Shown here piece by piece: positions 1 to 64,000 of a DNA stretch of 64,000 nt. The stretch covers positions 806,001 through 870,000 of the forward strand of contig NW_002060954.1 of the NCBI RefSeq assembly GCF_000150275.1, given 5' to 3'. The first letter of the stretch is position 1. Each line of letters begins with the position of its first letter. The translations under genes and the position numbers were made by a program. The DNA comes from Trichoplax adhaerens. Its lineage: Eukaryota; Animalia; Placozoa. Under the pieces are notes generated by a model. That model saw nothing but the letters and a program-made list of their open reading frames with translations, was not told the DNA's origin and ran no database searches.

Positions 1-1129
1 GAAATAGTCAAGATATTGTCAGATATAATAAGGAAATTCCCATATGCTTTTATCGCGCAGGGGGTCCCTAACTGATCTGATTAGTAAGATCTGAAGTTGT
101 CTCTAAATTAAACGAAATGCAGATATGAAAGATAGCTATTTCGAGCAATTTTTAACTATAAAAGTTAACCGATTTAAATTTGATTGCTTTAGTAAAGGTA
201 AAATGAAATTAAAAGAAGAGATAACTAACCAACATAACAGTTTTAACTCTGCTCATAATTTACATGTACGAAAATAGATGCAAGTATAATTTACAAAAAA
301 TGTCTGCTTATTTTGTCTGATTCTGTCCTTGTAATTTTTATAATACTACTTCAGCTTTTCACTATTACGGGATATAATTTGTGCGCATATTTTATTGATT
401 ACCACGCCCGTTCAGCAACTACAACATAAAATCTGTTGTCTGATATTACAATGTAGTTTAGATGATGAGATTAATATTTTAATGTTTTCTTTATGCAAAA
501 CTAAATATTTTAATAAATTAGATGGTTAAAACTCTGGTCACGAAATTATCAAGAAAGTACTGCAATTTATGTTTTGAGAAATAATCGGTAGTATATAAAA
601 ATTCAAGTAGCGTTGTTAAATTGATTTAAAATAAATAGACAAGTGAGCAAGGAGGGGGGCGATCATCGTGTCGCGTCGATGTTAATGCGGCTATGTTATT
701 AATATTGACCGTCTGGAATGTGACCGAAGATAAATATATCAACAAGCGACATTAAAGTAGACTGTCCCTAACGTAACTATTCTGTTTATACTACATTAAT
801 AGGGTAATAATATTATTAATTAACATTCAGTAAATTAGCCACGAATGGGATTTATCTCATCTCTATACCCGTTATTATTGTTAGGAGATGGCGCTACCTC
901 CTACGGTATGTTATTAATCACTACAGTATAAATCCAATCAGATAAGCTGAAAAGCCTTTTTATGCCAGTACCTATCCAGCCATAACTATCATACGCGTAT
1001 ATCGAAGTATAACTTATAAAAATTACGTGATATTTGGTTCCAACAGTCACTTGATTACTTATTGTAACCAATAAGAAAAGATCATTTAATTAAAATACAC
1101 TCAAGACTACTGAGTTGAAAAGGGAAAAA

Positions 1130-3827
1130 ATGAAGATCATTCGTGTTTCATTATGGCTTCCATTACTGACTGTTCTTGGGCTAAGTGATCATATTAGTGC
1201 TATGTTTCATGGTGGTGACATTATCCATGACGGACAGTCTAATTCGGCTAATACAGACATGGTGCATAGAGTGACACCTGTCAGACAGCCAACAAAGGTT
1301 AGTAAGTTAAAAGGCAATAACTTATCGATATTTACTATTCATCTACGGTATGACTATTAATCATCTAGATTGTATCGTCAAGCTTATTGGGATCTTGATT
1401 CTACCTAAAATATTAGTGTTGAATAAGTTGTTCTCGTTATTTATGAGAAGATTTTACCGATTTCTTAATATCCATTCAATTTTACATGCTAACCACAGAT
1501 GACTCTTGATTGAAATGATATTATTTTAAATCGATATCGATATCATTAAAAAGTATATAATTTATCTTGATGTTTTCATAGGTAGTACACGATGTAAAAA
1601 TTCGATCAGCAGACAAAGTTTACCTCTACAGCAAGATTAATTCTTGTACCAGGCCTAATGCTAGTGTACTGGCTACTTGTGGTATCGACTATCGGGTGCC
1701 AACTACTGTATTATTTCATAATATACTGCAAGTGAAGAATTATTTAGCCCAGATGGCCCGCCGGAATATGATTGTCTACAATAGCAAGTGCGCTTCTATT
1801 GTTACGAAAATCAAATGCAAAACATTGCTACCAAGATGTTCCGAGGATTATACGACAGTTTATTTAAACGACATACAGGAAGAATGTAATCAAGCCGCGA
1901 TATGGTGTCAAAATGCCACTAATTTCCCCCACGTTAATATTTGCAAACAGAATCGTAGTGTTTATAGCTTTAATCAATGTATTAAACCGCCATTATCTTT
2001 CGATAATCCATCACTATGCAATCAACCTATGCTACCGTCTTATAGTACCATTCCACAATGGCTGCTACCAAATTTAAAGCTAAGTTCATCAAGATTAAAT
2101 GAGAATTTACGACTCTTATTATCTTTAAATGGTGCCAAAAATGGATGTATTGACAAAACTATTATGACGATGTGCCAATCCATTCCACATTGCTCTACCG
2201 ACGGTACCCATTTATTAACAACCCTATCTGAGAGTCAATGCGAAGCAACAGTTAAGTGGTAGGTAATCGCTATTAGATATCGCACTTATAAATGATGACA
2301 ACTGTGTTGTTTCCTAGCTCGTCATGATTGATTATAATATTAAATTGCCCATATCAGAGCCATTTATACCGTTTGTAAGTAATTAGTTTTCATTGATAGT
2401 TACTTCAAACAATATTGTTTGAGTTTGTCAAGGCAATCGATAAAATTGTCTGATACCTAATAAGGCGAGATATAGAAAGCGATTTTTAGCTAAAACATAT
2501 GTCTAACAAGTATTAATTAATGGCTTGTAAGAGTTATGTAATCATAGCTGACTGCAGTCTTATTAGAATATTAATTTGAAACTGCGAAACCGACTAATAC
2601 TATAGAAAAATTCATTGACTTGCTACCTTATTGAGAATCCTAATCTGGAACTCTTCAGAACTGTATGGGATGGTCGATTAATTGATTGATAGCTTATCTA
2701 CCATTAGAATTTTTAATAATTTTAAAAGAAAATCTTTTCTAAATACCCGATTGTTGGGCTATGTAACTCAGAGTCTATAGTCGAATCCTTCCTTAGTGTA
2801 AAATATGAGTACTTAATAAATAGTTTTGTTGATCGTTTAGTCGCGAAATACTTTTTGATCTTACTCGAATTAAAATTTGTAGGTTTTTTTAAGTTTCACT
2901 AAATCGTTTCGTTTTCATATTAACAAGAAGCTGATCTAGCATAAAAGCAAATCGTATAGGGTTATAAATCCTACGTGCTGATAGGCGAATTCTCTTGTTA
3001 ATTCTGATAGTTTACTTGAGATTACATTCTCAAATAGAATTAACTATTGCTATATAATTTTGAAATGGGAGAAACATCAGTAACTTTCAGTCGTTATATT
3101 CCTCATAACCAGCGATTATAGTTCCTTGTTGCTAACTAAGGAAAATTCTGATTATTTTTCTACAGCATAATCACTACATCATTAACTAATGTTAGATTTC
3201 TTTTATTTAGTCTGTAATAATCGTACACTAATAATGAGCAACCACAACTGAATATACTCTAATTAATATAAAATTAACTTTATAGATTGAAACTTGTTCA
3301 TAATCATGTCATCAACAGAAATAGATCGATCTCGCATACTTGTTTTCCGTAAATTTTAGAATTCATATACGTAAATTGTTCATGCTAATCGCAGTGATTA
3401 ATCACTTTGATGTACGATTTTACAAGTGAATGTTAATGTTAGATTTTGACGAAATTGTTATTATATTTAAATTCTTAGCCTGCCGAAACAATCTAGAACA
3501 GTGGTGGATGTCATGATGAGTTGTAAAGTTTTTTCCAATGTCAATGTTAATACAACACTTATCTCTACAAGTCAGTTCGCAACAACAATAAAAGCTACAA
3601 CCTCGACAATTTCAACAACTCTTACTACAGTTGCTAGCACTGCTATTCCTTCTAAAGTGGCTAATACCGCTGTAGAAATTATTACGCCAGGAGTAGGTGC
3701 CAACAATATGGTTTCAGGATCGTATTCTACATCAAGTAATGGTTCATACAACGTTAGATCGTCTCCTATATTTAGTTTTATCGTAGCTATTTCGATTTCC
3801 ATTTTAATGTGCCATAGATTACTATAA
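1130..3827 (+). CDS. Predicted secreted/GPI-anchored protein with two tandem Frizzled-CRD-like cysteine-rich domains and a Ser/Thr-rich stalk (3 exons: 1130-1297, 1582-2258, 3479-3827)
   Basis: Signal-peptide-like start MKIIRVSLWLPLLTVLGLS. GT-AG junctions join the three ORFs in frame (AAG|gttagt...catag|GTA; TG|gtaggt...cttag|C). Two repeats of a C...C-x4/5-P-x-C...C...C pattern (CKTLLPRC, CQSIPHC). Thr-rich region followed by SSNGS and a hydrophobic C-terminus (IFSFIVAISISILM). The domain assignment is by eye. Confidence 0.75.
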
Positions 3828-4706
3828 ATGAAAGGAGTTTGATTCTATTGTAAGGTATGAATTATTGTGATATAAACATTCGTAAACGAATTTGAATATT
3901 CGTTGAATTTATGTAGGGTGGCACGATATTATGATACTCATGGTGCCAGCATTAAATACCTCCTCTTTTCATAATAGAATGGTGCAACATTATTTGATAA
4001 GAGCTTGACAGTAACAATTCGTGATATTTGGTTATTATTCTAGAGTTGTTAGAATTAATAATGCTAACACAAGTGCCATTTTCTAAATACAGTACCAGTA
4101 CCTGTTAATCACCATAATTTTATTCGCAACTTTCATTTTTCTGTATAACGATGCAATCAATTTAGATGTAGAAATATTATGTTGTAACTCCATTTTATAA
4201 ATTATCCTTAATTAATTATATCCTTATCTGTAATCTACTTACTCATGTTCATTGTATTGTTTCAAGTTGAGATAGAAATACTGTAATTATACAATTTTAA
4301 TATAGGCTACTATCAGGTGGTTCTCAATCGTAAACAACGTTTTCTTATGCATTTAAACTTATCCAATGTTGTTTACAATGTTTCTTTTCGGTCTATTCAG
4401 CTTTATAAAGGCACAATTTTAAAATTCGCCCTTGCATTTTGTCGATATTGTTTTTATAACTGGTTATCTTCGATTACTTTATGGAATCCTTCATGACTAA
4501 TGCACAGGTGAAATAAAATTATAATAAATGTATATGCATTGATTTTATATAGTCAAGATAGAAGCTATCTTTTTGTAGATATAACATTTAGATCAAAAAA
4601 TATGTATTCGGCCTAGATTAAGGTGTGCGTAGTAGAAAAGTAATACTGACTGATTTCAATATAATTTGCGAAGAGATTGCGGAGGTATATAAAGTGATAA
4701 AGTTAG

Positions 4707-7395
4707 CTATATTTTTTTGGCGCATATCCATACATTATCCTCATCCGTAGGGAAATGCCATGATTGGTCATTAGTTTGGACTACTGTATCGTAAACAGGA
4801 CAGTTCTGTAATAAAAAATAAAGGTAGAAATAATTACATTAAAATATCACATCAATTAAGATAATTGGATAGCATAGCTCTTTGATTATGTTGTAAGTTT
4901 TACTTGCCGTCAAGATAAGTTTCTTTCCTTTTCGGAAGCGTTCAACGCGAACTTGGTGTCCGCGCAACCATTGCAAAAAGTCTTTCAAGAGCGTCAGACT
5001 GAAGCCCTTCTTAAAATCTCGAAATTGATCATCTGATATTAACTTAACATTCATTCCACCATGTACGGCGGCATATAAAAAGTACACATCATCGCTATGG
5101 CTATCCAAGAACAGAGAAATCAAAATTCATTTATAGATTATAAGATATTGTTAAAATCGCATTATTGAGCATCAACTAAATATAGCATAAGAGTACATTA
5201 AACGATTATTTATGACTTCATCAGGCAGATATAGTAATCTTTAATAGAAATATATAACTGAATATCTATTGCATACTTGTTTGGACACAAGAATACTCGG
5301 CAACTGGAAAAGATACTATCAATCATGGCTTTATACTTGGTAGACTTGTTTGACTCCTTTAAAAGATGAATTCTTGCAATTAGCAGTATTTCTTTGCCGA
5401 GTGCCCTGTAATGTCGTATCACTTTCAGGATCTGTTAAACAACAAATTTCTAAATTTCAAACTTCACAGCATTTTATAATCCACTATAGTACCACTAATC
5501 AACAAAAGCTGGTGAAGTTATTAGAAAACTAAACTATCTTGTTTTTCCTTGAGTACTTTTTATTCCTCGTAACAATTAGAATAGACATGTTTCACAAATT
5601 ACCTTCAAAGGATCAAAAGAATTACGACCATGGGCTATGTTCAGTCCATCAATAACGATATCTACTTTACGAGTAGGATGGAGCCATTGACAGAAATCTT
5701 TGAAAGGATCTTGACTATATTTTACGAGCACCTTCTGATCAGGGGAGCCGTAAGCAATTTTACCGCTATAATCTGACATTATTGCATTACTGTCACCCTT
5801 ATATTTCTTAAAGATTTCACCACTGGATATTGATTGCGATATAACTTCTCGCAAGCGTTCTTGTCGGTCGGATGTTAGTTCGATAGATTCTAGTTGCGCT
5901 TTGCAAGATTTGCAGTAACCACTAAATGTCAACAATAGATATGATCAGTACAACAGTTGCAACAGTATCGATGTAAAATCGACTTGATTTTACGCCTATT
6001 AAGATGATAAAGTTAGTGCATCACTGTTTCATAATTGTGCATGTAAATCGACATGATAAAAATTTTACTACATTACTAAGTAAGGGTATGCTATTACTGT
6101 ATGTTACAGCAGCCAATCTGTCAATATTAAAATATTTCATAATAATAATAATTGTGCCAAACATTTTATTATTGTAAATTCTGATATACTACATGTGAAT
6201 AAATAAAAATATTTTAAAGTCAATCATTTAAGCAAACATTGCTATACCTGTGCGTAATCGCTGTATGGCGTATTTCCCAATTGCTCGTAGGATGACTAGA
6301 GAAGATAGATAATTTTAAAAAAGATTAAAGAAAGTAACAATTACTGTTTGCAAGTTCTAGTGATAGAGTGTTATAAGCTACACAAAAGAGTCCAATCTGA
6401 TGTGATTCAAGTTGTCTGATGCTATTGCTTTTAATCACCTTCTAAACCATTTCAATATAGAAGGTTTGAGATGCGAACCTATACGCAAACCTTCTCTCCG
6501 AAATATTTCATAGATATGTTGAGCTAATTTAAATATTTCTGTTGAATCTTGGCTAATTGAATTGCAAAAACAATATAAATGAACGAAAAATTGAAGGACA
6601 ATTTTTACATGCCATATTGTATGATCGATGTTATTATGACATCGAGCGAGATTTGTTTACTGACCTTCTTGCACACATTTCAATGATATCACAATAGATA
6701 TTATCATCAGGGAATAAATATAATTTATCTGGATTCTTGATTTCATTTAATAAGTCAAAGACTAGTTGATGTTGATTGTCTAATGCAGCTGCAGAAATTA
6801 ATGGACTATAGTTTCGGGCTTTACCATATATACCTTTGGATTGCATTTCTCTGAGTAAGTTTAAAGCTGTTACCCAATTGTTCATTTTGGAATATCCACT
6901 TGCTAAAGTGCTATATGTCGTAGCATCAAAAGCTACATTTTGTAGTCTTATTTTTTTTTCACATTGAATCATTTTATCGAATAAGTTATACCTGATTACT
7001 AAATACAGATACGAATTAAACGTACCGATATCTAGAGTGACCGATTGGTTAATAGATTGATCCATTAATTCAATAGCTTCATTAATAGTATCCTGTTTAC
7101 AACACCATGCCATTCGCTTACGGTAGTAATGAGGTTTAGTATCGTCATCAGGATCGTACGGGATTTTCCATTTTTTCCGATGTAACTTTAAACAGTCGAT
7201 CGTGAAGTTTTGTTTCGATTTTTTATTTATATTTTGATCGAATATCAATAAATGATGATCATAACGATGAGACCATAAATGGATGAACTGAGATGTTGTA
7301 GCGATAATACGTTGTGGATAAAGAGAAGGCGAAGATCGAAGAATTGAGTATCGCCGCGTAGCATAATTTAGGTAATATAATCCACGAGCATTCAT
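4707..7395 (-). CDS. PRORP: Mitochondrial protein-only RNase P catalytic subunit (PRORP/MRPP3), about 7 exons
   Basis: Arg/Ser-rich N-terminal presequence, PPR repeats (TTYSTLASGYSK, RNYSPLISAAA), Zn-binding GYCKSC, NYN nuclease motifs DIVIDGLNIAH, DDVYFLYAA and LISDDQFRD, and C-terminal SWHFP...WIC with stop at 4707-4709. Confidence 0.93.
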
Positions 7396-8265
7396 AATTT
7401 GAATGTTGATATTCTTCTAAAGTGGTTGCAATGGAAAAGCAGGCAATTAACGAAAGGCCAACTTTGTAGTGCTGGAACAAAAATAGGTTCTTGAATAAAC
7501 TAGCAACAAGTTGTCAAGTGTAATTTCCACGATGTATTCTAAAATAATTGTACACGTACACATATACACGCCTGTGTGCATCGATGATATTTCTATCTAC
7601 TGATGCTACTGCACATTAGTGTACAACGAACCGTATAAAACAATAACACAAAGACCTTGCCATACTACCGATCATTACTGTTGGATATTTTTGAAATTTA
7701 TGCACAATAAATAGATTCTTGTTTATTCGTCTATTTGCCGATTTAACTGCTATTGCTGCCAAAGTCGTGGTTCGTGGCTTTAAGTATGGAAAGGCTTTAT
7801 TGACAAGCAAATCAGATACTTCGTGATGATAACAAAATTGCAGTAATATTAGAGCAGAGTTTCCAGGGTGATTCTAGCTCCAACTATCACCATCACATCA
7901 CCATGTGTAGCTATTCATACCTGAGCAATTTTTGTATTAGAATTTTGTGACAGATTTTCATCCGCTAATCCCCAATATACTGTACAGTACTGTAATGTAA
8001 TATAGTGTCTGCTTCAGGGTGCCGTATGCACATGTACAAATTGTACAGTACAGTATGGTGTTTTAAAATTAAGCTCAAAAAGGCGCCAGAGTTCAGGATC
8101 TACAGTACAGTACAGTACTGTACTGTACACTGTACTATACTGTACTGTACATTGTGCTATTTACAATATTATGTGGAACTAGCATACCGGCAACGACTAA
8201 ACTCCATGGTTACAATCTTGAATTGAGCACAGGAAGGTGAAATTCATTGCAACGATTATTTTGGA

Positions 8266-8341
8266 CATTATAAGAGTAAGATGAGCATTAGTTGTCTTAG
8301 TTACATTATAAAAGTAAGATGAGCATTATTTGTCTTAGTTA
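8266..8341. repeat. 38-bp tandem duplication (2 copies)
   Basis: cattataa(g/a)agtaagatgagcatta(g/t)ttgtcttagtta occurs twice head-to-tail with 2 mismatches. Confidence 0.9.
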
Positions 8342-9658
8342 CATGTAGCTCTTTATCAGGTAATAGCATGAGTGAAGCGTATTGTATTCAAGAAAAAAAA
8401 CAACTACGAGTAAATTAGTTGATTTGTCGATCCAAATAGCCCTAACCACTGCACGTACTGTCATAACACTGATCAAAGATACAATTTATCACTGGTGATA
8501 CAGCTCCAGAAGTACGGTAGTTTATTCATAATACATATAGTAGAATATAACATTATCATTAATGAAACATAATTCTATAATATATCACAATGATGATATT
8601 TAAGTCTCAAGTTGCCGTAAAAGCACATTATGAAGTAAAGTATTGTTACGGTGTTGCCTTGCCGTTAGGATAGTTTAATAAGTACAGTAGTGCTGTAGCT
8701 AATATGGAAAATATCCATATTTGTAGATAAGTAATGCTTTAACGTGGATGTTGTTTCTGATAGTTCATTACATAGTTGATATTGATTGCTATTGTGTGAT
8801 AGACAGTAGTAACATCATTCAAGTTCTAGTTGATGATAGTTGAATTAGACGACCTACTGTACGTGCTTAGATTAAGATTACTGTAAGTATGAGTAAGAGA
8901 TTCGAAACATTTAATGATAGAAAAGCTATATAAGGAACATATCAGTTCGAGATGTTTCTCCTAGTGAAATAATAGTAATAATAATACTGTTGTTGTTTAC
9001 AAATTAGACGTTTCCTATATAGATGGGAATATTTGAGTTGAGTGGTATGGTGAAAAGTTGAGATGTATCTTTGCTAATAAAAGTTTTATCTTTACCGTAA
9101 TTTGCTGTGTGTGCTTAACGTTAAGTAAATGGGCGTTTAAGTCAGTAGCTACTTATAATAAACTTTTACTGTACGTTACCTTATTGCAGAGTTGAAATTG
9201 TGACAAATATGGTATAATACAGTAAGTCCACGAATTTTAAAAAATTAAATATACTGTATTTAGATTATCTGGTGATGTATATATAGGAATGGCCGTAACA
9301 TAATAGCTTGATCGTAGTGTCTACATCAAAATAATCATGCACGCATGTAATCAATTCTTTTAAATCGCTTATACTGTACATTAAGTTGTAATACTTTAAT
9401 ATTTTTAGGGAATATCTTGTAGCGAATTTTATTTCTATCGATATTGCAATTGTTTTGAAGAAATGGACGACTGAAATACGTATACAAGTACAAGCTTACA
9501 GAGCAGAATTTTACCCTCCAGAATATTTTCTCTGGAAGATTGGTTGCTATGGTCTGGGATTTGATTTTGCAATTCAAGCACGAGCCCATAGGTGGTAATT
9601 TCAAAAACGCTATTATTATCCTGGATAATATCGTACACCAGGTTACATTTAGTACGTC

Positions 9659-12218
9659 ATGATGGAGGAAAGCTTATTTTCCTTAGAAATATTAATAGAT
9701 TGTATCGAAAATCTACAAGTCCATTGTGCTTTGCCGGCTATATCCTTTCGATTTCTTGATTTTCCAATTAACACCATTTACCAACTTGATCCTCAAGCTG
9801 TTGACGAATTAAAGCAACAATATTCATCAGATCAACTAAATTCATCATTTCTACCACGAGATATTGAACAAAAAGTTCGAAATTACGATGGTAGCTACAC
9901 CATCAATCGAGGTAAATCGTGCTTATTTAAAATGAATTTAAAAGATTTACGTGAGTATTTATCCAGCACACCTTTATGTCTCATGATCATTGATGTTTGG
10001 CAAAAAGTTCCGAAATTGGTTGGTAGCATTTTGATATCACTAAATCATTGCATGGAAAAGATCTATGCCAAAACTAGTAGATTGGATATTAATATCCCAG
10101 TTATTATAGGAGAGAAAGGTACTTTTCCAATACATAATCTAATGGGAGCTAAAATAGGAATGATGTCGTTAAAGTACAAACTATTAAGTATGGGGCAATC
10201 TCTACTACCTCATGTTACTGATAATCTGTCAACTGTAAATCAACAACAGCAGTCTCTACTTCAAGCGGAAGTAAGTAAAACTGTAAATGCTTTAATAAAT
10301 GGACCTAATGATGAGCATGATAAAGAGCAAAGCCTACCTGTCAAGTCATCGAAAAAAACTGTCGAAACGCAGACTGAAGTTAAGAAATCAAAACTCAGAA
10401 AAGAAAATGAATTACTCTTATACAAAGAATTTACTCAAGAAGATAGAAATATTCCACAAAATATATCCGCAAATATATTTTGTCCGGTACCGTTATATTA
10501 TAATAGTTTATCTGATGATCAAGGATTAAAAGTAGGGACTTGCAGATATCAAGGTGAGAGTTCCGACGGCAGTGATTATGTCCCTGAAATTTTAGAGGTA
10601 GATACTTCGCCGGATTCTATTAAATCCCAGATGCATAAATTTCAAAATCAAGACAAAACTATTCCGGTCAAGGGCACTGATTCCCGACAAGTGCATTCAC
10701 GAAGTTTATCTGTTTCTTCTAAGGCTCAACTTAGGAGCAAACTTAATGAATTTCCAATATTGAATGCTCTATTAAGTGAAATTTTAGATCTTGTTAAAGA
10801 AGTTGATGTCGCCGACGATGAAGACAATTCAGAAACTAATTCCAGTTTGATTCCACATAGTTCCAATGAAACAAATGAAATAACTTTACATCATAATAAG
10901 GACAAATACACTTCAAAAAAGGGTTCAACTTTGAAATTTCGATCTACTAAAACGCAGCGATTAAGATTTGCAAAAATAAAAGAAAAAAAACGAGTTGATA
11001 AGATTTCAAACGATGTTGGCGATCGTATTGTAAATAATAATATAAAAGATGCAAAGGTTGATCCTAAGGCGCGTAGTGAATTGCATTCTAATGTTATAGA
11101 AGAAATAAATACCGATAAAATGGACAGCTCTAGCCTAAATAAAAATTACTCTAGCTCTGAAAATGGTGTAGATAATAATGCAACTGTATCATTTACCGAA
11201 AATCATACCGGAAATTCAGGGAGATTACAACCCGAAAAGGATAATAGCACTATGGAGGAAGGAGACATTAATAACATAGAGGTATTATCACGAAATGATC
11301 CTGGTTTTACATCAGATTTTCAAGATGATGGAGTAAATTCAGTATCAAGTAAAAACTGGAATTCACTTCCTGATATGCATGGCCTTGTGAAAACAACTGA
11401 AACGGTAGAAGAACCAGATCTTAAATCATACCACGAATCATGTTCTCCTGTAGAAGGCCAGAGCTCATCCGATGTACAATGTGAAGAGCCGAACTTGAGG
11501 CCTTATAGTGATGCAAAATCGTTAGCATACTCATATGTCCAAGATTTTTTGAAAGCAGAAGAGAACAAAGAACCACCAGTAGCAAGGAAGGAAAGTTTAA
11601 ATACGAGTAAACAAGTAGATAGCAAGAGTTCATCTGCTTCTGATTCCAAGCAACAAAGCTTATTGTCAGAACACGAAGATAGCTCGCACGGTGATCCCAG
11701 TCTAAGAAATAACGAGTAAGTAATTTTTAGATTATTTGGAATAGTTCTTTCTTTTCATACTATAAGTCGAGTATATTCAACCTATAATAAGTTGCTAGCT
11801 ATAAAAATCATGTATGACATAAAAGCAAGATAGATGTAAAATAGTAAAAATTTAACAGCATAATACATACCGTAGTGTTTATGTAGACGATCAGTCCGAG
11901 AATTCGTAGCCCACAAGTATAAACTTAGATTGGCAAATAATTAAATGTCAACTTCTGTATTGATGTTATAAATATATATTGTAAAAATGAGTGAACCAAT
12001 GTACAATAGCACTTGTAGATAGCTGCGTGTACTGTAAATGCCGATAAAACTATTTTATTGCGATTCGGAGAGTTTATGATTTTGATTAATGTATATTTTC
12101 TTTCTGTATTAAAAGTGGGGACAGATCAGACGATGAATATTCACAAGATTTTGAGGAAGAAAGATCAGACGAGGAAGAAAGCTATCCTAGCGATTTTGAA
12201 TCTTTCGACGAGAATTAG
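9659..12218 (+). CDS. MAP10: Microtubule-associated protein 10-like (exons 9659-11715 and 12116-12218)
   Basis: N-terminal LFSLEILID...PAISFRFLDFP...GKSCLF...NLMGAKIG matches the conserved MAP10 N-terminal domain, followed by a long Ser/acidic low-complexity tail. A GA|gtaagt donor at 11716 splices in frame to an acidic terminal exon (DDEYSQDFEE...YPSDFES). Confidence 0.82.
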
Positions 12219-13888
12219 CATTTGTGAACTATAAACATATGATGCTATGTAGTCATGTAGTCATGTATTCGGGAGATATACTGAAAGTTAATTGCGCTAT
12301 TCAATGACCATGATATTAGCTATCTTTTGCTGGAATTCTTAACATTTCTAGTTACTATACTTAAGTGTATTGTAAATAAATAATATGTCAAATTTATTTT
12401 GCGAATATTACATGTATATTGGATTAAATTGAAAATGGATATGATGATATTATCTATAGCAGCAATGAATAGCTGTTTAAGTTTTTCTAGGAATAGCAGT
12501 AAAGCGACGATACTTATCGTACATAATCATCGTTTCTTCTATTTCGAATCTAATTGTATGCTATACTGTAATGGACTACTTTAATAAATATAATATAAAT
12601 ATCCTGTCTAAAGTAGCTGCTTATTTATCTTTGATAATAAACTGATTTTCTACGGTGTTATCATCTTACATTCATAGATATAGCATCTACAAGTGATAAC
12701 ATGGATGATTCGTCTTAACTTTCTAATAATTGATTTTACTCAATAACTAAAATTAATACAACAATATTTATAGATATGGATGTCTACCGACTAATTCTAG
12801 ATAATAATTATATAGTAATATAATTCGAGATAACTGGACTATAGTATTTCAATTCGTATAATTTAATATTGATCAGAATTGTAATCACAGTGGATCGTGC
12901 AATCAACTAAATCTCCATTACTATGTACATGTATTAATATGACAGTGATAACGTAAAGTAAAAAGTACATGTAGTGTATGGTACCCGAAGTATCACGAGC
13001 GAAGGTTCGACTAGTACCTATTACGGTACAACATACAGTATAATTTACTGTAGCAAACTATAAATACAGTGATTCCTACTGCAAGTATTTTAATTGTAAT
13101 TGTCATATACTGTAAGTTAATAATCGTTCATTAAATTAGAATTAGGCTTCCTATTTTTAATGATAGTTCGTACTGAGACAGGAGGCTAATTTTAAAATTT
13201 TTATCCGGTAAATTCTGTTAAATTAATACATTTAATAAAGTATAAGCGACTAGGAATTAATAAGGAGATGAGCCTATTACCGTAAACGATAATACTTATT
13301 TCCTAGTTCCAACCATCTTCATTTTGAAGATTTGATTGTTTACTACATTTGTAATGACGCTTTGATAGGATTTACATTTAGAAAAAGCAACTGATAAGAA
13401 TAAAACGTTCTTAAAGGACAATATGTAAGCCGACAGTTTCGAATTGTTGCTATATTACTGTAGCTCTTTCGTAAGGCTGCTGCTATGCAGTCGTACGCTT
13501 AAATACGTAATTATAAGGATTTCCCGTTTAAAGATTTCAATCTTTTCATGACACAGCAAGATAGGTATTTAAATACGTATTCGCTTTATTAATTACCTGA
13601 TAGAATCGTAGTTAAACTATTTGTACTATTTGTACCATAAATACAGTTGACATTTGTGCGATGATGAAAATTTTCATTATTTTTCTATAGAAATCTCCCT
13701 ATAAAAACATGACGCTTGTTATCGATTGATAGTCCGTGAGATTCACAAAGATAATATCAGCAAATTTAGCATTCGGTCATTGCTAGAATCTTATTTACAA
13801 TATTCAGGCTAATCAGGCAGGCGGTGATGAATGTTTTTTAGAATGTGCATAAGATACAATTTCTTAAGCTATTTAAAATTCTATGCTA

Positions 13889-14777
13889 TTAGAATCCAAG
13901 AAGTAGTAGCCATTTGGTAATAGGCTTTACATGTTTGCCTTTGATAAAGATTTGGCTATTTACTTCATTTATTTGAATCTGTACATCTTCTCCCAATAAG
14001 CGCTTTAAACCTTCTTTAACAGCCTTGAAAATATAAATGTAATGATATGATCAACAAGTATCTTCAAGCTAACTCATAAAGCACACGATACTTACATGTA
14101 AATCTCCTTCAATCTTTCTAATGATAGTCAGGTGTAAGGTGCGCCCTTTTCTAATCTCGCTATATACTGGGATATTATTCGTTTTGGAACGATTGATACG
14201 AAAGGGTAAAGGAGGAGGTGAATCTAGTAGAATGAAGTTACATGAGTTATGATATCAAGAAGGCTGTTTAAATCTCTAATTTTTAAGTGTGTAATGCAGT
14301 CATACTCTACCTAGTGGAGGCATCCATCCACTTATGGAATCAATTTGGCGTAAAGGGATATGGGGATAAACATTGTAATTTATTTGATGATAAGCCTTTC
14401 GGTCACGTTTTTGGTCAGCTGGAGCCAGATTTTCAATTTGTCTAGACCACTGCAATGATATCAATTTTCAGTATTAATATGTGCAGAACAGCAAACAATA
14501 ACAATAAAAAATTGCATGGATAGGATAGCTTTCACATTATACCATACGAGTATTTGTCAGTATGCTCACGCTGTAAATAGCTCTTGCAAACTGCTGTACT
14601 GTACTGTGCTATAAAAAACATACAGCTAGATAACTTGTAGTTTATTTATTGTATGCTTTAGCAAGAAGTGATACCTTGCAATGGAAAAGCTTTATGTTTA
14701 GTGGTACTTACAATAGATCCATAAGCTAATAGACGAGTTCGTGAACGGCATAGCGACGAAGCTAAGATAGGGAACAT
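13889..14777 (-). CDS. MRPL49: Mitochondrial ribosomal protein L49 (exons ~14777-14712, 14608-14543, 14449-14311, ~14223-14096, ~14025-13889)
   Basis: Only partly in the ORF track. Reverse-strand translation gives presequence MFPILASSLCRSRTRLL, then SGWMPP, LPFRINRSKTNNIPVY, TIIRKIEGDL, INEVNSQIFIKGKHV and KWLLLLGF*, which are typical of mL49. Confidence 0.92.
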
Positions 14778-14965
14778 GGTGTAGTGGCAGCTTTTAGAGA
14801 TCCGTCCGTGAATGAGCTTCAGCCTCCAAAGCCTCAAACTACTCAAACTAGTGTTGTACGTACTAGTACGCTTCAAACGATCAACGGACGCATTTAGTGT
14901 CGTACGATCTTGAAATTCTTGACCGAGCTGACAGTGGTAGTACTGTGACACTTATGTTGTTACAG

Positions 14966-15565
14966 CGCATGTGTTTTAATACTGTATGAAGGACTGAGAG
15001 GTTTCAGACGGACGGATTATTTTAGATTTAATTAAATTAAATAGATTTAATGCGAAATGAGGCCCAATGTCACAGGACTGTACTGTACAGTGTACAGTAC
15101 AGTACAGACTACAGTGCATGTGTTTTAATACTGTATGACGGACTGAAAGGTCTCAGACGAGCGGATTATTTTTTTACAGTAGATTAAAACACACGCGCTG
15201 TACTGTAGTCTGTACTGTACTGTACTGTACAGTACATCCAGTACAGTACTGTGACATTGGGCCTCATTTCGTCTTAAATCTACTTAATACTGTATGACGG
15301 ACTGAAAGGTATCAGACGGACGGATTATTTTAGATTAAATAGATTTAAGACGAAATTGGGCCCAATGTCACAGTACAGTACAGTACAGTACAGACTACAG
15401 TACTGTACAGTGCATATGTTTTAATACAGTACAGTATGACGGACTGAAAGATCACAGACGGACAGATTATTTTGGATTAAATACTGTAGATTTAGATTTA
15501 AAACGAAATGAGGCCCAATGTCACAGTACTGTACTGTACAGTACAGTACAGTACAGACTACAGTA
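14966..15565. repeat. Four-copy ~150-bp tandem repeat array, with part of copy 2 inverted
   Basis: Unit gcatgtgttttaatactgtatgacggactgaaaggtntcagacggacggattattttagattaaatagatttaagacgaaatgaggcccaatgtcacag(tacag)n actacagt begins at ~14966, 15116, ~15285 (truncated) and 15412. Segment ~15184-15288 reads as the reverse complement (gtgacattgggcctcatttcgtcttaaatct). Confidence 0.95.
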
Positions 15566-16997
15566 CCGTATTTAGTATTTGAGCCTCTAACTGTGCTGTA
15601 CAGTGTACAGTGTACAGTGTATAGTACAGTACAGTAAGACTAAACGTGACTGGTGGGTTAACGGGGGCGCCATCGAAGTATCTTAGCATTTGACTTTCTT
15701 TGAGCGGATTAATTCGTTGGCGCTTGAATCTATAGTTTATCGTATCCATCTGAACATAAAGATCCATTTTGTAAGTTGAAGAAGTAGAAATTAGTTTTAT
15801 GTTGGCAATTAAAAGTATTTGTAGTTTCGTTAAGACTTTATTTTTTAAGATTTTGGGTCTCAAATTTTATGATGATCGACAATGCGTGATAAATTTTCGT
15901 GTTTTCTTTGTATGTATGATCAAGGAATAAAGATGTATCAAGTTGCTGTTTAGTTAGTTATTTAGTACAGTAGACTATCAGTAGCTAGTAGATAATGCAT
16001 TCCACTAGTGAAACAGTATTATTGATTATTGTAATTTTACGTATAGTTCAGCGCTGACCAGTTGATAAAAGGGAAGAAATTCTAAATTTGAGGGGTTATA
16101 ATAGTGACATTCATTGATGCTCGATTGTAATATCATTCAAGTTTGAGTTGCACATCACGATGGAGTAATCAGTCATTTATACGTTTGTGAAATACGGTCG
16201 AACTCTTTGTACACATAGGAGTAATAAAATGACAAAATTTCCGTATAAATTAGAATTATTAGCGTAAGACGAAATGCTCGGTTTTACGGTAGTTTGCCGC
16301 TACATCTATACCTTAGACATAGCACTACACTATAATAATTCATAATGGATTAATTATTAATAATTTGATGGTGAGAAATGTTGTAGCTAAATTTGTAATC
16401 ACTACCACAGATTATCATGTACAGATAGAATACGAATTTACTACCTGTGGTCATTAGAATTTTTAGTGAATACGAGCTCTAGGGCAGCCGCCTTGCTAGG
16501 CTCGCTTAGTCGCTTTTATTATCGCTATTTATTTGGTGCAAAAGGGTCTAACTAACTAATAGCAAATAGCGCGAAATCCATGGATTGCCAAATGTTCCTT
16601 TAGTAATCCATGATTAGGTGCGCGGTTGGGTGTATCAATTATTAATTTTCTCACAGTCACTACGAAAATGTCGTGCGGGTTTATTAAATTACTTTTACTG
16701 CTATTGGTCATCCTAAAGTACTCAGCTATGCGTATATTAGTCAATGATACGGACTGTGATTTTTACTTGGAATCCCACATTTTAACCCGTATTAATGCAC
16801 TGTAATATCAGAGATAGAGTAGTTAAAAACATTTGTATCATAATTATCAACCAGGCGAGGGATTCTTAGTACTGTATAAAATTTTTCACTTTAATACACG
16901 GTGCTTGAAATATGTAATCTGCTAACGACGTTAGAGTTCTTTATCTAATCTACCTTGCACATCTTGATAAAATTTCATAGTTAAACTTCGATCAAAA

Positions 16998-19900
16998 ATG
17001 GAAAATCAAGCAGATATGCAAGTAGTAACTCAACAACAACAGCAACAGGATGAAGCTACAAATCCAACAGCAGATGGAAATGCGACTGCAGAGGATGAAT
17101 TAGAAGCATATTGGAAACCTGTTAGACAAAATTCAAGCGACTTCGATTCTTGGACGTACTTACTACAATATGTCGAGAAGAAGGTATGATAGGATCTTAA
17201 AATAACAACATGCCGATATTATAATAGCACTTTAGCAGATGATAATAACCGTGGATTTTACTATACTAAATGTAAAAATTAATTTCTATATGTATAGGAG
17301 GACTTTAGCTACATTTCTGGGGCTTATAACGAATTCTTTAAGCATTATCCCTACTGCTACGGATATTGGAAAAAATATGCCGAATTAGCCATTAAATACA
17401 CTGATTCCAATCAAGTTTTACAGGTAATTATCGACATCTTCCTCATGTGTACATTTCAACTAATTAAATGGATCAGTAGATAATACCAAATATATCGTTA
17501 GAATATGCTTTGGTAACTATTTTTGGTTGGTGACCGATCGTACTCGTAGCTTTTGCAGTTTTATATATCCTTAATGACAACGTTCGTAGGACAGTTACAG
17601 TTACTTTTTATGGAAGTAACCGCTGGAACAACCTTGGAAATAGTATCTTGTCGACAAAGTACAAAGAGAGCAAAAAGCTTAAAGTATTGCTTTGTGATAC
17701 TTTGTCTTTCACTAGTTTCTACGCTATTAATCTAGATAAAAGTGCTAATTATGATATCGGTTACAAATGTGATGATTTATTCTTTCTGGTATATTATAAT
17801 CAGATCTATGAAGCTGGCGTAAATGCTATCCCTTTGAGCATAGATTTATGGGAAAGCTATCTATCATTTTTCTCAAAATCTGTTGAAGAAAGTGGTGAAA
17901 ATAGAATAGATGAAATTCGGGGGTAAGATTGAATATGTCGATTTTCTTTAAGTACTTACTCTTTATTTTTATTTTTTAAACAAGCTGATGATTGTTAGTA
18001 TTACGTCATACAGCTTTGAGTTCGTATTTACCGTAGATAATGATCTAAAATTAACAGTTAGCAGGCTATGTTAATAAAAGAGCACAATATAGCTGTAAAA
18101 GTTAAAAAAGTCAACTATATCTTGTCATGTAAAAAAGCTCGCCATTGATATTCGTTATACAAAATATCATCAACTCTCTTCAATCTCAGTTTAAAGGTAA
18201 ACGAATTTGGTTACCTCTTTGTGTACATTAATATTTGTCATTCTCGTGGGCAACTGTAAAAAAAATCACCTATTGATGTAATTTATTAAGTATATAAATA
18301 TTCGTTACACGATTAGTTTATACCAGCGGGCCATTGCAACGGCAGGATTGGAGTTTATTTCGGATGTTTTATGGAATTCTTATATTGCTTGGGAAAAAGG
18401 ATCTGGATTACTGAAAAATGTTATCCCTATATTCGATCAAATACTTAAAATCCCTACTCGACAATATGGCAGTTATATTTTAAGGTATGTATACTGAAAT
18501 GGATGTTAACCGTAAATGGCTTCGTAATTGAAGAAATTTGATAAATATGTCCCTATTGAGATTTACACAATTTATGTCATTTAGTTTAACTGATTTTATC
18601 AACAACAACACGCCTGAAGATATCTTGTCAGAAGAAGATCTTGCAAGTATCCAATCTGAGATTGCCTCATCCGGTGATGCAGAGCAGGTGACACTGTCAA
18701 TATAGATAATTTGCTAAGTAGATTATTTATTAGTAACTTTTTTCAATTTATAATACCTTATATCATCTACTTATACTATTATTTATTTTCTAGCCAATTA
18801 CTACAGAATCAGTACGGGCTTGGCTGATAAAACCTAGACAAGCTCTGTACAGCGCAAATGAAGAGGAAGTTAAGAAGCGTTGGGGATTCGAGGATAAGGT
18901 TCGAAATTCTTAATGCTAACATTCTTGTTCTGCTGCGAGATCACATAATTATTATTTCTGGTTTAGAATTTGTAAATACGCTTACTTTTTTTCTCATAGA
19001 TTAAAAGGCCTTATTTCCATGTTAAACCTTTGGAGCAAGATCAACTTAAAAACTGGAGGGAGTACTTAGACTTTGAAATTGAGCAAGGAGATCAGAATCG
19101 TATTCGTGTATTATTCGAACGTTGTTTGATCGCTTGTGCTTTATATGAAGAATTCTGGCTTAAGGTGGCTATCGAACATAGATTTTATACTATAGAAACT
19201 GGAGTGCATTACACTTGCAATACTAATTCTATTGATTTCCTTGACGAAACAGTATGCGAAATATATGGAAGATTGTAATCCTAAAAGTTCATTAGCTGTT
19301 TTTGAGAAAGCATGCACGGTCCATTTGCCTCGAAAACATAGTATTCATATCGCTTGGGCTACTGCTGAAGAGAAATTTGGTTAGTAAAATTTATGTCTAA
19401 GGGTGATAATATGTCATTCAGGTAAGAATTAATGTCATGCGGTTTATTCCCGTTTTTACTAGGCAATTTTGATCGAGCAGATGATATCTTGAAGACTTTA
19501 TTAGACCGTGTGCCTGATTTAGCTGTAGTTACTATGCATCGTATAAATTTAGCTCGCCGTCGTGGAAACGCTGATAATATCAATGGTTTATATTCAGATG
19601 CGATTTCTAATTCAAAATCATCTCTTACGAGATCTCTTTATATTTCCCAGCTTTCTAAGTATCATCTCCAGGTACGCGATTGCTGTTATATGGTATGTCA
19701 TTTGTTTTAAAATTCAAGTATTCTGACTGTAAACTTTGCATTTTAGGTGAGAGGTGATGTCAATGCGGCAAGGCAAACGTTAACGGAAGGGATTGAAAAG
19801 TGCAAGGCAAGTAGTATTAGGATTTAAATTTAAGCTGTCATTGTTATGTTTACAATACTAAAAGTTAATTTGTGTTTCAGGAATCGGAAGCTTTGTATTG

Positions 19901-20627
19901 GCAATTACTCGATCTAGAATTATCACAACCAGGATGTGTTGATAAAACTCGCATTGAAGCTGTATTTTCTATAATATTTGCTAACGATGCTTTACCATCA
20001 ACTTGTAAGGAAGAATTTTCTCGCATGAGATTAAACTTTTTGGAAGATTTCGAAACAGATATTGGAAGGTAAGCTGTGATTGATTCCGAGCTATGAGACC
20101 TTATGTGTAAACTTATAGTATCTATACCGGTTCGTAATTTTCAGAATAAAAGAAGCATATGAAAGTCATGAAACAACGTACAACGTTGACTTACCGAAGT
20201 ATACGAATTCACGAAAACGACCTTTAGAAGATGGGTAAGCTATTTCTTTAGCTTGACTAATCTAAATGAAGTAAATCTCTGCCATGACTAGTCGCTAAAC
20301 CGTTATTTTGAATATACTTTAGGCAATCAGATACTCAAGCCAAGCAACTAAAATCCGATAGTGCAGCAGATCCAAACGCTATTGCATCTGCTCCGACGAC
20401 TCCAAATCCGATGGGAGTGCCGGATCCATCAATGTATTACCAACAACAGCAACAATGGGCTGCTTACGGACAAGTATACATTAATACATGTTGCGTAACG
20501 TGATATATAATCTAAGATTTAATTTCGGCGATAATTGCGCTAATGTTAAATTCTACGATTATAGGGGGGTTACGCGTACCCGCAACCAAATGCTTGGGGT
20601 GGTTATCAAGCCTTTCCTACGCAGTAA
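16998..20627 (+). CDS. PRPF39: Pre-mRNA-processing factor 39 (U1 snRNP HAT-repeat protein), multi-exon
   Basis: [63 protein letters not shown] and [16 protein letters not shown] are all hallmark Prp39 motifs. Confidence 0.96.
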
Positions 20628-21857
20628 TGATGTAGCACTGTAGTGTAGTACGTTTATGACAGAATATTCGTATATGACACTTGCACAGTGTAATTCTTCT
20701 ACGTAGAATAGTTATTAACAATGGTTTAAGCCTTACACTCTATTGTTAAGGTTGGACTGACATTTACTAAGTTCAGTAAGGCAGTGCTTAATTTTCATAT
20801 TTTGCATTAAAACAACTGTAATATAGTACTTCGTGACAAAGAAATTCCCTATGTTTTTGAGATACAGTTCCTTTTCGAGAAATTCCAATTTTTTGTTTTC
20901 TTATATATTATAGCATCATCACACTGATACTGGATAGTGGCCTAACACAAAATTAAAAAATGCTTACCTACCTAATTCTTAGATATTGCCTCTGTATTTG
21001 TATTTGCTAACAATTTTGGAAGCTTAATAAAGCTGGATAATGATGTTAGCGTCTTATACGTCGTCTATTTTCATAACGAGTCATTCTGAAGAGGGATATT
21101 GCATGATGAATACAAATTGATTAAAAATTATCACGTTTTTAAGTTAGTAAACTTTATTGAAGTTTATGGAAATAATTATATTATTTTACTGGATCTAAAG
21201 TTGTAGAGATTCAGTAATTATAACTTGACATGATTTCGTATGTCTACGTCTACTTAGAGTTAGAAAAATTTTTGATGATTGATACTCATAACGAAAAGAG
21301 ATGAGTTCGATTATATTTACAGCAACACAAATTTTGATTCAGTAAGTTTAAATTATATATTATTTATGAATTCGCTGTTATCATAATTTGAAACTTCAGA
21401 TGTTACAAATGTTCTCTTTCGATGAATTTAAAGTGAGTAGAGCGATTGCAAATTTAAAAAAAATTGAAATTTTATTTAATTTGGTGAACGAACAAAGTAT
21501 GTCGTTATCATGCGGTACTTGACTGAAACACTACAACAGAAATATCCTTTTATTAGGACTAGACTATATAATAAATATAAACCAATAGAATATCTTAATA
21601 TCGCTTCACTATACATCTTACTTGTGTAAGCATGAAAATTTTTTAATGTATACCATGTACCTTATAATTATTAATGATTTTACGTAACTACATACACTAC
21701 TCATATTATATTAAGAGTTGGCAGCATTATTTGATAGTATTGCTTGACCTCACATGACGATCACAAATTGCAATAACGGACTTAAACCTAAGTTGTAGCT
21801 ACAGGAGATTCATATTACAAAGAAGTACGTCTATTCTTTATTTTTCTCGTTATTACT

Positions 21858-23662
21858 TTATAAAGGCTTTTGGATAACGTGAATGAAAAATAGTGGCGGT
21901 TTGCCTGAATCCTTTTTATAAGACTTAAAATCTCCAAAAATTTCGTGCTTGGCATTGCTGCCAAAAGTGTTTTGAAGTAACTCGGTAAAATTATCAACAA
22001 GATGTGGGTAGTAGGATAACCGGAACTTACTATAGAAAGAAAATGTAAAAACGATATATTGGAGATTAATCACAGCTCGTAAGCATAGGAGGTGTAGCAA
22101 GACTACACTTCAGTAATATAGTTCCAAAAGCTCTAGATCACAATACGTAAACGTATAAATCGTTTCTGATATTATTTTTACCTGTTGTCAGGCTCCTTCT
22201 TATCGCTTTGATAGGCCTCACCGGCATCGCAGGCAGCATCCTCTGTAGCTATAATATAATCTAGGGTTACCATAGTAGGTTTTCCGTTTACGTGCAGGAC
22301 CGAGGTTTTAATATCTTTCAGATTTGAATCCTAGCGTAGAAAGGTGCATAGATTTTCACTGAATTATTTCTTAAGTAAGTCTTGAGCGTATATCTCTTTT
22401 GTTGCTGTTACTATAGTAATATTTACTAAGGTTTAACTCTAGATTAATTTATCAATCAAGAAATTACTCTTTCATCAGTGCCGTAGATTATAATTATACT
22501 GTAGCGATACCTTGATTGTAAATTTACACATATACAAGTATGGTAAATGTTTAGTAAATTTGCTTAATGTAACTCAGCTATACAGCATATCACCATTTCA
22601 TCCTATAATTTCACTCAATGATCAAAAATCTGCGTAACTTTTCTTCTACTTACAATTCAATAGTTTTTAATAGGTATGTATGATGCACTATGTAAAAGTA
22701 CTTAATCCATAGATACAGCATATAATAACATATGCTAGTAATTGAGTCTCTTTTCGTAATAATTTTTAATACGATAAACGGATATGTTTCACAGAAGTTA
22801 AAAAAAACCGATAAATTAATACAGAAAACTACCTTGCTGTTATAATAGATGTTCTTCTCTTGTGGTAATGTTCCTGATTTGATTATTTCATCGTAATTTC
22901 TATGATCTATTATTAGAATTCCGCCAGGTTTAAGTATGTCATAAAAATTTGCTAAGGCTAACTTTTGATCTGCTTGATCGCCACGAAAATCTGGCAAATG
23001 AGGAAATGAATTGCCTAAACAAAGTACAGCATCAAAACCGGAATTCGGAATCTCAATTTCTGATTGTGGTAAGGCCAACCAATTTCCTTCTTCAATAACT
23101 ACAAATAAAATAAAAAAGTATAAGAATACAATCGTATTTCATCATTTATTCCACACACACCGTATTCTACGATGCATAAACTGAGCGTATACCCCATTTA
23201 TCGAAAGCTTCTTCTTTGCGCCTCTGCCATCGTGTTTTTAGTGCGTGTTTCAACATCTTGTCGCTAGCGTCAATACTCGTCACTGTAAAACCTTCTTCCA
23301 AAAGGACGATGGAATCAATCCTATGTAATGAATACATTAATTAATTAATAACACAGTACCGCAAATTCTCTATAATTCGACGAATGTTACACTACAGTGC
23401 GATCGAAGCGATGATACGATCCCAAATTCTTTTTTTAAGACTGAAATAATTCATACCCAGTACCGCATGCTACGTCAAGGACAGTGTCCGCTTCATAATG
23501 TTTTAATAAGTCTCTGAGCCAATGACGATAATTTGCAGTTCTTGTCGAAGTATCTCCTATGTATGACTGCCAGACCCGAGCAGCCTTACCGTCAGCATAT
23601 TGATCTTTCAATCCTGTAGCACCTACACCTAATGATCTGGTACGATACACGCTATCAACCAT
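21858..23662 (-). CDS. GNMT: Glycine N-methyltransferase, about 5 exons
   Basis: [13 protein letters not shown]...[79 protein letters not shown] and FFIHVIQKP. Confidence 0.97.
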
Positions 23663-25117
23663 GATGCTAGGATAAAGAATTAAGAACACTGAATTAGTTT
23701 CTCCTATAACAACTATATACTACATCAATACTTTGTAACAGGTGCAATACATGTTGTAACTGTGGTAGTATGTAATTAACTCGCATCAGTTTTCTCCTGA
23801 TACGATTTTTAAACCAATTTCAGTATTTATAGTTGTATCAGCTGCATCTTAGCGTAGAATGATCAAACGGTTTTATGACATTGGAAGGACGGCCAATATT
23901 GTTGCTACTAGATATGAGCTAGACTTCTAGATAACTAGTAAATCTAGAAGTATGGTATGAGTATGAGTATGAAGTTAGTGAGCTGTAAAGGTTAGTATAG
24001 CAACTGCTATATTACCAAACTGCGTTAATGTGGGTATGCGATGGCTGCTCAATTTTGTTACCGTGACATCAGACTAGCTGGAATTTGTTTACTCACTTAC
24101 AAATAATGCTAAATTGAGCTATTGTAAATTTAGGAAAAATTTACTACACAGCCAACAGATACCTACCAACAGTAACATAAAAATGGTGGAATATGTGTAC
24201 TTGAATACTGGAAATTTTAACATGTATCACAGATCACGAGTTCTTCGGTGTCCCAGCATGTCTATTCCACGTACAGTACTCGTATTTATTAAAATTTTTT
24301 AGATTTATAAATTTAATTTATAATACTGGTAAGGACAGTATACGTAGTATTATCTACTCATTATGTTCATATAATGCTATATTACTGTGTACTGTAATTT
24401 GTATGAAAGTTTTATAGCTACTCATAATCCTGTTATATTTAATAAAATACTTGGGTTCTAGCGTCACAACCGAAACTTTCCTTATTATATATACAGTATA
24501 GTAGTTTGCATACACTGTAAATGCCATTGAAATAGGGCTAACAGGCTACTGTATGAAAGATACATATCAATGGGGTAGAGTAAGCGTTCCTGGCAAAGGT
24601 ATTATAGATATAAAACCTAATATACGTTGTACGGCCTAATATTGTATTTTTAACAAATTATATTAATTACGAAAGTACAATACTATAGTAAGCAGTCTGA
24701 ATACCGTACATTTAACATTTGTTGCAAACGACTATATCTATTTGAAATAAGATTCTTTTATCAATCATAAGCTAATGCCATAGAATAAATACCGGAGCTT
24801 CGGGTTTACCTAAGTACAAAACTGTATTAACAGTAATTGAATTACTTTCTTGATTGTTAGGCAAGATATTACTCTCTTACTACTGTACTATCTTCTACGT
24901 TGGGTGAATAGCATTTGCACAATCTACGATGTCAAATTCCACTTGATTAATTTTATTTTAACATGCTAAAATACATTATGTAATCCCTTGTTGTCACTCT
25001 ATACAATCCCTACAGCGACATCATCCAATTGCATTAACATCTCGTGCTGACGATGTAACGTTATTCATGTTTACGTACATTTTGAAGATTCTTCAAAGGT
25101 AGAAATTAGATAGGAGC

Positions 25118-25167
25118 NNNNNNNNNNNNNNNNNNNNNNNNNNNNNNNNNNNNNNNNNNNNNNNNNN
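25118..25167. other. Assembly gap (N run)
   Basis: Run of N bases. Confidence 1.
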
Positions 25168-27796
25168 ATATTATTTAAAAATCTAAAATCATAGTTACTA
25201 ACGTGTAGTACACTGGTTCCCAAATATACCCTGAGAATAATATACTGGTATTATTGTTTTGGTGCAAAGTGTGCATCAGTACTGTACAGAGTGCAGTCTT
25301 TGCAAAAGTTACGTAGAAATTTCGATGTAGCCTGAACAACTATTTATTAGGGTGCAGAGCTTAAAAAAGTTCGTATCATGGCAGCATGCTTCTACCAGTG
25401 TTGTAGCCCCACGGGACCAACTAAATTATCATACCCATACAACACTGGTTTATATATTACATGCTGCATGAATGCATTTAAGTATTCCGCTGCAATTAAT
25501 ATTATTTAATGAATCTGGTAGAACAGTTTCATGTTGTAGCTAATATCATATTTATAGACCACAATCGATTATAAATGATGTAGCAGAGCAAACTAAATTG
25601 CACCGCATGATCAGTTGAACAGCTTGAGCCTGACATATACGAGTAAATATGTACAACATACGTGCATTACAATAAATCGTGGTGTCGTGCATACAGTAGA
25701 TCACTACAATATACAGTATTCATGCCATAAATAATACGTGTACATGCAGTAAGCAACAGTATAATAATCAGATAAAGTCATATGCTTTCAGTATAATATA
25801 CTCAGTGTAAAGTGATGGAGAGTGGTAGAAATGTAAAAGTATAAGTACGTAAACATTACGCGAAGTATCACGAAACGAGGGGTTCGACTAGTATGTAATG
25901 GTATAATAACGGTACACTATACAGTAATAATAATAATAGTTATAATTAATAGCTATACTCTGGTCTCGCGATGATTTAAGGCTGAACCGCTGAAGTGACC
26001 ATATGGAAATGATTGAAGATTGTATAAAGTAAAAATTATATATATATAAATAAGAATACTGTGTACACATAATTTGTTCGTGTTAAATTGACGATGAATG
26101 GGTAGTAGATGTCGTGGCCCCCAATTTTATCCTCTATATTTCTAACTCCTTCACCGTTTACAGACGAACGACTGCAATATATTGTACAATATTAATTACT
26201 GCACGTCTATTTCAATTAAATATTAATTAATTATTCCTATATTGCCCCGTGTTTACTTACTACTAATTTATACAGTATAATAATTAACATCTATATATAT
26301 ACAATATATATATATATTCTCATGTATATATGTCATATATATAATTCTATACGAGCATAGTTCCATACTGGTACAGTATAACAGGATACGCATGCAGTAA
26401 GTATAAGATATACTTTACTGTACTTCGTATACTATATATATACGTATACGTATATAAATTACAAAGATAATTTTATGATCATATCATTTGGATTCTACTG
26501 AAGTTATGATCGATACTCAACCTAGAGATTTGTTTATATCGAATGCATCACTATCAATTTCTATATGCATTGCATGAGACAGTCGAACGTTACTTTTATA
26601 TCACTATATTCTAATTATAGCTAAAACGAAGCCAAAGCATACCGCGGTTGCTAATATCTTTAAGAAAAAAATGAACTATACCATGTACTGTATTGTATTA
26701 TACCGAATCGTGCGGTACACTGTACGAGTGTACGTCGACTAGTTACTCGATTCTGCACAATGCAGTCAGTGAACTCAAAGTTTCTGTCAAGTTCGTCAAT
26801 CTTATTTGCTGCGCGTGTACGTCTCCAGCTAATAATGCAGTAAATCAGAATAAAAGATAGATTGCTGATATAGTAATGGTATAAAAATAAGAGATTTAAT
26901 AACTTACTCTATGCTTACCTCAATATTAATATAAATAACAGAAGTGACTTTGAGAGCTGGTGCTTAAAATTGTAGCAATAACCTAGTACACCCTGCATTA
27001 ATACCCATAAAATAACAACTGGAAAAGCTCGTTTACTGTACAGTACTGGACTACAATCTCTCGAGCGCCGTCGTTTTGTACAGTACTGTACAGTACTGTA
27101 CTGTACAGTCTGTAGAGACCCTTTAGAGTACTGTAGAGCTGTACTGTACACTGTACTGTGGCATGGGCGTAAATCTTACGCATACAGTAGGCCGTATACT
27201 CTACGCAGTCCTGTAATACAGTAGATCATCTGTGAACTTTGATGGCAACCGCAACTTCCACCAGTGCACTCTGGTTGACCGATTGAGGGTGTACTGTATT
27301 CTATTGTACTCGACTGGGATTGAAGGAACAACTTGTCAAACCGGTTAAGCTAAACTTCACCCTTAAACAATACAGTATTAACAATAGCAGGGCTGGGGCT
27401 ACCAAAGAGAAAAGATCATGTTATGATCTCCATGCAGAACCATCTTCATGTTAATATCATATTTGATTAAAATTAGAATTGATTATATATCAGTAGTAGT
27501 AGTAGTCATGTACATTATACATGTACAGAAGGTGTTGCAGGAAATGTTGCACTAGGTTTTATCTTTTCTTTCAGTTCTGTACTACAGTATTTTGAAAGTA
27601 GAGACCCTCACACTGCATAGTCAGGTATACTGGACATACTGTACTGTAGACATTGGGCAGTCAGTAAAGTCGGATTGACACTTGACTCCGAGACAATATG
27701 TCTATTACATATACTGTACACAAGCAGCTAGTGTAAATTGTTAAAATGAGACAGTATATGAGCGTATAATAATTAAGAATGACTGAGGAAAAAAGT

Positions 27797-28073
27797 NNNN
27801 NNNNNNNNNNNNNNNNNNNNNNNNNNNNNNNNNNNNNNNNNNNNNNNNNNNNNNNNNNNNNNNNNNNNNNNNNNNNNNNNNNNNNNNNNNNNNNNNNNNN
27901 NNNNNNNNNNNNNNNNNNNNNNNNNNNNNNNNNNNNNNNNNNNNNNNNNNNNNNNNNNNNNNNNNNNNNNNNNNNNNNNNNNNNNNNNNNNNNNNNNNNN
28001 NNNNNNNNNNNNNNNNNNNNNNNNNNNNNNNNNNNNNNNNNNNNNNNNNNNNNNNNNNNNNNNNNNNNNNNNN
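27797..28073. other. Assembly gap (N run)
   Basis: Run of N bases directly abutting the inverted repeat. Confidence 1.
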
Positions 28074-28403
28074 TCGTCTTTAATCAGAACTAAGAGTGCA
28101 CAGTACACACAGTACAGTGTAAAGTACTGTACCCTCGGTGTACCGTACTGTAGGCCCAGCCATAATAACCCCGATTACTCAGACACTCAGGCTAAATAGC
28201 TTAAACGATGATACATCGATTCGATTTCGAATGAAATTTGAGGTACAGACTCTTAGAATAATGTATCATCGTTTCCGCTATTTAGGCTGAGTGTCTGAGT
28301 AATCGGGGTTATTATGGCTGGGCCTACAGTACGGTACACCGAGGGTACAGTACTTTACACTGTACTGTGTGTACTGTGCACTCTTAGTTCTGATTAAAGA
28401 CGA
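28074..28403. repeat. Long inverted repeat: 143-bp arms (28074-28216 and 28261-28403) with a 44-bp spacer
   Basis: The reverse complement of the left arm matches the right arm at 140/143 positions by manual comparison. All three mismatches lie near the loop. Confidence 0.93.
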
Positions 28404-28426
28404 CAAGACGGCTTAGAGGTGCGACC

Positions 28427-29992
28427 ATGGTATGCCCAAAATGTCAGTAAATCACTTACATTCTTGAGAATTGTTTCTTATCGCCGGCTATAAAATACAA
28501 ATAGAAGATACAATGGAAAAAAAAGTGTTCAATATTATCATATTACTAATTTGTACTCATTTTAATGTTACAGGTGAAAAAAAATTAGGTAAAGTTATCT
28601 GTCCTGATCCATGGAAATCAGGAGCTAGGAATACGGTTGGTGAGTGCTGATATATTCAAATTCACTTTCATCGTAGATAGCGACGGGTCGAGTCTAGATA
28701 CAGTGTGATTATCCTATGTTATTGAAGCTCTATATCAACGATTCAGTTCATTCTCTGATATCATAATATGGATTACTTTTTTACTGGTGATGTTCTTGTA
28801 TTGCTTTAGCTTTTCTATTTTATCATTACAGTATCTTATTTAGTTCTATAACAATTGATTACGATGATATCACAGTTTTAATTGGATTCTATTCTTCAAA
28901 CCAATTTCAAATTAAGATGGGGATAAGAGGAGAATCAACGAAAATAAGGCTTTAACTGCCAAAAAAAATAGGTTTGTGTAACTTTTAATTAATTATACGT
29001 GTAAATATATATACGATTAGTTTTATGCCTTTCGAATTTTAAAATTGCCTTGATACAGTGGTAACTACAGCTGTTTCAAGAAATTTTTTTGACAAAAGTT
29101 TTACTCTCTTAATGCAACAATTTCATACAAAATATATTGGACAATTTAATAAATTGTCCAATGAAGTTACAGACCATATCGGAGAGATCTACTAGTGACA
29201 TGTTGTTTTTATTGATATTCATTAAACTTATCTATGCTACAAACAAATACCTTAGCTGCAGCACGGAACTGTAGCTAAAACTGATGTACTGTATAAAATA
29301 ATCTAATAAACAATATATAAATAAAGTAAATAGGCTTATCTGTAGCTAATGCATAGCAGAATGAAATGGCCTATACAGTACTGTTGTTTGTTATAGGTTT
29401 TCGCCATATCAGAACTTTAAGAAGTGTAAAATCTGTAAGCAAACAGTCCATCAAATGCATTCTCATTATTGCCAAGGTAATTTACTCTTACGTCATGTAT
29501 TTAAAGATCTCGTACGATAGTTTGAGATACTGTATTATCTTCCAGTTGTTATACATAATTGGAGATACGATGACTACAGTACATGCAAGATGCATTTTAT
29601 ATTATGGATAAATATGACCTAATATAACTGACGTTGATATTCATACTTGCATATTCTCTGATTTATATAGGATGTGCTTACAAGTTGGGTAAGAAATACA
29701 ACCATTAATAGTTAACAACTAAGTGGTGACTTTTAATATATAAGATGGAATGTAGGACGCGAATAGTGGTGTCAATTGTTGCATATTTTGCATTTATTTA
29801 GTATCTGTTCTAACCTAGATTTTTATATATAGACCATAAGAAATTAATTCTATTTTAACTTCGGTTGCTATAAATGCCGACCCTTAAACTATTACTCTGT
29901 AATGATACATTTATTTGAATATTCCAGGAATTTGTGCTATGTGTGGCGTAAAGATGTTGGATACGAAGAGATATAGACAATCGACTACATAA
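28427..29992 (+). CDS. CRIPT: Cysteine-rich PDZ-binding protein, 6 small exons
   Basis: Absent from the ORF track. Spliced translation MVCPKCEKKLGKVICPDPWKSGARNT...RRINENKALTAKK...CKICKQTVHQMHSHYCQGCAYKLGICAMCGVKMLDTKRYRQSTT* closely follows CRIPT. Confidence 0.96.
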
Positions 29993-30169
29993 AAAATTAT
30001 TTATTATAATTAATATTAATGTACGAAACTGCTATCATTGACATGAATTAACTATAAAATACGTAATAAATGTTGAATGTAATGTATGATTTAACTATTC
30101 AAATATTTCTTAATTAGCTTAGCGTACATGCAATGCAACTGTATACTAGATACTGACAGTATTTGTTTA

Positions 30170-30383
30170 CAATTTTGTAACTCTGTATGAACTTCATCTG
30201 TGCAAGCTCTCCATAAAATTGGGTGATATGATAAAATAATTTCTATGCATCATGGTCTTACATGTATAAGATGAATAGTAGTCTGCATGTGTGCAATTTT
30301 GTAACTCTGTATGAACAATTGTGCAAGCTATTCCCATCGGATTAGGCGATAATTGTAAAATAATCTTTATATATCATGATTTT
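30170..30383. repeat. Degenerate ~124-bp tandem duplication between CRIPT and FIBP
   Basis: caattttgtaactctgtatgaac...tgtgcaagct...g(t/c)gata...taaaataat...atcatg occurs at ~30170 and ~30294. Confidence 0.8.
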
Positions 30384-31418
30384 GCGGCTATAGAATATGA
30401 AGTAGTTTAACTCAGCTAAAAATGATTAGTTATTATTATAGCATATTTTACTGTACTGTAATACATGCATTATTGCGAAATATTCATTCTGTATGTACTG
30501 TATGTTTATCGGCTTTTCCAAACATAAAAATATAATATTATATCTCAGAAATAAATACTAAATAATGAAATCTAAATCACTTGTAACATATATTTAATTC
30601 ATTTGATTTTTAGTTTTGTTACTGCGAAATTAAGTCGTTACCGTATATTAATGGATGTTATATAGTTGGATCTCGGTCCTGCCATTGGCTTGTAAATAGC
30701 ATGAAGACCTCAATTTACGCATATATCAAAACGCTACGTGTCATGTTAAGCCTAGAGCAAAAGCTGTATATTATTACTTCGTAAATACATTCCATTTGAT
30801 TATGGCAACTATGTGATCTTGTAGTATACGTACTTCTTGAATGCTGTATTCTGTCTCGGAGCCCTAAGTGCAAAATGATTTCAGTTCGATGTTTAGTATC
30901 TTGGAAAATTTGCTAATTCAAATATACCAATACATCAAATTTTTGCACGGTCATAACTATGCTATCTTAGACTATCAGTATACATCAGGTCTGTAATTAA
31001 GAACCTTGCAATGGTATTGAATATCGGCCTATAATAAAGTAATGTTATGCATAGTAACTCTAGCCGAAATTAATTGGATTATTAATTCATAAACTACTAT
31101 GCAGCAAAACATATATCGTTCGAGTCTTCTAGGCATTCATGGCTGCTATACAAAATCATGTAGTTCACTATCATGTATACTACACTGTATTCGTACTGTA
31201 TTAAATTGTAGCTTACAAAGTACGAGGACACTGCGCCTATTAAGTTAAATTAAATGGATCTAGCTGCCAGTACTCTATAGTGCACCCCTATTACAGACAG
31301 TAAGCTTCAGTAAACTACCTAAACGTATAGTATGACAACATTGATCAGATTTTGAAGACGCACTCCTAATGGCGGATAAAACGAAATTTATTTAAGCTGA
31401 TTTAAACCACAATCAGAA

Positions 31419-34400
31419 ATGTCTGCTTCGTGTATTGTAACGCAGCCTGTTATCATAGACTTTGATGTTTTCTCTCTGTGGCTCAAAGGCTATACAAGTT
31501 AGTTTGATAAAAAATACTGACTAGTATTGTTGGTGTTAATTTTGCCTTTCCGCAACGATCGAAGAAATCTCGATCAACACTACTGTAATTTATAAACGTA
31601 CAGACATAGAAAAACTGTAATTCACTTTACTTTATAGTTTAGTCCATTTCCCATTTTTATAACGTATTGCCTGTATATTATTTTTGATCGTGATATATTG
31701 GCGTATGAATCATTACGTATAGTTGACGATGAACATAGTAGAACAGTAGTAGGATATTGGATTGGCTTGGATTGGTGAATTAATTATAATAAATGATACA
31801 TGCATTTTACTGATGTAGAGATGTAGCGGTTAATACAAAGTACAGTATAATTTGACTTCTCCTAAAGCTTTTATAGTATTGTACGGATGCGGGTAAAATT
31901 TTAAATATCGGAAAAACAGTCAATAAATACTATGATATTTTGCAAACAACTACAAATTGAGACTCTAATTTTGAAAATTATACAGTATACCAATCACAGG
32001 TTAAAATTATTATTATTATCCACTTACGGCTCAATTAACATACATTGTAATTCTTTTGAAATCGACTTGCAGTCGATGAAACCGTCAAGCATCGACTGAA
32101 CAGAGAACAGGGATTAGCTAATAGATCTCAAGCTCGAATAGATCAAAAGCTAATTATTGCAGATACATTAGACTGCTATCGATTGTTCAATGTAATTGAG
32201 GACAAATATTTAAAAAATCCATCATCTCTGGCAAATCAAATAATGTTTGATTTGCCACCCGATATCCAAAACAAGCTCATACAAGAGTAAGTGAAATTGT
32301 AATCTGAGTTTTAAAGTTAAAACTTGTTCAACTTTTTACAAGCTGCTTAATGTAAGGTTAATTTGGAATGACTGCACTAATAATTAACTATCAATATAAG
32401 TTCTACGATACAGCAACTAAGTAGGCAATGCTAATATTATACCTTATACTCACATTACACGCTTTAGATACTACAGCTTCGACAAAGCATTCGCCCGAGA
32501 ATTACTTGGTAAGAAATTATCTTCACGTTTACGTAAAGATGTAGATGAAATTGGAGAGAAGGCCAGAGTTTTATCACGCAGTTGTCGACGACAAGTAAGT
32601 TGAAAACCAATACTTTCAACTGAATATATATATTGATTGTTAATAAGAAACGATTCACAAATGTAGCATGGAACTATTCTAAATGCCAAATATGAAGTGT
32701 AAGCGTATCTAGTAGAAAATTATTTTGCCTTGCACATGCAATTTATCCTTTAAATAAGTTTCTGGAACGATTTATTTTATTAATAACATAAAATATCTTT
32801 ACTGTACATTAAACTCGCACGCCTTATTAAATGGTGTAGGGTTATGAAATTCGATCGCTTCTAAACGCACAAACTATTAAATTGCGTTAATCGATCGTTG
32901 TAATATGGTAGTGAAATAATTACTAGTCAATTGTACAGTGTAAAGTTATTTTTGTACAACGGTCGATGTTGAGATCCTTCGAATATACAATAGTAACGAC
33001 TTTACTCGGATGCAAATGCACAGTAACTACCACTTTGAAAGTGCTATCATCAAGAATGTAGACAATGATGCCTGCTATAAATTATGCGTTGCAATACTTG
33101 AGGGTTATTGCCAAGTGTATTGTGGTATTCTGTTAGACAATAATTACTATTTCTACTAATGACTTAAATTCTTTCTCAGTTGGATAATTTTAGGAGAGTC
33201 TTTAAAGCGGTTGAAGATCTTGATGGCTCTCTGCCTGGCAACATTCAATCTCAATTCCTCTTATCTGATAAATTAACCAAGTTAGATCGTAAATTCTTAC
33301 ACATAAAAGTACAGTAGTTACTGTATAAAAATCTACGGTTTGATCTACAGCATCATGCCAATGCATTAAAATCGTGTTGTAACTTAATTAACTCTGAGGA
33401 ATTACCTTTTATTAGATTATATGTAAATGTAATTTTCATGGCCAGTAATAAATTTGAAACTGGGAAAAAAAGGTGCTGTAGTTTTATCTTTGCGGCCTAT
33501 TCTTTTTTTTAAAATACCATTGTGTGCAGTCTTTCTTTATTTAACACGTTTTTTCGCTATTTTAGGTTACAATATATAACATTTGATATGTTTATGGGAT
33601 GTTGTAAGGAAATAATTGAAAATTGGACCCTTAGCTTCAATAGTAATGATATATGAATAAAGTATAAAATACTTAAGAGCGATATCAAAATCGATTCAAT
33701 ATGAATAATTTCCCATTCATATATGAATTATATTAGAGGATGGTGATATAGAAATTGATAAGACGTTTATTCAAGATTTGCGTGATCTGAAGTCAGTAAC
33801 GAATGATAACATTGAGCAACATCGAACGTAAGTAAGCATTCTCGTAGATTGAACGCATCTAGAATTTTAGCTCAAGCCGTGTGCTTAAATCTAAAGACTA
33901 TTGCTAGCTAAATTAAGTGGAAAAGTAAAAGAAGATTCACTCCTATCAATCGGCTCACACTTCAAGGTTTCAATTTTTCAATAATTGCAATAAATTTATT
34001 ATAAATTCTACTAATAAATACATATTTTACTAGGCGATGATGAGAGCAACCCTAAATATCGCTACCGGATTAGTTCACAGTAAAGAATGGAAAGATATCT
34101 ATAATAACATGGTTGAAAAGGTCTGAATTTTTTGCATCTATAAGTCTTTGTTGATTGAAAATTACATGAAACTAAGTTTTTAACATGAGATAAAAATAAA
34201 ATATCACAGGTTATAGAAATACTGAGACATATGCGAATCGACCAAGAACAAAGCGAGTTAATCCTTAATGCATTTTCGGAAACAGCTGCTGATGTAACAC
34301 TGTGAGTTTATAAGCAATGAAAGTTTGACTATATCGATAGTTCGACTAATCAATGGTTAATTTTTATACATAGGTCAAAGCATTTATCTAACATCTATTA

Positions 34401-34449
34401 TCGATATCTAAAAGTTTTTGGATTTTGCTTAATTCAATTATACCCATAG
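31419..34449 (+). CDS. FIBP: Acidic FGF intracellular-binding protein, multi-exon
   Basis: Absent from the ORF track. Exons translate to [47 protein letters not shown]...[45 protein letters not shown] and [15 protein letters not shown]. Confidence 0.94.
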
Positions 34450-34518
34450 TATGATAATGCAGTTATACATAAATTATAAATACTTTATTCGTAAATGTGT
34501 ATAAAATGCAGAATTAGT

Positions 34519-37500
34519 TTAAGACGACGGTTCCATAGCATCCACTCCATGAAATTTCAGAAATTTCTAGATAAAAACAAAACATTTGTGAAAAATAAAT
34601 TAAAATGAAACTCGTAACACTGCAAATTGTGATTGATAGATTTTACCTTCAACAGATCTGTACCATTGGACGGAAGCGATCTGTTAATGTACTCTAAATA
34701 GTCGTTCTTGTCGCACCTGGAAGTATATGCACTAACCAATTGAATAGCTTCAGTAGTCCTGAAATAGCATACAGGTGTGAGATGTAATTATAGTATTATT
34801 ACTGGTTAAGTAAAAGAATTGCTTGCCTCCCGATTTCAACACTTTTTACTACTATAGCTTTAACATCACCACTTTCTAATAAGAAATCGATAAAGGAATC
34901 GAAATACTTCGTCCGATAAATTTCCTATAATGTTTAGTTAGTAAGGTAATACATTCACATGTTAATTAGCCGATAAGTCAGTTCGTAGTAAAGTTTGCAA
35001 TCACTGACACAGGAATTACCTCAAATAACTGATTTTCGTTGATGTAAGCAAATATTGTTCTTTGCAGCTGCAAAGTTATCATTATGTTTTTAGTAAAAAT
35101 TTTTGAATAACACTGTAGTATTTGTACATGTGGATACCTTGCCGATCTGGAGTGGAAAATTACTTGCATCCGATAATCCATCAAGAATTTGCATGCAATA
35201 CTTATCAAGTAATACCTGCGGTTTGAAAATGTAACGTAGCAGTGTATTAATAAAAGTTTATTAGTGGAAAAGTGTGGATAATCTTTCTTTACCTTTATTT
35301 TGATGTTTGTATGCTTGGACTTGGGCATAGTAATAATAGTATCGAGCGCTAAAGTATAACATCCAACTGATTCCAAGTCGGCGCTAAATTTTGTGAGATC
35401 AATTTCAGCTAATTGGGGGCACCTGAACATTTGCGAAATATCAATTGTTAACTTCGTTTTTTGGAAAGTAATCAATTTGTAACTTACCATTTCAGCAGTT
35501 GTGCTACACGTTCAAGTTCTTTTTTCTTCATATCGACATCTATAAATTAAATCACAAAAATGTAATTCTTAAAGTTGACATAATTATTATCGAAATGAAG
35601 CAACTATTACGAATAGCTCAACACAATATAAATTACCGTTTCCGACGTAGATATTTGCTATGACTACGGACCATACTTTTATTAAGCAATTTAGCTGTCG
35701 TAAGCAGGGAATTGTGGCTATTTCACAAATAGTATGCCGTAGTTTGTGAATCTAGATGATACGAATTACTATTATCAAAGCATGTTGGCAATATAAATAT
35801 AAATATTTACGCACTGTATGCACATATACAGTATATAAATTGCAAACCATGTTCAAGCCACACAGTTTAAGTAGTATGTTGTTCCAGATGACTTTATCAT
35901 AGACCTTATAGTCCAAACATAAATCTACTGCAAGTCCTATCATCTGGTAAAGACACGAAAATGTTCATTATAATCATTTATATCGGATTAAATCGCTATT
36001 CATCATTACTTTTAAAGTACCTTTGGCTCGTCGCTATAATTTCTCAAGATTCCTCTTATCAAACCGTCTTTGTCACACTTTCGAAATGCTTCCACTGAGT
36101 GAAGAATTTGATGCTCGTCGAGAGCAGCCATGTAAATCATTGATAATAAATCGGAACTAGAAAGAAGTGTAACCGTATTTAAAATTTTTATAAAGCCCGA
36201 TAGTATCGATCAAAATGAAACGCTTTGTAGCATAAAATCTGTATGCCTTATGTCCTTTATGGATTTTCCGGTAGTTTCTGCTATCTTGTCTGCCGAAGCG
36301 ATCGTTAGAAGAACTTGCAGTGCTCTTTTACGTTGTTCGAAAGTAGTCTTCGTAGATTTTTCCTAAAATAACATATATCATTTCATAGCTGCACCTTCAT
36401 TTCCTACTTTTTTAATTAAAGTCGAATACGAACTGATGTCGCAAAGGAGAATAAATATTCAATAGCTATCTTTTCATCAAAATTTTTCAGCATAAAGGTC
36501 AACCTGAAAACAAGTTTTATGAATATAAACTCTCCTCATTTATATCCAATATATATACAAAAAACCGTGCAGAAAATGTAAAACTAACTTTGCTAATGGT
36601 TCATCTTTAGAGTTGTTGTAATCAGTTTCGTCCTTCGATTAGAATATTAAAATCAAGTATAGGAAAATTAGTTATTAGTTTTGTGAACAATACGTATCAA
36701 CTGCTTTACCTCTGTATAAAACGTGGACTCATCAGGCACAGCCAGCCATCGCTAGTGATTGTTAATCGGAAAGCGAAAGGTTAGACTGATACAGAAGAAC
36801 TTTCTATTATTACTAGATAACTATAGAAATTACCTCGATTAGCTGCATTCTCATCTTAATAATGTCAATTCCGTTGATTTGAGCTATGGCTGAGGTGATA
36901 CCATGAATATCTACATGAATAATTAATTCCATTCGTGAGTTATATCCAATGACAGTAGTATTATACATAACTGATTACACATTTCTAGTCTAATAGATTA
37001 TTTTTACTGTACCAACAATTATTTTTCACATATGATAAATGTCATTTTAATTTTACCTGGAACTTTAGTTTCACGATCCTTAGTTAGAAGAGAAATACAT
37101 TGATGATTATACAATTCACGAATTAATTGTGATGGCTTATTTACGAGTGAATTGTATGGCTCGATGTCGAGCTTGGCAATACAAAGTTGATACCGAGTTG
37201 ATTCGTAGCACCATTTTTCCATCAATTTTGTGTTACTTAACTGGGCTTTTCTTTTCTCAACCTATCAACAGAATTAAAAACTGAAAATACCTTGCGATCG
37301 CTAATTCAATAATAACTCTGATATAAACCTTATCCTTCGTAGAAGCTTTCCATATTTCAGTTATCTTAACACAAAACTTCATTAACTTGATTTTCAAAGG
37401 TACTAATTACAAGTATTAAAAAATTTGTTTTTAAGTTTCATAGAACAATTATCGATTCATGCTTGTATTGCAATCCATACCTAAAGGAAGTTGCTTGATT

Positions 37501-40500
37501 ACGTTGTATGCAGTTGCAATTAGAACTTCATTAGATTCAATCTGTTGTAACAACTCTTCAATTTGTTCAGCAAAGTAGTGATTGTCGCTGTCCAATGTTA
37601 ATAAGGAGTCAGACGCCTTACTGATAGTATTTTGTATCCCATTAGCGAGCATTTGATCGGTAGACATCTGGGGAGTGCAAATAGAATGCTTGTAAGCGAA
37701 CAAAAATATATAGAGCCAGTTTGAAGCGCACTTACATTTAGAAGCTTTCCTATAGGTATGAGTTTGCCAATGGTACTATAATGTAATTCAGGAGCTGGAT
37801 AAAGGGATATCACAAAAGAGCAATTAGAAAGCACAGTAGCTTGTGTCGATTTATATTAGATTTATTAAGCATCACTAAGCTTACATATAATCTTCCACTG
37901 GTCTCCATACAAGAGCGGATGCAGAGGTAATCGTTGTCTGGCTAAAGGATCCAATACTAGACTGGTAATGTTATCAGATTCCTAAATAGAGTATTTATTT
38001 CCTCTGAGATCTTAAAATACGCGTTATCCCATATTACCCGTAACATTATAAAATGTATGCAAGCTTATTGAAGGACCTCTTTCATATAGGGGTATGTATA
38101 GGATGAGATAACTGGGCATTTAAATATTGGTTATTACAAACCTGAACCTGTCTGGAATCAGTATCCAAAGTAAATGATAATTCATATTGTGAAGGCTCAA
38201 ACGTGCGTTTGTATTCAATTAGATAATCAAGTAGTCTTTGTGCCTATTTTAAATAAAAGAAATGCTTTAATTCATTATTCGAAATAAAGGGAGTGTAGAA
38301 AGACTGCTCTATATGTCATCCTAACAAACCCTTCCAATATCAACCGCTTCAGTTTGACTACAGAACCGCGTTAGTAAAGCCAGAATAAATGTTGCATGTT
38401 CGTAATCATAAAAATTAAGCTAGAATTCGAAAAATAAAAGAGCTTAGACATCTAATATCGATAAATTTAGTATTCCGTAAAAGAACTTACTTTCTTGAAA
38501 ACTTCAATTAAAGTATTTGCGGCTGACTCAGAACTATCGATCTCTGATATGATGAGTTTTATTTGACTTTCATAAACTCGCCTTTGGCCACCAGTCATCC
38601 TTTCTTTCGTAGCAAAATTCGGCGATAAAACAATCTGTAAATATGAAAGCAAGGCTGGTTCGACGTCTAATTGGAAGTCTCTAGTAATTCATTTCGTAAA
38701 ATCAAGCAGTTACTAATAATAGTAAGGAAATATGAAAAATGAAGATTTTTGTACGGGCAGTCATTACCGACAGTACTGCAAAATAGTCGTCAGATCAGTG
38801 CTATTTTCAACTAGCTTAGTTAGTAGAGCCTCCTTTTCAAGTATATCTTTCTTCGAAATTCCTTTAGCCGGTATCTGATGTGTTTTTATGGCAACATAGT
38901 TTGTAAACGTAAAGGATTTGATTAATAATGTAAAGAATTTGATAAGGCACAAAACTATTCGTAATCCTTTCAGTCGAGATCGGATTTATCACTAATACTT
39001 ACTTTTAACTCTGAAAGCAACCGGCACCATTTTGCTTCCAGATAGAATCGTTTAAATACTAGTTTAGTGTCAGTTGGGCAGCTATAGAAGTTAGTAAATA
39101 AAATTCCAAGCACCGATACAACCTGTAATATAGCAAAGGATTATGAAATAGAAACACATGTATTCTATTGGTATTGCAATATACTAACACGTAATTTGCG
39201 GTAACTCCTTTCAACTGAGTCACAAAGTTCTTTTAACTTATTGCAAGCTATATTTGCGGGTAAACTTGTTGCATAGCTGAAAGCTAGTTCAATATCGTCG
39301 CTACAGCGGTAGCAGATCTAGAACACAAGTATAAATAAAAATTTCAGAAATAGTCAGTCATGTAACTTCATGGAGAGACCTAACCTTTCTTGTAAGAAAA
39401 AATGCAAAATCCAGTAATTTAGGACTGAATTCTTCGTTTATGTATTGGTCTAATAATTCAGAAAGGCTTCCTTTCACTTCCTATTTTAAAGATTTTCTCG
39501 GACTTAATTTACGAAACTTTGTAAAGCTCAGATATTACGGAAACATACCATGTTTTGAATGTGGCTATTAAGCGTTAAATGTTGCGCACACGCTTCTATA
39601 GTCTGGTTAATTTGATAATTAATCATTAGTATTTCCAGATGTCAATTTCTATAGTATATCTATAGAGTTCTAGCTTACCTGATTCGTCACCTGAAATGCT
39701 AAAGCCACTAGATTATTTTCTCTTAAATAATCTATTAAATTCTTTGATGCAGTGCACATTTTAGTGATAGAGTCGAAATGGAAAGTTTCCGTCAACGGAT
39801 CTAGTCATTATGAGCATTATTGCCCAATATACAGTGTGTTACTGAAAATTTCTGATCACTTTAACACTTATACATAAAATTAAAATTAGAAAGATTAAAA
39901 TAAAGGAAAATACCTAATCCATTCTGAAATTTTCCTTGAATGCGATCCTGATAATAATTTTTGCAGCCGCTTTCTGATAGAGGAAAATTTATAATGAATT
40001 TCAAATTAAGTCATCAATGTAATGCATGCTTTTCCGGTGTTAATATTACACCTTTACCTTCAATGGTAGGTATAACAGATATCATATAGCGAGCAAGCAT
40101 TGGAGCGACAATGGATGATTTAAGAACAAGACCATCATCAGTGAAGAACGGCATGAACAGTTGCCGTTTTGAGTCATGGTCACTCGAAGGATCCTAATAT
40201 TCGTATATCACAGTATAGTTAAAAATTAATTTTATGTTGTGTAAATTTATATAGTAAATGATGGCACCTCAAGGGATGATACTGATTCATTATCTTCACA
40301 TTGCTGAAGAATTATGCATAGTAATCGAGAAATTTTGCATAATTCCAAACAATCACAGACGAGATCTATAAAGTGAATCAGTAAAAAATTATCAAATCAA
40401 ACATTTTAACAAGAGAGTATATTTCGTATTACAAGAATCGCATTTAGCCAGTAGAGTTTGCAATGTTGAATGTAATTCATCCATCCATGTTACATTAGAT

Positions 40501-43500
40501 TGTTCACAAATGCATTTGCATATGTGATATAGGTTGAACAGTATAGATTTAGTGGTGCTGTAGTCATTGCTAGAGAGCGCATTTCTATAATCGAGAATAG
40601 GAATTTAAGAGAGAGTTATACTACAGATTTGGTAATCAAATCATGCAAATTTACGTTTGCAATTACCTAACTAGATTAAGGGCTGTTAAACAATCTTGAT
40701 TGTTCATCTTGAAATTGGCCAATTTACAATAGTATTGATTTCGTGAGAGGTCAAATAATGACGCATATCTAAAGTGGTTAATGCCGTCACGAATATTCAC
40801 ACAATTAAAAAAATATGCAGAATTTATATCAACATAGAAGAACAAGTTGTACGGACATAACTTCAAAGATAAAGCAATAAACTAACTCTGACCTAGATAA
40901 GTCAGTAAACGTATTTGCTACACCATTGTGGAATGGGTTTTTAATTTTACTTTTCTAAAAACATAAGCAGTAATTTATCAGTATGATGAAAATTATAAGA
41001 CAGGATATTACTAAATAAGGACTGTGAATCAATATACTCGCACATCTTTTCGTAAAGATCCCTCTATGAAATGATCAGTACTCTTAATGAAGAGGTTATT
41101 AAATATTATTTCGCGGTAATCTGGGTTTTCGTAGTGGATCAGAGATAAATCTATACCAAATTTAGTCTAAAAAAGGAACGTATTAGAAAAGGCTGTAAAA
41201 AATTAGTTACGATCTTTACGTACTTGAATTTTTAACACAGCACGGAAAGTATCTTCCATTTCTTTAAGTTCTTCGTGATTTAAGGAGCAGTCTATTAATA
41301 ACGGAACCATAGTTACAAATAGTGCACGCGAATAGGTATACAGAGAAAGTTAAATTTATCCTAAAACGAATCGCGTTTGTATATAACGCACCGAAAGATA
41401 ACAAGTACTTAAGGACTACTAGCGTTGTCTCTAAAATTGCTTTTCGTTCTTCAGTGTCATTCTGTGAAGTTAATAATACGTGCATTTCCATAAAATATTA
41501 AATTGGTGGATTATATTAGACATACATAACAGAGATCGCTTTTCCAAGTAAAAATAAATTATGTCTATATCATTAAAAAATGTAAATAAGTTCTTACCAG
41601 GTCAGGATGTGGTTCATCATTTAGAACAATAGCAATCCACTGGAAGAATTCTCTGATAACAGAAGGCAAGTCTTCACTAGGCAGTACTTTGAGTAATTCG
41701 ATGCTCTCAGAACTCTATTAAAGATAATATAACTTTATATTTCATACCGACTGTAGAATCGCAATTGCAAGAGATCTTAACAATTGATTTTCAAATTAGT
41801 TTTAAGAATAAATATGCCTATACTATACTCTGTTATTTCGACTCAGATCTTGTAAAATGGTAACAAATACAAAATGTTCTGAAAGTGAGCTGTAAATGCG
41901 AATAATCTATAAGAAAATTGCAGTAAAAATAGGTTTGATTACATTCTTTTCTGTCAACTTTTTAATTTATTTTGTTGCATTTGAGTATTTTAAATGTTAT
42001 ACTTTTTTTGCATCGAGCAACTTCATTTGGAAAGATGTATCGGCATGGCAAATTCGCAGCAATGTTCTCTGTATAGTATTAATAAATGAAAGTATTTTAC
42101 TTTGCTAATTATTAAAATTTTGTACATTATATAAGAAGGGATTTTAATTACTTCTGCTTGATTAATGTCTGAAATATTGAAGTTATCGATTCCATATTTT
42201 TGACAGATTTCCTTAACTTCAATTAAACGGTATTCATTTTCAATTTCAAGCTTTCTATAGAGGTATGAAGAATAGTTTACTTATTGAAAATTGTATTGAA
42301 AATATTCAAAATTTTTATATTTACTTCGGATGATCTATAGTCATCGAGTTTTCTACAAGAGCCTTAACATTATCACTCCAAGGCAGGCCAGCATGCCGCA
42401 TAATTTCCATGGTAGCTTCAATTACATACTAAAGGACAATAAGAATAATTTCTGTCTCTAAAGTATTAATCCGAAAGAAATATCGGCAAATAAAAATGGG
42501 ATTTACTTGATTATTCCTTATGACATTGACGACAGCAACCGCTCTGGTTTCCCATAAAGCTCCAGGTAATGAATTGTAAGATATCTTGTCTAACCATTCC
42601 TAATTACATAATGGTTTCGGATTAATATAGTCCATAGCAAGATATATCAACTATTTTGGAATTTATTTAATACTCGTATACTGCCTTCCTTACTTTGATA
42701 TATTCCGAAAATACTTTGTCATCAGATACACCATAGTCTGTCATGTATTTTCTAATGCTGCTGTTTACTACCGAGGGAATTAATTCCGCAGCTTTTATAT
42801 TCTCTAGTAAATTGAAAATTATTGATCTGGGAGTTGCCTGATAAAAATGAAAGTTGAAATTAGTGCAATCAAATGTTGTTAACAATGAATTAGTCCTTAC
42901 CTTTTTTAGTTCTTCAAGTTTCAATTTGCAATTGTATGTTTTATACAGTTTTTCTAGTTCTGCGAGATAAGTGACCAATTCTCGAATTTCTCCGAAATTG
43001 TTTGTGCCGTTGACCTATAATAATGTCAATTCTCTTGAAATTTAACCCACGGTAATTCAAAACAACTTGCACTGCCTTATCTAATGATGTCAGCTAAGAA
43101 GCTATATAACATTAATAGAACTCTACCTGATCTTCGTCGATGTTCGTACGTTGTATTCCAAAAGAAAGCTACAATTATCGAATATAAGATTTCAAGCCAT
43201 GACATAAATAATGAATTCAAGCTAAAATAGTATTTTCAGTATTTAATTCAGTAAGTTACCATATTGGTATAATCAAAAGGGGACTTCCTTAGAAGGCTAG
43301 TTGTTAGAAGTGATTGCCCAGCTTCGCTTACTAAATTGACTAACTCTAATGCATTCATCGGCCATCCATCCTAATAATTCCGTACACAGCATATTTTGTA
43401 TTAATTTAGATCTCAGTTACAAATTTAGATATTCATTGAATTTGTTAGCGTCTACCCTTTCCTCCATATCCTTCACAATTCGTATTACCCAACCACAGAG

Positions 43501-46500
43501 CTTACTCTATGCATAAAAGAATCACATTATATAGGTAAATGTAATTTTTTAGATATTATATAGATAACCACCTGAATATTTTGTGATTGTTTGAAAACAA
43601 ATGGGACAATACAGTCTCTTAATAACGAAGCATAGGACGAGATGCAAGCATCAATAGGTATACTTGACAATATGCAATCAATATCATAGCTTGTTAGCTC
43701 AAGCTCATGTAGATGTCGCTGCCAAACGATTTGCACAGAAGAAAAGCTTCTATCCATTAAAAAATTCTTCATTACTTTCACTATACTTGACTGCAAGAAC
43801 TGCTGCCACTTGAAACCACTAAAATTAAAATTTCATAGTTGGTAAACGGTTACTAACATTCATATTTCAAAGTTAACAAACCTAAAAGATGATTCCGAAA
43901 CGATTAAGAAAGTTCCCAACCGTAATAGATGAGTTTCTACCTATAAAAACGGATTACTTGTTCTTATATATATTAAGATACGAGGAAATTCAATCTATTT
44001 ACTCTTCTGAATAAAAAAAAGATTGTAGTTTCTGACTGATTAAATTGAAGCTAATTACTAACTTGTCCTTTAAGTTCCTGTGTTTCTTCGTTGGTGAATT
44101 TATCAGGTACTGCATTTTGTTTATCTAGCTGCATTGTTTAGAAATAAGTAAGCTCTCAATATTCGCCTTTTTATTGTAGCAAATGGAGTTAATACTTATC
44201 ACCTACCCTGTTCCTAGCATATACTAAGAGCTTATGCACATGATCAACATTTGAAAGTCCTGAATTTGAACATATTCTAACAATGTCGGCGTTACTCTAG
44301 ATGAGTACAAAGACGCGTAATTAAGCTATTGTATAGAATTTATAATATGCAAATTTTTTTAAGTGTACACTATTTCAATAATCATCAGAAATTGTAATAG
44401 CACATGAAACCTTTATATTATCTAGCGTTTCTGTTAAAGTGTTGAATAAATTTCCTGGGGTATCAGGTGAGAGATTGGAGTTAGCTTCGCTTGCGATCGC
44501 TTTTCCTAAAAGCCAATCCGCCTTCACCATATAAACGAGCTAAATTTTGCAAACATCCGAATAGAATTAATCAGTATGTTAAGAATATTCTGATAACGTT
44601 AATAAGAAAAAATTTGCGATTTTTGACAAACAACGTTTATGAACCTGGATTTCTTCATCGCCAAATTGATATAAATGAGCGAAGTCGAGCGCTTCCTGAT
44701 ATCTTCCTTTGTGGAGTAGGTAACTAAATCTGTATGTATAGCGGAATCATCAGTATCTTATACAAGTAGGTGAGCACAATTGAAAGTTTACCTTTGAGAC
44801 GGCGATGATTCCCGTATAGATTTTACGCGCATAGCAGGTAAGCTTATAAGGAAATGAAAAATTAGTTATCTAGTTTATTGAAGGGTAAATACGTTCTACT
44901 AATTGATTCTAGACATTGTAAATGTATACACGTATAACGTACCTATTATCATCACTGAATGATCGACTTTCAATGAAAAAGACATTATCCTGAAAATAAA
45001 TATGTATGCCTGTGTTAGATACGGTATTCATATAGTAACTCTAAATATATGCGTGCCAACCTTATTTCCATTCATCTCAATTAAGTATGTCGAAGTTGAC
45101 GCTGAAACGCTATATATCTTATGAAGGAACGGCATGGATAAGACATGAATGAAATAGTTCTAAAATGTAAAGAAACCACCAATAAAGTGAGCTGTTACTA
45201 ACAGTACTATTAAAAGTGGTAAAGATCAACAACAACATAGACGATGCAACGATTGTGCTGATGTATTGCTTTTGGCTATTATACAATACAACATAATTAT
45301 TGTGGCTTAACCTCATTTTCGTTAGATAAGATAAATAGCTTTTGCGAGTTAGGTTGCTTCTGGCTGAAGATAAAGTTGATAATAAGGTTTAAAATCTGGA
45401 TAAATATGAAATATTTCATATCTTTAATATTGAAAGCGCACCGGTAGCTAAATACAGAATTATGGATTTTCAAGGAATCGGTGCCACATAAGAAATTTTC
45501 TACTTTATGTTCTTGCCATAATTTCATCATGAACAAGGTTAGTAACGAACAAGCCCAAAGGCTTAAAGATTTCTACAAGATATCACAAAGGAGCAAAGAT
45601 TGACAAATAGATAGCACGCTATATGGTTGCCGTATATCAGAAATCTACGATTATAGCAGCAGAATTGCACACAGTCTCCAAACGTACGTCGCTATGGAGG
45701 ACCAATAGCAAATTGCGATCAACAAGACAGCATTTACAGATCGAAGTACCTAAAATGAAAGCTCCATTTTTATAACATTGATCTCAGACAATAAAATTAA
45801 TGAGTCACTAGCTTCTACGCTAACCTAAAAATTCAGAAGAAATCGAATGAACTACATTGTAGGTGTCTTCACTTGGAATTTCTAAAACACATAAAGGTTC
45901 GTTTCCTTTACCCTAAAATTGAAAGCACATTATCGTTACAAACGTAGATAAGTTATCATAGATATTCATATATTTAGTATGCTTTACCCCAATCACTAAA
46001 AGATACGATAACTCAAAGGTAGGTTGATATGTCATACAAACGGGCTCATCAATATATTGAGAAATATCATGGCTCAGTACTCGAATGTTATCTGTTATCT
46101 GTAATGATCAATTATAAGTTACCATAATATTGCATGTTAGCATTCCTTGACGATAGGTAATATTTGAAAAAGTTTTAAGAACTCTTAGATTAATTTACTA
46201 TTCCAGGAAGAAAATAGCGGATAAAGTAGTGTGACAACGAAATATCTATAGGATAAAATTAGTTACTAACGAACCTGTGATAACATTGGAATATTACCGC
46301 CATCAATAGCTTTAAATCAATAGTAACACAGTAGATTAATTTCAAAAATATTTGGACGTTACATTGATTTCAAACGCTGTAGAACGATGGATAAACTAAT
46401 ATAGCGCTTACCCTTTAGTAGTTCTCTTAAATTTAGATGAGTAATTCTCATTAATAGTCCGGATGACATTAAAAGTAGTATCTGGCAATGATCCTCTGCG

Positions 46501-48810
46501 TGAAAGAAATATGATAAACTTATTTTAATGAAACCATTATCTTTTTGTGATGACTTAACAGCAGTGTACTATCTTAACTTACAACCACTTACCATTTGAT
46601 CTATCTGGTATTACCGCTATTGAACAAAATATTTTTTTTTCATGTTTGTCAACGTTTACATCAATGATTTTCTGAAATAAATGTATTTCTTTAGCGCTAT
46701 ATTTTAGTTCATTGTTATATCTAAGCATTTGGTTAAACTGTAAAATAATTGGTCATGTTACTGTCATCGATGTGATTCCTTACCTTAGAAAATAAAATTT
46801 GTTCTTTTTCAATATTTAAAAAGTGTAAACAGCCGGACCTGTAATTAAATTTAAACGAATCAATATTACTATGGTAAAAATCGGTATGATTTCGTATAGT
46901 ACTAATATACTAAGTCCAGCCCGTAGATCGTAGCATGTTCGATTATTGCGATCTCAACTTGCCTATCTCCAATTATGAGACAAGAACCGTCAATACTCCA
47001 AGCCAATGCATCAACCAAAGTTTCTAGGAAAGTAATTGTAACAAATATGCATTATGCGTTTAATTATATTATCCTAGATGTTGACGAAATTAACTACAAA
47101 GATGAATATACAAAGATTATAATAGAATAAAAAGCTATTTATACATACAGTATACTGTATTATGCATAATTACATACATACTACCGTCCTTATTAATAAG
47201 GCAAGTAAATTATATCGTTTACAACCTAAGTCTCACAGCTGTAGCAGAGTATAGTTCGTGTAATCTTTACAAACAGAGCATTCTTTATAGTATCTTCATA
47301 CTTGATAAAATAACTATAGTTCACCGTACACAAATGTATGGCAAATCGATCATAAATAGTAAGGAAAAATGGAACGTTGGGAGTAATTTGAAATGCAGAT
47401 AGCTGCTTTAAAGTTTGCTCTCTATGTTTACACACTGCGCGAATTAGTTATTACGGTGCATTAGAAACTATAAAAGCGAGTCTTACAGTATAATAACTTT
47501 ACTGGTAATACTTGCTATCAATTTGTGTATATAAGCCGGTAATATGTGTACGTATAGCACACTAATTATAGAGTTTCTTCAAGTAATAACTGCAGTAAGG
47601 TGTTTTTCTCTCATTAAAAGGCATGAAAGATAACCGGTGGGTGCTTATTAGAGTAGGCAATGACGAACATCACTAAAATTTCTGTAAACCTTCTCTTTAA
47701 AACGGAGTTGGTCAGTTTACAACTAAATCTATTCTAAATTTTTAAAGAATTGATCGAAGGCTAGGATCATGGCTATCTCATTATAAAAATCGTTAAGATG
47801 ACTGCTCCGAATGTATATTGAAGTATGTTTACTTTCAGGGGATTATTTGTCTTGGTCATGTTTCAATACTATATACAGCCAATAAATAAATACAATCAAT
47901 GATATTGTACAATCTCGGCATGATTTAGTACTTAGAATTACTTAAATATGAAAACATTAAAGGTATACAAAACACTATATTATGGTTTCTGTATTATACC
48001 AAATTTGATGGTTGTTTTATGTAATAGACCAGCTGTGGCGTCAAAAAGGAGCAAGTTACTATCGATGGCAATACAAAGATGTTCCTCGTTTGCTATTCCT
48101 AAAACGCTTGGATTATTTTCCACCTGTTATAGACGTAGATTAAAAAATCATTTCCATTGTAGGATGTAGTTTTACAAAGTAGTTTACAGCTATTCAGTCA
48201 CTATAGGTATGTTTGAGAGATAAAACGAATGATGTATTACTATTAAATATAAATTAGTATTGACCATTTAATATACTGTATGTTCTAATTTACAGCTGTT
48301 GTGATATGTAGAAATAAAAGAACACATTTATAAACTCTTTGAAGACTCGTGAGAATTCTGTAACTTTGGAACAGATACTGTAGAGTGCACAATTTAAATT
48401 ACTACTTTAAATAATCATTAAATATAGTATACATTTAATCTACTATTGCTATTTGAACATAGGGGATTACAGTGCATAAAATCATTCAATTCAAAACACA
48501 TATCAAATCTGCAGTATTTTGACCTAAGAAACTTCCACTGTTGTATACTAACATCAGATATGGCTGTACTTTATGTATCAGTATAATAATCTATGATTTA
48601 AATAGATAGTATTCTAAATATTATAACTATAGCATCGCACAGTAAATTAACCAATTGTGCATTATGTGCACTCACATTTTGCGTTGCTTTGACAATGGCA
48701 ACATTGTCTAATTGAAAAACTGGATTATCTTGAATCTTCTTAGGGGTAAGTAAACTGGTTACACAGTCGTCACCAGCGGAAATCGATACATCTAGGCTTT
48801 CCCAAGACAT
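34519..48810 (-). CDS. KNTC1: Kinetochore-associated protein 1 (Rod, RZZ complex), very many short exons
   Basis: ~14-kb multi-exon gene starting MSWESLDV. Recognisable Rod segments: IVWQRH, GWVIRIVKDMEER, GWPMNAL, ALWETRAVAV, LPWSDNV, KPSQLIRELYNH, DIHGITSAIAQIN, RKRALQVLLTIA, AVDLCLDYKVYDKVIWNNIL. The last exon ends ...MEPSS* at 34519. Internal exon boundaries are not fully resolved. Confidence 0.9.
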
Positions 48811-50081
48811 TTCTTTCCTTTTACGTTACTGAGGGATCTGGCAAAAGTTGAATTCAAATAGACCTCTACGTAAGCGTATGACAGTATGCATGATATTAAA
48901 TGGATGTGTATATTTTTACGTTGACAAAAGCTGTATAGATGCAAGTGTATGCATCATGCAACACAGACGTATTTCATTGACTAAAATAGTAAAGAAAAAT
49001 GATAGAGTGCAATGGACTATCGTTGGCGCTGCAGTCTTTTATAATCCTTCCGACCAAGAGCATATACAAGTATTGTTGCTAATTTTGCTTCCTTGTATAC
49101 AGTAGCTGATTATAGCGAGTATGAGTGTAATAAAGCAATCAAGTAAAGGAAACTTCAGATATTGAAATCAAGGATTATTACTGCTATGTGCTAGACATAA
49201 AATATGTATAATCCATTGCAGTTTTATGATCTGGGAGGTGAACCGTGGTCACTCCATGGCTACGCTACACCTCAGAGAATGGCATTTTCACTTAGTAAAC
49301 ATTTGGATTAATGCTATGATTGAAGGAGGATTTTCCAACTACACAGAGAGTTTATATTTAGTCAGTCATTCATATCCATTGTACAGTATGCACCGTAAAT
49401 GCAGTCCCTTTCCACTAGGCATTGGTGAGCGTTAAAATTGCAGATTCATTTAGCAGTATCATTTTATAATCTGTAGTTATTTAACAATTGAATAGTACGT
49501 TATAATCATCAACCACTTAAGGCAATCGTGATTGTTGGACAGTATCCCTTTCAGATTGCAAAATGAGCTTTTTACTTTTTACAGTCTAGAACGCTACGAC
49601 TACATACAGTGTGCAGTAAACGTTTCTGATGCTACACTTGAGTCATGTTTACGTACGCTCATCATCGTCTCACAACTAAAAAGTAAATTGTTACTTTATG
49701 AAGTTTGGTAAACGTAATCTTACCTTCTTCCGAGATTAGCTTAAAATATCGTCTATCAGACAGTTCGTAAAATAAAAAGGTTATTGCATATTTGAAACAG
49801 TTTAGCCAAAGGTTTTTGATTGAGAATGATGATATTGCCCTTGTCCAAGGTCTTGGCATTCCACTCTCTTTTCTCATACGGACTCGTAACTGTACTAGAC
49901 TGACTGTACAGGATGGTGTAGACTCATGCCCAGTATGGTCACTTCACCGACTGATCGACTCACACAGTCAATAAGAAGTAGTTTATCAGTAGGCACGGTA
50001 CCAAACTTAAGGACGCTCTACAGCATTTAATACAGTACCCTAACCAGTTTCCATGCACTACACTCATACTGATTTTCCGAC

Positions 50082-50090
50082 TTTTCCCGC
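50082..50090 (+). promoter_or_regulatory. Canonical E2F-type site (TTTTCCCGC) in the KNTC1/Sororin divergent promoter
   Basis: Matches TTTSSCGC and lies between two mitotic genes. Function is inferred only. Confidence 0.4.
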
Positions 50091-51468
50091 TAAAAACCAA
50101 AATCAAAAATTTTCCAAACAAAAGGTACAGTCCGTCCAGCACAGTACATGTACTGTAGCTGTAGTGTACATTGTACTGTACTACCTTAGAATTGGAGTGG
50201 TAGTGTAGTGCACTAAGCAACCAACTTGTTGCATCGTCAACCCTTGTATGGTCCTGCACACGGTACTGTATTTTACCGTATTACGGCCCAGTACAGTACT
50301 AGTTACTCGGCAGTGATCTACAGACAACCGCCATCATATCGTCGTCAAGCGTCCGTCAATGGACCCCAGTAGATAACGGGTAAGCGCAGACATGATTGCA
50401 ATAAATTAAAGTAAAGAAATACAAGTAGATTAAAATTCTAATATAGAGGAAATTTAGTATTGCAGTTAAATCGGTCCATGTTGTAAGTTATCAGCGATTT
50501 TCGTGAAAAAAATTTCGATCAAATGATTTCAAAAGTGTATATACTGTAGTGGCCAGGCTATGTTAAAATCTTCAAAAACGGACACATCCTGCCCAATTAT
50601 AAAACCAAATTAATTAATCCCTTTTTTTTCAAATATTATTTATCGACTATTCAAGATAAAATATTGCTGTAGTTGCTAAAAAATTCTGTATTGTATGTTC
50701 ACCGACTTGATATTTAATGAATGGTTAAACCAGAATTCTTGATTCCTTCTTCTACAGTACAGTACAGTATCTTGTTAACGCATCCGTTTATACTACTGTA
50801 GTTGTTTTCAACGCCGCAAATCCTCTGTACAATGTGATCCCTTTTAAAACTTTGATATGTTTGCATAGTAAAAACGAGAACGAAGACGCACAAAAATACC
50901 AATCATTATTAAAACTATGTATTTGTGATCAATATTGTACGAATTGATGCAAAAATTACAATGTCTAGTGTAAGGGATCGCTTCGTGCATGGAGTCTATA
51001 CGCAGAAAATAGTGATCACACGAGACGATTAGATAATTCTTTCTTCTCAACTTTCATACGCGCTATTGACGTTTCCTCACCTAGTGAAAGTAAAAATAAT
51101 GCTGTAAGCTGGTATCAAGTTGCAGTATCTTACCGCTGTAGAGGCTTCTGCATCACTACGAAAAAGAATGCATACAGTACAGTGCAATCTTGTGTAAATC
51201 AGATTAAGTGCTTCCTTTACAGTTGTGTAAAAATATCGCTATTCCAAGGCAAATTGATAGGCCGTGTGATGCTGTCAGGTAGTTTAGTGACCATAATTTC
51301 TTGTAAATTTACACTCTAAAATGTTACAGCTAAGCGGGAATAAACAGTACTCTAGGAAATCGTTTCACTTCCAATAATTATCAATGGAAAGCATGCATGC
51401 ATTAGCTAATTCTAAGTCCTAAATTGCAATTGTATGTTAGATTAGAATACATTTGTAATCAATATACA

Positions 51469-52962
51469 ATGGAAGAAAGAAAGTTAAGATCTCGAAAAAG
51501 GAAAACAAGGAGTAATTTATCGGTAAGTACATATGTAAGGCATGGCATATCCTTACTGTAAAATGCTTAGCTACTTTGTGAACATATCATAAAGTGTGAA
51601 CTTAATTTAAATTTACGTCATGAATTTTATGAACTGATCTGATATGCCTTATCCTAGTACTACGTACTACGTCTACTTACTCCTATGCTGATCATAAACC
51701 GTTAAGTACAGAACAGTCTCCTTTACGCATCAAAAGTCCTTACGACATGCAGATCTGCTTAGTATTTGCCAGAAAGCGAGTGGGTTAGATGATTGCCGGT
51801 ATTCGTGCATCATTACTAGTTGTACAATTCATGTACTCTACAGTAGAAGTTATCACTTGAAATACATTGGTATACTGTACAGTAAGTCTTAAATTAATAT
51901 GTACAGTAATATCAATTTGCAGTAGTGATATACGATATGGTAGCCGATTGAACTATCTAAAATTACTTTTAAAGGCAATTGTAGTCCATGATCATATTAC
52001 TCAATGAATACAAATTAAGCTTTATTTTTACAAAATAATTTCATCACGCAAGAGATAAGTAAATACGAGTGCACTAATTTCTGCGGTATTTTGCTAAATC
52101 TAATTGATGTACACAATTAAAATGACTTGCAATTTTATACACGAATCTGATGTACTTTCGCGTAATATGGTATAGTATGTTAAATTGAGAATTTGATGTG
52201 ATAGCTCGGTCGTTTAACAGTCTGGCCTATTTATGGAGCGCCTAATTTTTACACAGATTAAATACAGATCATAATTATTTGTTCCTAACCTTTCCTTCAA
52301 TTATATTTGTTGTATAAACCCTAGGAAAATGATAAAGAGAAAGAACTATTGCCAGGGCTTAGATCTGAGCTATTTGATTCCCCTAATAAACTTAATACAC
52401 CGGCCAATATCAAATTTTCAAGTACCTTAGACGAATCAAATAATCTTGTATTAGAAGATTCCTGTTTTGGATTTAACTTCTTAGAATCTGAACTCGAATC
52501 CTTGCCCACGTCACCTACAAAATCGGTTTCCTCTGTTACATCTTCAATGTATTCGATGAACGATAACTGCAAACCTGCTCATAGGAGAGCATCTAGGTCT
52601 TATTCTAGGATTCCTTTACAAGAAATTGACAATGAACAACCCTCTAAGAAAAAATCTAAAAAATCTAAGAAAGCCAAATTAGAGGTATAGTAACGAGATC
52701 AAGATCAAATAATTAATTTTACTCATATCCAATGTTATCCTAGACAAATGTATGCATAACATGTAGGTTACATATACCTATTATAATCTAAAATTTTACC
52801 ACTGTGTTTACCAAAGATACTATTCAAAATTTAATGCATGGTTCGTAAATCCTAATAAGCTGTTATCTATCTAATTAGGACGAACGTGACCGTAAAGATT
52901 GGATAGAAAGCGTTACTTCGGAATTTGATATGATTGGCTCTCATGAATTGAAAATTGTCTAA
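51469..52962 (+). CDS. CDCA5: Sororin/CDCA5-like cohesin regulator (exons 51469-51522, 52325-52684, 52879-52962)
   Basis: In-frame GT-AG splicing. Contains an FGF motif (DSCFGFNF), S/T-P sites, a basic patch (KKKSKKSKK) and a C-terminal Sororin-domain-like DWIESVTSEFDMIGSHELKIV*. Confidence 0.8.
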
Positions 52963-55206
52963 TATGCATAATACGGCCTATTTGGTGTAAATTGTTCACT
53001 TGGAATTGCTTTTGTGATATTAGACAGCACATCAATTTAATTTTGTACAAATTTATACGATACCTAAATATTATTTATATGATACGTGTATGCTGTTATC
53101 ATTCGTTAATCAATTTTAAATGTACTAGAATTTAAACGATCGTTTTACAAGTATGCGCTATCGTGGCGTTTTTATTGTAGTTTAATTTCTTCCAGTAACC
53201 GAAGGCAGCTGAACCTAAATTCGATTAATTATTGTCACCCCAGATCAATACCAGCTACCACGTAATAAGTTATCTTTATACTGTATATACGTACATATAT
53301 ATATATATAAAATACGGCTGTAATGTTACGGTGAGGCTTTGTTCTCTTCAGTATATTCTCTTTTAAATAACTGGTGAAGTTTATCTGTTTACGGTGCAGC
53401 ATAAACTGCTCTAAACATCTGTAATCTGTAATTGTCAAACTTCTTAGTTTATTTTCCGATAGCTATAGAGTATTAGTATCCAAATACATGAATAAAATAC
53501 GGTATTATGAAAGAGCATGCATGGTATCTGCTTAAAGGTTTGACTTATTTACTACATGATTTGCTCAGTAGGGCTCTGGATTTGAGTTATCTAATGGACT
53601 ATGGTATGACCAGGAGTCTATTAGGAGTAACGGTGCTACGTCTCTTGAGTGGTGATGCAATATGCGTTTGTACAGGTTAAGTAGTATTCTTAGTAAAATT
53701 CAATACGTTACTCCAAAGTGCCATCATTGTTTTGGTCTCGTGATGCTATGACTGATAACTCGTCTTCAAATAATGTAGTTTATAGTATATGAGTAGCGAG
53801 GTTTCTCGTCAAGTATCGTATACGAGTACAGTTATGCGAGACTAAAATTCAGAATCGATCTTCATCATTAGTGATAATAAAGCTTGTACGAAAAAAAATA
53901 TTACATATTCAACCAGATTTAATTGCTGGTCATCATATACCCTGTAAAGGCGCTATTTTATATTCCATGATACACTGTCATACGTGTTATACAAAAGACA
54001 AAGAGATCATTCATTATACCATTAAATAGGTCTCTTTCTAGAAATTCCTAGTGCAAGTAAATGCTCCTATATATATTTCTTGAATTTCTTGTAAGAGGTA
54101 AAAAGTTATAGTGGTATATGATAGCTATAATCCTTCATTTAACAATATACAACGATAACTCCCCTGAATAGAAATTGTGCTGATGAAATTAATTAATAAA
54201 TATATGCTTAGACTCTATGTAATGCAATATAGAGCCATTAACGCATCATGAAGAGTGCTGAGTGAGAATAATGAATCGCAGCAATATCTACACCGCATTT
54301 TAATACATTGTGACTGGAATACTACTCTGTTGTTGATACAAACAATAAACTCTGTAAAGTTAAAATGTAAAGGATTTAGTTTTTAGGGTGAACTATGAGA
54401 TACAATTAATTGGCTAAATTGCTCTAACTGATTAGTATTACCGGTATTACTTTAATAAATAACTTATGCAATCATATTTTCGAATTTATGCTAAATTGTT
54501 ACATATTGTACGTGTTCAACATTGACTTTGCTATGTATGATATAAGCGTATCCAAAGTTTCGCGATCCATATCATTTTCTTAGAGACAGGAATTGAAGTA
54601 AGCAATACAGTAACTGATTACACTCAGTATGGTCCTATATTTTACAACTTACGTAAATGTGATTAGGCTACTCGATCTAAACTTTACTGTAATACACTCG
54701 TATTTTATATTCAGGTATACAATATAGGTATTCTCATGAAAAATCCGAGCGTCGCTATCGATTTAGATTGAGTGTATTTGCATTTTAAAAGCTCCTCATA
54801 TGTATAGGATAGTGATACACATTATACGAACATTCGTAAATTTAGAGTTGTATTCTGGAAATGTCTAAAGTTATCTACGATAATTATGTTACTGATCCGG
54901 CATTACGATAATCATGACGTTGTGGTATATCATCTCAGTACTGTACATTAGTAAGTACAGTATATATACAGTAAGTACATTACGATACGTAATGGAATTT
55001 GGCCTTAATAAGATCTACCGATAAAAAGTGTCAAACTGAGGTAACTATAGTATTCCACTAGTATCAGATGGCGATATATTTAGGATTGCTATTTCCATTC
55101 ATTATACACAAAAGATTAGATACATTATTCGCCGCAGATGACATGTACGTAAGTAAAATGTCAATATAGAATTAAAGTACAGTAGACGTATACTCCACTA
55201 ATCTTA

Positions 55207-55378
55207 TAAGTTAGTCCGTGTAGTGACTGTATAATTTAATAAGTTAGTCTATGTAGTGACTATATAATTTGGTAAGTTAGTCTATGTAGTGACTGTATAA
55301 TTTGGTAAGTTAGTCTATGTAGCGACTGTATAATTTTATAAGTTAGTCTATCATGCTCAGTAGTGACGGTATAATTTC
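55207..55378. repeat. 33-bp minisatellite, about 5 copies
   Basis: taagttagtctatgtagtgactgtataatttgg repeated head-to-tail; the last copy carries an insertion. Confidence 0.95.
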
Positions 55379-55700
55379 CACAAATGGGGGCAATACTCGT
55401 CGTATACGCGTATTTTTGCTTTCATATTATCGTTTAGAGTAACAAGCCCGCATCATGCCCGCGAGACTTCGATCTAATAATAATGAATAATAATATTATA
55501 TCTACTAATACAGTGTTATATAATATGAAATCAATCTTAAAAATGCGAATCTATTTTTACAATAATTAATGCTGTTGGTTACGTATTTAATTAGAATAAT
55601 TAATTCTATCATAATATAGTCATTTTATCAATGTATCGCTACCACCAGTACTGTATGTGATCAGTGTACCATAATAGTCGATGATAACACTACTGTACTC

Positions 55701-55781
55701 CTAGAATAATGTATCATCGTTTAAGCTATTTACGCTGAGTATCTGAATAATCGGGGTTATTATGGCTGAGCCTACTGTACG
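55701..55781 (+). repeat. Dispersed, diverged copy of the sequence in the 28.1-28.4 kb inverted repeat
   Basis: tagaataatgtatcatcgtttaagctatttacgctgagtatctgaataatcggggttattatggctgagcctactgtacg aligns with ~28254-28333. Confidence 0.9.
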
Positions 55782-56581
55782 TCCACAGAAAGTGCACTAT
55801 TGACAGCAGATGTTTACTGATTGAGCGACCCCCTTCTAGCTAGTTCTAGCCATTTTATAACGCTAGTTCTGGTATATTGTATGACTGCATGTACCTGCTG
55901 TACTCTGATCTAAAACAATGCGTACAATTGCACAGTAAAAAATACAAGTACTGTATAATACAGCTCGTCCATACAATAGACGAAATAGAATGGCGAGACT
56001 TCTACCAACTTCTAGTGCTTCCACCAGTCTATTAATAATAATAATACTGGAAGCAAATAGTTACAGAATGTATGACCTCTGAATTACAGTAAAATGACAA
56101 TACAGCAATAATTCATCAATAGAATTGCTAATTACTTTAACAGAGTAAACAACAATATCCTGTATCTGTTGTGGCAGTAAGGTAGAATATTCTGGGGTCA
56201 TCTCGACAGTATGTAGCAGTTCAAATAAATTCAAATATCCGCAAATAACCTTCCAAGTTTAGAAAACTGTGTTACTTTGTTCCGCCTCTTTCATACAAAC
56301 CCTCCAAATAAATCATTCATTTATCAAGCACAACGTAGGGATGTTTACGTGAGTTTATGTACGACGCGTTAACTGTGTAAAGTATGACTTGAAATCATCT
56401 TCCAATTTTTTTTTTTTTCACTACTGTGATCGCTAGAAAGACGAAGCATTAACAACGCAAATAACGCAAACACGAGCACGAGAATATTAGGTTAAGTGAC
56501 TTCAGTTGATGTCGAATAAAGGTCATCGCTGAAAGAAAAGAAACAATACTATTATTTCAAACACAGCCATTATAGAGGTGG

Positions 56582-56778
56582 CACGTGCATAGGGTATAAA
56601 ACATAAATGACAAAACACCACTTGGTAAAGCTTTGAATCGTTGCACGTAAGTTATACAACAGTCCAATCGACTAGCAGTTGCTTAACGGAGGCAGTGGTG
56701 ATTTGCGATCTACTTAGAATTCATTTTGCGGGCTTGTACGCCAAGAAATGTAAAATAAAAACAACAAGCCAGGTAAGT
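56582..56778 (+). promoter_or_regulatory. Candidate PC promoter and non-coding first exon (CACGTG E-box, TATAAAA, CAG|GTAAGT donor)
   Basis: gcacgtgc at 56582, TATAAAA at 56595 and a perfect donor at 56773. The PC ATG at 58856 is directly preceded by an acceptor (tttacag|ATG), so an upstream non-coding exon is expected. Confidence 0.45.
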
Positions 56779-58855
56779 TCAGCGAACAGACTATACCGTT
56801 GTACAGTGTTATATGTGATACTGTAATAACACTGAGATATTGCATAAATAAATAAGCTAAACTTGATAAACCTATGATTACTGTACGTTAATTTGGACTT
56901 TGGATACTACTATATTGTATCTTTTCTTTCGAACATTAATCCACTGAAGTGTACAATAGTGTGCGAATTAGTACTAGCTCACGGTAATTATTTTCCTTCT
57001 TGACTTAGAATAAAATACAGTATAATGATTAATCGCTTTAAAATAGCCAACTGTATTTGATACTGCATAGTGGCTTTCTGTAATCTATGATTGATCCACT
57101 TATCACTCAATTCAATTTTGATAGCGCTGTATCCTAACGTGATTTGCTGTACTTTACTGTACAATCAATTGACAAATTATTCATTTCTATCATTATCATT
57201 CTTATCAAGAATACTTGAAGCATTCAGTAACTTGTAGCAATCCCGACTGTACTGCACAATTGTTGTTGTCATGTAACTAATATAACAATTGGGTCAGGAA
57301 TTTGCCTGTGATTTATCAAGACTAATCGATTTATCATTTCAATGATTTCATTCATCCAGATGGAATGTGCGATCGTTGATTTCTTGCAGAAATCGACGAT
57401 GCACTAAAATAAGGTTACTTGATTTCTACAATACTGTACTGTATACAGTACATACTGTATGAAAAATGGAGGATAAAGGAAAGTCACACAGTAATAGAAA
57501 GAAAGATTGAATGGGAGTTTCAATGATTTCTCCAAAATGATTTATTACTAGTAGTTTGTATCTTGATCAGCAATATATTAAGGATTTGAACTAGTGTTTT
57601 TTTCTCGACAGTACAACTACAGTACCGTAGGATGACCAAATAAAATGTAGTTTATCTCAACAGAAAAGCAATGTACTGTACATTCTTTTGCAGTTTAAGT
57701 CTTCTTGAGTTAGCTTGATGGATGATAATAATTCGTAAACCTTCAGAATTGTAAATTTTTGGACTACCCTACTGTAATACTGCATTGATAATTACAATTA
57801 ATTAATTATAAGCTTACTACAACAATAATTAATTATTATTATTACAATAATTTCAGATAGTACAGTACAGTGTGCTATGCTGTGTTGCATCGCAATCATG
57901 ACGTCAATATCAGTCCTAGATTTGCATTTCTTGATAGAGTTACAAACTCATTGATATTAAGTCTATCTTGGCGATAATTTGCTGTACTTTGATTCCATTG
58001 AACGGAAGGAATTTCTAAGATTAAATGATTAACATCGACCAAGTTAATGTTGATGACTGTCTTAATAATAATTCACTATGATTACAGGCAAATCAATTTG
58101 AACTCTTCACAGTCTACTAGTAGACTCTAACCTATAGTATAAAGTACGGTACTATACGCTGAAAGTGTATTTGATTCCAATGTTCACTTAACCACCGCTC
58201 AAATATATTTATAAAGGTTGAAAAGAGAATTATCGACATACGGACTACAGATTAAAGGAGCCATTGAAAAGGTACAAAATGATAGTAGATGTATGTATAT
58301 ATACTGTAAATGCATATTATAACGTTACTCTTTAATGCTAGATTATTGCTTAATTAATGTAGTAAAATAACGTATAACACATTGTCGATGAACTCACTCC
58401 CTTAAATACTGATCACAGCGATTATCTGAGTTGAAAGCTTTGGTTTTACACATTTTTCCTTCACTCGAGAGCTGCTCCATTGATTAATTGTAGCGGTTGT
58501 AATAGTTTAGTACGTAAGAGAAGCATACCTAGCTAAGAAGGTCAAAGTATGCAGGCGAAATAATAATATTTAATTAATATACTGTAAATAAGCAAAATTA
58601 AATGATTCATCCATTGGTTGCATGTTTGCTTACCCTTATACGTATTTGATGCCTTTTGTCAATGACAAAGTACTGTACGGTAGCCTAATGTACTTTCGGA
58701 ATTTTTTTTTTTTACTGGCATATAAGTATTGATTTTGAATATTATATACGTATGTTATCATTACTGTTTGCTGTACTGTACTAGAGTCATCCTGATTCTT
58801 GGATTGCGGTGAATTGATATGTAATACGCCTTATTAATACTGTTTTAATTTACAG

Positions 58856-61800
58856 ATGCTGCGATTAAATAAGACACGCTTGCAATTAGTTAATACTGTC
58901 ACAAATTCTTCAAGATATCGGCTATTTACCTTACGGAAACAGCATCTAAAACAATCAACCGCAAAAAATAGGAAAATTCAAAAGATATTGGTGGCTAATA
59001 GAGGAGAAATTGCAATTCGTGTATTCCGAGCTGCTAACGAACTAGATATTCGTACAGTAGCTATCTATACTGAACAAGATGCTCAACATATGCATCGCCA
59101 AAAGGCGGATGAGGCTTATTTAGTCGGTAGAGGTTTACCACCTGTGGCTGCTTACTTAAACTCATCAGAAATTATAGATGTTGCCAAGGTATTTAGTACT
59201 CATGTAGTTAATATTTATTCATGTTAATGGTGGAAGCATTAGACGGTCAAATTAAATTTAAAATTTTATTTTTCTGCCAACATCGATAGTACTTATAGTC
59301 AGTCATACGTACACTTGTATTCGTATAGGTGTACTGTACGTATATCTATCGAAGGGTTTGATCCGATAGATAAATATTTGACTGTTTTTCGATACTGAAT
59401 CATAATATTTATCTACCCTTCATTTTCATCTCTCTCTCCATATACGCGTATATTTATGTCATAGCAAAATAATGTCGACGCTATTCATCCTGGTTACGGA
59501 TTTTTATCAGAACATGTTGATTTTGCTCAAGCTTGCGTCGATGCTGATATCAAGTTTATTGGACCATCACCAAGTATCATTAATAAAATGGGAAACAAAA
59601 CCGAAGCCAGAAATACAGCAATAGCAGCAGGTGTCCCAGTTGTGCCTGGTTCAAAAGATGCAATCAGTTCGTATGAGGAAGCCTACGAATTTTGTGAGGA
59701 ACATGGTTTCCCAGTAATACTTAAGGCGGCTTTCGGAGGTGGAGGTCGGGGTATGAGAGTAGTAACAGCAGCGGATGAACTACCTAAACTATTCGAGACT
59801 GCTACTTCAGAGGCACAAACCGCTTTTGGTAATGGTTCCCTTTTTATTGAAAAATATATTGAACAACCACGTCATATCGAAGTCCAGGTTTGTCTATATT
59901 TGATATTAAAGTTATAGTACTAATAGTTTAATAAATTTCGCTGTGTAAATCCATAACACTAAATTTTATGATTGTGTAGATTCTCGGAGATTTGTATAAT
60001 AACGTAGTTCATCTATATGAGCGTGACTGTTCTGTTCAGCGACGCCATCAGAAAATAATAGAAGTGGCTCCAGCATTCAACTTAGATCCTGATTTGCGTG
60101 AAAGGCTTACCTCAGATGCAGTACGTTTATGTCAATATGTAAACTACGAAAATGCAGGGACGGTCGAATTTCTAATTGATAAAGATCAACGGCATTACTT
60201 TATCGAAGTTAACCCAAGGCTGCAAGTTGAGCATACTATTACAGAAGAAATCACTGGGTAACTATTATCTATGAAAATTAGAAACTACTAGTTTAAAGAT
60301 ATTGTAGTATTTGTATTATTTACTGTAAGTTTAAGCATCACCTTTCTTGAAATTATTGTTACTATCGTCAATCTTGTTATTAGTGTGGATATCGTACAAT
60401 CTCAGATACGTATCGCTGAAGGGGCTTCATTAAAGGATTTGGACTTAACTCAAGAGAAGATTTTGCCAAGAGGCTCTGCAATTCAATGCAGATTAACCAC
60501 AGAAGATCCCGCTCTTAATTTTCAGCCAGACATAGGTAGACTCGAGGTAAGCTATGATCAAATTAATGCTTTGTACCAATTTTGCCATAGGTAAAGAATT
60601 TACAGCTATCTAAAGGGTAGATGTTAGACTTAGATCAAAATTTTTTTGATATTTGATCGAGCCTACGTGTATAATATACATTGCATATCATGAATAGGTT
60701 TTCCGCTTGGGTGAGGGAATGGGTATTCGCATTGATAGTGCATCAGGATTTGCTGGAGCAATTATATCACCACATTATGATTCTCTTCTAGCCAAAGTAA
60801 TTAGCTACTCAACGTCTTACAATCAAGCCATAAGAAAGATGTTGCGATCGCTTTCCGAATGTAGAATTCGAGGAGTCATGGTAAAAAATTATTTAATTTT
60901 TTAATGTCTTTGTGCAACTACCTTGTCAACGTCTTATCTTAACAATCTTGATAAATTTTTTACCATTTATAGACGAATATTTCGTTTTTAAAAAATGTTT
61001 TGACGCATCCACAATTTAATGCGGGAATTATACACACACGATTTATCGACGATAATCCTGAGTTATTCAAATTGGCACGCAGTCAAAATAGAGCTCAAAA
61101 GCTGTCAAAGTACTTTGGACACGTAATGATTAATGGGCCTTCGACGCTTTTCGCTACTAATTTAAAAGCGGCTAATATAAATCCAGTGATTCCTAAAAGT
61201 GACTGCTCAGAGAAAAGTCCAAAATCTGGATTTAGGGATATCTTAATTAACCATGGACCAGAGGCTTTCGCTAGGACTGTTCGTGAAAATAAAGGTTTAC
61301 TTTTGACTGATACCACAATGCGAGATGCACATCAGTCTCTACTAGCTACACGTGTTCGTACATGTGATTTATTGCGCGTAGCACCATTCGTTGCTTCCAA
61401 CCTAAATAAAGCATTCAGCGTCGAAATGTGGGGAGGTATCTTGCTTTAATTATTACTTCAACATATTAAACTAAAATGACTTAATACATTTCTATTATAA
61501 TGGATTACAATTACAGGTGCTACTTTTGACGTGTGTATGCGATTTCTATACGAATGTCCTTGGGATAGGTTAATAGAATTACGTAAAGAAATTCCAAATA
61601 TCCCATTTCAGATGTTACTTCGTGGAGCAAATACTGTTGGATACACAAGCTATCCCGATAATTTAGTATACGAATTTTGTAAACAGGCTAAAAGCTGTGG
61701 AATCGATATATTTCGTGTATTTGATGCGCTTAATTATGTACCCAATCTTCAACTTGGTATTGATGCAGCTAAACAAGCAGGCGCCATTGCTGAAGGCGCT

Positions 61801-63868
61801 ATCTGTTATACCGGCGATGTATCTGATAGTAGCAAAATTAAGTATAACTTAGACTATTATATGAACGTGGCAGAAGACTTAGTAAAAATGGGCGCCCATA
61901 TTTTGTGTATAAAGGTATGATCAATTTAGTGGATATTATGCTGTAATAATTGAGTACAGCTGCTGATTGCTAAAACTTCAGTATAATCACTAATATTCTC
62001 TTAAATAACCAAGGATATGGCTGGTCTGCTGAAACCTTCATCTGCGACTTTACTTATTAAGTCCTTACGTAAAGAATATCCATTAATACCAATTCATGTA
62101 CATACACATGATACAGCAGGTGCTGGTGTTGCTTCTATGTTGGCTGCAGCAGACGCAGGAGCTGATATTGTTGATGTCGCCGTCGATTCAATGTCGGGTA
62201 TGACATCTCAACCAAGTATGGGAGCAGTAATTGCAGCTTTACGTGGTCATGAAAGACTAGATACTGGTACAAAACATTTTTGCGTAGCATATATCACTCG
62301 CTTGATAAATAATTAGATAATGATATCTCAATTTAAGTTCTAGCTTTTATAATTTTAAATTTAATATGAGCTGAAATTTTTGTACAGGATTTTCCATGCA
62401 GGATGTACACGCTTACAGCGATTACTGGGAACAGACAAGGCAACTTTACGGACCATTTGAGTGTACTACAACTATGAAGAGTGGAAATTCGGATGTATAC
62501 GATAACGAAATACCGGGAGGTCAATATACGAATCTCCAGTTTCAAGCATTTTCTTTGGGCCTCGCAAGTCAATTTGGTGATATTAAACGAAATTATGTGT
62601 TAGCCAATAAATTACTCGGAGATGTCATCAAGGTTAGTAATAACGTACAGTATGATAAAGTAATTTAATTTATATTACATTTCAATGATCTACTTGGTCT
62701 AAATTTGATTACTTTATTTCTTTTAGGTTACCCCGACATCTAAAATAGTTGGAGATTTAGCTCAGTTTATGGTACAAAACAATCTTACGGAAGATGATGT
62801 AGTCAATAAAGCTGACGAACTCTCTTTTCCGACGTCTGTTGTCGAATTCATGCAAGGCCATCTAGGCCAACCGCATGGTGGATTTCCGGAACCCCTTCGT
62901 AGCAAGGTCGGATACCGTTTTGAAAAAATGATCCATTTATCTATTAATTTCTTTAGCTAAAAAATTATTATTTGGTAGTATTTCACTTGCATGCTACAGT
63001 AATCGATCTTTCATTCAAATTTTAAAATTCTCAGACTAAAATTATGATCGATTTTCTATAAATGACAGATAATTAAAGACAGAAAAAAAATCGATGGTCG
63101 ACCAGGGGAATCCATGGAGCCCTTAAATTTTGAGAAAATAAAAAGTGATTTGGTGGCGAAGTATGGAGACCATATTCGTGATGTTGACGTACTAAGCTAC
63201 GCTTTATATCCGAAAGTCTTTGAAGAGTATCAAGGCTTTATAGAACAATTTGGTCCAGTTACTAAACTTGATACAAAGTTCTTTTTTAATGGACCAAAAA
63301 TTGGTGAAATGGTAATTGTAGAACTAGAGAAAGGTAAAACGTTATATCTTAAAGTCTTAGCAATTAGTGATTTACTGGCATCTGGTGAACGTGAAGTCTT
63401 CTTCGAAATGAATGGACAACTCCGGTCAGTTTATATCAAAGACTCGTCTGCCAGTGAGGTTCGTGATGAAATTTTATGTGATAGATACACTTGTATGTTA
63501 TGATTAGCTATATGTAGTTATTTATTATTATTTAATTTACTTCTATCTATCTTTGCACATATTCAATCATTTTAATATGGTTTAACTGATTGTTCTACGC
63601 ACATTTGTAGAATTCGGATATCCGACTTAAAGCAGATAAAAACAATAATGGCTCAATTGGTGCTCCGATGCCAGGTATGGTACAATCGATTTGTGTCAAC
63701 GAAGGCGATGAGGTTATCCAAGGTGATCAGTTAGTTATATTAAATGCCATGAAAATGGAAACTGTCGTAGTATCTCCAGTCAATGGTGTCATTTCAAGAA
63801 TAACAACAAATGTAGGATCAACCGTCTCAGGTGATGATCTATTATTGGAAATTCAAGAAAAGCTATAA
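58856..63868 (+). CDS. PC: Pyruvate carboxylase, mitochondrial, multi-exon
   Basis: Presequence followed by [85 protein letters not shown] and the biotinylation motif AMKME. Confidence 0.99.
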
Positions 63869-64000
63869 TCTTAGGTGCTTAGATTCAAATTTATAGGGAA
63901 ATGACAACTACCTTTCATGTTCACCGCGTAAACATATACTACGAGTATACAGCATATACGCGTACACGTACAATATATGATAAAGTTATAAAGTTATAGC

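Follow-up and report, generated by a model that had tools for sequence, protein, structure and literature searches.

Intergenic DNA of Trichoplax adhaerens is rich in five-base CAGTA and CTGTA units that have been inserted at TA dinucleotides. The word which they form, TACWGTA (W being A or T), is highly specific, the orientation of neighbouring units within tracts is close to random, and the genome harbors a family of elements whose ends read TA|CAG. In our judgement it is fairly likely that each unit is a scar, left when a TA-targeting cut-and-paste element of the Tc1/mariner superfamily with CAG ends was inserted once and excised again, and that replication slippage contributed further units in a secondary way.

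The excess of the word is evident both genome-wide and in the window, by which we mean the whole 64-kb stretch of DNA that was analysed (AT-rich, G+C 33%; source assembly of 105.6 Mb in 1,414 contigs). TACTGTA (94 occurrences) and TACAGTA (77) are the two most frequent 7-mers of the window, compared to about 7 each expected from base composition, and they rank first among 420 anagrams of the same composition, the median of which is 15. Genome-wide the two words sum up to 173,096 (86,210 + 86,886), and the reversed control word of the same composition to 22,347 (11,035 + 11,312). In a non-redundant sample of 202 kb, partly picked around the foldback element family described below (the genome-wide pattern counts are unbiased), the TA-NNN-TA words with CTG (449) and CAG (434) reach approximately 20 times the expected number; the runners-up CGG and CCG, each one transition away from CTG or CAG, reach approximately 4 times, and all others stay below 2 times. 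For 169 strictly isolated words, the flanks could hardly be told from those of ordinary TA sites, and no clear target preference emerged.

The insertions can be examined in a short array, where paralogous copies lie side by side, together with the tracts in and next to it:

14961..15566, plus strand: local array with a unit of ~150 bp (unit alignment and genome search)
14961-15109: array unit 1
15112-15185: array unit 2, truncated
15177..15181, plus strand: CAGTA insertion at the TA of 15175-15176, private to array unit 2 (unit alignment and public-run contigs)
15200-15282: inverted array piece, reverse complement of 15493-15566
about 15284-15405: array unit 3
15396..15407, plus strand: junction of array units 3 and 4, with two extra five-base units of opposite orientation (CAG, then CTG)
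about 15408-15566: array unit 4
15425..15436, plus strand: two CAG-oriented five-base units, TACAGTACAGTA (tract list and unit alignment)
15484..15488, plus strand: CTGTA insertion at the TA of 15482-15483, private to array unit 4 (unit alignment and public-run contigs)
15527..15553, plus strand: tract of five units in mixed orientation (T T A A A; tract list)
15081-15104, 15213-15234 and 15374-15390: tracts resembling that at 15527..15553
15597..15636, plus strand: tract of 7-bp variant units (TA-CAGTG-TA), passing into 5-bp units

The array is composed of about three and a half direct copies of the ~150-bp unit and one inverted piece. A search of the genome with this unit gave 5 hits, all of them within the array, and a dispersed 150-bp family was therefore rejected: the array arose by tandem duplication on the spot, includes one inverted piece and is found nowhere else in the genome. 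An apparent element at 15112-15200 (TA, CAG..., ...CTG, TA) is accounted for by the inversion within the array and was not counted as mobile.

The first-pass annotation had quoted four examples of exact five-base differences between the array units, and the unit alignment recovered all of them at the positions given. Two insertions are private to a single array unit. The site of CAGTA at 15177-15181 is empty in array units 1, 3 and 4 and has no adjoining five-base unit; the insertion itself was found in contigs of the public run X1. The TA matching the CTGTA at 15484-15488 is bare in array units 1 and 3 and in the inverted copy, and here also no unit adjoins; this insertion was found in contigs of runs X1 and X3, which are labelled as two different organisms, and thus it predates their split. 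At 14980, 15129 and 15288 the array units 1 to 3 contain one CTG-oriented TACTGTA, compared to the two-unit TACAGTACAGTA in array unit 4, and the junctions between array units hold 0, 1 or 2 extra five-base units, depending on the copy. The other indels between the array units differ in kind, being a length change of T3, a 6-bp tandem duplication and a 10-bp AT-rich piece.

The comparison was extended to all paralogous sequence in the window and in the fetched loci, the alignment of which yielded a catalogue of 455 unique indels. CAGTA or CTGTA placed exactly at TA makes up 10 of the 27 five-base indels; seven of these ten events are not tandem duplications, while three are perfect ones. Two insertions lie within the conserved core of the foldback family (L025:1573, compared with at least 16 other copies, and L038:824) and, since each is private to one copy, their polarity is that of insertion. 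In a 2.4-kb pair of 97.8% identity on another contig, the differences include a CTGTA and a CAGTA, each at TA, and a TA doublet. The clean insertion events are thus six in number (two in the array, two in the element core and two in the 97.8% pair), and all the extra bases are bounded by TA. In four of the six the TA site has no adjoining unit, and in the four cases with outgroup copies the polarity is resolved as insertion. The members of the 97.8% pair (C1414:11815400-11817850 and 12104070-12106520; L039-L046) stand 289 kb apart, the second amid ~19 kb of N, and TA-bounded pieces of 7 and 8 bp also distinguish them; instead of a true duplication, the pair may represent haplotypes that were not collapsed in the assembly.

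In the literature the repeat is treated as an ordinary pentanucleotide microsatellite, (ACAGT)n, which would grow by replication slippage. As the main process this is contradicted by our data, and we regard it as a most improbable account of the tracts, even though slippage has left its traces. Most tracts consist of one unit only: in the window this holds for 121 of the 139 TA(CWGTA)n tracts. Where units do follow each other, the two-unit words counted on the plus strand genome-wide are AA 9,168, TT 9,462, AT 7,220 and TA 6,323, with controls of 8-21. In other words, 13,543 of 32,173 adjacent pairs (42%) are in opposite orientation and 58% in the same orientation, with the other bases of the unit intact. 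Slippage cannot yield such a pattern of inverted neighbours in otherwise perfect units, and it has no template where a unit was inserted at a TA standing alone. On the other hand, same-orientation neighbours are in excess not only genome-wide but also in the 202-kb sample (151 vs 107), and some tracts are pure in orientation. This excess, together with the three perfect tandem duplications among the ten events, identifies slippage as a secondary contributor, and only as that. Two points of the first-pass annotation have to be narrowed. Its reading of the runs as scars and not microsatellites leaves no room for slippage, which does contribute in view of the same-orientation excess and of the three tandem duplications out of ten. 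Its assertion that CAG and CTG are freely mixed stands for the interior of the tracts; the equality of the CAG and CTG totals, however, carries no weight, since either word is the reverse complement of the other.

Our preferred reading, the excision scar, rests on the form of the unit. The canonical excision footprint of Sleeping Beauty is TAC(A/T)GTA, and we know of no other process that yields TA, C-(A/T)-G and TA. The reading is favoured because the unit has exactly this form. According to this mechanism, insertion would duplicate the TA, and excision by 3-nt staggered cuts would leave a CAG overhang on each flank. End joining would pair the overhangs with a central A-A mismatch, the repair of which in either direction would give TA-CAG-TA or TA-CTG-TA. 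Every scar would supply a new TA and, with local hopping, tracts of mixed orientation would accumulate in intergenic DNA, to which replication slippage would later add some units of the same orientation. We infer that the units were made by excision and that the transposase acts, or formerly acted, in trans.

Other joins are less conspicuous or differ from the canonical scar. The alternative-join word TACATGTA (Tc1-type, 4-nt) is enriched only ~2x, and there is no enrichment of the CAGCTG word expected from blunt joining. A 7-bp unit that is also anchored at TA (TA-CAGTG-TA or, as complement, TA-CACTG-TA) occurs 11,938 times genome-wide vs 675 for the control (~18x). These units chain in 7-bp steps, likewise with mixed orientations, as in the window at 15597-15625. 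The enrichment of a unit that differs from the canonical scar speaks against the excision reading; the 7-bp unit may have come from a non-canonical join in which 3 + 2 nt of the overhangs were retained, or it may be a scar left by a different type of element.

A candidate for the kind of element which the mechanism calls for was found in the genome. Two copies of it lie in the window:

28113..28364, unstranded: copy of the foldback non-autonomous element, reading CTG at the terminal position on both arms
55697..55781, minus strand: single arm of the foldback family, bordered on the outside by TA and then unique flank and cut short on the inside at a TACAGTA word

With at least 72 candidate loci, the foldback family of which the inverted repeat at 28113-28364 is a member is dispersed over the genome, and it combines the features by which MITEs are recognised, namely terminal inverted repeats, dispersed copies and the lack of coding sequence. 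When the arms are aligned, homology between copies ends at the CAG terminus (consensus start CAGTAGGCCC), with TA before it. A pattern search of the genome found 56 such arm ends, 48 of them with TA preceding CAG, and none for the controls. Most copies, including both copies in the window, which lie in word clusters, are situated inside TACWGTA tracts. A TA duplication is compatible with four of the five full copies. If instead the duplicated target were TACWGTA-like and 7 bp long, one full copy would fit exactly and two at 6 of 7 positions. Since the flanks are usually TACWGTA words, the 2-bp and the 7-bp duplication are indistinguishable. Arms with unique flanks have only TA or GTA in common before CAG. 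The existence of a TA|CAG-ended family, on which the original proposal depended, is borne out by the 56 arm ends, while its target duplication could be either 2 or 7 bp long.

The copy at 28113-28364 lies within a larger palindrome (28074-28403), the arms of which extend well past the element up to an N run at 27798-28073; the palindrome may be genuine, as an inverted duplication, or may have arisen in the assembly. Many copies of the family are single arms cut at varying internal points (L017, L018, L020, L028, L032, L033, L035 and L037), and the breaks run straight into TACWGTA-like words, as if later internal events had brought deletions. Approximately 350 bp from the single arm in the window, within the same word cluster, there is a 33-bp tandem repeat of 4.6 copies with 90% identity (55199-55351).

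The family resembles the Tc1/mariner (Stowaway-like) MITEs in being short, non-coding and dispersed, with long inverted arms and CAG beside TA. Unlike them, it consists mostly of single arms and truncated copies, and an autonomous partner was not found in the assembly. It also shares the foldback structure, and a flank resembling a 7-bp palindrome, with the P/Galileo-like elements. Contrastingly, its arms with unique flanks have only the TA or GTA before CAG in common, and a 7-bp duplication of the P/Galileo-like type would yield 14-base doublets and not units that share TA in 5-bp steps.

The assembly contains four intact, single-copy transposase ORFs, one with a DDE_3 domain (358 aa) and three pogo-like with DDE_1 (525, 413 and 412 aa):

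L001, 895-1971: transposase ORF
L011, 1039-2616, minus strand: transposase ORF
L012, 877-2118: transposase ORF
L013, 1393-2631, minus strand: transposase ORF

Terminal repeats were found around none of the five Tc1-like and three pogo-like hits, and the assembly gave no hit to the mariner Pfam family or a mariner-type domain; it also holds a few helix-turn-helix fragments. A solved-structure search with the DDE_3 ORF returned no match, and the catalytic residues were thus judged by eye only: some ORFs are without one of the catalytic acidic residues, and L001 has A in place of the first catalytic D, whereas L011 has E and L012 has N at the third position. The four ORFs would be either domesticated genes or candidate trans-acting enzymes. 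The genome-wide search for a transposase provided four intact members of the superfamily as candidates, but these are single-copy and have no terminal repeats. So few single-copy ORFs match the published transposon content of 0.13% and the absence of any reported active element (PMC2871265).

One could go further and suppose that a Tc1/pogo-type transposase, present or recent, keeps a few dozen CAG-ended elements hopping locally in promoter regions, and that the scars, as its main product, built the dominant repeat. We hold this stronger version to be rather unlikely. Were it true, the enzyme could be encoded by one of the single-copy ORFs, which have no terminal repeats, and the repeat may since have been co-opted for a promoter or chromatin-contact function.

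The age of the insertions was approached by comparison of four public runs with the reference over 12001-18000 (6 kb), where ~40 substitutions and 8 indels were found among the runs. Contigs of the runs break inside the array, and this indel count therefore excludes variation in the number of array units. The first-pass annotation had proposed that strains would differ by CAGTA or CTGTA indels at TA; none of the 8 indels in the four runs is of this type. Both array insertions are common to the runs that cover them. Taken together, these two observations indicate that the insertion activity may be old. The sequence GTACT at 14860-14864 of the reference is missing in X3 and X10, which leaves a plain TACAGTA; this is a change within a word and not an insertion at TA. 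The tracts are covered at hundreds of times the baseline read depth, and this shows that there are thousands of similar tracts with unrelated flanks. Among the copies compared, no site was seen that is occupied by an element in one copy and scarred in another.

The words are not evenly spread but are strongly clustered in intergenic DNA at the kilobase scale. The clusters and the genes next to them are the following:

7978..9378, unstranded: TACWGTA cluster in the promoter region that separates two divergent genes, the PRORP-like one (minus strand) and the MAP10-like one (plus strand)
27034-28352, 50031-51908 and 54606-58780: further TACWGTA clusters
5576-7395, minus strand: gene for a PRORP-like mitochondrial RNase P protein
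9659-11719, plus strand: single-exon gene for a MAP10-like protein of 686 aa
58856-63503, plus strand: exons of pyruvate carboxylase

All clusters of the window are intergenic, one of them upstream of pyruvate carboxylase, and 147 of the 171 words lie within 300 bp of another word. Such strong clustering counts against the scar reading to the extent that it is also expected from local copying or selection. One would argue that the word was inserted at TA without any transposon excision, e.g. by templated end joining, in which a unit close by is copied into a break at TA, or at breaks made by a domesticated nuclease, and spread locally from existing copies. The clustering fits this notion, as does the position of all clean insertion events within a few hundred bases of existing units; additionally, no active transposon is known (PMC2871265; our assembly searches), and the tracts also show many indels of other lengths. 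However, one would expect templated insertions of variable length and phase, whereas the unit comes in steps of exactly 5 bp, has TA on either side in every case and is identical to the canonical footprint. Also the word is not confined to the clusters: in the 42 kb without clusters, which make up two thirds of the window, 24 words compare with an anagram median of 10 and still tie for the first place among the 420 anagrams. Finally, elements ending at TA|CAG exist. Copying of this kind thus appears to us unlikely, if still the most serious of the competing accounts.

Alternatively, the words could be cis-regulatory or chromatin-organising sites that selection, and not mutation pressure, keeps abundant at promoters. 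It was reported that 54% of the ACAGT repeats lie at most 1 kb upstream of genes (PMC2871265), and a repeating ACAGT motif was chosen by a sequence-to-contact model for Trichoplax (bioRxiv 10.1101/2024.11.14.623548). The intergenic position of all clusters in the window points in the same direction, as does the depletion from long ORFs (2 words vs 17.8 expected), but this depletion is equally expected of any insertion that shifts the reading frame. Moreover, selection explains retention and not origin, and it cannot make exact 5-bp insertions at TA. As a replacement for the mutational account it is therefore very unlikely; as an addition, with its basis in positional association and an in-silico motif, it is compatible with the scar origin.

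Returning to the excision scar, the closest known system is the footprint of Sleeping Beauty and other Tc1-like elements, with which the Trichoplax units share the word itself, the TA flanks, CAG or CTG inside and the gain of 5 bp at TA. They differ from such footprints in number and setting, as there are ~150,000 excess copies, chained in tracts and mainly intergenic, in a nearly transposon-free genome. They also differ in that excision is proposed here from the sequence, in a genome with no known active transposase. The proposal that the runs are nested scars and not microsatellites thus stands on the TA-anchored insertions and the TA|CAG-ended family, and is weakened by the fact that neither an active transposase nor a pair of occupied and scarred sites was found.

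The abundance of the repeat is already published. (ACAGT)n was described as the dominant microsatellite of Trichoplax adhaerens, unusually abundant and promoter-proximal (Wang et al., 2010, PMC2871265), and the words discussed here belong to the same sequence class. In that work, perfect repeats of more than 12 bp are classed as microsatellites of the slippage type, and a transcription factor site is suggested; single units, TA anchoring, mixed orientation and likeness to a footprint, all of which are seen here, are not mentioned there. In the literature that we searched, no paper was found that interprets the ACAGT repeat as excision scars, and this reading is absent from it. To the published picture we add the TA|CAG-ended family, the genome-wide orientation counts and the second enriched TA-anchored unit of 7 bp.

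This oddity of the placozoan genome was published in 2010 without an explanation of its origin, and excision scars are probably where the microsatellite came from. If this is true, cut-and-paste transposition would be recorded in the ~150,000 excess words (about 0.7% of the genome) of a lineage that now looks nearly transposon-free, and past transposon activity judged by element content alone would badly mislead. It would also be a concrete route by which transposition creates promoter-proximal sequence and leaves no element behind.
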